From positions 1 to 64,000 of the forward strand of contig CAWKAR010000026.1 of the NCBI GenBank assembly GCA_963847625.1: a stretch of 64,000 nt of DNA, written 5' to 3'. The DNA comes from a candidate division FCPU426 bacterium. GTDB taxonomy: Bacteria > Oederibacteriota > Muellerivitia > Muellerivitales > Muellerivitaceae. The notes beneath the pieces are model-generated. The model made no database searches, had not been told where the DNA came from, and worked only from the letters and a program-made list of their open reading frames with translations. The position numbers were made by a program, and so were the translations under genes. Numbering within the stretch: position 1 is the first letter of the stretch; the number at the start of each line of letters is the position of its first letter. This document shows, piece after piece, positions 1-64,000 of the stretch.

Positions 1-1
1 T

Positions 2-2854
2 GGTAGGCGTGGGAGTCGGGGTAGAGGTAGGCGTACGAGTCGGCGTGCTCGTGGGGGTCTGAGTAGGTGTCGTCGTCGAGGTGGGTGTCGGTGTGCGCGT
101 GGGTGTGTTAGTCGGGGTATTCGTCGGGGTAGGTGAGGGTGTCGTCGTCGGGGTGGATGTTGGCGTGTTCGTGGGCGTGTTGGTTGGCGTATTCGTCGGC
201 GTTGGGGAGGGTGTCATCGTCGGGGTCGGTGTGGACGTGCGCGTGGGCGTGGGGGTCGGGGTATTCGTCGGAGTGGGCGTGGGTGTGATCGTGGGCGTTG
301 GTGTCGGAGTGGGTGTAGAGGTACGAGTTGGCGTGTTGGTTGGGGTGTTCGTGGGCGACGTGGTCCCGGTAGGGCTGAGAGTCGGCGAGGGCGTATTCGT
401 GGGCGTGTTGGTCGGCGTCAGGGTGGGGGTAATGGTAGGCGTGGGGGTCGGCGTAGAGGTAGGCGTCCTCGTGGGCGTGTTGGTCGGGGTCAGTGTGGGG
501 GTTGTAGTGGACGTAGGAGTCGGTGTGAATGTAGGCGTTCTCGTCGGCGTGTTCGTCGGGGTCGTTGTGGGGGTCGTCGTTGGGGTCGGCGTGGGTGTGT
601 TTGTAGGGCTATTTGTAATCGAGTTCGTAGGCGTCGGGGTTGGAGTCCGGGTTGAGGTATCAGTGGCCGTATTAGTTGGCGTCGGGGTAGGAGTTGGTGT
701 CCGGGTTGGGGTGTTCGTAGGAGTATTGGTGGATGTTGGAGTTGGGGTCGATGTGGGCGTGTTTATGGTTGTGTTAGTGGGTGTATTGGTCGGCGTTGAA
801 GTGGGCGTATTCGTCCGGGTCGGGGTGTTCGTGGGAGTATTAGTCTGCGTAGGTGTTGGAGTTGGGCTGTTCGTCGGAGTAGGAGTTGGTGTCCGGGTCG
901 GGGTGTTCGTAGGAGTATTAGTTGGGGTTGGAGTCGGGGTCGATGTGGGCGTGTTTATGGTTGTGTTGGTGGGTGTATTGGTCGGCGTTGAAGTGGGCGT
1001 ATTCGTCCGGGTCGGGGTGTTCGTGGGAGTATTAGTCGGCGTGGGTGTAGGAGTTGGAGAGTTTGTCGGGGTAGGAGTTGGTGTCCGGGTTGGGGTGTTC
1101 GTAGGAGTATTGGTGGGTGTTGGAGTCGGGGTCGATGTGGGCGTGTTTATGGTTGTGTTAGTGGGTGTATTGGTCGGCGTTGAAGTGGGCGTATTCGTCC
1201 GGGTCGGGGTGTTCGTGGGAGTATTAGTCGGCGTGGGTGTTGGAGTTGGACTGTTCGTCGGAGTAGGAGTTGGTGTCCGGGTCGGTGTGTTCGTAGGGGT
1301 ATTGGTCGGCGTGGGTGTGGGTGAAACGGTCGGAGTCGGGGTTGGGGTCGGCGTCCGGGTCGGTGTGTTCGTGGGAGTATTAGTCAGCGTGGGTGTAGGC
1401 GAAACGGTTGGAGTCGGGGTGGGCGTATTTGTCCGAGTCGGAGTATTCGTGGGGGTATAGGTAGGCGTCGGGGTGGGTGAGATAGTCGGGGTCGGAGTCG
1501 GGGTAAGCGTCGAAGTGCGGGTCGGTGTGTTCGAGGGAGTGGGAGTCGGCGACACCGTGTTGGTCGGGGTCGAAGTGTTGGTGCGGGTCGGGGTGTTGGT
1601 CGGGGTGGGCGAAGGGGTGGGAGTAGGCGTGTTAGTCGGGGTGTTGGTGCGGGTCGGGGTGTTCGTTGGCGTCAAGGTGTTGGTCGGAGTGTTGGTGCGG
1701 GTCGGGGTAAATGTGAGGGTATAAGTGTTAGTAATGGTGTAAGTGTAAGTATAGGTGAAGGTGGGGGTGGCATTGCATCCTCCCGCGACCGAAACCCAGT
1801 TGCTGGCGGTGGCTTGGCTGGCGTTGTTCCAGCTGACCCCGGCGGTATTCTGAATGGAACAGGGGGAATTCGTTTCCGAATCCACATAGGAGATGGGTAC
1901 CAGGATCGTGACACAAGCGCCCTTTCCCCCAAATCCCAAGGGGAAGGAAAAATAAACCGAGGGGTTGTTGGCGGTGACGTTATAAAACTGAGTCACCCCA
2001 TCATAAGAAGGAAAGCCCCCGCTATAGCCTCCATGTCCGTTGTTGACGACGGTATCCCAAATTGTGACGGGGGTATTGACGGGCGCCCCGTTGTTGCAAA
2101 CGACGAGGGTATAGGGTTCCTGACCCGAGCTATAGGATATGGGCCAGGCGGTAAAGCCCGCGAGTTTCTGGATCGTGAAGGTAGGCGGTGTATAGGTTTG
2201 GGGATTGAGAACGAAGCTTCCCCGGTAATAGATGATCTGGCAGGCATTGGTGGATGTGGCCGTGGCATTGTCGGATGTGTACCGTTGCATCTGGCCCGTT
2301 TGGGGGTTGTACATGGGCATCAGCCATTGGTCGGCCACGCTGGTAAAAACAATATTGTTGACCGGGGTGCCGGTGAAATAATGGGTGATGGAGGCTGGGG
2401 CGTAATTTGGCGAATACCAGGCGTTGCCCGAGCCGTCCGCCGCGGGGGGGGTGGTGCAGGAAGTGTCGTCGTACATGACGTAGCCCGAGTCGGTATTGGA
2501 AAGATAAGCGTGGTTTCCGTTGGTGCAGGTGATGTCGATCACCCAGGCGGCCATGATGACGCTGTTCTGGAGGTTGATGTTTTCCACGGAGACGATGTTG
2601 GTGACCGCGTTGATGTCACCCACGGGGATGGGAATGACGGGCAGGGTCCCGGAGGCCGCGTTGACAAAGGAAATGGGTGTGGAAGTGATCAGGTTCCCGT
2701 TGATCCAAACATTCATTTCGTCGTCCGCCGAAGCGTAAAGCGTGGCCGCCGTCGGAGTGCATTGGGCCCAAAGCTGATTCACGGGAATGATGACCTGCCA
2801 AACTAGCAGGAAGCCAAAAACGATTTTAAATAAGGCTGAAATACGCTTTTTCAA
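2..2854 (-). CDS. Large secreted Thr/Pro-stalk surface protein (N-terminal beta-rich/lectin-like and DUF11-like domains); 3' end lies beyond the window start
   Basis: Not in the ORF track because it runs off the edge. Manual translation from TTG at 2854 gives [56 protein letters not shown]..., followed by about 590 aa of TPT(N/R) repeats from ~1770 to the edge. The N-terminus resembles 49987..55284 (AQCTV...[11 protein letters not shown]). Confidence 0.85.
699..1274. repeat. Three tandem ~192-bp (64-aa) higher-order repeats inside the Thr/Pro stalk
   Basis: The marker gtttatggttgtgtt recurs at about 761, 953 and 1145 with near-identical flanks. Confidence 0.85.
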
Positions 2855-3095
2855 AGCATTTTCTCTTTACCTGTTCCAGGGATTTAAGCTCAAAGGAACT
2901 CACGATTTTGTTTGTTGTTTTAATTATATCGCTCCCCCCCGCTTCTTACACCCTTAACCCGGGTTTCAAGCGGAGATATTGATTGATAGCATAGAGAAAT
3001 TCGGGGTCAAGAGGGAGTTCCCCCGATTTAATGGACAATTCAGGACTGCTTAAACACCCCACGCCAAAAACCGGTTCCAACCCGCTTCTGGGTTT

Positions 3096-3710
3096 TCATT
3101 TCGGGGGAAATTCATGGGTGACAGTGACATAACCGGGATACTCCAGCGCTTGGCCCGAGATGGTCATGGAAGGTTTCACCTGCAGGGTCAGCTTGGTGGG
3201 CTTGCTCCCTTCCCCGGCGATATTCATGGCCAGGTTGACCATCGAATCCATGGTCTTCCCCGAGAGCGCCTTTTCAAGATCAAGGTTAACATCCAGGGGA
3301 AGGATCCCAACCCCTCCGTTGGGGGCGAACACGACGGCCTTCTCCAATGTTCCTGTAGTCAGTTGGTTGCCGTCTATGAGCAGAATCCACTCCATCCTGC
3401 TCATGCCGGCGGGAGAGGCGTTCGGATTCTGAACTTCCAGGTTGAGCGTGAAGTTGAGCGGCAGGGACCCCGACGCGAAGGCCTCCTGAAGCCTGGCGAG
3501 GTCCGCCAGGCCGAGGTCGTTGATGCTGGTGCCCTGGAGGCCGATACCTGCCAGGGACACCTTTTCCACCGAGGCCAGCCTGAACTGGCACTTGGAAAAG
3601 GTGGCCATTTCATTGATTTGTTTCATCACATCGGCGCAGCCGGAAAAAACAAACGCGCCTTAGAAAATTAAAGCTAAAAACCAAATCCGCGCTTGGTTTG
3701 GATGTTTCAT
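3096..3710 (-). pseudogene. LEA type 2 / WHy-like lipoprotein with an in-frame TAA in its signal peptide
   Basis: AAGGA RBS and ATG at 3710 give MKHPNQARIWFLALIF*GAFVFSG|CADVMKQ..., in frame with ORF 3096..3629. Lipobox FSGC; LEA_2-like motif LNLEVQNPN. Confidence 0.65.
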
Positions 3711-3898
3711 GTGTTTCCTTCTTTCATGAATCGAGATTTATTAGGGCAAAAAAGACATTACCTTTCATCCATAAAAAGACCCCGCTTTCGTGCCCATTAT
3801 AAAAGTAAAACTTTTCAGTTGGACCAGTTTTTGGGGGGCAGGTCGCGGACATCTCCGGCTTTTAAAATAAAACCTCTGGCGAGACAATCAGGAGAGTA

Positions 3899-4270
3899 TT
3901 AAGCAGGGGAACCAGCTTGGGCCATATATTCTTTCAAGCATTCCACGTCTTCATTCAGCATCTCGATAAAATGAAGACCGGCGCCAGTATTATTCACCCA
4001 AACCACTTCGGCAAAAAGGGTCAACGGCTCCGGTTTGTTAGGCAATTTCATATCAAAGCGGGCCACGCTGCCCAAAAGGAATTTTTGATCCACAACAATA
4101 TGCATGCCGCTCACGCTCAAGTCTAGGACCTCGGCATTTTTTTCCTGTAACCGCCATTGGACGATATGTTCGAATTCCCCCTCATCTTTGGCCAAATAAT
4201 ATTGGACAGGAATCTTGACCGAAATTCTCGGGTGCTCCCTTTTTTCCAAAAACATATTCGCTTCAGGCAT
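3899..4270 (-). CDS. Stand-alone PilZ domain protein (c-di-GMP receptor)
   Basis: RxxxR (REHPR) and DxSxxG (DLSVSG) motifs. Confidence 0.9.
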   Translation of the reverse strand: MPEANMFLEKREHPRISVKIPVQYYLAKDEGEFEHIVQWRLQEKNAEVLDLSVSGMHIVVDQKFLLGSVARFDMKLPNKPEPLTLFAEVVWVNNTGAGLHFIEMLNEDVECLKEYMAQAGSPA

Positions 4271-4553
4271 AGGCCCCCCGCAAAATTTTCCATATTTTGT
4301 TAGAACAGTCCCAGATAAGTTTATCTGGAAACAACGCCAAGTGATTTGTTATTCATTATACTATCTCCCGCTTTTCCACTTCCACCATAGTTTTTCCTGC
4401 CGCCAGAGAGGATGCTGTGGCCTTATAAATTCAGCTCTGCAACGGTTGTGTTTCGGCGCGAATCCTCATCTTGAAAATATAAAACCCGCCTGAATGGTTC
4501 AGATGGGCTGGCTTGTGCCGATTCTACGTAAAACAGTTAATGAAAGCAGGATT

Positions 4554-5798
4554 TTACGGTTTGGGCGGCGGCTCGTTCACCGGATGGGCCTTGACGGTCA
4601 ATTGGACCATGGGGCTTTCTTGTCCACCTTCACCCACAGTGGTCACGCCCACGATGTAATCGGCTCCACTTGACAATTTTTTAAGATTGACCGTGGTCTG
4701 GTTCAGGGGTTTGGAAGTGATCCGGATTAAAGCCTGACTGCCGGCCTTTTTTACATAGAGGTTGTACCCCATCACACCCTTTTCTTGGACGGTATTCCAG
4801 GAGAGAGAAAGGCCCTCCTCCGTGGGGTTGGCTAAAAATCCGGTGGGGGCATCCAATTCCTCCCCTATTTTGGGGCCGAACTGGAAAGAAAGAGAAAGCT
4901 GGTTGCCCATGCCCAGGTCCCCGATCGTGGTCAGGGCATAAGCCAATTCCGCTTGGCCCCACTTAACCCCCGCCCCGGCCGAGAAACCCGTCAGGCCCGT
5001 TAGGTTCCCATAAGGCGCGAACCTGTATCCCGCCCGCAACGCCAAAAACCCCTTGTACCAATACTCCATGCCCACGCTCGCTGTGGACAATTCGGTGACC
5101 TGCAAATTGATATTTCCGTCGCCAGCCAGGGCCAATTGGTGTTCTTCGCCGGGGTTGGTCTGGTAGGCCCCGGCGACATCGAGGGCCATGGGAAGGTTTG
5201 CGTTATCCAGTGTCCCTCCCACGTTTAAAAGCGCCATCCCGAAAGCCAGGCCCGCTTGCGGTATCCGGTATTTCAGCCCCAAATCACCCGCCACTGTTGA
5301 AGTATTGTCGTTTTGGAGGTTCTGCAGGATGACCTTGGCATCCACCCCGACGAGGAAGTTTTTCGCCGCTTCCATGCCGAACCCGCCGTAAAGGTTCATC
5401 CCGGTGGGGGAAATAGACCCGTTGGGAACCGGCATGTCGGAGGAGTTCAGGTTATAAAGGTCCACTTTCCCGAAATCCAAATAGTCGCCCCCCAGTGCCG
5501 CTCCCCTTGACTCCCCGAACCCATGGCCATAGCAGAGATGTTCCAACCCCAGGCTTTGGGCCCAACTGTTGTGGAGGATGGTGATTTGGTCGCCGGATAG
5601 CTGCCCCAGGCCCGCGGGGTTTACCCCCAGCGCATCCGTGCCCTCGGCCAGCGCTCCAAACGCGCCTGCGAGCGCGGCTTGGCGTGTGCTAGTGGGAATT
5701 AGGAGCCATGAAGCCGCGACACTGGCCAGGTTCGCGGCTCCCGCGTTGCAGGCCAACCCCAAGGCCATCAAGGCCAGGCAATAAGTCGTCTTTTTCAT
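4554..5798 (-). CDS. PorV/PorQ-family outer-membrane beta-barrel with C-terminal fibronectin type III domain
   Basis: Signal peptide; RQAALAGAFGALA...NPAGL motif; EYWY...ALRAGY; FN3-like LSWNT...GYNLY tail. Confidence 0.8.
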   Translation of the reverse strand: MKKTTYCLALMALGLACNAGAANLASVAASWLLIPTSTRQAALAGAFGALAEGTDALGVNPAGLGQLSGDQITILHNSWAQSLGLEHLCYGHGFGESRGAALGGDYLDFGKVDLYNLNSSDMPVPNGSISPTGMNLYGGFGMEAAKNFLVGVDAKVILQNLQNDNTSTVAGDLGLKYRIPQAGLAFGMALLNVGGTLDNANLPMALDVAGAYQTNPGEEHQLALAGDGNINLQVTELSTASVGMEYWYKGFLALRAGYRFAPYGNLTGLTGFSAGAGVKWGQAELAYALTTIGDLGMGNQLSLSFQFGPKIGEELDAPTGFLANPTEEGLSLSWNTVQEKGVMGYNLYVKKAGSQALIRITSKPLNQTTVNLKKLSSGADYIVGVTTVGEGGQESPMVQLTVKAHPVNEPPPKP

Positions 5799-5815
5799 TT
5801 GATCGGCGCTTTCCT

Positions 5816-6928
5816 TTACCGAATTACCAGAATTTTCTTCCAGTCAATGGAGGCGGTCCCATCGGCGTAATCCACTTCCAACCGAACCAAGTAAACCCCC
5901 GGCGCCACGCCTGTCGTATCCCAGCAGTTTTTCGGGAATCCGTTAAAGTCCAGGTTCGCCAGGGATTCCCCGGTGAAATTGTATACCTCCCAATGGCTTC
6001 CGGCGATGGCCCTGTCCGGATAAAGGCAGATCTTCTCCCCGCTATGCACAGGTACCGGGGCCAAAACTGTTTTTCCAAGGCCCGACAGGATTTCGGTGGG
6101 TGTCATGGTGAATGTGGGGGTAATCGTGGGCGTCTGGGTGAGGGTGGGTGTATTCGTCGGTGTCGGCGTTGAGGTTTTTGTAGGCGTAAAAGTGGGCGTG
6201 GGAGTCGCTGTTATGGAACAGGTATAAGCTGTAAAATTCGAGAACTCGGATTGGTTGGTCGAGTGGATATAGCCGCCCCGGATTCCCACGGCTCCGCTCG
6301 TGTAAGTGGAGTCGGTCACGTCGAAAATCATCTGGTTGTTAACGTAGCATTTGAAATCGGTCCCGCAGCAAACGACTTTCAGGGTGACCGAGCTTCCGTA
6401 CGTGTAAGCCGGCGTGGCCGAGTTGGCGAGGTAATTCCAGGAAGTGCTCGTATGGTACTCGACCTGCCACTCTTGCCCTGTGGTTTCGTTCCATTGGAAC
6501 GAATAAAAGTCCCCACCGTCTTGGGCGCGGAAGATGACGCCGATGATCCCGCTGTTTCCCGCCTGGGCCATGTTCACGACGCACTGGACGGTGTAATCGC
6601 TCAAGACATGGCTGAAATTGGAGTCCGTAACCAATATTTGTTCGGGGCTGTAATTGGAACCATAGGGCGCATCGATCAAATACCCGCCGGAAACGCTGAA
6701 ATAATTCGCGTAATTCGGATCCGTCGCGCCGGTATCACCGATATAAAAATTGTAATTGGACAGACTGGCGTTCGAGGAATAGGTGTCCTGGAATAGAACT
6801 CCTCCGGGACTACCGCAGCAAGACACCGGTGTCAGGGTAGGGGTCTGGCCGTAAGCCAAACCGGACGATCCCGCTAAAACAAGGGCGCATGAAAACATGA
6901 AATAGAGATGATCACGGATAGTTTTCAT
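5816..6928 (-). CDS. Secreted ConA/DUF1080-like beta-sandwich protein with short Thr/Pro linker and T9SS-like C-terminal sorting domain
   Basis: Likely start MKTIRD at 6928 (ORF track starts at 6985). Signal peptide; GVIFRAQD...DSTYTSGAVG; C-terminal LAPVPV...VYNFTGE...WDTTGVAPGVYLVRL. Confidence 0.75.
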   Translation of the reverse strand: MKTIRDHLYFMFSCALVLAGSSGLAYGQTPTLTPVSCCGSPGGVLFQDTYSSNASLSNYNFYIGDTGATDPNYANYFSVSGGYLIDAPYGSNYSPEQILVTDSNFSHVLSDYTVQCVVNMAQAGNSGIIGVIFRAQDGGDFYSFQWNETTGQEWQVEYHTSTSWNYLANSATPAYTYGSSVTLKVVCCGTDFKCYVNNQMIFDVTDSTYTSGAVGIRGGYIHSTNQSEFSNFTAYTCSITATPTPTFTPTKTSTPTPTNTPTLTQTPTITPTFTMTPTEILSGLGKTVLAPVPVHSGEKICLYPDRAIAGSHWEVYNFTGESLANLDFNGFPKNCWDTTGVAPGVYLVRLEVDYADGTASIDWKKILVIR

Positions 6929-7183
6929 AGTTACCTTATCAACATCAAGCATGCAAATAATGAAATCTAAGTTTAGCGTATTCATGGGTCAAAACAATTA
7001 AAATAAAATTTCCTCTTTATGGCGTCCCATTCCATGTAATTTGAGTATATTTGGGCTAGTAATAATTTGACCTATCCATGTAGAAGATTCGCTATTACAA
7101 GGAAGCAGGGTTTTGTGTTGGATTCAACAATGAAGGGGAGTGCGAAAAATCTTGGATCGCGAAGAGTTAAGCTCCCAGGGCCT

Positions 7184-7259
7184 TGGTGAGTCGGCCGGGG
7201 ATCGAACCCGGGACACCTACATTAAAAGTGTAGTGCTCTACCAACTGAGCTACCGACTC
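7184..7259 (-). tRNA. tRNA-Lys (UUU)
   Basis: GAGTCGG acceptor stem, TAGCTCAGTTGGTAGAGC D-arm, CTACA-CTTTTAA-TGTAG anticodon arm, GGTTCGATCCC T-arm, encoded CCA. Confidence 0.97.
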
Positions 7260-7283
7260 ACCCAAACCCTGGAATAAAAAAGT

Positions 7284-8600
7284 TCAGTTCTTCCTGAAAA
7301 TCCTGGTCCGGTCCTGGCCCACGGAAATCCACCTGATCGGGACTTCCACATATTTTTCAATCGCGTCCAGATACCTTCTGGCTTCCACGGGGAGATCCGC
7401 AAGCCGGGTGACGTAGGACAAGTCCCCATCCCAACCCTTCATTTCGGTATAGACCGGCTCACACTTCAAAAGCTCCGACAGGCTGGCCAGGAATTCCCCA
7501 GTCGTCTTTTTCCCAATCTTATAGGCCCTGCACAATTTGAGGGACTTCACCGTGCTAAGCACGTCCAACTTGGTGATCAGCAAGCCGGTAAAACCGTTGA
7601 TCCGGCAGGCATATTTCAGGGCGACGAGGTCCATCCAGCCGCAGCGCCTGGGCCTTCCGGTCGTGGCTCCGAACTCACCGCCCTTCTGACGGATCCGGTT
7701 CCCGAAAGTTTCCTCCATCTCGGAGGGAAAAGGCCCCTCCCCCACCCGGGTGGTATAGGCCTTGGCCACGCCGTAAATCTCATCCAGGAATTGGGGCCCG
7801 ATGCCCAATCCGGTGCAGACACCCCCCACGCTGGCGCTGGAAGAAGTGACATAGGGATAGGTCCCGAAATCCACGTCTAGGAGGGTCCCCTGGGCCCCCT
7901 CCGCCAGGAAATTCTTCCCCGCTTCCAGCTTTTCCCGAAGATACTTCGTCGTGTCCCGGACGAGCGGCTTGATCCGGGGAAAAGTCTTCAGGTACTCATC
8001 GGCGATTTTATCAGCGTTCGCGAGGGCGGAACCGTAATAATTCTTGAGCCAGAAATTTTTCTCCTTCACGATTTCCCTCAGTTTTTTCCGGAAATCCGAC
8101 GCCGAGAAGAAATCGCACACCCTCAGGCCGACCCGGGCCATTTTGTCCATGTAAGCCGGCCCGATGCCACGGTTCGTCGTGCCGATCTTACCAGCGCCCT
8201 TTCGGTTTTCGGAGGCCCCGTCCAGCATGCGGTGGTAGGGCATGAGTATCTGGGCCCTGTCGCTGATGATCAGGTGGCCGTCCAACTTCACGCCGGCTTT
8301 CTTGAGGGAATCCATTTCGCCCAACAACGCCACCGGGTCCAGGACCACGCCGTTACCGATCAGGCAGAGCTTGCCGTCATGGAGAATGCCCGAGGGAATC
8401 TGGTGGAACACTATTTTCCGGCCCTCGGCCACCACCGTGTGGCCGGCATTGCTGCCGCCCTGATAACGGGCCACGATGTCCACCTGTTCGGTCAGGACAT
8501 CCACCATCTTGGCCTTGCCCTCATCGCCCCACTGGGCTCCAATGATGACCAGGTTCTTCTTTTGGCGGACCGCGTGTTTTTTAACGTTTTTACGAGCCAT
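7284..8600 (-). CDS. purA: Adenylosuccinate synthetase
   Basis: GAQWGDEGK, GGSNAGHTV, GEFGATTGRPRRCGW motifs. Confidence 0.98.
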   Translation of the reverse strand: MARKNVKKHAVRQKKNLVIIGAQWGDEGKAKMVDVLTEQVDIVARYQGGSNAGHTVVAEGRKIVFHQIPSGILHDGKLCLIGNGVVLDPVALLGEMDSLKKAGVKLDGHLIISDRAQILMPYHRMLDGASENRKGAGKIGTTNRGIGPAYMDKMARVGLRVCDFFSASDFRKKLREIVKEKNFWLKNYYGSALANADKIADEYLKTFPRIKPLVRDTTKYLREKLEAGKNFLAEGAQGTLLDVDFGTYPYVTSSSASVGGVCTGLGIGPQFLDEIYGVAKAYTTRVGEGPFPSEMEETFGNRIRQKGGEFGATTGRPRRCGWMDLVALKYACRINGFTGLLITKLDVLSTVKSLKLCRAYKIGKKTTGEFLASLSELLKCEPVYTEMKGWDGDLSYVTRLADLPVEARRYLDAIEKYVEVPIRWISVGQDRTRIFRKN

Positions 8601-8631
8601 TTTTTTCCCCGGATTTCAGGCCATACCGGAC

Positions 8632-8696
8632 AAAAAAAAACCCTGCCAATGAGGGCAGAGTTGGAAAACCCCTGAAATCGTGCCCATCTTAAGGCA
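8632..8696 (-). promoter_or_regulatory. Intrinsic terminator / candidate attenuator in the purA leader
   Basis: Minus-strand CTCTGCC-CTCATT-GGCAGGG followed by T9 ends about 30 nt before the purA ATG. An upstream GGGCA can pair with the terminator 5' arm. Confidence 0.55.
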
Positions 8697-8859
8697 ATCC
8701 ACCCCTTAAAACAAGGGGGGTTTATCTTTCTCCGTGACTCTTTAAAGCCCGCTACGGCCGGGGTTGAATCAGTCAAATTCAAAGACGCGGTGAATGGGCT
8801 TATAATGTGGCATCAAGCGCCGGATGGGATGCCGCGAATTTCATATGAACGGATGGATC

Positions 8860-9567
8860 ATGAGGAAGGTATTTTTGGGAATTGCCCTGTGGATGGGATT
8901 GGCTTGCCTGTCCCCCATCCAAGCCTTTTCCATCGGCCCGGTGGGCGGGGCCAATTATTCCAGCATCCCGGACTTGCCCAACACCCAGACCCTGACGGAT
9001 TTGCTTCCCGCTTGGTCCGAAGGCCTTTACCTGGATTTTTCGCTGGCTCAGTACTTTTTTTTACAAACCGAACTGCGGGTCACCGGGAAGGGCACCTACA
9101 ATAAGGAGCAGGTCATCGTCACGGGAAACGCGGGCCTTCCCATCGGCTACTTCCAGCAACTCGAATCCATCAGCCTGAATTACCTTGAAATCCCCGTCAT
9201 GTTGAAACTCGAGGACAATGCGGCTCCCGATTGGAGGGTCCACGTTTTTGGGGGGCCTTACATCGCTTATTTGGTGGGGGCCGGCGACCATATCGATACC
9301 GTCGGGAACGGCTTCGTCCAGGACGATTCGGAGGATTTCAACATCATCGATAAATTCAACCGCTGGGACTACGGCCTGGTTTTCGGGGTGGGACTTGTGT
9401 TCCAGAAAACCTTCGTGGATTTCCGTTTCGACCTGGGGCTAACTGGCCTCCTCAAGAATACCACCCCGACCAACTATCAGGGGCCGAACGTATTCCTCCA
9501 GGGCTTCAACCAGCCCAACCTTCAAAACCGCACTTTTTCGCTCTTATTCGGTTACGAGTTTTTTTAA
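8860..9567 (+). CDS. PorT-like / porin-family outer-membrane beta-barrel (OMP_b-brl_2)
   Basis: Signal peptide; GPVGGANYS; LNYLEIPVMLK; C-terminal GYEFF beta-signal. Confidence 0.8.
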   Translation: MRKVFLGIALWMGLACLSPIQAFSIGPVGGANYSSIPDLPNTQTLTDLLPAWSEGLYLDFSLAQYFFLQTELRVTGKGTYNKEQVIVTGNAGLPIGYFQQLESISLNYLEIPVMLKLEDNAAPDWRVHVFGGPYIAYLVGAGDHIDTVGNGFVQDDSEDFNIIDKFNRWDYGLVFGVGLVFQKTFVDFRFDLGLTGLLKNTTPTNYQGPNVFLQGFNQPNLQNRTFSLLFGYEFF

Positions 9568-9613
9568 TCCAAAAATCGAAAATTCCAACTCGCCTATTCC
9601 CCACTAATCGATT

Positions 9614-11026
9614 TTATTTTCCCTGTTCCGAAACAAGCCCCTGATGGTCAGGCGATTCCAGCTTCTGGTACAAGTCCTGGATTTCATAATTATTCCGGTC
9701 CATTTCCTCGGCCTTCCGGGCTTTCCCCAGGGATGCCCCCCGGTTGTTCCGGTTCAGGTCATCTAGGCCCGCCTCGTAATAAGTCCTGGCTTGTTTCGAC
9801 ATGGGTTTCGGTTCGGCCACCCAATCGCCGCTGGAAGATTTTTCCTCCCCTTGGACGACGGACCGCACGTAAAGATGATAGCGGACTCCGTTTTTCACGC
9901 CGTCCAACAGGCAATAATTAGTCTGAAAGGGGGTTCGCCCGGCGCGCCGGTAATCCTTATCGCCTTCCTCCTTCCAATAAACCCAATACCCGTCGGCCTT
10001 GGTATATTCCGGAATCTCCCATTTCAGGTAGATTTTTCCGTCTCCGACGAGGGACCGGACGATGGAAGGTTTCGGATCCAGAATTTCCTCCCCGGAGCCG
10101 AAATGCCAACTGACGGACAACCGGTGGCTGTTTCCCAGGTTGCTGGAGTTGGACATGAAGGCATAATCCACCGACCATTGGGCGGCACGGTAACTGGCCC
10201 CCAGGCTGAAATCTCCAGGCAGGGTAATGAAGCTGGTGTAGCCTGCCCGGAAGCCCAACCGTCCGTCGAAAAACCAGTGTTCCAGGCCAGTCCTCACCCT
10301 CAGGTTCTGGTTGTTCAAAAGCGTGTCGTTGGAAAGAGTCCAGGGCAAATCCAAGGCGAGAAGGGTTTCCGGGTCGAAGTTCAAGGCCAAACCCGGGGTC
10401 AGAACCGGGGGCACGTCCTGTTCCTTGCCGGTGGCTTCCGAAGTAACAGTGGTGGAAATGTCGGTCAGGACCAAGCCCGCCCTCAGGGACATATCCGATC
10501 CCAAGGACCGCCGGTATAAAAGACCGAGATCGGCCGCCCAACCCTGGGACACGCCGTTCACCTGTCCGCTGTCGCCATAAAGGTAGCGGAGATTGACTCC
10601 GGCGAAGAGGCAGTTTTCCGGCGTTGAAAACAGGGCGAGGGCGAGGGAACCCGTGTACTGGTCCTCGTGGGAACCGGGGATACCGGGGAAAAACAGATTG
10701 TTGCTGCTCAATCCCAGACGGACTCCGTTGGGCAAGGGGTATTCCAGTGAAATATACAGGTTTTGGTTTTTGTCGTTAAAATAGGAACCATACATTCCGA
10801 GGATTTCCGTTTTTTCCATCTGGGCTAAACCCGCCGGATTCCAATAGGACGCGCTCGAGTCATCCGCAACCGCCGCGAAAGCCCCCGCCATTCCCATGGC
10901 CCGCGTCCCCACACCCAGATCGCCACCGCGATCGAACTGTGCCTCAACCGATGAACCGGTGAGCAAAAACCCGAAAAAAGCCAGTGGAAAGAAAAATGAA
11001 TAATGAAGAGTTTTAATTTTATTCAT
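9614..11026 (-). CDS. PorV/PorQ-family beta-barrel with FN3 and C-terminal TPR-like helices
   Basis: GTRAMGMAGAFAAVADDSSASYWNPAGLAQ; FN3-like LKWEIP...GYWVYW...NGVRYHLYV. Confidence 0.85.
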   Translation of the reverse strand: MNKIKTLHYSFFFPLAFFGFLLTGSSVEAQFDRGGDLGVGTRAMGMAGAFAAVADDSSASYWNPAGLAQMEKTEILGMYGSYFNDKNQNLYISLEYPLPNGVRLGLSSNNLFFPGIPGSHEDQYTGSLALALFSTPENCLFAGVNLRYLYGDSGQVNGVSQGWAADLGLLYRRSLGSDMSLRAGLVLTDISTTVTSEATGKEQDVPPVLTPGLALNFDPETLLALDLPWTLSNDTLLNNQNLRVRTGLEHWFFDGRLGFRAGYTSFITLPGDFSLGASYRAAQWSVDYAFMSNSSNLGNSHRLSVSWHFGSGEEILDPKPSIVRSLVGDGKIYLKWEIPEYTKADGYWVYWKEEGDKDYRRAGRTPFQTNYCLLDGVKNGVRYHLYVRSVVQGEEKSSSGDWVAEPKPMSKQARTYYEAGLDDLNRNNRGASLGKARKAEEMDRNNYEIQDLYQKLESPDHQGLVSEQGK

Positions 11027-11035
11027 GGTTTTCCA

Positions 11036-14000
11036 TTAACGGTTCATCAAGACTTTCAAGGATTTTTTGCTTCGCACCCCACTGGCCGGATCCTTCCATT
11101 CCAATACCAACAGGTAAAGGCCGGAGGCTACCACTTGCCCATTCCGATTCTTCAAATCCCAAACCACACTTCCCTTTACCAGCGGCAATATCCTGATTAA
11201 TTCACCGGTCAGGTTGAAAACCCTCACATCCACCTGGCCAGCAAGGGGTAGACCGCCCGAGGAGGCCGTGATCTGAACCAACCCACCGCCTCGTAATAGA
11301 TTGGGTTTGGCGGTAAAGAGAATAGTTCCCGCTGACCCTTCCCCAACATAGGCGTTTTCCGAAAGGATGCCGGGGTTCCCACTGGAAACGGTTTCCTGGA
11401 GGACGAAATGGTAAAAACCGCTCGGAACCGTCTTCCCGTTCTGGCCAGCGCAATTCCAGCCAACAATGGCCTGGCCGTTCAAATAAACGGTAATGGAGCC
11501 GCCCAGACTGGAAGGGTTGGGGACGAACTTGGAAAGTTCCAGGGTAAAGACCGTGCCGGCTGAAAACACTCTCTTGCCGCAAAGGGTGGCGACTTGTTCC
11601 CCTCTTTCATCGTAAATCCAAATCAACTGCGGACAACCCGCGGCGCCCTGGGTCGGTGTGGGGGTACCTGTGGAAGTTAAGGTCGGGGTAGCCGTGGGAG
11701 TAAAGGTAGGAGTTGAAGTTGTGGTTGACGTAAGCGTCGGTGTGTTCGTGGACGTGTTAGTTGACGTATTCGTCGGCGTATTCGTTGACGAGTTGGTCGG
11801 AGTGTTCATAGGAGTGCCAGTCGGAGTATCCGTTGGTGTGTTAGTGGGTGTCAAGGACGGGGTATCGGTATTAACCGGGGTCAGGGTCCCTGTGTCTGTT
11901 AGGGTCAGAGTCGATGTAATTGTATTTGTAGGACTGTTCGTTGGAGTTTGAGTCGGGGTATCCGTGGAAGTAAAGGCAGGAGTTGAAGTTGTGGTTGACG
12001 TAAGCGTCGGGGTGTTCGTGGGCGTGTTAGTCGAGGTGTTAGTGGGTGTAAAAGATGGTGTATCGGTATTGACCGGGGTTAGGGTCCCTGTATCTGTTTG
12101 GGTCGAAGTCGATGTAATGGTATTTGTGGGACTGTTAGTTGGAGTATGAGTTGGGGTATCCGTGGAAGTAAAGGTAGGAGTTGAAGCTGTAGTTGATGTA
12201 AGTGTCGGAGTGTTCGTAGGGGTGCCAGTCGAAGTATCCGTGAGTGTGTTAGTGGGTGTAAAGGACGGCGTATCGGTATTAACCGGGGTCTGGGTTCCTG
12301 TGTCTGTTCGGGTCGGAGTCGATGTAATTGTATTTGTAGGACTGTTAGTTGGAGTATAAGTTGGGGTATCCGTGGAAGTGCAGGTAGGAGTTGAAGTTGT
12401 GGTTAACGTAAGTGTCGGAGTATCCGTGGACGTGTTAGTCGGTGTCAGCGTGTTAGTGAATGTGTTAGTAGGGGTGTTCGTTAGCGTGTTGGTCGGTGTA
12501 TTCGCAGGTGTATTTGTTGATGTGTTCGAAGGTGTACTGGTATTGGTTTTTGTGGATATATTCGTTGGTGTATCTGATGGAGTATTCGTAGATGTATAGG
12601 TCAGCGTATTCGCGGGGGTGTTGGTAGGAGTATTGGTCAATGTGTTTGCTGGGGTATTCGTTGGTGTGAGAGTAAAGGTGTTAGTGGGCGTATTCGTTGG
12701 TGTATTAGTTGGAGTATCACTAGAGGTATCAGTGAGCGTGTTCGTCGGTGTCGGCGTATTGGGTGGGGTATTCGTTGGTGTATTTGTTGGAGTATCACTA
12801 GGAGTATCAGTTGGTGTGTTCGTCGGTGTCAGCGTATTGGTTGGGGTATTCGTGGGTGTGTTGGTAGGGGTGTTAGTGGGTGTATCCGTTGGCATATTCG
12901 TTGGAGTGTATGTCAGTGTTGGCGTATTGGTTAGGGTGTTTGTGGGCGTGTTGGTAGGAGTATGGGTGGGTGTATTGGTCGGTGTCGGCGTGTTAGTGGG
13001 TGTGTTGGTGGGGGTATTAGTAGGCGTATTCGTTGGAGTGTTCATCGGTGTCAAAGTATTGGTTGGGGTATTGGTGGGTGTATTGGTCGGTGTCGGCGTG
13101 TTTGTGGGTGTGTTAGTCGGGGTATTAGTGGGTGTCCGCGTACTGGTGGGCGTGTTAGTTGTTGTATAGGTGCGGGTGTTCGTGGGCGTATTGGTAACCG
13201 TGCTTGTCGATGTAGGCGTCGGGTTGCAATTGGCCGCATAAAATTCAATTGCCTGCATATCCGCGAGCGAAGTATTGCTCAATGTATAGCTCATCGGGTA
13301 AGTCGCGATCCCAGCAGCGGTTTTATAATTTCCTTCCGAGGAAAAACCCGGATTTGATTGTGACCATTCCTGGGTTTGGCCCGTCCCGGCCGTAAACGTC
13401 CTGTTGTTATAAACGTGGCACAAACCCACGATGACGGAGTTTTGCTGGTTCGTATTGATATTCATGGTCGGATTATTGATCGCCGTGGTTTGTTCAAAAT
13501 GAGCGGTGCTGCCAAGCGATGTATTCGGGGCAATACCCGTAAAGACTATCGCGCCAACATCCATATTTTGAGCGGCGTTGGTTGTTATCACTAGGTTATG
13601 AGACAGGCCATCCGTCGGGAGTTGGGAGCCGAATTCGTAATAAGTAAAACATTCATGGCCATTCGCGCTGTTAACCGCCAAGGCAAGTGTCAAAGCAACT
13701 CCGTTGTAAGTGGCAGCGGTGATGTTGTTGGTGTTGCTTTGGATCGCAACTTGAACGGCCAATAGTGGATTGGATAAACCGGCGGGAATCGTCAAAGCGA
13801 CCGTGGAGGTGGTTGTGTTCGCGTTGTACGCGCTTGTGGCAGTATTAAAACCGGTTGGGCATGTGGTATAGGGAGTATCAGTGGGTGTGATGGTGGGAGA
13901 TGGAGTTAGTGTAGAAGTGGGGGTCACGGTCGGAGTGCGGGTCACGGTAAAAGTGGGAGTCCAAGTAAAAGTCGGGGTCCAGGTGAGCACAGTTCCAACG

Positions 14001-15316
14001 CAGGAAGCGGCGTAAATCGAATAATTATTCGTCCCCAATGCCCCGCCGTTTCCGTTATTCCCGAAGGGGTTTTGCAAAGAATTATAAGGCCCCCCTGTCA
14101 TTGTTTCGGAATATTCGGTTCCCGCGGATCCGGTGTTATAAGCGACTGCCGCGGTCGTTCCGGTAAAGTAAAAGGCCAGCCAGTAACTTCCGGCTGGAAG
14201 GGCTGTGGATGGAACTGACACCTGATTCCAACCCGCAGCCATCGCCGTTTGCTGGCTTTGGACGATCAGGTTCCCGGGTACGCCCTCGTTATTGGCATAG
14301 ATACCTAAGACACCCGAGGCGGCGGTGGCTGCGCTCAAATAAATATCCATCGAGGTGACGGTGGCGGAATTGGAAAAGGTGTAAAGAGTGCCGTCTTGTC
14401 GGCCGACCCGATTGGCGCTCGCGGTACCGCCGACGCTAGTCAGACCAACCGTTTGAGGCGCGGAACAAGCGGGAGTGGGGGTGGATGTATTGCAAGTTCC
14501 CGTCGTGGTGATGTATTGCAGGCTTTGGTCTCCGCCAGTCGCCCCGGTAAAGCCGTAGTAAACCTGGGTCTGTCCCCCGAATACGTTGTTGATCAGATCC
14601 CGGTTGTAAGTCATGGTCTGTGGCACGCCCGCAGAATCGACAATAATAAAAGTCAGCACCTTGCCCGCGGGGTTCCAAGTGATCGTAATGGGGTGGGTCG
14701 CGTTGTTTTGGATGGTACTGGTGAAGGTATAGGGGCAGGTGACCCCGGGTGAACCGACATAACCGCAAGTATTCCCGGCTAACCCGTTTTCCTGGGGCGC
14801 CAAAACACCGTTGGTTTGGTAGGTCGCTATACCGATGGCGATCGAAGGCGCTATGGGATTGACCCCCGCGTATCCCCTGCAGGCCCCGCAGGGAAGACCA
14901 TTTCCGCTCAAAGCCGAGGTCGTACGCGGGTCATCCTGCAGGACGAAGTCGATGCCGTCCGCGCCTCCGCCGGTTCCATAATAAGCGTTGAAGCTTAGGG
15001 AAAAACTTTGGCTGAGGTCGATAGGAGTGGTGTTCCAACAAGCCCCGCTTTGCGCGCCTATATTCTGCGTGAGGGTGATAGATGTTCCCAAGCCCGTGGC
15101 GTCCCCGACCAAAGCCCAATTGGGGCAGGTTTGGGCGAAAAGTTCAGACCCATGCCCAAGCCAGGAAAAAACCGCCAAAAAGGCAATCCAAAGCAGACGG
15201 TTTGGTCTCACCCGATGGGCGCAGGCAGCGAAGACTCGGGCAACCGCCCGAAATCCCGCTATCGCAATGATGAAAGAATAAATTTTTCCGATCAAAAATA
15301 AACCTCGATAAGTCAA
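11036..15316 (-). CDS. Secreted surface protein: legume (L-type) lectin domain, further beta-sandwich domains, ~520-aa Thr/Pro/Asn stalk, two FlgD/CTD-like domains
   Basis: QSGACW...[10 protein letters not shown]...[11 protein letters not shown] lectin signature; C-terminal [10 protein letters not shown]...[17 protein letters not shown]. Start codon uncertain. Confidence 0.85.
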
Positions 15317-15734
15317 ATGGAATTCCAGAACATCCCAGGAACGTTGTTTTTTGGCTCATCATCACCCCACCCGTGCGCATTTCCAGGCACTTCCCGGTGG
15401 AAAATCACCGTTAGGGCAACCATTCACGCCATTAACAAAAGAAATTCAAAGCACCCTGCCTTTTTCCAAGCAAATTTACACATGAATTAGTTTTTACTAT
15501 ATTTATTATACGGGTAGATGGGAAAAAAGTCGCAATAGCACGTTAAAACAATGATTTTTACGGTTTTTTGAGAGAAAGAAGATTTCAGGATCAAGCTTTG
15601 TTTTTCTGGCAGGTTTGAAAAACGCTAAAAATTAGGGGGAAATGATAAATTCGCTTCCCCAGGGTATGCAGGGCAAGACCGCAAAACGGACATTTCGCGC
15701 AGACCTCTGAATCGCGAAAAATGGTTCCACCTTT

Positions 15735-16103
15735 TCAACTTAAAGGAACACGCGATATTTCCGTTGGATCCAACCTCGGGGCATCGCACCAGAGTCCTTC
15801 CAAGTCATAAAAGGCCCTGGTTTTTTCCTGGAATATATGGACCACCACGTCTACGAAATCCAAAATCCACCAGCTTCCGTCCTTAGAGGAGTTGACCTTC
15901 CAGAGGTCTTTGGGGTTGGAAAGTTTCTCCGAGACGCCCCTCACGATGGCGTTCACATGGGTGTTCGAACTGCCGCTACAAACAACAAGGATGTCCGTGT
16001 AGGAAGCCAGGCCCATCATATCCAAAACCCGGATATCAATCGCTTTTTTGTCCTCCAAATGGGTGACGATCTCTTCCAGCAGTTTACCGGTTATGGGTTC
16101 CAA
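15735..16103 (-). CDS. rsfS: Ribosome silencing factor
   Basis: DKKAIDI, WWILDFVDVVVHIF, FYDLEGLW; downstream of nadD. Confidence 0.95.
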   Translation of the reverse strand: MEPITGKLLEEIVTHLEDKKAIDIRVLDMMGLASYTDILVVCSGSSNTHVNAIVRGVSEKLSNPKDLWKVNSSKDGSWWILDFVDVVVHIFQEKTRAFYDLEGLWCDAPRLDPTEISRVPLS

Positions 16104-16111
16104 TGATTTCC

Positions 16112-16378
16112 TTATCGGGGATGATTTCGAATTTGCTGTATGGCTTTCGTGAGTTCAACCAGAATGTCCGTTTTGAATTGTTGCTTCAATTCCTCCGATC
16201 GGGTGTAAACATACCCTTTTTCCGTGACAATATAACGGGCCGGAAGCCGATTCAGGGCGAAGGCAAGAATATCCAATCGATCCTTATCGGTGGGTTGGAA
16301 GTCAAGATATGCAGATTCCTGGAGAAGCTCCTCCAAGCTTTTCTTAACCGCTTCTTCCATGTAATTGACCAAGTCCAA
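16112..16378 (-). CDS. Late competence ComFB-family protein (putative cyclic dinucleotide receptor)
   Basis: LVNYMEEAV...DILAFALNRLPARYIV...IRNHPR matches the ComFB pattern. Confidence 0.8.
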   Translation of the reverse strand: MDLVNYMEEAVKKSLEELLQESAYLDFQPTDKDRLDILAFALNRLPARYIVTEKGYVYTRSEELKQQFKTDILVELTKAIQQIRNHPR

Positions 16379-16392
16379 TATTTCCCCGCTTC

Positions 16393-17031
16393 CTAAAGAT
16401 AAAGTTGATGGTTATGAATATACTGCTCAACCGTCTCGGGCACCAGATACTTGATGCTTTTCCAATCCCGGACCCGTTGGCGGATTTTGGTGGAACTCAC
16501 GTCGATGTATGTTCCTTGTTCGACATAGATATTCTCCAGCAGGGCGGCCGGCACGGATCGGCCCTCTAATCTCAGGAAATGATTGTTCATGATCTTTTCC
16601 GTATCAAATCCCGGCCGGGATACGGCGATGAATTTGCAGATTTTCAACATCTCCTCGATATTCTTCCACTCCGGGATGTCCATCAAGATGTCGGCGCCCA
16701 CGATAAAATAGATTTGAACACCTTCCGAAAACAATTTCAGGAAGTGTTTTACCGTGGTGATGGAATAGGATTTACCACCCTGCCCAATTTCGAAATCGGA
16801 TACTTCAAAACAGGGATTGCTGACCGTGGCCAAATGCGCCATCACGAGACGATGGCCGGCGTCGGCGAGATCAGACGGCTCCTTATGAGGGGGAAGGAAG
16901 GTCGGGGTGAAAATGACCTTATCCAGGTTGTACTTATTCCGGATTTCCTCAGCGACCACCAAATGGCCGGAATGGATGGGGTTGAAAGTCCCTCCAAAAA
17001 GCCCGATGGCTTTCATGCTTTCAACGCTCAT
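16393..17031 (-). CDS. nadD: Nicotinate-nucleotide adenylyltransferase
   Basis: GLFGGTFNPIHSGH, SSTKIR, YIHNHQLY. Confidence 0.97.
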   Translation of the reverse strand: MSVESMKAIGLFGGTFNPIHSGHLVVAEEIRNKYNLDKVIFTPTFLPPHKEPSDLADAGHRLVMAHLATVSNPCFEVSDFEIGQGGKSYSITTVKHFLKLFSEGVQIYFIVGADILMDIPEWKNIEEMLKICKFIAVSRPGFDTEKIMNNHFLRLEGRSVPAALLENIYVEQGTYIDVSSTKIRQRVRDWKSIKYLVPETVEQYIHNHQLYL

Positions 17032-18796
17032 CGTCCTTCAACAACGAATCGATCATGTCCCCAGTCAAGAATTCCGAATCAGTCTTTTCCTCGGATTGGG
17101 TTTCCGGCTGGAGAATCGGTGTCGAACTCGCGACCGGCGTGGCCGGCACGGCTTTTTTGGGTTCTTTTTTCGGGTGAGCCAGGTGTTTATCGGGTTCGGC
17201 CCCCGCAATCGGAGGCGCGGTGGAAATAATCCTACCTTTCGCGGCTTGGACGAGCCTATCGAGTTCATCCCGGGTAAGGCCGCTTGTCGCAGAAACCTTC
17301 ATTTGCTGGGTTTGGCCCGTGGCGACGTTTTTAGCTGTGACGTTGACGATGCCGTTGGAATCGATAGCAAAAGTGACTTCCACCTGATTGGTCCCGGCCG
17401 GGGCGGGAGGCAGACCCACGAAGGAAAAGAAGCCGAGGGTTTTATTGTTGCTGGCGATTTTATCCTCGCCCTGGAGGACCTTGACATTCACGGAGGTCTG
17501 CATGTCCTTCACGGTGGAATAGAGCTTGCTCATGCGGGTCGGCACGGTCGTGTTCCTGGGTATGATGACGCTGCAGGTGCCACCAAGAGTCTCGACGCCC
17601 AGGGAAAGAGGGGTGACATCCAATAGCAAAGCGTTGCGAATATTCCCATTGATGATTCCCGCCTGAATGGCGGCCCCCAAGGCTACCGCCTCATCTGGAT
17701 TGACCTTGGTGTTCAAATCGCGGTTGAAAAACCGTTTCACCACATCCCGGACCTTCGGGACCCGGGTCATCCCCCCCACCAGGATGACCTCGTTGAGGTC
17801 CTTGGGGTTCAAGCTCGCGTCCTTGAGCGCCCTCTTGCAAGGTTCCAGGGTTCTTTCGATCAATTTATTGACCATCTCCTCAAACTCCTCCCGGGTGAGG
17901 GAATAGGCCAGATTTAAAAAATTACCGTCTTTTTTCGCGATGAAGGGCAGGTTGATGACCGTGGATGTGGCGGTCGAAAGGTCGCATTTCGCCGTTTCGG
18001 CGGCTTCCCGCAGCCGTTGGAGTGAAACAGGTTCTTGCCGAAGGTCGATTCCGGTTTCCGTTAAAAACTTTCCCAAAACCCATTCCATCAGTATATGGTC
18101 GAAGTCGTCCCCCCCTAGATGGGTGTCTCCGGAGGTCGAAAGCACCCGGTAAAGACCGTTCAACAGTTCAAGGACCGTTACGTCGAGGGTTCCCCCGCCT
18201 AAATCATAGACTACGATTTTCTGGTTTTTCTTCGTGTCGAAATCATAGGACAATGCCGCGGCGGTAGGTTCGTTGATAATCCTTAAGATTTCAAAACCGG
18301 CGATTTTCCCGGCGTCTTTCGTCGCTTGGCGCTGGGAATCGTTAAAGTAGGCCGGCACCGTGACAACCGCCTGGGTTATTTTTTCCCCCAGACGCGCTTC
18401 GGAATCCTGCTTTATTTTTTGGAGCACGATAGCCGAAATTTCCTCGGGTGATTTGATCTGGTCATCCAAGCGGACCCGAATGTCGCCGTTCTCGGAATCT
18501 TCCACATCATAGGAAACGAGGCTTTTATCCCGCTTGACCTCCTCATCGGCCGCCTTACGCCCGATAAAACGCTTGATGGAATAAACCGTCCCCTTGGGGT
18601 TGGTGACTGTTTGATGTTTCGCGTCCAGCCCCACCAGCCAATTTTTTTGGGCGGTCAAGGCCACGATGGAAGGCGTGGTATGGTAGCCATCCGAGTTTGG
18701 GATAACAGTCGGTTCCCCGCCGTTTAAATACGCGACACAGGAATTGGTAGTCCCAAGATCAATCCCTATCGCGATTTGGTTGTTTTTGTCGGCCAT
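17021..18796 (-). CDS. Hsp70/DnaK paralog with shortened, low-complexity C-terminus
   Basis: GIDLGTTNS, TVPAYFNDSQRQATKDAG, DLGGGT, LLLDVTPLSLG. After ~510 aa the helical lid is largely replaced by a Pro/Lys/Glu tail. Confidence 0.9.
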   Translation of the reverse strand: MADKNNQIAIGIDLGTTNSCVAYLNGGEPTVIPNSDGYHTTPSIVALTAQKNWLVGLDAKHQTVTNPKGTVYSIKRFIGRKAADEEVKRDKSLVSYDVEDSENGDIRVRLDDQIKSPEEISAIVLQKIKQDSEARLGEKITQAVVTVPAYFNDSQRQATKDAGKIAGFEILRIINEPTAAALSYDFDTKKNQKIVVYDLGGGTLDVTVLELLNGLYRVLSTSGDTHLGGDDFDHILMEWVLGKFLTETGIDLRQEPVSLQRLREAAETAKCDLSTATSTVINLPFIAKKDGNFLNLAYSLTREEFEEMVNKLIERTLEPCKRALKDASLNPKDLNEVILVGGMTRVPKVRDVVKRFFNRDLNTKVNPDEAVALGAAIQAGIINGNIRNALLLDVTPLSLGVETLGGTCSVIIPRNTTVPTRMSKLYSTVKDMQTSVNVKVLQGEDKIASNNKTLGFFSFVGLPPAPAGTNQVEVTFAIDSNGIVNVTAKNVATGQTQQMKVSATSGLTRDELDRLVQAAKGRIISTAPPIAGAEPDKHLAHPKKEPKKAVPATPVASSTPILQPETQSEEKTDSEFLTGDMIDSLLKDDER

Positions 18797-18810
18797 AATT
18801 CCACCCGGAT

Positions 18811-19377
18811 TCAGATTTTTTTTCCGTAAACATAGCCCATTGCGATGCTCACCGTTTTTTTAGTTTCGTAATCATCGGGGTTTATTTTCAACACTCTTTC
18901 AAAGCAAGCGACGGAATCCTTGAAATTTCCCTGGCATCCGTAGAGGATCCCCAAATTATAGTGGGCGTTGACGAAGCCGGGCACGAGTTTAGTGGCGGTG
19001 ACCCACTCGTGTTGGGCCTGGTTCCAATCTTCCTTTTCCTCAAAAAAAGCTATTCCCTTTTTAAAATGGTCCTCAGCCTCGATTTCCTCTTTCGTTTTGA
19101 TGACCTTAAGGAGACCGCGTTTCACGCCGAACATCCCCCCCATTTCGCGCCGGATGTCGTTGCGGACCTGGAAATTATACGCCTCCCTTTTTTCCGGGTC
19201 ACTCAACACATTGTAAGCCGTCACAATTTCCATGGTTTTTTCGATGGCCCATTCCAGCCGGTCCGGATTCCGGTCGGGATGATTCTCGAAAATGAGGTGT
19301 TTATAGGTCTCTTGCAACTGTTTTGTGTCCAAGGGGGGATAAAGCTTAAAAATCTCGTAATAGTTTTTTTTAATCAT
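18811..19377 (-). CDS. J-domain plus TPR co-chaperone
   Basis: NYYEI...HPDRN J-domain; C-terminal TPR (AHYNLGILY). Confidence 0.9.
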   Translation of the reverse strand: MIKKNYYEIFKLYPPLDTKQLQETYKHLIFENHPDRNPDRLEWAIEKTMEIVTAYNVLSDPEKREAYNFQVRNDIRREMGGMFGVKRGLLKVIKTKEEIEAEDHFKKGIAFFEEKEDWNQAQHEWVTATKLVPGFVNAHYNLGILYGCQGNFKDSVACFERVLKINPDDYETKKTVSIAMGYVYGKKI

Positions 19378-19518
19378 TGGGGAAAAACCGCCCGGTTTAA
19401 AATTCCAAAATGAATGTCCTAGTAATTAAACCCAAGCATAAATTTGTTAAGTTTTTATTTTACAGACAATGCTTGGGGAATGAAATACCCTAAAAACGTT
19501 TAGTCTTTATCAAACCGG

Positions 19519-20661
19519 TTATATTTCTGTGAACCGTACCATATTATCCCGATGGACTACCTCATCCGCGGATTTATAACCGAGTTTTTGAATAATCTCA
19601 AAAGATTTTAAACCCTTGATTTGACCCAATTCCGCCGATGAATAATTGCAGATTCCTTTCGCGATTTCCCTTTTTTCCTGATCGATTATCTTGACTATAT
19701 CGCCTTTCGCCCACGAGCCGAGAATTCCCATCACCCCGCTGGGGAGAAGACTGGTACTTATTTCAATCAACGCCTTACGCGCACCCCCATCGACAACAAT
19801 TTCACCTTTAGGCTTGATACTGTAGGCGAGCCAGCGCTTTCGGCTGTTCATCTTATGGAGTGAGGGGTGGAAATAAGTCCCGACCGGCTTATTTTGGAGC
19901 AAAAGCTTTAAAACATTCCTTCGGTTGCCGTTGGCGATCGCCATGGGGATACCGGATTGCATCATGCTTTTTGCGGCCTTGATTTTGGTGACCATACCCC
20001 CCGTTCCCACGATGGACCGTGAGTTCGTGGCTTCATTTTCAAAGCGAGAATCCCACTTGTAAACGTCCCGGATCAGTTTCGCCTTGGGGTTTGCAGCCGG
20101 GTCTTGCTCGTAAAACCCGTCCGTATCGGTCAGTGAAACCAGCAAATCGGCCCCCACCAAGTGGGTCACGAGGACGGCCAGCGTGTCGTTGTTGCCGAAC
20201 TTGATTTCCTCGACGGCCACGGTGTCGTTTTCGTTGACGATAGGTATAATTTTTTTTCGAAGCAGTTCCAGAAGCGTGTTGCAGGCGTTGGAATAGCGGT
20301 GGCGGTGGGAGATGTCATCCCGGGTCAGCAGGATTTGGGCGACCATCAATTTTGATTTTTTAAAATTCGTCTCATAGGCGTGCATGAGCTTGCTTTGGCC
20401 GACGGCGGCCAGGGCTTGCAGCATCGAGATGTTTTTCGGGCGCTCCGCCAGTCCCAATTCGAACAAACCGGACGCGATGGCTCCGGAGGTCACGATCACA
20501 ACCTCTATTTTATCCCGTTGGAGTCTGGAAATTTGCTCGGCCATGTTCCTCAGGAAGGAAACCCGGATCTTCTTTTTCCGGGTATCGGTGAGCAAGCTGC
20601 TGCCGATCTTGACGACAATCCTTTTGACCCCCTTGAGGTCGCGGGGTTTTTCATTTTCCAT
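19519..20661 (-). CDS. proB: Glutamate 5-kinase
   Basis: IVVKIGSSLL, PIVNEND, GTGGMVTK, C-terminal PUA domain. Confidence 0.97.
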   Translation of the reverse strand: MENEKPRDLKGVKRIVVKIGSSLLTDTRKKKIRVSFLRNMAEQISRLQRDKIEVVIVTSGAIASGLFELGLAERPKNISMLQALAAVGQSKLMHAYETNFKKSKLMVAQILLTRDDISHRHRYSNACNTLLELLRKKIIPIVNENDTVAVEEIKFGNNDTLAVLVTHLVGADLLVSLTDTDGFYEQDPAANPKAKLIRDVYKWDSRFENEATNSRSIVGTGGMVTKIKAAKSMMQSGIPMAIANGNRRNVLKLLLQNKPVGTYFHPSLHKMNSRKRWLAYSIKPKGEIVVDGGARKALIEISTSLLPSGVMGILGSWAKGDIVKIIDQEKREIAKGICNYSSAELGQIKGLKSFEIIQKLGYKSADEVVHRDNMVRFTEI

Positions 20662-21949
20662 GGCAATCCTCCACGCGATCGGAACGATAAACCATTTCTT
20701 CCTTTCCCAGGAAAACAGTATCGCCCTCTCTTACCCCCATTTTTTTAAGCGCCTTGATAATACCCATACGGCCCAGGATTTTATGGAACCTTTCGACCGC
20801 GTCCGGATTTTCAAAATTCGTCATGGAAACCCATTTCTCCACTTCTTTCCCCGAAACCCGGTAAGTGCCGCCAGTGCTTTTTATTATAAATCTGGGCTCC
20901 GTCCGGTAAAGGATTTCTCGCGGGCGCTCTTCACCAGTGGACGGCTTTGCCGGGGCAAGTTCCAATCGGTTCCAGGCCTCCTCCAGCAATTCCCTCAAAC
21001 CTTCCCCGGAAACTGAAGAAATCACGAAGGCGCAGGTTCCCTTTTGGCCAAGCATTTTCACCCACGAATTCAATGTTTCCCGGTTGGAAATGGCATCCGC
21101 TTTGGTCAGAGCTATGATCTGGGGGATTTTTTTAAACTTCACGCTGTGCCGATATAATTCCCGGTTGATGGTTTTGACACTCTTCACAAGCTCGGAAAAG
21201 CCGCTTAAAGTCGCCGCATCGATCAGGTGGATCAGGACCTTGGTTCTTTCCAAATGCTTCAGGAACCGGATCCCGAGCCCTTTTCCCTGACTCGCGCCCT
21301 CGATCAGTCCCGGAACATCCGCGAGCACGAAGCTCCGATCCCCGGGCAAAAAAGCCACCCCCAATTGGGGTTCCAAGGTGGTGAAAGGATAATCGGCAAT
21401 TTTAGGACGGGCCTTTGTCAAGCGGGAGAGGAGGGTAGATTTTCCCGCATTGGGAAATCCCACTATCCCCACGTCTGCTAAAAGTTTCAATTCCAGCCGA
21501 AGGTCTATTTTCTCGCCCGGCTCACCCTTTTCGGCCAGACGGGGTGCGTGAGAAGTAGATGTCGCAAAAGTGGTGTTGCCGCGGCCGCCTCTACCGCCTT
21601 TGGCCGCCAGGATCCTCAACCCGTCCAGATTCATGTCAGCCAAAAGTGTATGATCCGGGGTCCAAACCATCGTTCCCACCGGCACCCGGATGACGATCGG
21701 GTCCGCGTCCCTTCCATGCTTGTTCTTGCCCTTTCCATGCTCCCCATGGCGGGCCCGGTACAAGGGACGGTAAAGGAAATCCACCAAGGTCCGGACATCG
21801 TTCCGGGATTCCAAATAGATATCACCGCCCCGGCCGCCGTTCCCCCCGTCCGGCCCACCCCTGGGTATGTATTTTTCGCGGCGAAAGCTGAGGCAACCGT
21901 TGCCTCCCGCGCCGGCTTCGAGGGATATTGTGACTTCATCGACGATCAT
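20651..21949 (-). CDS. obgE: Obg family GTPase with C-terminal extension
   Basis: Start MIVDEV at 21949; GGPDGGNGG, GFPNAGKST, DYPFTTL. Confidence 0.97.
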   Translation of the reverse strand: MIVDEVTISLEAGAGGNGCLSFRREKYIPRGGPDGGNGGRGGDIYLESRNDVRTLVDFLYRPLYRARHGEHGKGKNKHGRDADPIVIRVPVGTMVWTPDHTLLADMNLDGLRILAAKGGRGGRGNTTFATSTSHAPRLAEKGEPGEKIDLRLELKLLADVGIVGFPNAGKSTLLSRLTKARPKIADYPFTTLEPQLGVAFLPGDRSFVLADVPGLIEGASQGKGLGIRFLKHLERTKVLIHLIDAATLSGFSELVKSVKTINRELYRHSVKFKKIPQIIALTKADAISNRETLNSWVKMLGQKGTCAFVISSVSGEGLRELLEEAWNRLELAPAKPSTGEERPREILYRTEPRFIIKSTGGTYRVSGKEVEKWVSMTNFENPDAVERFHKILGRMGIIKALKKMGVREGDTVFLGKEEMVYRSDRVEDCHGK

Positions 21950-21979
21950 AGGATTTATAACCCGATTCAGTGAGGCCTG

Positions 21980-22013
21980 AAAACAAAAAAACCCCGCCTC
22001 GGGCGGGGTTTTC
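21980..22013 (-). terminator. Intrinsic terminator between rpmA and obgE
   Basis: AAAACCCCGCC-CGA-GGCGGGGTTTTTTTG hairpin with U-tract. Confidence 0.75.
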
Positions 22014-22034
22014 AAATTAAGGTTTATTGGAAAT

Positions 22035-22295
22035 TCAGATTTTCACCGGCTCGATGCTGATTTGTTTTTTCCCTTTTTTGAACTCACGGAAAGTCACTAA
22101 ACCGGAAACCTTCGCAAAAAGGGTGTCATCGGTTCCCACGCCGACGTTAAAACCGGGTTTGTATCTCAATCCCCTTTGACGCATTAAGATGCTTCCCGCG
22201 GTCACGTAATTGCCCCCATAAGCCTTGAGGCCCAGCCTTTGGCTGTTACTGTCCCTGCCGTTCCGGGAGGACCCTCCCGCTTTATGCTGACCCAT
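22035..22295 (-). CDS. rpmA: 50S ribosomal protein L27
   Basis: [10 protein letters not shown]...RQRG...DDTLFA. Confidence 0.98.
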
Positions 22296-22309
22296 TTCTA
22301 ACCTCCCTG

Positions 22310-22624
22310 TTAACCCGCAATGATTTTTTCGATGGAAACCGAAGTGAATTTCGGCCGGGACCCTTTGGTCTTCATGGTGTTTTTCCGGCGTTTGTACCTG
22401 AAAACCCGGATTTTTTTGCCCTTCTTTTCCCCGAGGATTTTACCAGTCACCTTGGCTTTAGCGACATCCTCGCGTTTGGCTAAAAGCTGTCCGTTGTCCA
22501 CCTGAAGGCCGACGAGCTTGAATTCCACCGGGTCGCCGGGATTGCCTTTTAACCGGTTGATCTGGATGACATCCCCCTCGGAAACTCGGTACTGTTTCCC
22601 GCCTGCTTTTATCACCGCGTACAT
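22310..22624 (-). CDS. rplU: 50S ribosomal protein L21
   Basis: [21 protein letters not shown]. Confidence 0.98.
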
Positions 22625-22734
22625 GGTTTCTCCCTGAAAAAGTGCTCAAGACCCGCCTGGAGGGCCCGAAAGAGGTAAAAGTCTATTCAGGCGGCCTGGG
22701 CTTGTCAAGCTAAAGCGCCCCTGTTGGCGACCCC

Positions 22735-23667
22735 TCAGTACCAAAAAAGCAATCCGAATAGATATGAACTGGCAATGAAATCAGAACTGATTTGCGACGG
22801 CCTCCAGGCAAACCCGAGCTCATATTCAAGTCTGCCGAGGTTATAACGCAGCCCAGCGCCCAATGATAGACCGCCTTGCAAATTGCCCTGCTCGGTCAAA
22901 TGGTACCCAGCCCGAAGGGCCAAAATGCTCCGGTGCCAGTATTCGACCCCCATGGATGCCTGGTTCCCTTGATCCCGGACATTCAGTCCCTCGGCGCTGA
23001 CCAGCAGGGTGGAAGCAGGTGATACCAGCAGGGGCCGGGATAAGGCGACGCGAAAGGTCAATGGCAAGGGATCCTGGGACTGGGAGTTGGGCTGAAATTG
23101 GACGGCCGGCCCGATATTTTGTACGACCGCGGCAAAGTCCGTTTCCAAAACCTGGATTTTAATCCCGACATCAATAGCCTGGGAAAAGGCCTGTTTGTCC
23201 CCCAGGGTGGAATAAATGACTTTAAAAGCACCACCTAGGGAAAGTTTCCCGAATTGCTGCGCATCCGCGACCGTCAGGACAAAATCAGACGCGTTCACCG
23301 GAGGGTCCGTTGCGAGCGTGTTCTGGATGGTCGGCATATGGCGGTAAATGAGCTGGCCACCAATATTGCCGTATTTCTGGGTCGGCACCGCCACACTGAT
23401 CGATTCGGTCTCGACCCCCGCATATCCCTCAACGTGGTCCAAACCCAGGTTGTATTTGGAGATCCGGGCCAGTCCTGCCGGATTGTAACCAATCACATAA
23501 ACATCATCCCCGAAAGCCGAATAGGTCCCCCCCAAGGCGGCAGGGCGCACTCCCACCGGAACGGTCAAAAGGTCCGCTCCGCTGGTTCCGGGATCGGCGG
23601 CACCGCAAAATGCAGGCACAAAAAAAATCAATAATGTTGTAAATAACAGGATGACATGTTTCACCAT
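22735..23667 (-). CDS. Stand-alone PorV/PorQ-family beta-barrel
   Basis: VPVGVRPAALGG...YNPAGLA; EYW...LALRAGY; aromatic C-terminus. Confidence 0.85.
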   Translation of the reverse strand: MVKHVILLFTTLLIFFVPAFCGAADPGTSGADLLTVPVGVRPAALGGTYSAFGDDVYVIGYNPAGLARISKYNLGLDHVEGYAGVETESISVAVPTQKYGNIGGQLIYRHMPTIQNTLATDPPVNASDFVLTVADAQQFGKLSLGGAFKVIYSTLGDKQAFSQAIDVGIKIQVLETDFAAVVQNIGPAVQFQPNSQSQDPLPLTFRVALSRPLLVSPASTLLVSAEGLNVRDQGNQASMGVEYWHRSILALRAGYHLTEQGNLQGGLSLGAGLRYNLGRLEYELGFAWRPSQISSDFIASSYLFGLLFWY

Positions 23668-23862
23668 TTCAAACTATCACCCTCTCTTTTAGCAATCAAG
23701 ATAACACCGCCAAGCGTTCTCAAATCCATCACCCGCGAAATGAAATCCCTTACATTTTTATATTTTTACCCCGATTCAATGCTTTTATTAATCTGGTTGG
23801 ACGGTTTTTCCCACCGGTATGGCCGGGGTTACCCCTCGGATTCTCGCTCATCCCCTTAAAAT

Positions 23863-23899
23863 AAAAAAACCCGAAGGTTCCTTTCGGAACCCCTGGGTT
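23863..23899 (-). terminator. Terminator after tRNA-Gly
   Basis: AACCC...GGTTCC-GAAA-GGAACC...GGGTTTTTTT hairpin. Confidence 0.7.
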
Positions 23900-23903
23900 C
23901 ATT

Positions 23904-23978
<75 letters not shown>

Positions 23979-24013
23979 TTAAAAATTCCGATCCTTCATT
24001 GCTGAATGGATAC

Positions 24014-25873
24014 TCAATTGCGGCTCAACTTCTCGATGGATTGAAGTTTGACCATGGCCTTCTTAATATTATTCTGCGCATTGATATCTTCAGGGTCCTG
24101 CCTCAGGCATTCCTTCCATTTTTCAATGGCCTCGTGGATTTTCCCATTGATATAAAGGTTGACCCCATCGTAGTAAAGGTTTTTGATTTTTTCCGCGTCA
24201 ACTTTCTGCTGGGATTGCTGGCCCGTCATCCTCTTGACATAATCGTTGGCCTTAACGTTGTTGGGGTCGAGCTCCAACACCTGTTGAAATTTTACCTGCG
24301 CCTGGTCCTTGCTGCCGTTTTCCATGAGGGAAACCCCTTCCTCCATGAGTCCATTGACTTTATTGCGGATTTCGGTCCTCACCAGGAACAAGGTTTCACG
24401 GACTTTCGTGTTGGAGGGATCGATGCCGGAAGCGATTTGCAATGATTTTAACGCGCTTTGGAGTTGGCCGCTGCTCACGCTTTTTTGACCCTGTTTGTAA
24501 TACTTTTCAAACTCGGTTTTCTGGTCTTGTTTGACGCCGTTCAAGCGTTGCCTCACCACAGTGTTCTTGGAGCCGATTTTGCTCGCCTTTTGGTATTTTT
24601 GGAGAGCTCCTGAATAATCCTTTTCCAGCCTTAACTCATCCCCTTCCTCCAGCAAGGCTTTGACCTGGTCCTTCGTCTTCGACTTGATTTTTTGGACCGC
24701 CCCAAGGGCCTTGGCGTTGTTGGGATCCATGACCAGGACGGTGTTCCACTCAGTCAGAGCTTTAAGGGTATTGCCTTTTTGGGAATAAGCTCTTCCCGCC
24801 GCGTAATGTTTCTGCACCTCGGTCTCGAGTTTTCCTCGCGCGTCCGTGATGAAATCTTGGGCTTGTTTGTTATTCGGCTGGTACTTGAGTACCGCCTGCC
24901 ATTCCGAAATGGCCTCAGTGTATTGATTGTTCAGCAAATAATTGCTGGCCTTCTCCATATTGGCGTTGATGGCGGCATCGATGGCATTTCCCCGGCCAAC
25001 CGCCGCGTCCGAATCCTTTGGGTTGATTTTAAAAGCCTCCCCAAAAGCACCGGCGGCTTCATCGTACAGTCCGTTGTCGTAATAAGCGACCGCCAGGTTG
25101 TAAAAAGTTTCAGAATCATCAGGGTTCATTTTTTTTGATTTTTCATAATTCTGGATGGCTTCGGGGAATTTCCCAAGGTTGTAATAGGAAAAACCGAGGA
25201 ATTTGTAAATTCTGGCGTCTTTTTTTATTTTCAAGGCCGAGTTCCAGGCCGTAACAGCGTGGGCGTAATCCTTCATCTGGAAATAAGCAACCCCAAGGTT
25301 TTGAAACGCCCCGAAATTTCCGCGGTCAACCGCGAGGACCCGTTTCAACGCTTCCACGGCCTTGGGGTAATTTTTCTGGTCCATGTAAATCTTGGACAAA
25401 TCCTCGTTCGCGTTCGCCTGGACTTCCCGATCGTCCGGGAAGGCAGCCAAATATTTTTTAAGGGCCGCCTCAGCGTTCTCGTATTGGTTCAATTGGATAT
25501 AGGCTTTTCCCAATAACAGATTCGCGTTCGGATTGATGGGATTAAGCTTTAAAACGGCGTTCAAATGATTTACGGCATCGGCATATTTTTTCCCTAGATA
25601 GGCCGATATCCCTTCGGAGCTTTCCAAGAGTTCCTTGGCTTGCTGGTCCTTCGGGTTGAGTTGGAGGTATTTTTGGAACTCGGGGATAGCCAGGTCGTAT
25701 TGGGAAGCCTTGAAATAAGCGACACCCAAATTGAAATGGGGCGTCGGGGCGTTGGGATTCGCCTTGACCGCCTCCTGCTGGGCCTGGATCAACGCATCAT
25801 CTGACGCTAGGGATATTCCTGTTAAACCGGCGGCAATCCACAAAAAAATCCCTATGCACGTGAATATTTTCAT
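24014..25873 (-). CDS. Periplasmic multi-TPR protein
   Basis: Signal peptide from MKIFT; many TPRs (HFNLGVAYF, QNLGVAYF, YNLAVAYY). Confidence 0.85.
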   Translation of the reverse strand: MKIFTCIGIFLWIAAGLTGISLASDDALIQAQQEAVKANPNAPTPHFNLGVAYFKASQYDLAIPEFQKYLQLNPKDQQAKELLESSEGISAYLGKKYADAVNHLNAVLKLNPINPNANLLLGKAYIQLNQYENAEAALKKYLAAFPDDREVQANANEDLSKIYMDQKNYPKAVEALKRVLAVDRGNFGAFQNLGVAYFQMKDYAHAVTAWNSALKIKKDARIYKFLGFSYYNLGKFPEAIQNYEKSKKMNPDDSETFYNLAVAYYDNGLYDEAAGAFGEAFKINPKDSDAAVGRGNAIDAAINANMEKASNYLLNNQYTEAISEWQAVLKYQPNNKQAQDFITDARGKLETEVQKHYAAGRAYSQKGNTLKALTEWNTVLVMDPNNAKALGAVQKIKSKTKDQVKALLEEGDELRLEKDYSGALQKYQKASKIGSKNTVVRQRLNGVKQDQKTEFEKYYKQGQKSVSSGQLQSALKSLQIASGIDPSNTKVRETLFLVRTEIRNKVNGLMEEGVSLMENGSKDQAQVKFQQVLELDPNNVKANDYVKRMTGQQSQQKVDAEKIKNLYYDGVNLYINGKIHEAIEKWKECLRQDPEDINAQNNIKKAMVKLQSIEKLSRN

Positions 25874-25896
25874 GGGTTCCTCGAAACAGAAATGGC

Positions 25897-27108
25897 TCAA
25901 AGACCGTTGTTCGCCACGTCCAATACCAAAAGCTCGTCCACTTTTTTCCCGTTTTTCCCTATTTGGCGGCAGCGAATCATGGTTCCATCAATGGACCAAG
26001 CCAGTTCGGCAGTATAGTCAAGCTGTTGAATCGTTTTCAACCAGGTTTTATTTGTCCCGTTTGAATTAATGAGCCAAACCTTGCCTGCGTAAACGTACGC
26101 GATCTTGTTTCCGGCGGGATGATAAACCGGGTGAATCCCCAAGGAGTCACTTTTCGTGAAAAAAAGTGTTTGGGTGGCCATGGTCTTAACATTGGTTTTC
26201 TCCAATTTCCGCAAACCCCGGATGGATTGCCGGTAAACCAGTTCCTGGTTATCCTGGGACCAGCAGGGCAATTCCGCTCCGAAGGTTAAGGGGATTAGCG
26301 CAAAGACGACGTTGTCGGTTTTTCCCTTGATTCTTCCAAGGTAAAGATATTTGACCCGGCTGGGGGTCATGCGTCGTGAAACGAGAAGAGATCCATCGGG
26401 CGATAAAACCCCTTTCGGGTTGGGGAGCAAATCCGGCAGGAAGTCGGTTTCATAGCTCTTGTTGAAAGGAATTTCATTTTTCAACGTGATGAGAACCGCG
26501 TCATCAGCAGCGATATTGACCGCACGGCGGGCCCGGTCGATGAGGGATTCCACCTTGGCCCTGCGGTCCGGGGAGATCATGGCTGAAGGATAGGCCTGGA
26601 AAATCGCCTGGGCCTGGTCTTGGGCGCCTTTGTAATTTTTAGAGGAGTATAAGGCCGTTGCCGTTTGATATTGGGAGTCGACTAAAAACTGGATGGCGTC
26701 GTGGATTTGCGAATTGTCCAGAAAGAGTTTCAGGGCTTTCTGGTCGTAATCCGTCGCCTTGGTTGGGTTTTTCAGCTTGTCCTGGTAGAGGTTGGCCATA
26801 TCCAGCAGAGCATGAAGCGCTTCGTCGGAATCCGGATAATCGCTTACGACTTTCTCGAATTCGTCCAGGGCAATGTCGTATTCGGAAAGAGCTACGTAAT
26901 TTTTGGCGATCCGGTAATGAATCAGTGCCGCCAAATCCGTGGAGGAATTTCCCTTTAAATAATCCTGGTAAGCGTGAATCGCCTGCCGGTTCATCCCCGA
27001 ACGATCCATTTGGGAAGCCGATTCGAATGAGCTTCCGAAATACTTGCAACCCCCAAGCCCTAAAGAAGCTATTCCCAGTATCAGGATAAAGAAATTAAGT
27101 TTGGGCAA
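25897..27108 (-). CDS. Lipoprotein with TPR (BamD/CpoB-like) and TolB/PD40-like beta-propeller repeats
   Basis: Lipobox LGGC; FEKVVSDYPDS TPR; SPDGSLL, WSQDNQ, PAGNKIAY, WSIDG repeats. Confidence 0.75.
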   Translation of the reverse strand: MPKLNFFILILGIASLGLGGCKYFGSSFESASQMDRSGMNRQAIHAYQDYLKGNSSTDLAALIHYRIAKNYVALSEYDIALDEFEKVVSDYPDSDEALHALLDMANLYQDKLKNPTKATDYDQKALKLFLDNSQIHDAIQFLVDSQYQTATALYSSKNYKGAQDQAQAIFQAYPSAMISPDRRAKVESLIDRARRAVNIAADDAVLITLKNEIPFNKSYETDFLPDLLPNPKGVLSPDGSLLVSRRMTPSRVKYLYLGRIKGKTDNVVFALIPLTFGAELPCWSQDNQELVYRQSIRGLRKLEKTNVKTMATQTLFFTKSDSLGIHPVYHPAGNKIAYVYAGKVWLINSNGTNKTWLKTIQQLDYTAELAWSIDGTMIRCRQIGKNGKKVDELLVLDVANNGL

Positions 27109-27124
27109 TTTCGGACCTTTCCGC

Positions 27125-28876
27125 TTATTTGGTAATGATCACAATATCCACGCGCCGATTCTTGAAAACCGTCCATCCGGCGCCGGTAGCATCCAATGGA
27201 GCCGAGTCCCCGTGGCCCCGGGAATATAGATTATCGGGCGAAATTCCTCCCTTTTCCACCAGATATCGCAGGACTGTATCGGCACGGTTTTGGGATAATC
27301 GCAAAGCTTCGATTTCAGAGCCTTCCCCATAGGCGTGCCCCTCGACGTACACTTTCGAGTTCGGATACTTGCGGATCAGTTTGACGACTTGGTTCAAATA
27401 ATCGGGTCCTCCCGGGATTAAACGATCGCTTTTTTCGCTGAAGGGAAGACTAGGAATCTTAAGAACGCCGGGGGATCCCGTGGGCTTCAGGCCGGGTGAT
27501 AAAGTCGGCGCATTGTAGGCCGGAGCCTCGACCGGCGAAAAGGCGGATGCCGAGGGGAGGACTTGTTGGTTTGAGACATGGGCCGATTTGAAGATGGATT
27601 CGCTGGCCATCGACCGCCGGCCCTGGATATCCTCCGTGCGGAAATGGTAATCGGCGTAAATGCCGCCCGCCACGGTGTTTCCAAAATTGTCTTTTCCGTC
27701 CCACGCAATTTGTTTCGGAGGCACACCTTTTCCGCTGTAGGACCGGATGATGTTTCCCCGGGGATCGGTGATGTCCAGGATCCAATTCTTGATATCCGTC
27801 CTTGCCGTGGGTTTCAACTCGAAGGTCGCTTGTTTCAAGGAGCCGGTTTTCAAGTCCTCAAACTGGGGTTGCACCTCTACAGACTGTTCCGTTTTTATAA
27901 AAGCAGCGTTTTTCTGAGTCTCCGTTCCAAAACGGTAGGTGAGGGAAAATCTTTGGGTCTCCCCCAGGATGCCGAATGGGACATAAGCGTAATCAAACTC
28001 AATCCCGGCATAGCGTAGACCCGCCCCTAGAGAGGCGCCGGTCATTCCGCCCAAGTCTTGGTTGAAGGAATTAAAACTGTAACCAGCCCGAAGGGCCGCC
28101 GACAACGTTTTCGAACCGAACCAAAGCTCCCCTCCGGAATGAAGCACGGCGCCGTTGTCCATGGGTTTTTCCAAATCCAACCCAATCAGGAAATGTGTTG
28201 GTTTTTCCGGGTGGAACCGGTAAGCCAAACCGGCCCGGTAATCGAAAGGCAGCTTCTGCTGGGAGGCGTTTTGCGAGAAGGAGGATATTTGGCCCAGGTT
28301 TTGCGCCGATAAGCCGAACATCCAATCTTTTGAGGTCGTATAGAGCAAAACACCGGCATCCAGGGCTTCTCCGGACGCCGTATAAGTCACCAAATTGCTG
28401 TTGATGTACTTGGCCCCGATGCCGAAGGAGAAATGGCTTCCCAAAGACTGGCCGTAACCTAAGGCAACCGCCACGTCATTGGCGCTTCCAGGCGTGGCGG
28501 ATGGATTGTTCGTGGAATTAAAAGCAGGGACAAAATCCAGGAAAGTACTCAAGCCCAAAACACTCCCGGGTCTCACCGGCAGTGCTAAACCCGCGAACTC
28601 GTAATCGGTGCTTTGAAAATAAGACATATGGAGGAGGTTGATCTCGGCATATTCCAGTTGGGCCAAACCGGCGGTGTTCCAATAGGTCGTGCTGACGTCG
28701 TCAGCAACGGCCGTGAAAGCCCCTCCCATACCCGCCCCCCGGATGCCGGCCGGTATTTTCAAGAACTGGATACCGGTTGTACCAATGCTGTCCGGGTATG
28801 ATTTCGGGGGTAAAAGAAGGAATATTAAGCCAAGATAGCAGAAAAACCATGTATTTAAATGAGCTTTACGCAACAT
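27125..28876 (-). CDS. Fusion of PorV/PorQ barrel, FlgD-Ig-like domain and OmpA peptidoglycan-binding domain
   Basis: FLKIPAGIRGAGMGGAFTAVADD; WILDI...WDGKDNFG; VEGHA...LSQNRA...GHGDSAP...NRRVDI. Confidence 0.85.
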   Translation of the reverse strand: MLRKAHLNTWFFCYLGLIFLLLPPKSYPDSIGTTGIQFLKIPAGIRGAGMGGAFTAVADDVSTTYWNTAGLAQLEYAEINLLHMSYFQSTDYEFAGLALPVRPGSVLGLSTFLDFVPAFNSTNNPSATPGSANDVAVALGYGQSLGSHFSFGIGAKYINSNLVTYTASGEALDAGVLLYTTSKDWMFGLSAQNLGQISSFSQNASQQKLPFDYRAGLAYRFHPEKPTHFLIGLDLEKPMDNGAVLHSGGELWFGSKTLSAALRAGYSFNSFNQDLGGMTGASLGAGLRYAGIEFDYAYVPFGILGETQRFSLTYRFGTETQKNAAFIKTEQSVEVQPQFEDLKTGSLKQATFELKPTARTDIKNWILDITDPRGNIIRSYSGKGVPPKQIAWDGKDNFGNTVAGGIYADYHFRTEDIQGRRSMASESIFKSAHVSNQQVLPSASAFSPVEAPAYNAPTLSPGLKPTGSPGVLKIPSLPFSEKSDRLIPGGPDYLNQVVKLIRKYPNSKVYVEGHAYGEGSEIEALRLSQNRADTVLRYLVEKGGISPDNLYSRGHGDSAPLDATGAGWTVFKNRRVDIVIITK

Positions 28877-29254
28877 GGGGCCTTTGTTAGAAAGAAAAAG
28901 GTTTCAATAATTATATCATGTCAAAACCTCATCCTGTCAAAACAATCAACTCGATAGATTCGCAGTTTAAAAGCCATTTAGGAAGAAATAGGGGACCTTC
29001 GTTTTTTAAACGTGGCTGGCATCTCTAAAAGAATGGAAATTCCGCGGGAGGACTCAATTGAACTAAACGCATTGTTCCCGAGTTTTATAGGACGCCGTTT
29101 GAAGAGGTTATTCCATTTCAACCCAATCACACAAACATTGAAAAAACTTTCCCATAATGTTTGGCGGGCATTGTGGAAGAGACATAGCCTGATATAATGC
29201 GTGGGCTTTTGGTCCATTAGCAAAGCACCCAACTACTTTCGGAGGCATTTTTTT

Positions 29255-30706
29255 ATGATGCGTCAATTGAGGGATAAAAAAACCATGCAAGTGATTTTAT
29301 GGGGCCTGATCGCGGCTTTTGTGGTCGGATTTGTCTTTCTGGCTGGCGGAAGATGGATGATGAAAGAAGACACCCGTAATTTAGTCGCGCAAGTAGGTGA
29401 TAAGAACATCACTTACGCGGAATTCGACCAGGCCTACAAACCGGCATCGGAAAGGCTTTATAGCGCTAAAGATTCGGAACCCTCCTCCGAGGAAGTCGCC
29501 AGCCTGAAAAAACAGGTTTTGGAACATGTGATTGACAACACCATCCTGGAAAAGACCGCCAAGGATATGGGTATCAGCGTTTCCATTGAGGAAATCGCGG
29601 CTACCATCCAGAGGCAGTCCTATTTTAACGGCGATAACGGGAAATTCGATCGCACCCGCTATATCCAGGTGTTGCAAGCCAATCAAATTACGCCAGAGGA
29701 ATTCGAGGCAGCGCAAGGCCAGCAAATACTCCTGCAGAAAATCCACTCCATTCTCGACGACAGTATGCTTTATACCACCGATGACTTAACAGAATACAGT
29801 CAACTTTTGGGCCGGCAACTCAAGGCCCGCTACATCGTTTTGGTTGAAAAGAAGTTTGAAAAAGAAATCCCGATTAAGGATGCGGACCTCAATAATTATT
29901 ACGATAATCACCGGAACGAATATGACCATCCAGAACGCGCGAAAGCCCGGCACATCCTGATTGGGCTGCAAGGCGCGTCCCCCTTGGACGAGGAAAAAGC
30001 AAAAAAGGAATTGGAGGGGTTTCGCGAACAAATCCTGAAGGGAAAGTCAAAATTCGCAGAACTGGCGGCAAAATACTCACAAGATAGCGGTTCGAGAAAC
30101 TCCGGTGGAGAACTGGGATGGGTCCCCCGGGGCGCGGCGGTGAAGGAATTTGACGATGTCCTATTCAAGCTGAAAAAAGGTGAAATTTCCAAGCCTTTCA
30201 AGACACCTTATGGTTATCACATCGCCCAAATGGAGGATTACGAAAAGGAGTACACGAGCAAATTCGCGGAAGTCCGGATGAAAGTTTCGGAAAAGTACCG
30301 GATGGAAAAAACTATGGAAAAAATCCTGGCGATTTCGGAAAAATTATCGGAAAAACTCAATCACGAAGGAATCGATAAGGCGGGTAAAGAATTGGGTTTA
30401 GCCGTTCAAACCACATCCTGGTTTGACCGTCATTCGGGAATACCCCGGCTCAAGGATTCCAAAAACGCGGCCGATTCCCTGGCGAGTCTTTACTTGAACC
30501 AGTGGAAGGGCCCCTTAGCCATCGGGACCGATGAATACTTCTTCCAGATTGTTGATGTCAAAACGAACGGTCCATATTCCTCCCAAAACGCTGGAGACCT
30601 TGCGGACATCGCCAAACATTACCTTTCGGACCGGGAAGCAATTTGGATAAAGGATTTCCTGGAGTCGCAGCGAAAAAGCCTGAAGGTCAGGACTTTTTCC
30701 CTTTAA
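29255..30706 (+). CDS. ppiD: PpiD/SurA-like membrane-anchored peptidyl-prolyl isomerase
   Basis: N-terminal TM segment, SurA_N region, parvulin motifs ARHILI...SQDSGS...GGELGW...GYHI. Confidence 0.8.
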   Translation: MMRQLRDKKTMQVILWGLIAAFVVGFVFLAGGRWMMKEDTRNLVAQVGDKNITYAEFDQAYKPASERLYSAKDSEPSSEEVASLKKQVLEHVIDNTILEKTAKDMGISVSIEEIAATIQRQSYFNGDNGKFDRTRYIQVLQANQITPEEFEAAQGQQILLQKIHSILDDSMLYTTDDLTEYSQLLGRQLKARYIVLVEKKFEKEIPIKDADLNNYYDNHRNEYDHPERAKARHILIGLQGASPLDEEKAKKELEGFREQILKGKSKFAELAAKYSQDSGSRNSGGELGWVPRGAAVKEFDDVLFKLKKGEISKPFKTPYGYHIAQMEDYEKEYTSKFAEVRMKVSEKYRMEKTMEKILAISEKLSEKLNHEGIDKAGKELGLAVQTTSWFDRHSGIPRLKDSKNAADSLASLYLNQWKGPLAIGTDEYFFQIVDVKTNGPYSSQNAGDLADIAKHYLSDREAIWIKDFLESQRKSLKVRTFSL

Positions 30707-31297
30707 TCATAAGGGAAGCCCTGCGGTTTAACTCGCCCAGGAGCCATTCACTGGGAAGTCCCATCACGTTGAAATAATCCCCCTTGATCTCCCGGAGCCA
30801 AAAGCGGGCTGTTCCCTGGATATCGTAGGCCCCGGCTTTGTCATAAGGTTCGGACGATTCCAAGTACTTTTGGGCAGCGCGGGCGTCCGGTTTGTTGAAA
30901 ACCACGGTCGTTTTTTCCACATGGGTCCTTCGAATTTTCCCCCCTTCCCCACCAAGGCCACACCCGTTACCACCAGGTGGGACCGTCCCCATAGCCGTCC
31001 TAACATTCGAGCCGCTTCTCCCCGGTTTTTAGGTTTACCGAACCGTTTTTTTTTATCGGCAACGACCGTATCAGCGCCCAAAACCCATCGGTCCGGGAAT
31101 CGGGCCGAAACCGAAAGGGCTTTTTCCAGGGCAAGTCTTTTAACCAAATTTTCGGTGCCTTCCCCGGGGCGGGCGTTTTCACGAACACCATCCGGGGAAA
31201 TCATTTTGAAAGGGACGCCCCAAAATTCCAATATTTTCCTCCGTCGGGGGGATCCGGAGGCGAGCAGAATTGGGGGGAAAGTGCGGTTATTTTTCAT
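30687..31297 (-). pseudogene. maf: Maf nucleotide pyrophosphatase split by a -1 frameshift
   Basis: The N-half (LASGSPRR, GADTVV, GKP) and C-half (DKAGAYDIQG, GDYFNVMGLP) are in different frames; the junction is the G6A4 run at 30935-30944. Confidence 0.85.
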
Positions 31298-31344
31298 TTT
31301 GTATAAAAAAGGGAATCTTTCCTCAGATGACATTTAAACAAGTT

Positions 31345-32151
31345 TTATTTGATCGTGTGATCGCTCGGCGTGGTCGTTGAAATATGGAGGGTCCGGATGG
31401 CTTGCCGCGCGGCTAATTGCTCAGCTTCCTTTTTGCTTTTCCCCACGCCTACCCCAATGGTTTTCCCATTCACGCTGCAGGCCGCTTCGAAATTCCGGTT
31501 ATGGTCCGGTCCCCATTCCTTGACGACTTCATAATGGGGAGTTGTTTTCTGGGCTTTTTGGTAATGTTCCTGAAGAAGGGTTTTATGGTCCTTTTCCATC
31601 CGCCCTGAAAAGACATTTTCAACGTCTTCCCGAAGCAGTCCAAGGACTAGTTTGCGGGCGGCCGCCAGCCCGCCATTCAGGTAAACGGCCCCGATCACCG
31701 CCTCCAGGGAGTCGGCCAGGAGGGAGGGCCGTTTTTTCCCGCCGGACTTCTCCTCGCCTTTCCCCAGGAGAAGATAATCCCCGAGCTGGAGCCTCTGGGC
31801 TTTCTCGCTTAAAACTTCGGCACTGACAACCACACTTTTCACCTTGGAAAGTCCTCCCTCGGTGACTTCCGGGAAAGTTTCAAACACATACTGGCTGATG
31901 ACAAGCCCCAGAACGGAATCCCCCAAGAACTCTAATTTTTCATTATTCAACTGGGGGTCCATTTTGCGCTCGTAGGTATAGGATTTGTGGGTCAAGGCCT
32001 CGTTCAATAGCTTTCCATCGCCCATAGGGACCTTCAGGAATTTGGCCAGTAGTTTCAATTGGGCCGTGCGGTTTTTATCCTGGACTGGGAAAGCCGGGAA
32101 GGATGCGGCCTTTTTTTTAGGAATTAAACTTTTTAACAACGAGAGAGACAT
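31345..32151 (-). CDS. rnc: Ribonuclease III
   Basis: [19 protein letters not shown], dsRBD (KTLLQE...GPDH...SKKEAEQ). Start codon uncertain. Confidence 0.96.
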
Positions 32152-33361
32152 TGTGGCCGCCAAATCCGAGTGAATTGGAAAGACAAACCTTGACTGGTTG
32201 GATGCGTTTCTGGTTGGGGATGTAATCCAAATCGCAATCCGGATCCGGCGTATCGAGGTTGATGGTGGGCGGCAATACCCCTTCCTGGATGGCCAAGACG
32301 CAGGCGATAAATTCGATGCCCCCAGCCGCCCCTAAAAGATGTCCGGTGGTGGACTTGGTGGAGGATATTGCCACCTGGTAGGCCCGATCCTTGAAAACGG
32401 TTTTAATCGCCATGGTTTCAAACTTGTCGTTATAAAGCGTGGAGGTCCCATGGGCGTTGATGTAATCCACGTCGCCGGGTCCCAATTGGGCATCCCTGAG
32501 GGCCAGTTCCATTGACCTGGCGGCCCCTTCCCCGTTTTCCGCAGGGGTGGTCATATGGTAAGCGTCGCTGGTCATACCGTAACCGGCTGATTCCCCGTAA
32601 ATGCGCGCCCCCCGCGCTTGGGCGTGTTCCAATGATTCCAAAACGACAATCCCCGCCCCTTCACCCATCACAAACCCGGAGCGATTCTTGTCGAAAGGCC
32701 GGCTGGCCTTGGTGGGATGGTCGTTGCCATCCAGGCAAAGGGCGTTCATATTGGAAAAACCCGCGTAACCCAGTTCCGTGATGCAGGCTTCCGTCCCGCC
32801 GGCGATCACCACGTCCGCGTCCCCCTTCTGGATCCAACGCATGGCCTCGCCGATGGCGTGGGCTCCGGAAGCGCAGGCGGAAACAGTCGCAGTGTTCGGC
32901 CCCTGGGCCTGGAGATAGATGGAAACCATTCCCGGCGCCATGTTGATGATCATCATTGGTATCAGGAACGGGGATACTCTTTCCGGTCCCTTTTTCATCA
33001 AACGGGCGTGCTGTTCCACGAGAACGGGCAGGCCGCCGATGCCCGAGCCGATGAGAACCCCCACCCGGGCCTTGTCTTCCCGGTTCATGTCCAGTTTTGC
33101 GTCGGTCACGGCCTGGAGGCTCGCCGCCACTGCGAACTGGACGAAGAAGTCCATTTTTTTGATGTCTTTTTTCTGGATTCCAAACTGGACAGGATCGAAC
33201 CCCTTGACCTCGCCCCCGATCCGGCAGGGCAGCCGGGAGGGGTCAAAACGCGTGACCAAACCGATTCCGCTTCGGCCCTCGCATAGGCCCTTAAAAAAAT
33301 CGGTTGGATTATTTCCAACCGGGGTAATGGCGCCCAAGCCGGTGACGACGACCCGTTTCAA
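32117..33361 (-). CDS. fabF: 3-oxoacyl-ACP synthase II
   Basis: TTG start after [35 protein letters not shown]. Confidence 0.97.
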
Positions 33362-33392
33362 AAGATCCTCCCGTGATTTTGAATCAAAAACC

Positions 33393-33629
33393 TTATTCCG
33401 ACGCCTTGGATTTGATGAAATTGATGGCGTCGCCGACGGTTTTGATTTTTTCGGCTTCCTCATCCGGGATTTCCAGGTCGAATTCCTCCTCGAAGGCCAT
33501 GACTAATTCCACTGTGTCCAGAGAGTCGGCCCCTAAATCGTCGATAAAGGAAGCCTCGGGTTTAACCTGCTCCGCCTCGACACCCAGTTGATCGACTATG
33601 ATTTCCTTCACCTTGTCTTCAATAGCCAT
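33393..33629 (-). CDS. acpP: Acyl carrier protein
   Basis: [12 protein letters not shown]. Confidence 0.98.
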
Positions 33630-33704
33630 TTTCTCTATCCTCCATAAAATTAAACTTCTTTTTCCAGCGGCTGACTCTTCAACTACCGGAGCAAAGGCAA
33701 ACCC

Positions 33705-34442
33705 TTATATCACCATTCCCCCGTCAACGCAAATGACTTGTCCCGTTATATAGCGGGATTCCTCCGACGCTAAAAACAAGGCCAGATTGGCAATATCGCT
33801 TGTCTCCCCCAAAAAGCCGAGGGGAATCGCCTTTAACAATTCATCCTTGGCTTTGTCCGGAAGGGCCTTGGTCATGTCGGTCTGGATGAACCCGGGCGCG
33901 ATGGCGTTGCAATTGATATTCCGGCTGGCAAACTCCCGGGCCGTGGTCTTGGTCAGGCCGATGATTCCCGCCTTGCTGGCGGCGTAATTGGCCTGGCCCG
34001 CGTTCCCCCGAATCCCGATGATGGAGGCGATATTGATAATTTTTCCCTGGCGGGCCTTCATCATCGGCTTCACGAAGGCCCGGGTCGCCAAAAAGGTGCC
34101 CTTGAGGTTGACGGCGATCACGTCGTCCCAATCTTGATCGCTCATTCGGACAAGCAGGTTGTCCTTGGTGATGCCGGCGTTGTTGACCAGGATATCGACC
34201 TTCCCGAAGGTTTCCATTACTTTTTCCGCGAAACCCTCCAGCTCATCCGACTTGGTGACGTTGACCGTGACCGTGAGCGTTTTGGCCCCGAGCTGTTCAA
34301 TTTCCCGGGCGGTCTCCGGCATGGTCGTCTCAATGCCCCCGAGGGCGATCGAAGCCCCGTTCCTTGCCATTTCCATGGCGATGGCCTTCCCGATACCTCT
34401 TCCCCCGCCCGTAATGACGGCGACTTTGTCTTTGAGTTTCAT
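33705..34442 (-). CDS. fabG: 3-oxoacyl-ACP reductase
   Basis: Start MKLKDK overlaps the fabD stop; TGGGRGIG, NNAGITKD, YAASKAG. Confidence 0.97.
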   Translation of the reverse strand: MKLKDKVAVITGGGRGIGKAIAMEMARNGASIALGGIETTMPETAREIEQLGAKTLTVTVNVTKSDELEGFAEKVMETFGKVDILVNNAGITKDNLLVRMSDQDWDDVIAVNLKGTFLATRAFVKPMMKARQGKIINIASIIGIRGNAGQANYAASKAGIIGLTKTTAREFASRNINCNAIAPGFIQTDMTKALPDKAKDELLKAIPLGFLGETSDIANLALFLASEESRYITGQVICVDGGMVI

Positions 34443-35374
34443 GCTCCCCCTCCCAATGCGTGAATGGTTGCAACGTTTCCGGCGTTCTGGATGGAAGCGC
34501 CCACGACGATTTTCCGGATTAATCCGCCGAGGACCTGCCCCGGCCCCACCTCGACGAATCGGTTGAAACCGTCCCGCGACATCGCCGCGATAGTCTTGAC
34601 CCACTGGACAGGCGCGGTCAACTGCCGCACCAGGCTTTCGCGGATCCTGTCCGGGTCCTCCAGGACCGCGGCGTCGATATCCGAGTAGTAAGCAGCCTTC
34701 GGCCTGGAAAAGTCAACCCGATGGATTAAATCGCGGAAAACCCCGGCCGCGGGTCCCATCAGGCTGCTATGAAACGGCCCGCTGACCGCTAATTCCATGG
34801 CCCGCTTGGCGCCTAAGGCTTTGGCTCTCGCGCAGGCATCCAGGACCGCAGTTTTTTCGCCAGAAATGACGATTTGACCCGGGCTGTTGACGTTGGCGGC
34901 TTCCACCACTCCCAAGCAGGACGCTTCCCGGCAGGCTTGCCGGACTTTTTCCTCGTCCAGACCCAGCACGGCCGCCATGGTTCCCTTGCCTTGGCCCGTG
35001 GCTTCCATCAGCTCGCCGCGCCTGCGGACCAAGCGGACACCATCCTCGAATGACAGGGATTCGGCCGCCACCAAGGCGCTATAGGCGCCCAGGCTGTGTC
35101 CCGCCACCGCGTGAAAAGGAAAACCGTTATCCCTCATCAGTGAGAAAGCCGCCAGGGAGACCACCAGGATGGCCGGCTGGGTGATGGCGGTTTTTTTCAA
35201 CTCCTCCGCCGGCCCCTCAAAGCAATTCTTGGAAAGGCTGAATCCCAGGATGGAATCCGCTTTTTCAAAGAGGCTCCTGATGGCGGGATAAGCTTCATAT
35301 AAATCCTTCCCCATTCCGACAGATTGGGATCCCTGGCCCGGAAAAACCAAGGCGGTTTTATTCGATGCTACCAT
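34439..35374 (-). CDS. fabD: Malonyl-CoA:ACP transacylase
   Basis: FPGQGSQ, GHSLG, SGPFHS. Confidence 0.97.
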   Translation of the reverse strand: MVASNKTALVFPGQGSQSVGMGKDLYEAYPAIRSLFEKADSILGFSLSKNCFEGPAEELKKTAITQPAILVVSLAAFSLMRDNGFPFHAVAGHSLGAYSALVAAESLSFEDGVRLVRRRGELMEATGQGKGTMAAVLGLDEEKVRQACREASCLGVVEAANVNSPGQIVISGEKTAVLDACARAKALGAKRAMELAVSGPFHSSLMGPAAGVFRDLIHRVDFSRPKAAYYSDIDAAVLEDPDRIRESLVRQLTAPVQWVKTIAAMSRDGFNRFVEVGPGQVLGGLIRKIVVGASIQNAGNVATIHALGGGA

Positions 35375-36360
35375 TTCAACACCGAGGAGGCCAGGGTCAG
35401 GCCGCCACCAAAAGCCACCAGGGCGATATATTCGCCCTTTTTAATCCTCCCTTTTTTCAAGGCCTCATCCAAGGCGATGCCGATGGAGGCGGATGAAACA
35501 TTGCCCACCCGGTCGATGTTGATGAACATTTTTTCCGGTGGCAGGCCCAGATGTTCAGCGGTGGCCACCATAATCCGGCTGTTGGCCTGGTGCGGGATGA
35601 CCAGGGAAATCTGTTCCATTTTCACCTGGGCCCGCTTGGCGGCCTCCAGGGTCGCCTCCGTCATGAGGCGGACGGCGATCTTGAAAACTTCCCTTCCGGC
35701 CATTTTCAGATAGTGAAACCTTTGATCTAAGGTTTCCGGGGTCGGGGGGAACTTGGAACCGCCGCCGGGGATGGACAAGAGTTCAGCCTGGCTTCCGTTG
35801 GCGGCGAGATAGGTCGAAAGGATTTCATGCTCCCCTTCCGGCACTTCCCCGAGGATGGCGGCGCCAGCCCCGTCCCCGAATAAAACGCAGGTGGAACGGT
35901 CCTTCCAATCCGTGAATGCGGTGAGTTTTTCGGCCCCGACCAGGAGAATGCGCCGGTAGGTGCCGGATTCAACAAAGCTTTTGGCGATCGTTAGGCCGTA
36001 GATAAAGCCGGAGCAGGCCGCGGAAATGTCGAAGGCCGCCGCCTGGAAGGCGCCGAGCTTGTTTTGTACGAAGCAGGAAGCGGCCGGCGTCGGCATGTCG
36101 GGGGTGATGGTGGCCACCAAAATAAGGTCCAGGTCCGTGGCCTGGAGCCCGGCGTCCGCCAGGGCTTTGAGGGCAGCCCCGGTGGCCATGTCTGAGGTGG
36201 TCTGCCCGGCGGCGGCGATATGGCGTTCGCGGATTCCGGTCCGGGTCACGATCCACTCGTCGGAAGTATCCACCATTTTTTCCAGGTCGTGGTTGGTCAG
36301 CACCTTTTCCGGCAGGTAGGAACCCGTTCCCAGGATCCCGCATCGGATTTTATTGTTCAC
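35368..36360 (-). CDS. fabH: 3-oxoacyl-ACP synthase III
   Basis: AACSGF, PHQAN, GNVSSAS. Confidence 0.97.
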   Translation of the reverse strand: MNNKIRCGILGTGSYLPEKVLTNHDLEKMVDTSDEWIVTRTGIRERHIAAAGQTTSDMATGAALKALADAGLQATDLDLILVATITPDMPTPAASCFVQNKLGAFQAAAFDISAACSGFIYGLTIAKSFVESGTYRRILLVGAEKLTAFTDWKDRSTCVLFGDGAGAAILGEVPEGEHEILSTYLAANGSQAELLSIPGGGSKFPPTPETLDQRFHYLKMAGREVFKIAVRLMTEATLEAAKRAQVKMEQISLVIPHQANSRIMVATAEHLGLPPEKMFINIDRVGNVSSASIGIALDEALKKGRIKKGEYIALVAFGGGLTLASSVLKW

Positions 36361-37424
36361 TTGGCCTCCCCGTTTTGGGGTTTGGATTCGATTTTGTCGG
36401 CGACTTGGCCGTATTGGGTAATCTTATCCTTGAGCAATTTGTTCATATTCCCCTTCACGCCCCGCATAGTGGCCTTCACCGCGTTTTTAACGGCCAAGGC
36501 GTTTGATTTGCCGTGGCAAATCAGGCTGAAGCCGTCAATTCCCAGCAGGGGAGCGCCCCCGTATTCCTTGTAATCGATGCTTCGTTTGAACCTCCGGAAA
36601 GCCGGACCAGCCAGAATCCCTCCCAAGAGGGTGAAAAGGTTCGAATTCATCTCTTTTTTCAAGAGGTCATAAACCAGTTCCCCGACTCCCTCGATGGCCT
36701 TGAGGATTACGTTGCCGACGAAACCGTCGCAAACGGTCACGTCGCAGTTTCCGTTGACGATGTCCCGTCCCTCGACGTTCCCGATATAGTTGAGGGGGGT
36801 CTTTTTCAAGAGGGTCTGGGCCTCGAACACCAGCTCGTTTCCCTTGGTTTCCTCCTCGCCGATGGAAAGAAGGCCTACCCTCGGGTTCTTGAAGTTCAAG
36901 AGGGTCCGGGCGAAAACGTCGCCCATGAGCGCGAATTGGAGAAGGTGCTTGGCCTTGCAGTCTACATTAGCCCCCGCGTCGACCAAAACGCTGACTCCAT
37001 TCATGCTCGGTACCATCGTAACGATGGCGGGCCGGTAAACACCGTCAATCCTTCCGCAGGTCAACAGGGCCGACGCCATGGTGGCGCCGGAGTTTCCGGC
37101 CGAAATGCAGGCATCCGCTTCCTTCCGCTTCACCAGTTCCGAACAGCGCACGATGGAGGAATCCCTTTTCTGTTTGCAAGCCTGGGCCGGGCTCTCCCCC
37201 ATTTCCACGATTTCCCGGGCATCCACGAGGGTGAGGCCGTGAGGCGAGGAACCCCCATGCCGTGAAATTTCTTTTTGAATGTCTTCCTTGCGGCCAACCA
37301 GGAGTATTTCGAGGTCTTGTCCGGCTATTTTCTGGGTTTCGGGATCCTGGAGGGCCAAGACGGCGCCCTGGACGGTTTCCCGGGGGGCCAAATCACCGCC
37401 CATCGCGTCGATAGCGATTTTCAT
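36357..37424 (-). CDS. plsX: Phosphate acyltransferase
   Basis: IAIDAMGGD, SAGNSGA, DGFVGNV. Confidence 0.97.
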   Translation of the reverse strand: MKIAIDAMGGDLAPRETVQGAVLALQDPETQKIAGQDLEILLVGRKEDIQKEISRHGGSSPHGLTLVDAREIVEMGESPAQACKQKRDSSIVRCSELVKRKEADACISAGNSGATMASALLTCGRIDGVYRPAIVTMVPSMNGVSVLVDAGANVDCKAKHLLQFALMGDVFARTLLNFKNPRVGLLSIGEEETKGNELVFEAQTLLKKTPLNYIGNVEGRDIVNGNCDVTVCDGFVGNVILKAIEGVGELVYDLLKKEMNSNLFTLLGGILAGPAFRRFKRSIDYKEYGGAPLLGIDGFSLICHGKSNALAVKNAVKATMRGVKGNMNKLLKDKITQYGQVADKIESKPQNGEAK

Positions 37425-37436
37425 ATCGGAGGATTT

Positions 37437-37619
37437 TTAAGCGATTTCAACGCTGATAACTTCTTTGCCCTTGTAAAAACCGCAGGTGGGACAGACGCGG
37501 TGGGGCAGTTTCGCGCTTTTACATTGGGGGCAAACCGAGAGGGACTTGCTCTTGATTTTCCAGTTGGTCCGGCGCTTGTCCCGGCGCTGGCGGGAATGTC
37601 GTCGTTTAGGATTAGCCAT
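37437..37619 (-). CDS. rpmF: 50S ribosomal protein L32
   Basis: MANPKRRHS...CPQC...HRVCPTCGFY. Confidence 0.97.
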   Translation of the reverse strand: MANPKRRHSRQRRDKRRTNWKIKSKSLSVCPQCKSAKLPHRVCPTCGFYKGKEVISVEIA

Positions 37620-37691
37620 GATAACCTCCAAATTTAAAACCGGATGGGCCGGGATCCCCAGCCTTCGAATCCGCTTATTCCGATGATAACC

Positions 37692-38216
37692 TCAAAAGGG
37701 TTTCCAATTCCGCAAGGTATCCCACCGCGAATCGGATGGGGACTCCGCGCACCCGCAGGAATCAACATTTCTATCGCAACCGCACTTCGGGCAAAGGCCC
37801 CGGCAGTCCTCCCTGCAGAGAACCCGCATGGGGATCGAAAGCAGGATCGTCTGCCGGATTTCATCGGCAAAGTCCAGGACGTCGCCCTCGAAAAAAACGG
37901 TTTCGACCTCGTCCGGGCCCTCAAAAACCTCACCCGCCTGGTGTTGAAAGTCGCTCCGGTGGCGGTAATGGATTTCAAAAAAAGACTTAAAAAAATTCTC
38001 GAATTTCTTAAGGCACCGGTCGCATTCCAAAAACATCCCGCCCGAAACCCAACCTTTGGCTGAAATCACGTCCCCGTTCTTGGAAACCTCGCAATGGATT
38101 TCCAGGGGGCCTGACTTCAAATCGGGAGATAATTGGATCCCCAGGGCTTCGGCCGGAGCTTTTTCCTCAAGAACGAGGTCTTTCCGTTCGAGAGAGCGCA
38201 ACTCCACCTTCAGCAT
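37692..38216 (-). CDS. yceD: YceD/DUF177 metal-binding protein
   Basis: CDRCL; LCREDCRGLCPKCG; position upstream of rpmF. Confidence 0.92.
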   Translation of the reverse strand: MLKVELRSLERKDLVLEEKAPAEALGIQLSPDLKSGPLEIHCEVSKNGDVISAKGWVSGGMFLECDRCLKKFENFFKSFFEIHYRHRSDFQHQAGEVFEGPDEVETVFFEGDVLDFADEIRQTILLSIPMRVLCREDCRGLCPKCGCDRNVDSCGCAESPSDSRWDTLRNWKPF

Positions 38217-38704
38217 CTCTGCGCCTCCCCTTCCCTAAAAAACGTCATCCTCGCTTCCGCTTTCCAACAACCGGGCTTTAAAACCAAAATCCCGTTGAAA
38301 AAGGAATTTGAGGTCAACGAAGGATAAGAAAACTCATCTTATCTTTTCAAGGATAAAATAAGTAAAAAAAGAAGCCGCGCCGATTATAGGAATCCCCGAC
38401 TTTCAGTGTCAAGAAAATACCCGGTTTTTCCAGGCTTCCCCTCTATTTTTCTATCTGTTGTTGCAAAATGTTATTTGTGAAACTATTCGCTTTCATCCGG
38501 GAACTGAAAAAACCACTTATATGGAGTTGAAATTTTTAAATGATGTTTTATCGCGAAGGTTTGTAATGCGGAAAAACAAAAAACATCCCCTCGACGCGGC
38601 CTGGCATGCTGAAAACGAACAGGAATTTGATCTTTCCGAGATGTCCGGGAAAGCCGGCTTCTTCGATTAAAATATTTTCGCCATTATGAATGACAACAAA
38701 ATAT

Positions 38705-39193
38705 TCAAGGGCCGTATATCTTCCGCAATCCCTTTTCCACCACGGCGGGGACGAATCCCTTCACATTCCCGCCCAAACACGCGACTTCCTTGATGGCGCT
38801 GGAGGAAAGAAAGATGAATTTCTCGTTCGGAACCAGGAAAACCACCTCGATGTCGGATAAAAGGCTCCGATTGATAAGCGCCATTTGGAACTCATGCTCG
38901 AAATCAGAGACGGCCCGCAAGCCCCGAAAAATGATGTTGGCTTTGATTTGGCGGGCGTAATCCACCAGGAGCCCGTTGAAGGAGGAAATGATGACGCGGG
39001 GCAGGTGGCGGGTTGTTTCTTTTAGGAAACGCATCCTATCCTCCACCGGGAAAAGGACCGTTTTTGCCGGATTAGCCACCACCGAAACATAGAGTTCATC
39101 GCACAGCTCAAAGGCCCTGCCGGCGATGTCCAAGTGGCCGAATGTGACGGGATCGAAGGATCCGGGGTAGAGTCCGATGGTCTTTTTTCCCAC
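38705..39193 (-). CDS. coaD: Phosphopantetheine adenylyltransferase
   Basis: YPGSFDPVTFGH, RGLRAVSDFE. Confidence 0.97.
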   Translation of the reverse strand: MGKKTIGLYPGSFDPVTFGHLDIAGRAFELCDELYVSVVANPAKTVLFPVEDRMRFLKETTRHLPRVIISSFNGLLVDYARQIKANIIFRGLRAVSDFEHEFQMALINRSLLSDIEVVFLVPNEKFIFLSSSAIKEVACLGGNVKGFVPAVVEKGLRKIYGP

Positions 39194-39213
39194 TGTGTCT
39201 TTCCTTTCCGGGT

Positions 39214-39804
39214 TTAAACGGTTTCGGGCGGCTGGGCCGCCCCGGGATTCTTAAAAAGGCTCAATAACGTATCCCCGTATTTCTTCTGGCGCACCAGGGG
39301 ATAAGGGAAATCCAGGGCCAGTTCAGTATCCTTGGCGCCATGCTCAATAGCAAGGATCCCCCCTTCCCGGAGGATGGGATACTGCATAAGCAGGTGTTGG
39401 ATGCGTTTGAAAATCCCGACTTCATAGGGCGGATCGGCTATTAGAATATCAAATTTCCTTCCCTCTTGATGGAACAAATAAAAAGCTCTTGAAACCTCAG
39501 CCGGCAAAATACGGATGTTGTTTTGCCGGTCCTTCGGGTTGATTCCAAGGCCCTGGAGATTTTCCCGGATGAGTTTCAGGCTTTCGAAAGCCTTCTCCAC
39601 GAACACCACTTCCAAGGCCCCCCGGCTGATGGCCTCGAGGCCCAAATTCCCCGTGCCGGAATAAAAGTCGACCACCGTACAGCCCGCCAGGGGCTCCAAC
39701 ATATTGAACAAGGCGCCTTTCACCTTGTCCCCCGTTGGCCTGATTTTCATGTTCTTGGGGGCCTTCACCGTCCGGCTTTTATATTTTCCCGCGATGATGC
39801 GCAT
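39214..39804 (-). CDS. rsmD: 16S rRNA m2G966 methyltransferase
   Basis: MRIIAG, RPT, DFYSGTG, DPPY. Confidence 0.95.
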   Translation of the reverse strand: MRIIAGKYKSRTVKAPKNMKIRPTGDKVKGALFNMLEPLAGCTVVDFYSGTGNLGLEAISRGALEVVFVEKAFESLKLIRENLQGLGINPKDRQNNIRILPAEVSRAFYLFHQEGRKFDILIADPPYEVGIFKRIQHLLMQYPILREGGILAIEHGAKDTELALDFPYPLVRQKKYGDTLLSLFKNPGAAQPPETV

Positions 39805-39942
39805 GTAAATTCCTTCAACCAGGATCCCTGCAGCTTCTGGACTAGACCGTCCATCCCGGATCAATCCCATCCGTTTGAAATAAGGGTTGAATCAGTAATT
39901 CAGAGATTATGTTTTTTTGCCCACCCGGAACCGGGCCGGAAA

Positions 39943-41913
39943 TTACTCGGGCCCTTTCTCTACCACCTTGGCCCGAAAGGGTGAAACGGGAAGGCCGTTT
40001 TTACCGATCAGGTTACAAATGGGATTATCCCCCCATGCGTATCGGACGGCTTTCGGTTCGGCAATACCATCGTTCCAGACAATCACGGTATCGTTCTGGA
40101 TCTCGCCCTTTGCCCATTGGAATTTGCCGTCCGCACCCGCCAGGGCGAAACCCTTGACGGATCCGCCTCCGCTTAATTTCAATCCATCTTCGGCGTTCTT
40201 GAAACACACGCGGATTTTTTTTCCTTCCACGGCCGCGGAATCGTAAAGCGGGCTTAATAACGGGCCGCTCACGCCGTAGGCCGTATGCAGGGCGGCCAAG
40301 GCCATCCGGTATCCCACGTCGGTTTTATTTCTTGGGTGAATGTCATTGGCCTCGCCCAGATCGATGAGCACGGCCATTCCCGTGTTCGGAACCGCGAGCG
40401 TCATAAACTGTTGTTCCCTCAACTCGGCCCAATGGCTGTCTTCGGGTTGTGGCTTGACCGCCATAAAGTTTGGCAGCTGCGCGAAAATAAAGGGCAACTC
40501 CGGTTCGTTCCAGGCCTCCCTCCAGCCCTTGATCATGGACGCCAGGAGAGGATGGTATTCTTTCGCCCGGCCGGTGTTCTGCTCGCCCTGGTACCAAATC
40601 ACCCCCCGGATGGCAAAAGGAACGAAGGGGTGGATCATCGCGTTATAAAGCTGGGCCGGAATTTCCACCATGGGTTGGGGGTCGATCCCGAAGAACAGGT
40701 TCTGGATGGAACCGGGTGTGAAGAGGCGGGGTTTCCCCCATCCCGATTGTTTCAACGAATAAAAGGGGATGCGATAAGGCTTCCATTTTTCCCCGGTGCT
40801 GAAAGCCGCCGTCCTGTAGTTATCCCAATCCGTTATAGAGGGCTGGGAAAGGAAAAGAATGTATTTGCCCTTGCCTTTTCCGTAAAACTCGATGGCCTCG
40901 AAATCCGAAAGGTTGACGGGTTTCCCATCCGTCCCCAAGGGCGTAGTCACCCATCCCCAAGCGTCGGGCAGGAGTCGCCCCGTCATGTGCCCCAGCGGCC
41001 CGGGCGCGGGTCCTTCCCGATTTACCGATGAAATATTGATATTGGAGCCGTCCTTGATGCCGGCGGACCAGACCCCCGGGATGTTTTTATCCTGGGGCCC
41101 GGAGGCAGCCGCGTCGAACCGCACGGTCATGGGTGTTTGGGAAGAATCCCGGGGCAAAAAGCGCAGTCCCGAGACCCAGAAATCCGCCTTGAAACCGCCT
41201 TCGTCCCATATCTTTCTTTCCCAAATGGGTTTTTCGGTCCACCTTTCCCACGCGTGTTGGCAAGCGGGGTCCTGCCGCAGGATGCTTTCTGGAATCCAGC
41301 TCTCGATAAAGGTGCCCCCCCAGCAGCTCTCGATGAGGCCCACGGGCACATCCAGTTTTTTCCGAAGATTGAGGCCGAAGTGGTAAGCCACGGCGGAGAA
41401 ATCCCTCACGGTTTCGGGAGTGCAAACCCTCCACTCGCCCTGGGGAGTATCCAGGGGTTTGGGCGATGTGAGAAGCTTTTGCTTGAACAGACGGATTTTG
41501 GAATCCGTGGCCTTGGGTAGGGTCTTGGCGGCATCATGGGTGAGGAACATCGGGAATTCCATGTTGGACTGTCCGGACCCGACCCAAACCTCGCCCACTA
41601 AAACATCCTCGATTTCCACTGACGAGGATCCCTGGATCGACATCTCATAAGGCCCGCCGGCCTGGAGGGGCATTAATTCGATTTTCCACTGTCCCTGCGC
41701 ATCGGCTTCACCGGAAGCGGATTCGCCGGCCATGGAAACCACGACCGTTTGTCCGGGCTGGTCCTTTCCCCAAACCGCGGCGGGTTTCCCGGCCTGGATC
41801 ACCATATGGTCCCCGATCAGGGAAGGCAATTCTAAAGCCGCCCAGGAAGGCGCCGTGATGGCGCATAAAACAGTGGTTTTCAGCCCGGCTGAAAAATATT
41901 TTCGAAGGCCCAT
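39943..41913 (-). CDS. Secreted sialate O-acetylesterase (SASA) with an inserted CBM11/CIA30-like domain
   Basis: GEVWVGSGQSNM, IWYQGE, DIHPRNK; insert NLSDFEAIEFYGKG...WKPYRIPF. Confidence 0.85.
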   Translation of the reverse strand: MGLRKYFSAGLKTTVLCAITAPSWAALELPSLIGDHMVIQAGKPAAVWGKDQPGQTVVVSMAGESASGEADAQGQWKIELMPLQAGGPYEMSIQGSSSVEIEDVLVGEVWVGSGQSNMEFPMFLTHDAAKTLPKATDSKIRLFKQKLLTSPKPLDTPQGEWRVCTPETVRDFSAVAYHFGLNLRKKLDVPVGLIESCWGGTFIESWIPESILRQDPACQHAWERWTEKPIWERKIWDEGGFKADFWVSGLRFLPRDSSQTPMTVRFDAAASGPQDKNIPGVWSAGIKDGSNINISSVNREGPAPGPLGHMTGRLLPDAWGWVTTPLGTDGKPVNLSDFEAIEFYGKGKGKYILFLSQPSITDWDNYRTAAFSTGEKWKPYRIPFYSLKQSGWGKPRLFTPGSIQNLFFGIDPQPMVEIPAQLYNAMIHPFVPFAIRGVIWYQGEQNTGRAKEYHPLLASMIKGWREAWNEPELPFIFAQLPNFMAVKPQPEDSHWAELREQQFMTLAVPNTGMAVLIDLGEANDIHPRNKTDVGYRMALAALHTAYGVSGPLLSPLYDSAAVEGKKIRVCFKNAEDGLKLSGGGSVKGFALAGADGKFQWAKGEIQNDTVIVWNDGIAEPKAVRYAWGDNPICNLIGKNGLPVSPFRAKVVEKGPE

Positions 41914-42048
41914 AACGGCTCCTTAAGAATTGTGGGAATGGCTCCCTGAGAGATCCAATCTACACAATTCGGAGGCGGTATTTCATGAAAAATAATAACA
42001 CGGGGGTCGTATTAGACGAAAACAAGTTGGGCTTTGGGGATCTACTCT

Positions 42049-42825
42049 TTATTTCACCAGCCGTTTAAACATGGACCGCCGGGCCACGATGACCATGACC
42101 ACCAGCCAAACCAAAAGAATCGGCACAGCCTGGGCTTGGAGCGGTAAATCCAATGCGAGGGACCGGACGATGGCGTTGACCGAGGTGAGAGGAAAGAACC
42201 ATGCTATTTTTTGAATGGCACTAGGCAGGCTCTCGATGGGATAAAAAACCCCGCAAAAGAGGAACATCGGGAAGATGAGCAAATATTGGGGATAGGAAAG
42301 CTCGTCGATGGTGCGGGAAAAACCCGCCGCCGCCAGACCCATGGCCGAGAAAAGGAAGGCGCTTAAGAAACAGACCGGTAAAAGCGTCAAAAGGCAAAGG
42401 GGATGGAAATCACCGGTCGCCACCCCGATGAGGCCCACCACCTCGGCCGCCACGGTGGCCTTGCTGGCGTCCCAAAGAAGTTCCCCCCAAAGCACCTCCG
42501 ACAAGGTAATGGGCGTGATGGCGATGGCCTGGAAAATTTTCTGGTAATACATGCGCACGAAAGCTCCGAAAGACCCTTCGAAAAAGCCCTGGAAAAGTAC
42601 GGTCTGGGCGATGATGCCGGAGAAAACGAAACTGCGGTAGGTGAGGTGCACCCCCTGCGTGGTGATGTTCCCGACGATGGCGCCCAGTCCGATGCCGAAG
42701 GAAAGCAGGTAGAAGATGGGCTCCAGGAAAGTGGTCAGCAGGTAATAAACCAGGCTCTTGATGAAAGCCGAATGGTACCTCTTCCAGACGCACCACACGC
42801 CCCAAAAGGTATCCGGAATTTTCAT
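42049..42825 (-). CDS. ABC-2 type permease (NodJ-like)
   Basis: Start MKIPDT overlaps the ATPase stop (ATGA); LEPIFYL, GVFYPIESLP. Confidence 0.88.
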   Translation of the reverse strand: MKIPDTFWGVWCVWKRYHSAFIKSLVYYLLTTFLEPIFYLLSFGIGLGAIVGNITTQGVHLTYRSFVFSGIIAQTVLFQGFFEGSFGAFVRMYYQKIFQAIAITPITLSEVLWGELLWDASKATVAAEVVGLIGVATGDFHPLCLLTLLPVCFLSAFLFSAMGLAAAGFSRTIDELSYPQYLLIFPMFLFCGVFYPIESLPSAIQKIAWFFPLTSVNAIVRSLALDLPLQAQAVPILLVWLVVMVIVARRSMFKRLVK

Positions 42826-43649
42826 AAGCCCTCCACCCCCAAACGGCTTCCGGTGAGCTTGAGGTACACATCCTCCAGGTTGGGCTTGCGCTTCCAAACG
42901 ACACCCGGCCGCACTTCTTCCTCTACTTCCTCGCGGGCGATATGCCTGACCACCAGCTTTTCGGGGGAATCTGTGTCGAGGATCTTGCCCAGATGCAATA
43001 TGGCCACCCGGTCGCAGAGCCTCTCGGCTTCTTCCATATAGTGGGTGCAAAGCAGGATGGCCACGCCCCGGCTTCTGGCCTCCGCCAGCACTTCCCAAAG
43101 CATGCGCCGCACGTCGGGGTCCAGCCCGGTGGTCGGCTCGTCCAACACCAGGACCCGGGGGTCGGAGATCAGGGCCCGGGCCACTTGTAAACGCCGTTTC
43201 ATCCCGCCGGAGAGGGCTTCCACGTTCTCCCGGGCTTTATCACTCAATCCGAACCTCTCCAAAAGATCCTTGGCGCGTTTCTTTCCTTCTGAGGTTGGGA
43301 TGTGGAAATAACTGGCGTGCAACACCAGCTGGTCGAATGTGCTGAAGTCGCTGTCCAGAGTTTCTTCCTGGTTACAAACTCCCAGGACCTTGCGTGCCAA
43401 CTTGGGATGGGTATGGACGTTGTGGCCTTCCACGAAGATTTCCCCGGATGTGGTGGGATAAAAACCGGAAATGCATTGGATGGTGGAGGATTTTCCCGCC
43501 CCGTTGGGTCCCAGGAGGCCGAAGCACTCCCCGGGAGCCACCTCGAAGGAAATGTCGGAAACAGCCGTCACTTCCACGCCCCCCCGGCGGGACTGGTAGC
43601 GCTTGGTCAGGTGGACGACTTGCAGGGGATTATAGGGAGTAGGTCGCAT
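42822..43649 (-). CDS. ABC transporter ATP-binding protein (NodI-like)
   Basis: GPNGAGKS, LSGGMKRR, LDEPTTGLD. Confidence 0.92.
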   Translation of the reverse strand: MRPTPYNPLQVVHLTKRYQSRRGGVEVTAVSDISFEVAPGECFGLLGPNGAGKSSTIQCISGFYPTTSGEIFVEGHNVHTHPKLARKVLGVCNQEETLDSDFSTFDQLVLHASYFHIPTSEGKKRAKDLLERFGLSDKARENVEALSGGMKRRLQVARALISDPRVLVLDEPTTGLDPDVRRMLWEVLAEARSRGVAILLCTHYMEEAERLCDRVAILHLGKILDTDSPEKLVVRHIAREEVEEEVRPGVVWKRKPNLEDVYLKLTGSRLGVEGL

Positions 43650-43783
43650 GTGCCAATTTCTCGATTTTAATATTTAATATAATGTAATTGGTACTATGCC
43701 AACTTCTTAATCAAATCGGCAAACTCCGTTTGCCGCATTCAAAAATGAAAGTTGGTATGTGCCAATTTCCCGATTTTAATATT
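43648..43783. repeat. 27-bp direct repeat (43648-43674 and 43757-43783, one mismatch)
   Basis: atgtgccaatttc[t/c]cgattttaatatt occurs twice. Confidence 0.85.
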
Positions 43784-43973
43784 AGCGATTATCCCCTTTA
43801 GATAAGTAATTAAATAAGGTTAAACCGCCGATCAAATCCGATGGACGCCGATAAGTTTGAAAACGCTTTGAACTATAAGCCGATATCGGCGTCAATCGGC
43901 CGTTATCGGCGGTTAAATGGTTTGACTATCGAATCTAATTTTCTTGTTTACTTATTTCAAAGGGATATTCGCC
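43784..43973 (+). mobile_element. 190-bp MITE, copy 1 (IS1595-like ends, inferred)
   Basis: Imperfect 26-bp TIRs AGCGATTATCCCCTTTAGATAAGTAA / GGCGAATATCCCTTTGAAATAAGTAA; no ORF in the track; exact reverse complement of 44137-44326. Confidence 0.85.
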
Positions 43974-44136
43974 ATATTTAAAGCCTTTTTTTGTGGTCTA
44001 TCCGAGTGCATCCCCTGAATCCGTGGCAAAGGACTTGGTTTTGCTTACCGCCTTACAGATAAAAGAATTCCTGATTTTATTTATCTTTGTTACCTGGATT
44101 TTGTTTAATTTGGACGGCAATGTATGTAAATATTAA

Positions 44137-44326
44137 GGCGAATATCCCTTTGAAATAAGTAAACAAGAAAATTAGATTCGATAGTCAAACCATTTAACCG
44201 CCGATAACGGCCGATTGACGCCGATATCGGCTTATAGTTCAAAGCGTTTTCAAACTTATCGGCGTCCATCGGATTTGATCGGCGGTTTAACCTTATTTAA
44301 TTACTTATCTAAAGGGGATAATCGCT
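44137..44326 (-). mobile_element. 190-bp MITE, copy 2, inverted
   Basis: Perfect reverse complement of 43784-43973. Confidence 0.85.
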
Positions 44327-44596
44327 TTAAATATTTATGTTTATAAATCCCATGAATCCCATGCATCCGTGGCTAGGTTTATTTTGGATAGGTGTGAGTT
44401 GCGAATTTGACTCTTTTTCTTTGATCTTCCATGGAAAATGAGTGCCAGTGGGGGCCGTTTTACCCCCTTTTCGTCGCTATTTCTGATGATTTTTCACCTT
44501 TTATCCCAATACCCTGTAGGATGTGTATTCCTTCCGGGGCCTTTAGTGCCCGGTTGGTGAAGTTAAATTTATAGTGAAAAGAAGAGGTTTCGTAAA

Positions 44597-44797
44597 ATGG
44601 TTCAAGGTACTGTGAAGTGGTTTAAGAACGAGAAGGGGTTTGGTTTTATCTCCCAGGACGGTGGTGAGGACGTATTCGTGCACCACTCGGCCATTCAAGG
44701 CGAGGGATACAAATCGTTGAACGAGGGGGACCGCGTGGAATTTGAGGTCACCCGAGGAGACAAGGGCCTAAAGGCCGAAAACGTCGTTAAGATCTAA
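44597..44797 (+). CDS. Cold-shock protein (CspA family)
   Basis: GTVKWF, KGFGFI (RNP1), DVFVHHSAI (RNP2). Confidence 0.97.
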
Positions 44798-44819
44798 ATT
44801 CTGGTCTTTTCGAAAACCC

Positions 44820-44856
44820 AAAGCCCTGTAGTCTCAACTACAGGGCTTTTTCTTTT
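44820..44856 (+). terminator. Intrinsic terminator after the cold-shock gene
   Basis: AAAGCCCTGTAG-TCTCAA-CTACAGGGCTTTTT. Confidence 0.85.
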
Positions 44857-44913
44857 GGCGAAAGCCTTCCAGGAAGTTCACAATTAATTTTTCAACCGAA
44901 AGGACAAGCCTAA

Positions 44914-45195
44914 ATGTTAATCAATGAAAACGATCTGGGGAAAATAGTCCAACTGCCTGTCAAACCCGAATGGGGCTTGGGCATCATCAGCAAAATCGAG
45001 AACCGTTTCGCGCTGATCCTATTCCGCGATACTGGGGAAAAAACCGCGAAAAAATTCTACCGCGAGGAAAACAACCTGAAATTGGCCCCCAACCAGGAGC
45101 AGCCGGACCTCCACAAAAGGGCCCGGGCGAAGAACAAGAAAATCAAAGTGAAGAAAGCCCTGCCCAAAGCCGAGGCACTCGCCGGAGCCAAATAA
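44914..45195 (+). CDS. Small basic SH3-like protein (DUF3553-like)
   Basis: AAGGA RBS; PVKPEWGLGII motif. Confidence 0.6.
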   Translation: MLINENDLGKIVQLPVKPEWGLGIISKIENRFALILFRDTGEKTAKKFYREENNLKLAPNQEQPDLHKRARAKNKKIKVKKALPKAEALAGAK

Positions 45196-45281
45196 CAACA
45201 ATCCCTGAAAGTTTTAACAGCCACCATGATTCGGCCGGCCCATTCGTCCATGCTGGAAGCCGGCCCGATCGGGTGGTTTTT

Positions 45282-48263
45282 TTATTCCGATGACAGGTCC
45301 GGTACCGAGGGTCTTAAAGACACGGCTTGGGATTTCAGTTTCAAGGCGGCGGGCGAAAGTCCCTTCGAGACGGCCTTAAGCACGATTTGCCCCGCTTTCT
45401 TATCTGACTGCACAATCACCTGCGCCAGCCCCGAGAAAAGGCTCCGCTTCCAGGGCTTGGCCGGGATGACCGTCCTCACCCACCCCGCGTCGGCGTTCAG
45501 GTCTTCCCACTTCTTGCGCCGGAGAAGTTCCTTCCCCACGACCGCGAAAACGTTCTTCTCCTGGCGCAGGATGTCCTTGGAAAGCGGGTAGGCCTTTCCC
45601 CCGTCGTCCCTCATGATCTTGTCCGCGATCAAGTGTCCGTTCACGTAAACGGCCTGTCCGTCCACCAGGCTCTTGGGATACAGGATGATCTTGTCATAAT
45701 CCTCCAAATGGGGCAGGTCGAAACTCCCGCGGATCACCCGGACCGAAGGCGGTTCCTGGGACGGGAACCCCTGGTCGTCGTGCCTTCCCTGGAACAAGTC
45801 CGCCCATTTCGAGTCGTCGCAATCGAAAGCCACCTCGTCCCTTTTTCCCAACCCGCCGCCGTTGAGCATCTTGAGGCCCTGGATCTTTACCTGGGAAACC
45901 GCGTCGAAATACCGGTCCGGCTCGTGGCAGGAAGGGTCCCCATTGCCCACGCCGATGATTTTTCCCGGCCCTTCCAATGAAAAGAAAATCTCATTCCCCG
46001 CCGTCGGGATCATCCTGCCATGTTGATCCTTGGCCTCCACCGTAACCACCGAAATATCCTCACCGTCCGCCTTGATCGCGGTGCGGTCAGGGATGAGGGA
46101 GATCGCGGCGGGATCACCTGTTGTTTCTTCTTTCGCCGTAGCCGCTTCTTGCCCGCCCTTGTACCCCTTGGCCAGCAATTCCCCCGGTTCGTAGGGCACG
46201 GTCCACTCCAAATGGGAATTCACTTCCATGGTCTTTTTGCCCAGGCTCTTGCCATTAAGGAACAGCTCCACTTCCTGGCAGTTGCTGAAGGCCCATACCG
46301 TGATATCCTTCCCTTCCTTGCCCGGCCAGTTCCAATGGGGCGTCAAGAACAGTACCGGCTCGCCGGTCCACCAGGCTTTCAGGTAGTCGTAGCAGTCCTT
46401 GGCGAACCCGCAAGTGTCCAGGACGCCGTACTGGGAGGAAATCGCCGGGAACTCGAAGGGGTTCTCCTCCCCCCTGTAATCGAAACCCGTCCAGAGGAAG
46501 AGGCCCGACACGAAAGGCCGCTCCATGTAGTACTTCCAGGTCTTCTCGATGCCGCCCCCCTTGGCTTTGCGGTCGGTCGGCCCCTCATGGGCGTTGGCCT
46601 TGTCGTAATCGTAGATGCCACGGGTCTGGTGGGTGGTGCTTTCCTCGGTGGCCAAGCTGGGCTGGCGGGGATAACCGGCGTGCTGCTCATCCATGTTCCC
46701 GTGCTCGAGATAGTTGTAACCCATCAGGTCGATGACTTTCGAGATGCCGTTCCCCCATCCCCCACTCACCGCGGCCGTGACGCGCCGGGTCGGGTCCAGC
46801 CTCTTCACGAGGTCCTGCATGGGCGGGATGATCTGCTCCCCCCTCACGTTGCCTTCCACGCTCCACTCCTCGTTGCCGAGCGACCAGGCGAATACGCTGG
46901 GATGGTTGCGGTCCCGCAGGACCAGCCTCTTGAGCCTTTCCATGAGTTCGGGGCTGGTTCCCAACAGGCGGTTCTCCACCAGCACCAGCATGCCCAGCCT
47001 GTCGCAGGCGTCCAAAAGTTCCGGGGTGGGCGGGTTGTGGGAACAGCGGTAGGCGTTACAGCCGAATTCCTTCAGGCGCTTGATCCTAAATTCCTGCAGG
47101 CCGTCGGGCAAGGCGGCTCCCACCCCGGCGTGGTCCTGGTGGTTGCAGGCCCCCTTGAGTTCCACGCGCTTGCCGTTGAGGAAGAAACCCTTGTCGGGGT
47201 CGAATGTCATCGTGCGGATACCGAAGGGAGTCTCGTATCGGTCCACCACCGAATCGCCGGACTTAACGGTCGTGACGACTTTGTATAAATAGGGCGACTC
47301 CAACGACCAGAGATTGGGTTTCGGAATTTTAATTTTCAACGGAAATTCCCGGGCGGAGCCAGGCTCCAACGCGAGCCCATCCAAGCGGCCCGTGGCCACG
47401 CTTTTACCCGATGAATCCAGGACCTCCTGGTCGATCTCGAAATTTGATTTCTCGTTCCCATCATCCACCATGGTGGTCCGGGCGGTTATCTCCGCGCCAT
47501 CCTCCCCCACTTCCGAGGTGACGAATGTGCCGTTGTAATCCACGTGGAGCGGGGCCGTCTTGGTCATCCAGACATGCCGGTAGATCCCGGCGCCCTCGTA
47601 AAACCAGCCTTCCTCCATGGTCGCGTCCACCCGCACCGCCACCACGTTGTTTCCCCCGTAATTGAGGCAGTCGGTGATGTCATAGCGGAAGTTGCTGTAT
47701 CCGCTGGATTCCCGGCCCAGGTAAAAGCCGTTCACGAAGACCGTCGAATCCCGGAAGACCCCGTCGAACTCCAGGCTGATTCGCCGGCCCTTGTCGGAGG
47801 CGGGGATAAAAAAGGTTTTCCGGTACCAACCGACGCTGTTTTCCGGGAAATTCCGCCCCAGGGCCTTGTAACCGTGGCTGAAACCGCCCTTCTCATCGAA
47901 GGGCAATTCCACCGCCCAGTCATGGGGAAGGTTGAGAAGCCTCCAGGGCCGGTCGTCGAATTTCGGGTCGGCGGGGCCATCGCCGTAACCGGTTTTGGCG
48001 AAATACGAAAAATAACCCGTGGCGTGGTCGAAATCCTTCTTCGGGTCGTAGGCGTGCCCCAGCGCGAACCTCCACCCGAAGTCCATCAAAAGATGTTCTC
48101 GAAGTACACCTGCCATGAGCCCACCAGGCGAATGGCTATCTTTGGTTGTGCCAATTGAAGAATCAATTGGCAAAGGATTCTCGGCCCCTTGGATTTTTGC
48201 GTTTCCAAAGCCAAAGCAGGCCGTCGCAAGGAATAAAGTGATGAGCCAGGAGGATTTTTTCAT
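45282..48263 (-). CDS. Secreted GH2 beta-galactosidase
   Basis: LPHDW, FDGVFR, HQDHAG, RCSHNPP, DRNHPSV...GNEE, WTGFDYRGE. Confidence 0.93.
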   Translation of the reverse strand: MKKSSWLITLFLATACFGFGNAKIQGAENPLPIDSSIGTTKDSHSPGGLMAGVLREHLLMDFGWRFALGHAYDPKKDFDHATGYFSYFAKTGYGDGPADPKFDDRPWRLLNLPHDWAVELPFDEKGGFSHGYKALGRNFPENSVGWYRKTFFIPASDKGRRISLEFDGVFRDSTVFVNGFYLGRESSGYSNFRYDITDCLNYGGNNVVAVRVDATMEEGWFYEGAGIYRHVWMTKTAPLHVDYNGTFVTSEVGEDGAEITARTTMVDDGNEKSNFEIDQEVLDSSGKSVATGRLDGLALEPGSAREFPLKIKIPKPNLWSLESPYLYKVVTTVKSGDSVVDRYETPFGIRTMTFDPDKGFFLNGKRVELKGACNHQDHAGVGAALPDGLQEFRIKRLKEFGCNAYRCSHNPPTPELLDACDRLGMLVLVENRLLGTSPELMERLKRLVLRDRNHPSVFAWSLGNEEWSVEGNVRGEQIIPPMQDLVKRLDPTRRVTAAVSGGWGNGISKVIDLMGYNYLEHGNMDEQHAGYPRQPSLATEESTTHQTRGIYDYDKANAHEGPTDRKAKGGGIEKTWKYYMERPFVSGLFLWTGFDYRGEENPFEFPAISSQYGVLDTCGFAKDCYDYLKAWWTGEPVLFLTPHWNWPGKEGKDITVWAFSNCQEVELFLNGKSLGKKTMEVNSHLEWTVPYEPGELLAKGYKGGQEAATAKEETTGDPAAISLIPDRTAIKADGEDISVVTVEAKDQHGRMIPTAGNEIFFSLEGPGKIIGVGNGDPSCHEPDRYFDAVSQVKIQGLKMLNGGGLGKRDEVAFDCDDSKWADLFQGRHDDQGFPSQEPPSVRVIRGSFDLPHLEDYDKIILYPKSLVDGQAVYVNGHLIADKIMRDDGGKAYPLSKDILRQEKNVFAVVGKELLRRKKWEDLNADAGWVRTVIPAKPWKRSLFSGLAQVIVQSDKKAGQIVLKAVSKGLSPAALKLKSQAVSLRPSVPDLSSE

Positions 48264-48284
48264 GAGTTTCCTTTTGATAAAAAA

Positions 48285-49334
48285 TTACGTTATCTTTTTA
48301 ATATTGGCAGAAGGCAATTGGTAACTTGCGGATTTTGTTTTTCCGGCTTTGGCCACCAACCCCGCTTCCACCAGCGGCTTCATCAATTTACTTAAATTGG
48401 ACCGCGAGACCTTAAGCGCCCGGGCCATATCCCCCCCCGTCATGGACGGGGAAGCCCCCAAGGTCCTTAGGATTTGCTCCTGCTGGCGGTTCAGCAATAA
48501 TCGCCTTGCCGGCGTACCAGCCTGAAGAACCTGGATTCTGCGCTGGGTCTTCCGAAGGGTATCCACCACGCCTTCCGCCACGTATTCAAGCCAGGAAGTC
48601 AGGTTATCCCCTTCCTTCCGGACCTTTTGGATCTGCCAGTAATACCTTGGCCGGTCCGTCTCAAAAAATTCATCCAACGCGAAAATATGGTGGGTATCGA
48701 AGCCTTTTCGGTAAAGTACCCAGGATTCCAAAGCGCGCGCCAAACGCCCGTTGCCGTCCATGACAGGATGGATGGATACCAACCGGTGATGGGTGACCGC
48801 CGCCACAACGAGAGCGTGTTCTTTTAGGGCTTGGCGGGATCCGATCCAAGCCAGTAGCCCCTTCGTCAAAATGGGCGCGGCCTCGGGAGGCGGGGGCCGG
48901 TAAATCACTTCCCGTCCCTTGAAAACGGCGTTTTGCGCCCTCTTGTAAACACCCGTATCCGCGGGTGGAATGGTTCCGGCCGTCAATAAGCCGTGCATCT
49001 TGAGGAGGTCCCCCTCGCGTAAAACCGTTCGCGGGCTCTTTTGCCAAATCCACCTCAAGGTCGCGAGGTAGTTCAGGACCTCCCGCTTCGCCTTGGCCTC
49101 AATTTCCAAATCCTTCCCCTCGGCGAGGGCGCGCACCTCCGGAAGGGTCAGGGGGTTCCCCTCGATCCGGGTGGAATAATGGGCCAATCGGGCAAGGGTA
49201 TCCCGCTGGATCTCCGCGATCCAGGAAACGTCCACCGATTGCTGCTGGATCCAAGTCCTTAATTCCGCCGCCAGGGTCAAACGCCGGACGAGATCGGAAG
49301 TTCTCTCGAATTTGGGGTGATAGGCTGGAATCAT
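48285..49334 (-). CDS. Fic-domain protein with N-terminal inhibitory motif and C-terminal HTH
   Basis: HPVMDGNGRLAR Fic motif; YSTRIEGN matches (S/T)xxxE(G/N). Confidence 0.92.
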   Translation of the reverse strand: MIPAYHPKFERTSDLVRRLTLAAELRTWIQQQSVDVSWIAEIQRDTLARLAHYSTRIEGNPLTLPEVRALAEGKDLEIEAKAKREVLNYLATLRWIWQKSPRTVLREGDLLKMHGLLTAGTIPPADTGVYKRAQNAVFKGREVIYRPPPPEAAPILTKGLLAWIGSRQALKEHALVVAAVTHHRLVSIHPVMDGNGRLARALESWVLYRKGFDTHHIFALDEFFETDRPRYYWQIQKVRKEGDNLTSWLEYVAEGVVDTLRKTQRRIQVLQAGTPARRLLLNRQQEQILRTLGASPSMTGGDMARALKVSRSNLSKLMKPLVEAGLVAKAGKTKSASYQLPSANIKKIT

Positions 49335-49465
49335 ATGGACAGCTTATGGGGGGGTATTTTAATTGTCAACTAATTGTTTCCATATTTGTTTCATAGCCTG
49401 TAATTCCGTAGATGATGCGAAGCATTTCATGAGCCGGTTGATTTTTCATAAAGTTCCTAATCTCT

Positions 49466-49915
49466 TTATTCAAAATTATTTTTATATACGGGATTTCCCA
49501 GAGTATCCTTATGGGTGCAATCAATTAAAACCGCACCGGTTTTCGAATCGTAAAGCCAGTGACCCGTGTCTTTCAACTTGCTGACATCTAATTTTCCAGA
49601 AGCATTTAAAAATGGATAGTATTCCACCTGGTTGGAAGGCGGGTGGCCGTATTTTTCCAGGTGCAAGGTAGGTATGCTTTTTAAATATTTCGGCACCAAG
49701 TCTTTTTCTAAATTTCCAGGCCAAATCCCTTGGCTATCCCCATAGTAAATGCTTGCCGCCGATTTGAGCGTCCCTAGATTTCCAATTGCGGAACCTTCCC
49801 TACTTTTCTCCACCATCTGAATAAATCTCGGGGTAATAATTGTCACAATAATAACAATGAGTAATAGGAATAACAGGCTTGAACAAATTGCCCGAATACT
49901 GGGTTTAGGAATCAT
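49466..49915 (-). CDS. PulG/type IV pilin-like protein
   Basis: Hydrophobic N-terminal helix, PRF...KSREG...GNLGTLKSAASIYYGD..G.WP. No clear G|FxxxE prepilin cleavage site. Confidence 0.7.
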   Translation of the reverse strand: MIPKPSIRAICSSLLFLLLIVIIVTIITPRFIQMVEKSREGSAIGNLGTLKSAASIYYGDSQGIWPGNLEKDLVPKYLKSIPTLHLEKYGHPPSNQVEYYPFLNASGKLDVSKLKDTGHWLYDSKTGAVLIDCTHKDTLGNPVYKNNFE

Positions 49916-49986
49916 TTAACGGCTCCCCGGGTTGGGCGATTAAAAATTAGCAGGTTTGCCTAGTTTATTCATATCAGGAAACAAGA

Positions 49987-52900
49987 TTATTTTAAGAGAA
50001 GGACCCGTTTGATTTTCCGGTCATAAGGCTCGACCAGGTAGAAAATATAGATCCCGCTGGCGCATGGATCCCCGAATTTGTTCTTCCCGTCCCAATGGTA
50101 GGAAGCCGCATAAGCGCCTTCCAAATACTGTTCATCCAGGGTTTGAACATGTTCCCCCGCAGAATTGTAAATTCTCAGCGAAAAAACTCCCGGGAACTGG
50201 CAATAGGAAACAAAGATCGATACCGGCCCCAAGGCCGGGTTAAATATATTTTTTGAGACGTAATACTGGTCGCATTTCGGGAGAGGTGTGACGGTCGGCG
50301 TGTCGGTGAAGGTCCCGGTAGCTGTTTTTGCGTGCGTGATGGTGGGGGTCGGAGTGGAAGTATCGGTCCAAGTAGTCGTGGGAGTTTGGGTCTTCGTGCG
50401 CGTGGGGGTATTGGTGGGGGTTACTGTCGGGGTGGGGGTCAGGGTGTTTGTCGATGTGTCCGTGGCCGTGGAGGTTTCCGTGGGCGTGTTGGTCGGCGTG
50501 GGTGTGTTGGTGGAGGTCAAGGTCGGGGTTTCCGTCGGCGTGTCCGTGGGAGTGCTGGTATTCGTCGGCGTGTAAGTTTCTGTCGGCGTATTCGTCGGGG
50601 TCAATGTCGGGGTATCAGTCGGCGTGTTCATAGGTGTGCTGGTATTGGTAAGCGTGAAGGTCGGGATCGGACTCAGGGTGTTCGTGGGCGTGTTTGTGAA
50701 CGTATACGTGAAGATGGGAGTCCAGGTCGGGGTGGGGGTGGAGGTTAGCGTGAGGGTGTCGCTTGGCGTAGCCGAAGGCGTAGCGGTGAGGGACGCCGTA
50801 GGCGTCATCGAAGCCGTCGGAGTCGGGGTAGGAGTCGAAGTCGGCGTGGGGGTCAGTGTCCGAGTCGGAGTCCCAGTTGATGTTAAAGAAACGGTTGGAG
50901 TCGGGGAGGCTGTCGCGCTATTCGTCGGGGTGTTCGTGAGAGTGGGGGTCGGCGTTGTCGTGGACGTAATCGTGGGTGTATTCGTGGGCGATGTGGTGCC
51001 GGTCGGGCTGGGGGTCGGCGTGAGCGTGTTCGTCGGCGTATTGGTCGGCGTCGGGGTGGGGGTAATGGTAGGCGTAGGGGTTGGTGTGGCTGTGGGCGTA
51101 CGAGTCGGCGTGTTGGTCGGGGTGAGTGAGGGTGTGGTCGTCGGAGTCGGCGTTGGGGTGGAAGTCAGGGTGTTGGTCGGGGTATTCGTTGGCGTCGGCG
51201 AGGGAGTTGTCGTCGGGGTCGGCGTGGGCGTGCGCGTAGGCGTGTTAGTCGGAGTATTCGTTGGGGTGGGGGTGGGTGTCGTCGTCGGGGTGGGTGTTGG
51301 CGTGTTCGTGGGCGTGTTGGTGGGGGTGTTCGTCGGCGTTGGCGAGGGTGTCGTCGTCGGGGTCGGTGTGGGTGTACGAGTCGGCGTGTTGGTCGGTGTG
51401 TTCGTCGGCGTGGGCGAGGGTGTGATGGTGGGTGTTGGGGTTGGCGTGGGTGTGTTCGTGCGGGTGGGAGTGTTGGTCGGTGTGGCTGTGGGCGACGTGG
51501 TCCCGGTCGGGCTGGGGGTCGGCGTGAGAGTGTTCGTGGGCGTGTTGGTCGTCGTCGGCGTGGGGGTAATGGTAGGCGTGGGAGTGGGTGTGGCTGTAGG
51601 CGTTCGCGTGGGCGTATTCGTCGGGGTAGGTGAAGGTGTGGTCGTCGGGGTGGGCGTCGGCGTGTGCGTGGGCGTGTTGGTGGGGGTATTCGTCGGGGTG
51701 GGTGAAGGTGTCGTCGTCGGGGTGGGTGTTGGCGTGTTCGTGGGCGTGTTGGTGGGAGTATTTGTCGGCGTCGGCGAGGGAGTCGTCGTCAGGGTTGGCG
51801 TGGGAGTACGCGTAGGCGTCCTTGTCGGGGTATTCGTTGGGGTGGGGGTGGGTGTCGTCGTCGGGGTGGATGTTGGCGTGTTCGTGGGCGTGTTGGTTGG
51901 GGTGTTCGTCGGCGTCGGCGTGGGTGTGATCGTGGGCGTCGGTGTCGGAGTGGGTGTAGGCGTTCTTGTGGGCGTGTTGGTCGAGGTGTTCGTGGGCGAT
52001 GTGGTGCCGGTCGGGCTGGGGGTCGGCGTGAGAGTGTTCGTGGGCGTGTTGGTCGGCGTCGGGGTGGGGGTAATGGTAGGCGTAGGGGTTGGTGTGGCCG
52101 TGGGCGTCCTTGTCGGGGTATTCGTCGGTGTAGGTGAAGGTGTGGTCGTTGGAGTTGGGGTCGGGGTCCTCGTTGGGGTATTGGTCGGCGTGTTCGTCGG
52201 AGTGGGTGTGGGTGTGGTCGTCGGGGTCGGTGTGGGCGTGTTCGTGGGGGTGTTGGTTGGGGTGTTCGTCGGCGTCGGCGAGGGTGTTGTCGTCGGGGTC
52301 GGTGTGGGCGTGCGCGTGGGCGTGTTGGTCGGGGTATTCGTTGGGGTGGGCGTGGGTGTGATCGTGGGCGTCGGTGTCGAAGTGGGTGTAGGGGTTCTTG
52401 TGGGCGTGTTGGTCGGGGTGTTGGTGGGCGATGTGGTGCCGGTCGGGCTGGGAGTCGGTGTATGCGTGTTCGTCGGCGTGTTGGTCGGCGTCGAGGTGAG
52501 GGTAATGGTAGGCGTTGGGGTTGGAGTAGGAGTGGGCGTCCTTGTCGGGGTATTCGTCGGGGTGGGTGAGGGGGTCGTCGTAGGGGTGGGTGTTGGCGTG
52601 TTCGTGGGCGTGTTGGTCGGGGTATTCGTCGGCGTTGGCGAGGGAGTTGTCGTCAGGGTCGGCGTGGGAGTACGCGTAGGCGTCCTTGTCGGGGTATACG
52701 TTGGGGTGGGTGTGGGTGTCGTCGTCGGGGTGGATGTTGGCGTGTTCGTGGGCGTGTTGGTTGGGGTATTTGTCGGCGTTGGCGTGGGGGTTGTGGTTGG
52801 CGTCGGAGTCGGTGTGGGGGTCGGCGTTCTCGTGGTTGTGTTCGTCGGGGTGGGGGTGGGTGAGGTTGTCGGGGTGGGGGTGGGCGTATTCGTGGGTGAG

Positions 52901-55284
52901 TTGGTGGGTGTGTTCGTAGGCGTAGGAGAGAGCGTACGGGTCGGAGTGGGCGTAGGAGTATTCGTGGGTGTGTTCGTTGGGGTGTTCGTGGGTGTAGGCG
53001 TGGGACTTGTTGTGGGTGTGGGTGTTGGCGTCCGGGTCGGGGTGTTCGTGGGAGTATTCGTCGGCGTTGGGGTGGGCGAGACGGTTGGGGTCGGACTCGG
53101 GGTATTCGTCGGGGTTGGAGTAGGTGTTCGGGTCGGGGTGTTCGTGGGGGTATTGGTCGGCGTGGGAGTGGGAGAGACGGTCGGGGTCGGAGTTGGTGTG
53201 TTCGTCGGGGTAGGAGTTGGCGTCCGGGTCGGGGTGTTCGTGGGGGTATTGGTCGGTGTGGGGGTGGGTGAGACAGTCGGTGTCGGAGTTGGGGTGTTCG
53301 TCGGAGTGGGCGTATTCGTCCGGGTCGGGGTGTTCGTGGGGGTATTGGTCGGTGTGGGGGTGGGTGAGACGGTCGGAGTCGGACTCGGGGTGTTCGTCGG
53401 CGTGGGGGTATTCGTCCGGGTCGGGGTGGGAGTTGGGGTTGGGCTGTTCGTTGGTGTAGGAGTTGGCGTCCGGGTCGGGGTGTTCGTGGGAGTATTGGTC
53501 GGCGTGGGAGTGGGACTTACTGTCGGGGTGGGAGTCGGGGTGTTCGTTGGTGTTGGTGTATTCGTCCGGGTCGGAGTGTTCGTGGGGGTATTTGTAGGGG
53601 TATTCGTGGGCGTTCTCGTCGGAGTATTGGTTGGCGTCGGGGTAGGCGTTGGGGTGTTCGTGGGCGTAATCGTAGGGGTATTAGTAGGCGTCCGCGTTGG
53701 GGTGTTGGTGGGGGTGTTCGTAGGTGTGGATGTGGGCGTCCTCGTCGGGGTGTTGGTGGGCGTGTTCGTGGGTGAAGGCGTGGGGGTCGGGGTATTGGTT
53801 ATTCCCGGGGTCGGGGTGCAAGTCAGAAGGACCATGCACGGCTCCATCCCAGTGGCGGTGTCAAAGTTGGTCCCCGAAGCATCCAACTGTTCCCGTACCA
53901 GGGTTCCATTGTAATAAAGCGCGAAAAACGGGTTTTCCTGGTTTGAAGAATTGGAGGAACAATCACCGTTGCCGGTCCCGAAATGCGACCAGTCGTCGGA
54001 AAAGTTGCCGTTGTCCATTTGCGTGTTGTTTCGCCCGTACCGGAGCATGTCGTATTGGACATACCAGTAGCCGCCATTGGGCGGGATGACGTAAGCCGTG
54101 GAGGTCGGGGAAAAGCAGTAAGTGATCATCTGGTTTGCGTAATGACCTGATATTTGCGTGCAGGGGCCGAAGGAAGCCACGGAGACCGTACCTGAAATAT
54201 TGATGTTCCCGCAGGAGGCCCCTCCGGCGGTGCAGGTGGTTCCGGCCGAGTTGTTGAGCTGCGCCATGTTGATGGTTTGGGATTCATAGGCCCAGGCCTT
54301 GACGCAAAGATTTGAGATGGTGACGGGGGTGGTGCCCCAGTTGTATACCCGGAAACCGTAATCCATATATTGGTTGTTTTGAAAATAACAGGCTGTTTGC
54401 AGGTTCAGCATGGGGGAGGTGATCCCGGGGCTGTTGCAGCCCGGCCAAGGGGTGAAAGTCGGGGTGGGTGAGCCCACTGTCGGCGTGGGCGTGAAAGTGC
54501 CGGTGGGAATGAGTGTGGGGGTGACGTCCACAGCCGGGGTGACCGTGGGCTGCGGCGTGATGGCGCAGGCGGTGCTTCCCAGCTCGAAATGCTGCCGGAA
54601 TATGTACACATCGCCCGATTGGACGCCGGTACCGTCGGACAGAAAGGCGTTGATCGCCCAAATCCAGGGCACCACGCTGCCCGAGGCTGGGTTGGTGAAT
54701 GTTCCCCAGCAAGAGCAATAAGTCGTAGTGGCGGCGGAAGTGGCGACATATGGGCCGAGCCATCCGCTTTCACTTGAGCCCGGGTTGCTCCAGCCTGAGG
54801 GAAAAAGACAGGTGGGAGGGTCGGGGGGATTATTACAGCCGCCACTGAGTATGTTGCCGGCAAACTTGGAGACCGTGCAGGTCCCATCGCTTTCGATATA
54901 TTGAGTCGTTCCACTCGAGCAGACGATGGTCAAAAGCCAACTGGCGCCGTTATGGTCGCCGGGGGCGACGTCTGCGGTTTCATCCGCGACCGCCAGCACA
55001 TTGTCCGAGGGATAGTTATTGAACAAACTGGCGGGAATGCTAGCGGTGGTAGCACTGCCATAACAGTTTCCGCTGGCACAGCCTCCAATGTAAGTGCCAT
55101 TTAGATAAACCCAGACGTCGTCGTCACCCATAAATTGAATGCTCGCGCTCGTTACGGTGCATTGTGCCTTTAGAAAGGATGGGGACATCCAACTAAGGAC
55201 CGCTAATAAAAAAACGGCGCAAAACCGGTTTAACCATGAGAGTTGAAAACGATTTAAACCGGTTTCAGAAAAATAGCGGAACAT
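49987..55284 (-). CDS. Giant secreted surface protein: N-terminal lectin-like domain, CBM3-like module, ~1180-aa Thr/Pro stalk, FlgD/T9SS-CTD-like C-terminus
   Basis: Signal peptide; [16 protein letters not shown]...FSDDWS...ALYYNGTLV...GMEP; C-terminal NIFNP...IYNSAGE...WDGKNKFG...SGIY. Confidence 0.88.
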
Positions 55285-55478
55285 CGGCTCTCCTGTGTTT
55301 TGGCGGTGAAAAATGTATTGGAGATTTATTTAATGGAACCAAAATATTTTTTGATCCGCTCCCCGGACCCTCTGATTTCATAGGCAACCAATATAATTGT
55401 CAGTATATTTATTAGCTTATCTCAAAACGAGGAGTTTTGCTATGAGGCGCCCCTGGCCGCTTTGGTCCGATATACGCA

Positions 55479-55751
55479 CCCATACCCTTAACCCATTACC
55501 CATAAACCCATTGGTATGGCCTAAAAGCCATTATCTATGGGTTGAATAACCCCTAACCAACACCTAAACCCATACCCACAAACCCACCCTAAACCCATTC
55601 TCAGAATGCCATTCTTAGAATCCCAAACCCATTCTCAGAATCAATCTCAGAATGCCAGACTCGAATCCGAACCCAAAACCACATATTTCTCAATGTTTAA
55701 TTAATCTCGGATTCCATTCTCGGAATCATTCTTAGAATGATTCCGAGAATG
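55479..55751. repeat. Two CCC-tract clusters plus an array of ATTCT-N-AGAAT palindromes
   Basis: Five CCC runs each at 55479-55509 and 55569-55596; about eight 11-bp palindrome-like units from 55597 to 55750, including a 37-bp palindrome at 55715-55751. Confidence 0.8.
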
Positions 55752-56042
55752 ACAGAATGAAAACTGAATCTGATCTGGCTAAACAGTTCACTGGATAGAC
55801 CCGCCTTAAACGAATTTAAGAACTTATTTTTAGGGGGTGTTTCAGGTTTTGCTATTTGAGATTAGACAGAGGAAGGGTAGGTTGATTTCAAAATGGCTTT
55901 CACCGCTCCAAACCCCCTCTTTAGCTCCAAGTGGGAATCTAGTGGGAAAATAACATTCCCACTTGCTATTTCTTGACAGATAACGAAAATCGTGACCGAA
56001 GGGGTCCAGGCTTAAAGATTATACTTTACGTCGCCAAAACAG

Positions 56043-56777
56043 TTAGAAATGGAAATTCGCGCCTATCTGTAGCGGAAAAAGGATGATGGGGTTGTCGGAA
56101 TAAAGCTCCCCTTGCGTCCCTTTGCTTTCAACCGTGGTCTCGAAATCCATTGCCATTTTCATTTGCGCGAATAAATCCAAGCCCCCCGCCAAATTGAACC
56201 CCAGCCCGATGCCGGGGTCCAACTCGGGATTCGTCCAGGCCGTAACCGCGCTCGCCGGGGGCGAGGGGGTCATGCTTAATGAATCCATCGCGATTCCGGC
56301 GCCTAGCAGGACGAAGGGATAAAAACCGGCCCCTATGGGGAAATCGTATTGACCCACGATCTCCAGGGGATTGTGGGACAGGGTCGCGGAAATACTTGAG
56401 GGAAGGTTTTTAAAGGAGAAACTCCCGATGCCGTACTCCAAGCCCAGGGAAAAGTTCCCCGGAAAAGCGTAACCCGCCTGGATCTCGCCGCAGGTACCCG
56501 AGTTTAAATGCGAAACTGCGTCACTGCTGGCGGGGAAAACCTCCCCGCCTTGCAATTGGATGAACAAATGCCCGTGTTCTTTCGGGGGGACAGGCGTTTT
56601 TACGGGAGTCTGGACCGCCACGGGTTTCTTTTTTTGGGGCTTGACGGTTTTTTTAATGGTCTTCTTAACGGCCGGGATCGGGGTTGCTTCCGTACCGTTT
56701 CCGGCACTTGAACTTGTCCCATATGCGACCGAGGTCATGATCACCAGCGCGGCGAAAAAACAAATAAACTTTCTCAT
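56043..56777 (-). CDS. Outer-membrane beta-barrel protein with Lys/Pro-rich N-terminal linker
   Basis: Signal peptide, alternating beta-strands, C-terminal NFHF. Confidence 0.75.
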   Translation of the reverse strand: MRKFICFFAALVIMTSVAYGTSSSAGNGTEATPIPAVKKTIKKTVKPQKKKPVAVQTPVKTPVPPKEHGHLFIQLQGGEVFPASSDAVSHLNSGTCGEIQAGYAFPGNFSLGLEYGIGSFSFKNLPSSISATLSHNPLEIVGQYDFPIGAGFYPFVLLGAGIAMDSLSMTPSPPASAVTAWTNPELDPGIGLGFNLAGGLDLFAQMKMAMDFETTVESKGTQGELYSDNPIILFPLQIGANFHF

Positions 56778-56913
56778 ATTTCCTCCTAAAAGCCGGTGGA
56801 TTTTCTAAAAGAAAATCTTCCTAAATTCATAATTCAAAATTCAGAATTGACCTTTCCCCCGAAAACTGATCCAAAAATATGTTAGTTTTGGATTATAGAT
56901 CGGGAGGGGAAAG

Positions 56914-57183
56914 ATGGCAAAGAAACGGTTTTTATCTGAGCAGATAGTGGCTATTCTCCGCGAGGCGGAGAAAGCTCCCGCCGTTGAGGAAGTTCTCCGA
57001 AAGCATGGCATTTCCGAGCAGACTTACTACCGCTGGAAACGCATGTACGGAAGCCTTGGAGTTTCCGAAGTCCACCGCATCAAACAGCTGGAAGAAGAAA
57101 ACCGGAAACTCAAGCAGTTAGCGGGTGATCAGGCCCTGGCTATTCAGGTTCTCCAAGAGCACATAAAAAAAAAGGGGTATTGA
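56914..57183 (+). CDS. IS3 transposase OrfA (HTH)
   Basis: KRFLSEQIVAILREAE...GISEQTYYRWK; ends in an A9G slippery run (A AAA AAG). Confidence 0.95.
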   Translation: MAKKRFLSEQIVAILREAEKAPAVEEVLRKHGISEQTYYRWKRMYGSLGVSEVHRIKQLEEENRKLKQLAGDQALAIQVLQEHIKKKGY

Positions 57184-58010
57184 TCGAGGAGCAAAAAGGC
57201 ATGGTGGAAGCCCTGAAGGCTCAGGAAGTACCGGAAAGACGAGCCTGTGATGTTCTTGGGGTAAATCGATCGAGTTTTCGATATGAGGCCCAGCCAGAAG
57301 ATCCGTTGAACCAGGTGATCCTGCAGGAAATGGTTAAGTTAGCGCAAAGAAACCGACGTTTCGGAAGCCCTCGGATGTTGTGGATGTTGGAACGCAGAGG
57401 CCTTGATGTGAATCACAAGCGGGTGGAGAGGCTCTACCAGGTAGCAGGGCTTCAATTACCGCGCAGGAGACCCAGGAAGAAGAGGGTTCCGACGGAATGG
57501 AGAAGGCCCCACCCGGCTTTGGGTTCCAACGAGGTGTGGACGATGGACTTCGTGCATGACCTGACATGGTTCGGGGGAAAGGTGAAGTTTTTGACGGTGT
57601 TGGATGAAGGATTTAGGGAATGCTTGGAGATCCGGGCGGAGAAGCGAATGAGAAGCCGGGACGTGCTGGAGACGCTGGACGAGTTGATGACGGAGTACGG
57701 GACACCAAAGTGCCTGCGGGTGGACAACGGGCCAGAGTTCGTGGCGAAAGAACTGAGGAACTGGCTTGAGGAGAAGGGCGTAGAGGTGCTATATATCGAA
57801 CCAGGGAGTCCATGGCAGAATGGATTCATCGAAAGTTTCAACGGAAAGTTTAGGGATGAGTGCCTGAACCAAGAAATTTTTCTTTCAAAAGCGGAGGCCC
57901 AGGTAGTCGTGGATTGGTGGAGGCAGGTGTATAACTGGCAGAGACCGCACAGCAGTTTGGGGGGAAAAACCCCAATGGAAGCAAAGGCCGAAAAGTTGGG
58001 CCTTAACTAA
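57180..58010 (+). CDS. IS3 transposase OrfB (DDE), -1 frame relative to OrfA
   Basis: WTMDF, DNGPEF, PGSPWQNGFIESFNGKFRDECLN. Confidence 0.95.
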   Translation: MIEEQKGMVEALKAQEVPERRACDVLGVNRSSFRYEAQPEDPLNQVILQEMVKLAQRNRRFGSPRMLWMLERRGLDVNHKRVERLYQVAGLQLPRRRPRKKRVPTEWRRPHPALGSNEVWTMDFVHDLTWFGGKVKFLTVLDEGFRECLEIRAEKRMRSRDVLETLDELMTEYGTPKCLRVDNGPEFVAKELRNWLEEKGVEVLYIEPGSPWQNGFIESFNGKFRDECLNQEIFLSKAEAQVVVDWWRQVYNWQRPHSSLGGKTPMEAKAEKLGLN

Positions 58011-58043
58011 CTTAAATTTGGATCAAACATTGGGGGAAGGTCA

Positions 58044-58191
58044 CCCACTTGAAATCTTTTCTGCGAATAGCGCTAATTTGATAGTCAACCACAGCCGCAT
58101 GAATCTCTTCATAAGGTGGGAACCAAAGCAATCCGCTACTACCTAAAACCTTCTCTGTTGAACCACGAACAATTCGAGTTGTTATCTTCAT
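58044..58191 (-). pseudogene. ORF fragment running into the IS3 end
   Basis: MKITTRIVRGSTEKVLG...RRKDFKW is open for 49 codons up to the IS boundary. Confidence 0.4.
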
Positions 58192-58238
58192 TCTTTAAAA
58201 CCGCTTTCAGCTATTTACTAATTGGTGTTTCCCAACGT

Positions 58239-59270
58239 TTAACGAACGTCTTGAATTTCCTTTATAACAATATTGGAAATAACCGCTTTCGTTTGATTGG
58301 TTGTGGAAAAGCCAACATAAACAGGGCGATTCACATGAAAACCTTTTTCTAAAAACCTATCTTTACAGACAATAAGTCTTTGTCTTTCATCCAAAAATTT
58401 AGAAGCTTCAAAGACCATATTTGGAAAAACAAAAGAGCAAAAAGCTTCAAATTCCAAAGCATCTTGAATTTCCGAAACGGACTCCTGTACCATTCGAACC
58501 ACTGAACCTTGGCCGTTCAAATAGTCAATATGACATTCACGTTTATCGTAATTTAATTCAACAGATTCCCAGGGATAGATCACGGCTATGCGGGGATAAT
58601 TACTAGATGGATTATCAGAATTAAACGGCGCATTTGAGAGCAATAACCTAAGATCGCATCCTTTTTTAAGGTCCTGACCCACTTTGTCCAGGCTTGCCTT
58701 ATAAGAAATGGTAAAGTCAAAATTTATCGGTTTTGTTAACCAAACTTCATTATCCGGAGATATTTCCAGTCTATCTGGGGCATGATTGGTTAGTTTCCGT
58801 CCGTCATTTGGGACCCATGTTAAAACAGCCATTTTCGATTTATAAATTATGGAATGAATAAACTTTGTTAACTTCACTTTTAAATCTTTTTCGTCCTCAT
58901 ATGGCAAAATTTCACGGCCCTGAATATCAAATGGAGGTCGTCCACCCCAGCCACCATCCGATTCAGACTTTTCAAATTCTTTCTTTAAACAAATTATTAC
59001 AACAGGTATTTTCGATTCATAAGCAACACCCAATTCAAAAAATACGTTTGCATTTTTATTCGTAATATCTGCAATCACCAATCTTGAGGAACGTATCATT
59101 TCCGCAATGTGATACATCTTTATTTCGTTAGCTTCATACTCATCCAAGGCATCAACAAAATGCAAACCAGCATACGATTCAACCAAAGGCTTAATAACAT
59201 TTCGGAAAAGGTCCTTTGGAATATTTGAATTTTTGAACTGATATACGCCCATACAAGTATTAGACGCCAT
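58239..59270 (-). CDS. Nucleoside 2-deoxyribosyltransferase-like (TIR/DRHyd-fold) domain plus unknown C-terminal domain
   Basis: IRSSRLVIADITNKNANVFFELGVAY...PFDI; low GC. Confidence 0.75.
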   Translation of the reverse strand: MASNTCMGVYQFKNSNIPKDLFRNVIKPLVESYAGLHFVDALDEYEANEIKMYHIAEMIRSSRLVIADITNKNANVFFELGVAYESKIPVVIICLKKEFEKSESDGGWGGRPPFDIQGREILPYEDEKDLKVKLTKFIHSIIYKSKMAVLTWVPNDGRKLTNHAPDRLEISPDNEVWLTKPINFDFTISYKASLDKVGQDLKKGCDLRLLLSNAPFNSDNPSSNYPRIAVIYPWESVELNYDKRECHIDYLNGQGSVVRMVQESVSEIQDALEFEAFCSFVFPNMVFEASKFLDERQRLIVCKDRFLEKGFHVNRPVYVGFSTTNQTKAVISNIVIKEIQDVR

Positions 59271-59304
59271 AATTTGTCCTTTTAATTCTAATCACTTCGT
59301 TTGC

Positions 59305-59751
59305 TCAACTTTTTTCGTCAGGAACCTTGCTATCCCAATTCGCCACCACTACAAGAGCTAAAACAGAAAGAATAAATGGAATAATAACTACAAGTCCAAG
59401 CATCTTGACCACCAATTCATCTTTTAAATTAATCCCATTCGAAATGGATATTATTCCAATTAAAAAACAAATCCCCGAGCAATAGACCAAAGTATTCCAT
59501 GACCATGAAACAAAAAATTCAATGCGCCCCAAAACTCTATCAGTGTCACTTAAAAAAGAATATATTTTTGAAATATCATCGCAAGAAATATTTTTCCTTC
59601 CACCATTTATCTCTTTAACCTTTTCATTAATGGAGCCACGAATGCCTGCAACCTTTTTAACTATATCTTTTCTATAATTAAAACGAGACCAAGCGAAAAC
59701 AAAACAAAAAGATGCAAATGAAAACCAAACCATCGGATTGGATAGAATCAT
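59305..59751 (-). CDS. Hypothetical membrane protein (about 3 TM segments)
   Basis: Hydrophobic segments; low GC; start overlaps the upstream stop (ATGA). Confidence 0.65.
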   Translation of the reverse strand: MILSNPMVWFSFASFCFVFAWSRFNYRKDIVKKVAGIRGSINEKVKEINGGRKNISCDDISKIYSFLSDTDRVLGRIEFFVSWSWNTLVYCSGICFLIGIISISNGINLKDELVVKMLGLVVIIPFILSVLALVVVANWDSKVPDEKS

Positions 59752-60056
59752 TTTTTGGGCCTAACATGGCGTTCATTTTCTTCTGCCGCTGAACCGGCCA
59801 AAAGACCTAGAAAACCACCGACAATTGCACCCAACGGACCGCCCACCGCCCATCCAAGTAAAGCCCCTCCTCCGGCTCCCGCCAGAGATCTTGTCCCAGA
59901 TTCTGCCCCAGAAGTGCGTTTTAAGGTCGTTTGCTTACAATAAGGACAAATCGTAACGGCATCTTGCGACAATAGAATTTTATAACCTTTTAACACCGCA
60001 TATTGGCACGCTTGATTTTGGCAAGAGTACTCAAATTTATTATCTTCAGAACTCAC
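59748..60056 (-). CDS. Zn-ribbon plus glycine-zipper protein
   Basis: CxxxxC...CPYC; AGAGGGALLGWAVGGPLGAIVGG. Confidence 0.7.
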   Translation of the reverse strand: MSSEDNKFEYSCQNQACQYAVLKGYKILLSQDAVTICPYCKQTTLKRTSGAESGTRSLAGAGGGALLGWAVGGPLGAIVGGFLGLLAGSAAEENERHVRPKK

Positions 60057-60195
60057 GAACTTTCCTTCCCCATGCCATTATAGAATCCAGGAATTCTTGC
60101 CTTAACTGTGTTTCGTTGTACTTTCCGGATTTATATTCTTCCAAATTGCAGTTGAACCGTTCAACAAGTTCTAGGATTTCTTTAGTGGCTGTCAT
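60046..60195 (-). pseudogene. N-terminal stub of a type IIG (BpmI/Eco57I-like) restriction-modification enzyme
   Basis: MTATKEILELVERFNCNLEEYKSGKYNETQLRQEFLD resembles the LVERF...YNETQLRxEFID N-terminus of these enzymes; stops after 49 aa. Confidence 0.65.
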
Positions 60196-60430
60196 GACCG
60201 TTATTCTAGCATCTCATAGAACGCCAGAAAGCCATTTATAAGTTTGGAATAAACAAGATCAAAGAAATTGGCAGAGAAAAAAGGGGTCAGTGATTCGAGT
60301 ACCTCACCATCCACCCACTAATCACCATTTAAAACAGGACATTAAAAAACTAAACAAACGTACTTAAACTGCCAAGCTTCCAATCCCAACATTTTCTTTT
60401 CTAGGCTGTCGCCTCGCGCCCACTGGGAAA

Positions 60431-61633
60431 TTACACATCCCGGCCTTTAAGCCAAAACCAAAGGGTTCCAATCAAGCCGAAGCCGGTAGCGGTAAAAAGA
60501 TTCAATTCCGGGCTATATGCCCAAAGGAATGCCCCCCCTAGGGCGGCCAGGGACACGATGGTGTCCCTTAAAAGGTAATAGAGGCCGAACATACCCGCTT
60601 TTTGGTCCGCGGGCGCCAGTTCCAGGATTAGGGCTTTGCGGGCCGGTTCCCCGAATTCCTTCAATCCCCTCAAGACAAACACCAATGCCAGCCACCAGAA
60701 AGAGTGGCTGAAATAAAGGCAGAGGGGAAAAGCCGTGAAAAAGAAAAAGGTCATCAGGACAAAGGGCCGTTTCCCCGCCTGGTCCACCATGCGGGCCACC
60801 GGCAGGTAAACCAGGAAGGCGGTCCCCATTTCAATGGCCGTCAGGATTCCGAAATCAAAGGCCGTAACCGGATGGGCTATCACCTTCATGCACCAAAGGA
60901 TGACGAAGGGATAGGGGATCTGCTCGCAAAACCGGATGAGAATGTCCGAAACTAAAAGGCTCCTTAATTCCGGTAACATCCGCTTGAACAGCCGCAAGGG
61001 ACTGCCGACCGCTTTCCCCTCCCCTTTTCCCGCCTCTCCCATCAAGGTCCAAAGGAAGCCCGCGCCCACCAGGCACATGGCCAAGGCCAGGTAAAAGGCC
61101 AACCGGACACCGCCTTTCTCGCCATAGGCCCCGATAAGGTAACCGCAAAGGAGGGGCCCCACCGCCATCGGCACCCGCCTGACCAGGGAATGAAGCGCGA
61201 CACCCATCGTGTGTTTGCTGGAAGGCATGACCTTGGATACCAGGCTCATGGCGGGAGGCAGGGAAACCGCGGACCAGGTGAGGAACAATACGGCGCCAGC
61301 CACCACAAATACCCAGTGGGGGGCGAAGATGGCCAAAAGGTAACCCAACACCGCCAGCAAGGTGTAAAAAAGGAGGGCGTTCCGGGGGCCGAACTTTTCG
61401 GAAATCCATCCCGCCGGGAAGGAAGAAAAAGCCGAAAGAAGGTTCTGGAAGAAATTCAGGGTACCGACCGCGAAGATGCCGCCGCCCAGGGCGATGAGGT
61501 AGATGGGCAAAAACCGTTCGCCCATGCGTTCCCCCAGGCCGACCAACATGGTCAGGATGAGCAACCCCACCATGCTTTTCCGGAGGCCCAGGAACTCTAC
61601 GATTTTCTCCCTTATTCCCAGCCGTTTAGCCAT
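60431..61633 (-). CDS. MFS transporter
   Basis: About 12 TM segments; GWISEKFGPR motif A-like. Confidence 0.9.
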   Translation of the reverse strand: MAKRLGIREKIVEFLGLRKSMVGLLILTMLVGLGERMGERFLPIYLIALGGGIFAVGTLNFFQNLLSAFSSFPAGWISEKFGPRNALLFYTLLAVLGYLLAIFAPHWVFVVAGAVLFLTWSAVSLPPAMSLVSKVMPSSKHTMGVALHSLVRRVPMAVGPLLCGYLIGAYGEKGGVRLAFYLALAMCLVGAGFLWTLMGEAGKGEGKAVGSPLRLFKRMLPELRSLLVSDILIRFCEQIPYPFVILWCMKVIAHPVTAFDFGILTAIEMGTAFLVYLPVARMVDQAGKRPFVLMTFFFFTAFPLCLYFSHSFWWLALVFVLRGLKEFGEPARKALILELAPADQKAGMFGLYYLLRDTIVSLAALGGAFLWAYSPELNLFTATGFGLIGTLWFWLKGRDV

Positions 61634-61683
61634 TGATGCGTACCCCTTCTAATATTTTCATTAAAACAACAACCACATCAAAA

Positions 61684-61836
61684 TTTTCGCCACAGATGCA
61701 GGAGATTCAGGGGAGATGAAATACAAAGATAACCCTAAATCTTAATGCTCATGGCCTTCGGTCAGGGCTGTTCAGCCCTCAGGCATGTCTAAAAGCCTTT
61801 AAGCCATCCCTTACATCCCATTTATCCGTGGCAAAA
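61684..61836. repeat. REP-like palindromic element with ~10-bp periodic arms
   Basis: GCCACAGATGCAGGAGATTCAGGGGAGATG ... ATCCCTTACATCCCATTTATCCGTGGC; related arms at 44000-44030 and 44347-44373. Confidence 0.65.
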
Positions 61837-61860
61837 ACATGTTTTGTCTTTATCCCGTTA

Positions 61861-63999
61861 CTAAGAAATTTGTGCCAAGTTCAGTACAGTCTGGTACCGG
61901 CTTTCCAGCCTCGTCCTTAAGAACCGGTTCGCTTCCATAACCAAGCCCGGGTCCTTGGCCACCAGGGCCTGGGCATCCTTTCTCGCTTCCTCCACCACAT
62001 CCACATCCCTCTTCAAATCCACAATCCCGCCTTCCCTTCTCCCCGACTGGGCCACTCCGAAAATCTCGCCTGGGCCCCTCATTTTCAAATCGAACTCCGA
62101 AAGTTTGAACCCATCCAGGGTGGACACCATGATTTTAGTGCGCTCCACGGCTTCGGATGAAATCAGCGGCGACGTCACCAGGAAGCAATAGGATTGGGCC
62201 TCTCCCCGCCCCACCCTCCCCCGCAATTGGTGCAACTGGGCCAGGCCGAACCTTTCGGAATGCTCCACCACCATGACGGTGGCGTTGGAAATATCCACCC
62301 CCACTTCCACGACCGTCGTGGAAACCAGGAGCTGGTACTCTTTCTTCAAGAACGCCGCCATGACCCGGTCTTTTTCCTCTTTTTTCATTTTCCCATGCAA
62401 AAGCCCCATGCGGAACCCGTGGAAGATTTCCTTTTCGAAATACTTATGCATCAGGATGGCGGATTTCAGGAATATCTTGGATTCCTCCACGACCGGGAAT
62501 ACCCAGAAGGCCTGCTCGCCCTTCAAGAGCCTCGCCCTGACGAAATCGTAAACCTCTTCCTTGCGGCTCTCGCTTTTCCAGAAGGTCTGGATGGCCTTTC
62601 GCCCCTTCGGGAACTCGTCCAACACCGACAGGTCCGTATCGCCGTACTCGGTCAGCACCAGCGCCCGGGGAAAGGGGGTGGCGGTCATCATAAGGCAATC
62701 GGGCCACTTCCCTTTTTCCTCTAGTGCGGCCCTTTGGAGAACCCCGAACTTATGCCGCTCATCGATGACCAGGAACCCCAGGTTCTGGAACTGGATGTCC
62801 TCCTCCAAAAGCGCGTGGGTCCCCACCGCCAGGTTGATTTCACCCGACTTCAAAGCCGCCAGCGCCTCCCTTTTGGCCTTGGCCCTCATACCCCCGGTAA
62901 AAAGCAGGGTCTTCATCCCCAGGGGCTCCAAAAGCCGCGTCAGGGTCTGGTAGTGCTGTTGGGCGAGTATTTCAGTGGGGGCCATGAAGGCGCTCTGGAC
63001 GCCCGAGTCGGCGGCGTAGAGGAACGAGATGGCCGCCACCAAGGTCTTGCCGCTTCCCACATCCCCCTGCAAGAGCCGGTTCATGGGGTAGGGCTTGGCC
63101 AGGTCCCCCCGGATTTCCTTCAGCACCTTTTTCTGGGCGCCGGTCAATTGGTAGGGGATGGACTTGCGGAATTGGAGGATCTTGCCGCCCTCGAACTGGT
63201 ACTGCCTCCCCTTTTCCCGCCGCTCGATTTCCCGCCGTTTGAGCAGGAAGAACGACTGGAGAAGCAGGAGCTCGTCGTAAGCCAGCCTTTTGCGGGATTC
63301 CTCGAATTGCTCCAGGGTTTCGGGCCGGTGGATGCCGAGGATGGCGTCAGCCAGGGATAATTTATTGCCGGGGGTTTTGTCCCCCGTTTCCCGCAGGAGG
63401 GTCTCATACTTCCCCAAGACGGCATTGATCGTGCTCCGCCAAAAGGCCTGGTTCAAGGTCGGGGTGGAGGGGTACATGACGACCACCTTCCCCTCCCGCA
63501 GGGCCTTTTCCTCCTCCGGCAGGAGAAACTCGAACGTCTCCCCCTTTCCCACCACCTGCTTTCCCCATTTCGAGGATTGGGGAGATTCATGCAGGACGAC
63601 CCACCTTCCGTTCACCATTTCCTTCTTGAGGAAGGGGCGGTTGTACCAAATCCAGGACAGGTGGCCGCTCCCGTCCTCCAAAGTCACCTTCATGGTCTCC
63701 CTTTTCCACTGCCCCGCGTGGGCGACGCCGTTGATCCGGGCCAGGATGAAGGCGGGTTCCTCGAGGTTGGCGCATTGGGCGATCGGCTTGAAATGGTTCG
63801 CGTGCAAGGCCCACTTGGGCCCGTAATAAAGCAGGTCCTCCACGGTCTTGAGACGGGTCAATTGGAAAGCCCGGGTCTTATCCCTGGAAATGAAGGGATA
63901 GACCGTGTCGGTGAGGCTGAGTTTTTGGGTGGAAACAACCGGGCGTGCCTGTGGCGGTTTATCCGTCCAGGCATTGATCTGGTCGCAGGCGGCGAGAAC
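61861..63999 (-). CDS. recG: ATP-dependent DNA helicase RecG (5' end beyond the window)
   Basis: QGDVGSGKT, DERH, MTATP, HQLRGRVGRG, DLKMRGPGE; frame open to the window edge. Confidence 0.96.
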   Translation of the reverse strand, partial: VLAACDQINAWTDKPPQARPVVSTQKLSLTDTVYPFISRDKTRAFQLTRLKTVEDLLYYGPKWALHANHFKPIAQCANLEEPAFILARINGVAHAGQWKRETMKVTLEDGSGHLSWIWYNRPFLKKEMVNGRWVVLHESPQSSKWGKQVVGKGETFEFLLPEEEKALREGKVVVMYPSTPTLNQAFWRSTINAVLGKYETLLRETGDKTPGNKLSLADAILGIHRPETLEQFEESRKRLAYDELLLLQSFFLLKRREIERREKGRQYQFEGGKILQFRKSIPYQLTGAQKKVLKEIRGDLAKPYPMNRLLQGDVGSGKTLVAAISFLYAADSGVQSAFMAPTEILAQQHYQTLTRLLEPLGMKTLLFTGGMRAKAKREALAALKSGEINLAVGTHALLEEDIQFQNLGFLVIDERHKFGVLQRAALEEKGKWPDCLMMTATPFPRALVLTEYGDTDLSVLDEFPKGRKAIQTFWKSESRKEEVYDFVRARLLKGEQAFWVFPVVEESKIFLKSAILMHKYFEKEIFHGFRMGLLHGKMKKEEKDRVMAAFLKKEYQLLVSTTVVEVGVDISNATVMVVEHSERFGLAQLHQLRGRVGRGEAQSYCFLVTSPLISSEAVERTKIMVSTLDGFKLSEFDLKMRGPGEIFGVAQSGRREGGIVDLKRDVDVVEEARKDAQALVAKDPGLVMEANRFLRTRLESRYQTVLNLAQIS

Positions 64000-64000
64000 C

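Follow-up and report, generated by a model that had tools for sequence, protein, structure and literature searches.

Two genes for secreted proteins in the window (the whole stretch of 64,000 nucleotides analyzed here) are each followed directly by a gene for an outer-membrane barrel, which raises the question of whether each barrel is a dedicated carrier of the protein encoded in front of it. The preliminary description had read both pairs as parts of a T9SS-like surface-display system in a host probably outside Bacteroidota, and an assignment of the host to Bacteroidota was indeed judged unlikely. The coordinates and gene order of both pairs were reproduced, as were the gaps between cargo and barrel, which amount to 17 bp in pair A and 9 bp in pair B, with both genes of each pair on the same strand (cf. 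Table 1). The signal peptide of cargo A follows the start at 6928, and a further in-frame ATG is present at 6985. Both cargos had been called glycan-binding; this agrees with the family assignment of cargo B (PF18483, legume lectin, 97.9 bits, above the cut-off), while cargo A can at most be termed PF06439-like (3-keto-disaccharide-hydrolase-like), its score being slightly below the cut-off. Thr/Pro linkers were seen in both cargos, and that of cargo B forms a stalk of ~500 residues.

Table 1. Positions of the cargo-barrel pairs and of neighboring features in the window.
Feature	Positions	Strand	Composition or context
Barrel A	4554-5798	-	PorV-family 14-stranded outer-membrane barrel, N-terminal plug, C-terminal FN3
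Cargo A	5816-6928	-	Signal peptide, PF06439-like domain, short Thr/Pro linker, subtype-A CTD
Subtype-A CTD of cargo A	5819-6088	-	
purA (adenylosuccinate synthetase, housekeeping)	7284-8600	-	Between pair A and pair B
Small outer-membrane barrel, OMP_b-brl_2	8860-9567	+	Convergent with barrel B
Barrel B	9614-11026	-	PorV-family barrel, FN3, further tail of ~60 residues
Cargo B	11036-15316	-	Signal peptide, legume-lectin-type domain, two domains without assignment, Thr/Pro-rich stalk, FlgD-like Ig, subtype-B CTD
Subtype-B CTD of cargo B	11039-11323	-	
Cargo-less cluster	22735-28876	-	Same system
Plain PorV-family barrel	22735-23667	-	Cargo-less cluster
TPR protein	24014-25900	-	Cargo-less cluster
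TPR protein with lipobox-like signal	25897-27108	-	Cargo-less cluster
PorV-family barrel fused to FlgD-Ig and OmpA	27125-28876	-	Cargo-less cluster

The barrels, described beforehand as PorV/PorQ-like, were compared with family models and solved structures. Barrel A passed the cut-off of the PorV/PorQ family model NF033709 (127.5 bits; cut-off 90) and barrel B fell marginally below it (87.3 bits), while both remained under the cut-offs of the PorV equivalog NF033710 (40.9 and 29.2 bits for A and B; cut-off 250) and of the PorQ model NF033711 (83.1 and 15.8 bits; cut-off 220). Toluene_X gave no match to barrel A at E 0.01 and 18.1 bits for barrel B (cut-off 29.7). A barrel profile searched against PDB retrieved PorV with E 2.4e-24 and TodX with E 0.03, and Foldseek placed the AF2 model of barrel A (mean pLDDT 90.7) closer to PorV (1.6e-14) than to FadL (4e-6). 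The top structural match of this model was PorV (6h3i_F; VIA Z 33.6, rmsd 3.5, 281 residues aligned), followed by FadL (Z 29.0) and a BAM-complex barrel (Z 26.1). PorV was thus ahead of FadL in both sequence and fold comparisons; the assignment as a plugged 14-stranded barrel nearest to PorV refers to the model of barrel A, and is extended to barrel B by sequence relation (26% identity over 400 aa). The additional C-terminal FN3 domain noted in both barrels was above the Pfam cut-off in barrel A (residues 316-397), where it would face the periplasm, and close to it in barrel B (22.6 bits; cut-off 25). It proved to be one tail type of several: of the 16 PorV-family genes in this genome, four encode FN3 tails, four OmpA, three TPR and four none, the remaining one having a 122-aa tail without assignment. 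The FN3 tail was therefore rejected as the defining feature of the system.

For the C-terminal tails of the cargos, the type A CTD model TIGR04183 (cut-off 23 bits) gave scores below the cut-off, namely 17.0 bits for CTD A and 15.4 bits for CTD B; there were 52 other matches to this model in the genome, many of them above the cut-off. Foldseek alone was weak on CTD A (best E 1e-3). The three best matches of the CTD A model were, however, all T9SS CTDs (Z 10.0-10.9, rmsd <2), those of NucA and FspA scoring Z 10.9 and 10.6. The model of CTD A, which occupies the very end of the protein, is an Ig sandwich of seven strands with a conserved Lys in the last one and the Gly of loop b3-b4, as in the motifs described for known CTDs (PMC11285876, PMC10994853). 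Since profiles of tails A and B were homologous (hhalign, 96.4%), we retained the designation of both tails as CTD-like in spite of their TIGR04183 scores. K85 and K90 were near-invariant.

A putative SprA homologue is encoded in this genome (G000:C45:145448-151489), with 236 bits against TIGR04189 (cut-off 200). A search of PDB with the single sequence gave no match, and a profile was required, which aligned with F. johnsoniae SprA at E 5e-49. The protein has ~2000 aa with FN3 domains at its N-terminus, and SprA matches were found in 58 of the 61 genomes of the phylum. The gene behind it encodes a 1580-aa CTD protein for which no assignment was obtained. SprA, the PorV-family barrels and the type-A-like CTD fold together support the view of a T9SS-like system. 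A scan for SprA and PorK/L/M/N gave a divided result, as the motor models, which lacked a positive control, found GldM in 0/61, GldL in 0/41 and GldN in 0/41 genomes and GldK as partial sub-cut-off matches in 19/41, with none in the other 22. The GldM model was also silent in the controls that were tried (two plasmid records and one genome); the SprA, PorV and CTD models, in contrast to the Gld motor models, do match in the same lineage. No PorU sortase was found in this genome, which is 93.9% complete, as the matches to NF033707 were confined to the CTD part of that model (positions 962-1095). The type B CTD model TIGR04131 had no match, and no control matched it either, while the PorP model TIGR03519 had two weak matches, both to PorV-family barrels (at most 19 bits; cut-off 90.55). 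SprE/PorW, PorG, PorT, PorZ and Plug gave weak scores that were incidental and did not come from a genome-wide search.

We then considered pairing and CTD-barrel matching beyond the window. Eleven of the 16 PorV-family genes in this genome lie directly after a CTD gene, against a background of 76 of ~3445 genes (2.2%; binomial p 2e-15); the genome encodes 124 CTD-like proteins. Pairing was conserved in related genomes: it was found in 99 of 117 family loci, which had been selected for similarity to A or B, and for 25 of 34 PorV-family genes in a genome of another family (G004), as well as 3 of 9 in G027. Orthologues of barrel B were detected in 22 of 31 relatives (43-62% identity), with a further one at 34%, and within the family the gene is kept between rsfS and purA. 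In a set of 138 pairs from 32 genomes, CTD and barrel divergence were correlated (Mantel r 0.77; at most 0.21 across 999 within-genome shuffles), and the nearest foreign CTD fell in the same barrel cluster in 103/103 cases (shuffle mean 20, maximum 35). Profiles built without this genome ranked its correct cargo first among the 124 CTDs in all five clusters that contain one of its barrels; cargo B came first with a profile made from the relatives' barrel-B partners alone. Such co-diversification is partly expected from linkage alone, since adjacent genes are co-inherited. A search of named genomes yielded a single distant barrel, from Gemmatimonadota, with no CTD gene upstream.

The barrels had been called substrate-specific, which these data support at the level of the CTD subtype and disfavor as a strict one-to-one use, because unlinked CTD relatives are common and, judging from sequence matches, some occur in genomes in which no matching barrel was found. 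The joint absence of barrel B and subtype-B CTD from four genomes agrees with the matching; in contrast, subtype-B CTDs without a detected barrel B occurred in four genomes, one of them 99% complete, and G078 (82% complete) has barrel B without a subtype-B CTD. Among 36 subtype-A matches within the taxonomic order, 21 were paired, 14 were fetched and had no downstream barrel (two of these loci end at a contig edge), and one was unchecked; several unpaired subtype-A CTDs sit in genomes in which no A-type barrel was found.

The complex of CTD A with its cognate barrel A, the one CTD-barrel pair that was folded, was predicted with a score of 0.94, the best of three controls reaching 0.00. Of 157 solved complexes, 116 attained the score mark used, as did 2 of 215 mismatched pairs. 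Runs for pair A agreed in at least 99% of contacts, with a partner pLDDT of at least 88. The predicted interface comprises the N-terminus and all seven loop regions of barrel A, and in it the last-strand Lys of the CTD contacts the residue equivalent to PorV F115, as in the known PorV-CTD contact. The score may stem from the predictor's memory of similar solved PorV-CTD structures.

Gene pairing, the PorV fold, the CTD fold, the SprA homologue and the co-diversification of CTD subtypes with barrel subfamilies are direct observations. Beyond them, we consider it probable that each pair consists of a cargo with a type-A-like CTD and a PorV-family barrel acting as its likely dedicated carrier and surface anchor, with SprA-based export and no detectable Gld/Por motor. 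The cargo would pass the inner membrane via Sec and then enter SprA, at whose lateral gate the subtype-matched barrel would capture it, the CTD coming to rest on the extracellular loops of the barrel. It would remain barrel-bound thereafter, because no PorU sortase was found that could cleave the cargo and attach it anew. The lectin or enzyme domain may be kept at a distance from the cell by the Thr/Pro stalk. On the periplasmic side, the tail (FN3 in these two barrels, OmpA or TPR in paralogues) may tether the barrel to a partner or the wall. Large CTD families without an adjacent barrel could be served by a general, tail-less PorV.

A serious, though in our opinion unlikely, alternative is that PorV carriers are promiscuous, so that any paralogue takes any CTD, pairing provides for co-expression or stoichiometry and the subfamily match reflects linked inheritance. 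This would fit the presence in the predicted interface of G64, Y66 and K85, universal residues common to all CTD subtypes, as well as the lack of excess subtype specificity at CTD interface positions (0.31 vs 0.34 elsewhere, p 0.83), the unlinked CTD relatives in genomes where no matching barrel was found, and the use, in F. johnsoniae, of one PorV for type A CTDs of diverse kinds (PMC10994853, PMC12618676). Against it speak the following observations: (i) for 10 of the 11 paired CTDs, this genome contains no unpaired relative sharing at least 45% identity, and its four largest CTD families (40, 20, 9 and 8 members) contain no paired member; (ii) the barrel loops involved in the predicted interface are conserved within subfamilies and unlike between them, barrel interface positions being more subfamily-specific than others (0.39 vs 0.29, p 1e-4); and (iii) in G015 no cargo adjoins barrel B, yet two subtype-B CTDs persist elsewhere in the genome.

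It is improbable that the pairs form self-contained two-partner or capture devices working without SprA, which would then serve the unpaired CTD families only. Plugged 14-stranded barrels of the FadL/PorV fold, such as these, are too narrow for folded cargo; in addition, the paired CTDs retain the Lys used by translocon-bound CTDs, and SprA co-occurs throughout most of the phylum. These points outweigh the failure to find a motor that could extract carriers from SprA and the extent of the predicted interface, which exceeds the three PorV loops engaged inside SprA (PMC10994853). Quite improbable, too, is a complete T9SS with a motor and ring too diverged for the Gld models, in which only the carrier expansion would be unusual. 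The failure of SprA itself in the single-sequence search, the uncontrolled Gld searches and the conserved cargo-less cluster of the window, with its TPR proteins and PorV-OmpA fusion, agree with this reading, which does not conflict with the proposal of cognate carriers; the near-silence of the Gld models beside matching SprA, PorV and CTD models, and the equally reduced set reported for Ignavibacterium and Melioribacter in the part of PMC11705866 available to us, argue against it. Finally, a reading in which the barrels belong to the FadL type and import hydrophobic compounds or breakdown products generated by the adjacent enzymes or lectins, the tails being unrelated Ig folds, is very improbable, as the second rank of FadL homologues, the weak Toluene_X matches and the term FadL-like for related Treponema UPF0164 barrels (in the accessible part of PMC13749626) stand against the first rank of PorV in every comparison, the CTD interface predicted for pair A, and barrels that follow the CTD and not the passenger, which at a constant CTD subtype may be hydrolase-like, an S53 protease or a propeller.

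With the type A route of Bacteroidota, in which SprA/Sov is the translocon and PorV the carrier of type A CTDs (PDB 6H3I, 8GL6, 8GLK, 8GLJ; PMC10994853), the present system shares the PorV-fold barrel, the seven-stranded CTD, the last-strand Lys, the SprA homologue and the predicted F115-equivalent contact. It differs in having, instead of one general carrier, 16 PorV-family paralogues (8 to 52 in relatives), most of them encoded behind cargo and with periplasmic tails, in its SprA of ~2000 aa with N-terminal FN3, in the failure to find GldL/M/N and PorU, and in a host that probably does not belong to the FCB group. The dependence on the motor of release from SprA in F. johnsoniae (PMC10994853) counts against the proposed route. 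As with type B CTDs and their cognate PorP/SprF carriers (PMC12618676, PMC9143113, PMC12635249), a cargo gene precedes its own 14-stranded carrier, and subtypes match with some orphans; here, however, carriers belong to the PorV family, tails are type-A-like, and barrel and periplasmic module form one fused protein. OmpA and TPR modules on the carrier side recall the PorP-PorE wall anchor described in the same papers, while a Cys-tail connection to a GldK track is not apparent. Ignavibacterium and Melioribacter were reported, by BLAST, to have a reduced SprA-PorV-Plug set and no other T9SS proteins, hence a similar translocon core; unlike the present lineage they are FCB members, and the part of that report available to us does not mention cargo-matched PorV paralogues (PMC11705866). 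FadL/TodX and BamG (PMC12611786) are likewise 14-stranded barrels with an N-terminal plug (Z 26-29), but always score below PorV and have no described CTD partner. Our literature search, older comparative surveys (Rhodothermus and similar genomes) excepted, turned up no cargo-matched PorV paralogues.

Current papers confine T9SS to Bacteroidota or FCB, consider the motor necessary for cargo release, and assign one general PorV to all type A cargo and dedicated carriers to type B only; an origin of T9SS inside the gliding machinery has been inferred (PMC12635249). We tentatively propose that a non-FCB phylum may run a motor-less, T9SS-derived display, in which PorV paralogues read a CTD-subtype code and each barrel anchors its cargo permanently, with a fused tail (FN3, OmpA, TPR) that determines the location of the cargo or its signaling target. 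If true, such a display would take the place of the sortase as well as of the PorP-PorE route, and the SprA-PorV-CTD core would predate the gliding motor and be able to work apart from it. With its SprA, its many cargo-matched PorVs and its lack of a detectable motor, the lineage makes carrier specificity testable, together with SprA function without GldLM and the question of whether the translocon is older than gliding. Small orthogonal CTD-barrel pairs might also be tried out as surface-display tags, and the system offers a possible route for placing enzymes and lectins on the surface of these likely polysaccharide-degrading bacteria.

As for the limits of the module, the pairs do not form one operon, because purA separates them, and a single operon over 4554-15316 was ruled out by purA and the convergent gene; purA lies near barrel B in 15 relatives. 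Promoter and terminator scans were about at shuffle level (11 vs 7.4 and 24 vs 16.6). The small outer-membrane barrel, described earlier as PorT-like, is indeed adjacent, but a role in the module was rejected in view of its convergent strand, its score against the PorT model (E 0.006 only) and the lack of a homologue in the relatives' loci examined, including the 23 barrel-B loci; it is probably a bystander. The order of the first three genes of the cargo-less cluster, for the PorV-OmpA fusion and the two TPR proteins, was seen in none of 11 loci of other families, which were chosen by length, and was kept in 8 of the nine family loci fetched.

The four ORFs of the two cargo-then-barrel pairs lie where the preliminary description had placed them (cf. 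table), all on the minus strand of contig C26, whose first 64,000 positions form the window, with gaps of 17 bases in pair A and 9 bases in pair B; the genome (4.43 Mb) is 93.9% complete. The barrels share 26% identity across 400 residues, FN3 counted in, and their assignment as PorV/PorQ-like held for barrel A, which exceeds the cut-off of the family model NF033709 and has PorV as its top match by profile, Foldseek and VIA, while barrel B stays just under that cut-off; the PorV and PorQ equivalog cut-offs were reached by neither. Glycan-binding cargo was likewise recovered in part: cargo B, with a long Thr/Pro stalk, has a legume-lectin domain above cut-off and is putatively glycan-binding, whereas cargo A has a PF06439-like domain scoring slightly below cut-off. 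Between the pairs are located purA, which is close to barrel B in 15 relatives, and a plus-strand outer membrane protein (OMP) formerly proposed as a PorT-like partner, a role not sustained by a PorT match at E 0.006 only and no homologue in relatives' loci. The window also encodes two further secreted Thr/Pro-stalk proteins, one truncated at the contig end and the other bearing a CTD (T9SS-type C-terminal export tail) of the largest unpaired family without an adjoining barrel, as well as a DnaK-like Hsp70 followed by a DnaJ-TPR protein within a nadD-proB housekeeping run.

Positions of the features discussed, by contig of the genome under study
Feature	Position	Strand	NF033709 match
Barrel A	C26:4554-5798	minus	127.5 bits (cut-off 90)
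Cargo A	C26:5816-6928	minus	
Barrel B	C26:9614-11026	minus	87.3 bits (under cut-off 90)
Cargo B	C26:11036-15316	minus	
Thr/Pro-stalk protein, truncated	C26:2-2854		
Thr/Pro-stalk protein, unpaired CTD	C26:49987-55284		
Hsp70 and DnaJ-TPR genes	C26:17021-19377		
PorV-FlgD-OmpA cluster	C26:22735-28876		
SprA region	C45:138087-151489		
FN3-rich protein (L205)	C45:151486-156228		
Tail-less PorV	C19:29852		best in genome
Cargo-barrel pair L194	C22:62388-66813		
Cargo-barrel pair L201	C22:75353-78338		
Cargo-barrel pair L199	C27:59607-64179		
128-aa protein	C22:75353-75739		

The AlphaFold2 model of mature barrel A (26-sequence alignment, pLDDT 90.7) has a plug at the N-terminus, then 14 strands that form the barrel, with an FN3 domain following the last of them. 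Since normal OMP topology puts a domain after the last strand in the periplasm, this FN3 is predicted to be periplasmic. The alternative that the barrel is a FadL-type transporter was not borne out: FadL is matched by Foldseek (4e-6) and by VIA (Z 29.0; BAM-complex barrels about 26), and TodX by profile comparison (E 0.03), yet PorV is ahead each time (1.6e-14; Z 33.6, rmsd 3.5, 281 aligned; E 2.4e-24). As modelled, the fold is PorV-like, and function is not implied by a common fold. FN3, noted earlier on both barrels, is indeed present on A and B, and is one tail among several, the 16 paralogues of the genome carrying FN3 (four), OmpA (four), TPR (three), an unassigned tail (one) or none (four); these tails recall the PorP-PorE wall anchor, here in fused form.

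The CTD-like character of the cargo ends is upheld by the predicted fold of tail A and not by the type A model TIGR04183, under whose cut-off both tails fall. The best VIA matches of the CTD A model (pLDDT 90.4) were the CTDs of NucA (Z 10.9), FspA (10.6) and mirolase (10.0), with rmsd 1.7-1.9, ahead of a best unrelated match of Z 9.6; the NucA and FspA structures are translocon-bound forms in T9SS. Foldseek gave weak values, with PorU at rank 1 and NucA at rank 3. Nearly all members of subtypes A and B, i.e., the tails of cargo A and cargo B with their relatives, keep the last-strand lysine. A CTD interface on the barrel is predicted for pair A, the complex scoring 0.94 and the best of three controls 0.00. 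The mark it passed is attained by 116 of 157 solved complexes as against 2 of 215 mismatched pairs, figures that apply only roughly with the alignments used. At least 99% of contacts agreed between runs (partner pLDDT at least 88); in the model, CTD A contacts the N-terminus and long loops of barrel A, and its K85 touches F88, V91 and D92. By alignment, F88 and Q60 correspond to F115 and N87 of Flavobacterium johnsoniae PorV, the two residues to which the conserved CTD lysine is bound in the structure solved by cryo-EM (PMC10994853). Since similar complexes have already been solved, the score may reflect memory of them, and the prediction indicates likeness to known complexes, not cognate preference. 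Barrel interface positions are more subfamily-specific than the rest (0.39 vs 0.29; 50 vs 238 positions, six clusters, p 1e-4), also among loops only (0.38 vs 0.27), and CTD interface positions were not more subtype-specific than others (p 0.83).

The genome holds 16 PorV-family genes (17 matches) and 124 proteins with CTD-like ends, found with a profile seeded with 35 TIGR04183 matches (best reversed decoy E 1.5); a few of the 124, e.g., three proteins encoded next to ECF sigma genes, may not be cargo. A CTD gene lies directly upstream of 11 of the 16 barrels vs 76 of about 3445 genes. A SprA homologue is present as a 2013-aa protein on C45 (236 bits, cut-off 200) with an N-terminal FN3; its family profile recovers the SprA of F. 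johnsoniae (E 5e-49), and as a single sequence it had no match in the PDB. In the phylum sample, PorV-family genes were found in 61/61 genomes and SprA matches in 58/61. Motor and ring models, searched without positive control, detected GldM in 0/61 genomes, GldL and GldN in 0/41, and GldK as partial matches below cut-off in 19/41. For PorU only the CTD part of the model matched in the genome, the type B CTD model gave no match at all and the PorP model weak ones only. This SprA/PorV/CTD system is not classed here as a complete T9SS. On C45, SprA stands just past skp and putative lipid A genes, from which it is separated by two putative lptF/G-like genes of the opposite strand. Directly 3' of SprA lies an FN3-rich 1580-aa protein with its own CTD, a candidate plug or adaptor with homologues likewise placed behind SprA in 14 of 21 loci from relatives. 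In the window, a PorV-FlgD-OmpA fusion, a TPR protein with a lipobox-like signal and a weak TolB-propeller match, a TPR protein of 628 aa and a plain PorV form a cluster resembling a split PorE/PorP or SprE-like core; 8 of 9 loci from the family share the order of its first three genes.

SusD is absent from 32/32 genomes of the order (Bacteroides control positive), and most of the nearest Atlas clusters carry the label Goldiibacteriota, given by 2-3 members of known phylum; this makes Bacteroidota an unlikely assignment for the lineage, in line with the initial placement of the system probably outside that phylum, and a relationship to Goldbacteria a likely one. The T9SS is described as exclusive to Bacteroidota (PMC12618676) and SprA is termed FCB-specific (PMC12611786), while Ignavibacterium and Melioribacter are reported to have PorV, SprA and Plug and none of the other T9SS proteins (PMC11705866), so that a motor-less core has already been published. 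Goldbacteria are presented as cellulose degraders in PMC7031533, in the available portion of which 'type IX secretion' occurs solely in a reference title, and Treponema UPF0164 barrels have been named PorV/FadL-like (PMC13749626).

The pairing is conserved in relatives. The fetched loci contain 162 distinct barrels; the gene directly upstream encodes a CTD protein in 99/117 from the family (a biased sample, picked by likeness to A or B), 25/34 from the related genome G004 and 3/9 from G027, and in 21/23 loci of barrel-B orthologues. Barrel and CTD identities correlate (r 0.77; 138 pairs, 32 genomes) far above 999 within-genome shuffles (at most 0.21), and the nearest CTD of another genome came from the same barrel cluster in 103/103 cases (shuffle mean 20, maximum 35), counted over the nine clusters of at least three, with 35 pairs in smaller clusters excluded; one cluster contains two tail types. 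Profiles made without this genome ranked its correct cargo 1/124 in all five clusters having a barrel here. These figures overstate specificity, because kin are not independent and linked genes are inherited together. Beyond linkage stand genome G015, with barrel B lacking adjoining cargo and two subtype-B CTDs elsewhere, and four genomes with neither barrel B nor subtype B; over 32 genomes, 23 have barrel B and a subtype-B CTD, four the CTD only (one of these 99% complete) and one the barrel only. Most of the paired CTDs are singletons, with a nearest-neighbour identity of 0.35 vs 0.71, and none of them belongs to the four largest CTD families. Passengers differ within a subtype: with subtype A they are the PF06439-like domain of cargo A, pro-kumamolisin proteases (4 of 7 scanned relatives) and, on C13, a propeller protein; with subtype B they are proteins of lectin, malectin or NHL type. 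The 36 subtype-A matches include 21 paired ones, all within the top 23, and one left unchecked; no barrel was found downstream of 14 fetched matches, two of them cut short by contig ends, nor directly behind the seven unlinked subtype-B copies examined. The cognate barrel is therefore probably not the sole exit for subtype A and B tails, and it may decide retention more than export. In one relative (G067, C6; L025), the barrel-A orthologue is broken by stop codons and the subtype-A cargo upstream is intact. An extra FN3-tailed barrel subfamily (L064-L068), not found in this genome, has a conserved upstream gene in which no CTD was recognised.

From sequences and models, we consider the following route fairly probable: cargo would pass through Sec and then SprA, be captured by whichever PorV paralogue matches its subtype and remain attached, uncleaved, with the barrel's periplasmic tail securing it. 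Unpaired CTD families would use a tail-less general PorV, e.g., that on C19. In published systems, PorV serves all type A CTDs and cognate PorP/SprF barrels serve those of type B, among which orphans and crosstalk occur (PMC12618676); T9SS structure, motor requirement, dedicated type B carriers, the PorE anchor, CTD motifs and FCB range are covered in PMC10994853, PMC12635249, PMC9143113, PMC11285876 and PMC11205867. The present pairs would work like type B cognate pairs, yet consist of type A parts. A literature search, subscription journals and supplements lying outside it, turned up no description of cargo-matched PorV paralogues, nor any of a SprA/PorV system in this lineage; the pairs are real and conserved and would form a not previously described variant of the T9SS carrier logic, with the known motor apparently missing.

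Three further cargo-barrel pairs (L194, L201, L199), two with Pfam-recognised TPR tails, each lie beside an ECF sigma gene and the gene of a protein of 230-340 aa with a FlgD/CTD-like end, an arrangement that may represent a signalling module of the cell surface that includes an anti-sigma factor. On C22, a 128-aa protein has hardly anything beyond its signal peptide and CTD, and its partner barrel is TPR-tailed. Plasmid NC_013502.1 of the cultured Rhodothermus marinus (L250) has three genes in an order resembling that of the pairs described here: one for a TonB-dependent receptor, one for a protein of 1132 aa with a weak match to the PorZ CTD region at its end, and a PorV/PorQ family gene.

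Follow-up and report, generated by a model that had tools for sequence, protein, structure and literature searches.

Mobile elements present as two inverted copies are known to bound inverted DNA segments in several organisms. The IS1595 element ISApl4 of Actinobacillus pleuropneumoniae AP_123 (IS1016 group) occurs in many recent copies with AT-rich 8-bp target duplications and, as far as the available text of the report goes, the sole rearrangement among its 39 copies is an inversion between two closely spaced copies without their 8-bp repeats (PMC12561309). AT-rich 8-bp repeats are also described, in the accessible part of the source, for the IS1595 element ISEc69 (PMC7835479). In Halobacterium salinarum, an ISH8B pair on pHS3 and an ISH3C pair in 91-R6 bound inversions with 'hybrid TSDs', in which inverted copies match crosswise and not by their own flanks; the sections available describe confirmation by a split gene or mobile element (PMC7002104). 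For IS26/IS6, replicative intramolecular transposition in trans leads to inversion with the flanking repeats lost or displaced, and the product predicted in the text at hand consists of inverted copies, a reversed segment and displaced repeats (PMC7986276). In invertons, a short intergenic segment is bounded by short inverted repeats, of 11 bp in one example, at which a site-specific recombinase flips it and so changes expression or coding (PMC10028968).

We analysed a 64,000-nt stretch (the window) of the genome of a candidate division FCPU426 bacterium (G000; 63 contigs, 4.43 Mb), located on the 140-kb contig C26. Within it, two copies of a 190-bp element, here called E, lie in opposite orientation around a 163-bp spacer. 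Judged by its sequence, the E pair is a member of the mobile-element-bounded inversions with swapped duplications. Like the ISApl4 case, it is one inversion between two close copies without direct repeats of their own; the ISApl4 report, in the text available, describes lost direct repeats, and the likeness is drawn without claiming a reciprocal swap there. The ISApl4 copies, however, are autonomous and 712 bp long and the flipped piece comprises cpxR and most of cpxA (PMC12561309), whereas E is non-coding and encloses, in flipped form, 163 bp of another miniature inverted-repeat element (MITE), here called B. The crosswise match is shared with the hybrid TSD cases and is confirmed here by the split MITE B, but those cases involve full IS elements of other families, kilobase-sized segments and, for ISH3C, heterogeneity at the read level (PMC7002104, available sections). 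The product predicted for IS26/IS6 is also alike; the accessible text shows it for autonomous IS6-family elements, whereas E would be a MITE served in trans (PMC7986276). Unlike the short repeats of invertons, the arms of the E pair are 190-bp transposons, with no recombinase near and no promoter-like site inside. The E pair departs from the published inversions in its size and its lack of autonomy, with arms of 190 bp, a loop of 163 bp and a MITE nested in a MITE. No MITE-pair inversion this small was found in a literature search that had most subscription journals and supplements outside its reach.

Table 1. Features of the E pair and its surroundings (positions in the window)
Feature	Position	Strand	Basis
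Target duplication 1, outer copy (TTAATATT)	43776..43783	+	sequence comparison
MITE E copy 1 (IS1595 type, 190 bp; terminal repeats of 26 bp, imperfect, agreeing at 21/26)	43784..43973	+	
E hairpin core CGCCGAT (E positions 40-134), common to older sister MITE family D and relatives	43823..43917	+	
Inverted 163-bp segment	43974..44136	.	
Target duplication 2, inner copy moved by the flip (reverse complement of TTAAATAT)	43974..43981	-	
Host MITE B, larger part (~211 bp intact; ends CAYWSCYGTCCAAA), reversed versus the remainder	43974..44122	-	
Target duplication 1, inner copy moved by the flip (reverse complement of TTAATATT)	44129..44136	-	
MITE E copy 2 (reverse complement of the first copy, no mismatches), within the AT-rich loop of host MITE B	44137..44326	-	
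Target duplication 2, outer copy (TTAAATAT)	44327..44334	+	
Host MITE B, remainder with its other terminal repeat	44327..44396	+	
Cold-shock gene promoter-like block, TTCACC-18-TAGGAT, predicted, outside the invertible segment	44488..44522	+	
Cold-shock protein (csp) gene, PF00313, flanking	44597..44797	+	
ABC-2 type exporter ATPase gene, PF00005; DrrA/NodI-like but below family cut-offs, flanking	42822..43649	-	
ABC-2 permease gene, PF01061, flanking	42049..42819	-	

A preliminary description of the window had reported inverted 190-bp twins with imperfect terminal repeats and cross-swapped 8-bp flanks, and each of these points was reproduced. The two copies are reverse complements at 190/190 positions, and the identity extends neither inward nor outward. 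Their terminal repeats agree at 21 of 26 positions and differ in the first letters, AGCG at one end and GGCG at the other. As assembled, the flanks show only chance matches of 5 bp and 4 bp, but reversing 43974-44136 gives a perfect direct repeat on both copies, at a length of 8 bp only (lengths of 4 to 13 were tried). The ATCCGTGGC arms, which are located at 44019 and 44365 and are direct as assembled, become inverted once the spacer is flipped, as had been claimed. The palindrome at 61684-61836, put forward at the same time as an intact parallel, proved to be merely a loosely similar imperfect hairpin, to which BLAST of the spacer and the right flank gave no match. True paralogues of B elsewhere in the genome are better evidence for the flip than that element.

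Upstream of the ABC gene lies a 27-bp direct repeat (26/27; 43648-43674 and 43757-43783), and E copy 1 abuts the end of its second unit. The repeat is part of a TTGGCACA/TGTGCCAA hairpin repeat that is also arrayed upstream of the ABC orthologue in G001, a genome of the same genus. Elsewhere the window holds very long Thr/Pro tandem-repeat open reading frames (49987-55284, 1765 aa; 1-1650; 11650-13100).

A search of the genome with the 190-bp unit returned nine full, identical copies of E and one interrupted by an IS1380-type element. A perfect, AT-rich 8-bp duplication flanks all seven full copies outside the locus, two of which form a tandem on C13 with three identical 8-mers; for this reason the swapped 8-bp pattern is not a matter of chance. 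E is non-coding, its sole overlap being with an incidental 54-aa open reading frame. Complete IS1595-type elements with intact 8-bp duplications are present on C49, C28 and C20 (3/3 paired autonomous elements), and tblastn revealed three further transposase-like loci. The closest ends belong to the C49 element, which departs from either E end at 4 of 26 positions on its left and at 5-7 on its right, compared with 6-9 for C28 and 8-11 for C20; the 298-aa open reading frame of the C49 element matches NF033547 with 229 bits (cut-off 75). No interior similarity of E to these three elements was found. We conclude from the duplications, the end similarity and the co-resident IS1595 elements that E is an IS1595-type MITE, in agreement with the earlier assignment: it is short and non-coding, has terminal repeats and AT-rich 8-bp duplications, and its ends are near those of C49. 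The transposase had been expected to act in trans, and the intact IS1595 transposase genes, which sit on other contigs, are consistent with this; we infer that a C49-type transposase probably moves E.

The same hairpin core is found in an older sister family, D. Its duplications have decayed further, with 7 or 8 of 8 positions matching in 4 of 10 paired copies, and the C20 element, with D-like ends, may be its parent. Copies of family D are 170-360 bp long (for example C25:177374-177626, C33:33338-33590 and C20:61347-63861), some with an extra 100-bp insert. Both families include tandems: a D-D tandem lies within a B copy (C45:3487-3995), and the E-E dimer (C13:108749-109136) has the same 8-mer between and outside its units. 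Such head-to-tail dimers would fit circle intermediates or re-insertion beside the donor. Full-length E was absent from 30 other genomes of the same taxonomic family, 8 of which match part of it, and a genome scan for the E core gave one locus, without E-type ends. E-like elements with terminal repeats occur at two loci of genome G037 (L022 and L031; 86% over positions 4-144); no 8-bp duplication is evident there by eye, and the flanks are GC-richer than in G000. Metagenome scans with the spacer end and the E interior and a genome scan with the terminal repeat returned 0 matches from sets that may omit near-identical records.

A dispersed repeat, B, is split between the first 149 bp of the spacer and 44327-44396, and the remaining 14 bp of the spacer lie outside it. 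B is ~211 bp long, with its own terminal repeats CAYWSCYGTCCAAA and the internal ATCCGTGGC hairpin; it has ~45 copies genome-wide and is also present in G001 and G011. Its duplications are 9 bp long, matching at 8 or 9 of 9 positions in 5 of 7 paired copies. The right flank has 45 paralogous hits: in 31 it continues into the spacer start as in the flipped-back arrangement (27 with the exact 8-bp overlap), 14 showed no join under the rule applied, and none follows the assembled order. When B is rebuilt by flipping, it is identical to intact paralogues at 204/211, 197/210 and 197/210 positions. The B copy at the locus has no 9-bp duplication (44123-44131 versus 44397-44405, 5/9) even when flipped back; the ABC operon and csp may have become neighbours through an earlier rearrangement at B. 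Two ideas on the origin of these repeats were discarded. A 1,444-bp element on C34, considered as the parent of B, is actually an IS30 copy within a B copy. We had also taken B or the E core to be possible GxxExxY-linked repeats, which was unsupported, one such gene being found.

Sequence similar to the locus was present in four sequencing runs, all in the form of low-depth assembled contigs (best share 0.25). Run X1 contains exact pieces of both flanks at a depth of 2-5. One of its contigs, 113 nt long, joins 44324 to 43985 on opposite strands and so represents empty site 2 in the unflipped state; its shorter side has 43 letters, 11 letters fit both sides, and the 63-nt part compared shows 0 differences. 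The closest G000 paralogues differ from the expected join at at least 4 of 113 places; a paralogue private to the X1 population is a possible alternative. A second X1 contig equals 44062-44136 exactly, a stretch unique to this locus, and continues for 11 letters that do not belong to copy 2, by which empty site 1 is only suggested in the X1 population. A joint of 43974-44345 in run X2 (85% likeness) was put aside as evidence on the locus, being probably a B paralogue. E is thus found in nine identical dispersed copies, with its empty site in B paralogues and in the X1 contig. B paralogues and the X1 contig both give the flipped-back order as ancestral, which bears out the historical flip of the spacer proposed in the preliminary description and indicates that the E insertions are recent.

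Two mechanisms had been put forward for the flip, recombination between inverted copies and intramolecular replicative transposition, and both stand as candidates. In the latter, a transposase acting in trans would copy one MITE E to the opposite strand, at a target site 163 bp distant. The same step would reverse the intervening 163 bp and swap the duplications, and the resulting inverted pair would be a neutral scar. We tentatively prefer this reading, that of a real, neutral scar of a one-step event, and hold it at just under even confidence. The neutrality of the flip in itself is very probable. The one-step route is favoured because a single event covers the closeness, the opposite orientation and the swap in a very young family; the ISApl4 inversion, likewise between neighbouring copies, points the same way. 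It is modelled by analogy on IS26 and on IS1, which also undergoes intramolecular replicative transposition. A literature search found no direct study of IS1595 transposition chemistry and, as far as the texts available to it go, no published demonstration of cointegrate formation or replicative transposition by an IS1595 element. A deletion product, that is a single E with mismatched flanks, was not seen among the seven other copies.

The alternative is that two simple insertions, by local hopping and with one into the favoured AT-rich site in B, were followed by a host-driven flip of the spacer, through RecA or through polymerase template switching on the hairpin; the segment could then flip back and would control nothing. 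We regard this two-step route as a real possibility, though appreciably short of even. Recombination between inverted copies leaves the same final sequence as the one-step route, and our narrow preference for the latter over the two-step route is itself held at about even strength. When nine independent insertions into AT-rich sites were simulated, a pair fell within 200 bp in only 0.7-1.6% of cases, which speaks for the one-step route. Local re-insertion without inversion is nevertheless visible at C13 and C45, so closeness can arise without a replicative step and is understated by the simulation; moreover, the D tandem on C45 hit the same loop site in another B copy. An intact recA gene is present (C63), and the whole inverted unit of both E copies and spacer (543 nt) can form a very stable hairpin, folding at -250 kcal/mol as single-stranded DNA. 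Published parallels exist: PacBio reads of the Halobacterium ISH3C pair, which has a hybrid duplication, include both orientations (PMC7002104), and template switching is given, in the accessible text, as a cause of spacer inversion (PMC8604942). Against the two-step route, three events are required in a very short time, since all nine E copies are identical and the X1 population shows the empty site. In addition, an inverted IS30 pair on C27 keeps matching duplications on both copies despite its 1,055-bp arms, which weakly suggests that flips driven by the host are not routine in this genome. This pair came from a genome-wide search for close inverted pairs (8 rows), from which five pairs besides E were inspected; the others were an IS30 pair on C13 cut by the contig end, an IS110-like pair, the ends of a recombinase trio and B-related arms. 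The IS110-like elements (C24:98545-102736) are inverted around one gene, which we take from the look of its sequence to be a REP-associated tyrosine transposase. A second recA-like gene lies in two frames at C23:21462-22248 (frameshift or sequence error).

A further reading shares the one replicative step by an IS1595 transposase in trans but sees its product as a newborn, invertase-free cassette, in which the perfect 190-bp arms would let the 163-bp spacer keep flipping measurably in the living population. We consider this unlikely. If true, the locus would provide evidence, at the sequence level, of intramolecular replicative transposition in the IS1595 family and would illustrate how a switch might emerge ahead of promoter capture.

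The flip could also be an artefact, the cells carrying both MITEs with intact duplications and the spacer having been written backwards by assembly or library. Both orientations share identical local junctions, and therefore only reads across both E copies can decide; among the assembled contigs of X1 and other runs, none spans the whole structure, and the as-assembled orientation is known from the assembly alone. In favour of an artefact, the duplications are intact at all seven other E copies, and the flanks fail to match at some longer repeats (4 of 36 IS30 copies and, by eye, about 3 of 9 IS1380 copies), so the assembly or the genome holds some rearranged flanks. The same repeats nevertheless argue for sound assembly. 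Within contigs lie 36 full 1,055-bp IS30 copies and 9 full 1.7-kb IS1380 copies, 32 of the former with matching 2-3-bp duplications and about 6 of the latter with flanks that match by eye, and the tandem E-E on C13 was resolved. Long repeats bridged inside contigs suggest reads far longer than the 543-bp structure. We thus hold it highly probable that the flip exists in cells and not merely in the assembly, and an artefact to be improbable. Two IS1380 copies, at C3:147121 and C39:33991, have the same left flank and different right flanks, which indicates a rearrangement or a misjoin.

The least probable reading, which we consider very improbable, is that of a selected, functional invertible switch through which the ABC exporter or the cold-shock gene would change in expression. 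The preliminary description had raised it for the shared upstream region of the two, and the segment does sit between divergent genes; moreover, MITEs can bring promoters, and Correia elements are reported to invert, in the accessible part of the source (PMC10969869). Beyond this Correia inversion, a literature search that left subscription journals and supplements aside found no MITE-built invertible promoter. Promoter scans of the locus covered sigma-70-type sites: the standard scan of 43600-44620 gave 3 sites against 3.5 expected, none in the spacer, and with a relaxed threshold, too, neither the spacer nor its junctions yielded a site, whichever way the spacer was turned. A weak site in E (9/12, chance level) is mirrored on both sides and unchanged by the flip. 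The predicted csp promoter block starts 161 bp beyond copy 2, and the csp upstream block is conserved in an alignment of 12 loci drawn from 11 genomes, this genome among them; weak ABC promoter candidates in 43650-43783 lie outside the segment, too. No Rfam match at gathering level was found at the locus, where a cspA leader match at 44424-44700 remained sub-threshold (36.5 bits; gathering 78). Of the site-specific recombinases, 0 of 18 PF00589 (tyrosine) and 0 of 5 PF00239 (serine) matches are on C26, all being on other contigs. The shared upstream region is not conserved, since in G001 csp comes directly after the esterase gene, with the ABC operon next to a tRNA on a different contig. The X1 population, furthermore, has an empty site. 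An inverton would have a promoter inside, a recombinase and an arrangement conserved in relatives, none of which was found here. As the flipped piece is part of another repeat without a promoter-like site, it is likely a transposition scar and not a gene switch.

The E pair shows no new regulatory system; it is an ordinary case of a known kind of rearrangement, if an uncommonly small and well-controlled one, with an ancestral state that can be read in three ways, from the duplications, from the 31 paralogous joins and from the empty site in a sibling population. Inverton callers that work without reads could take such MITE pairs for switches. Together with the ISApl4 case, the E pair hints at an ability of IS1595 transposases to invert the DNA next to them, and E and its co-resident transposase offer a compact substrate for testing such inversion.
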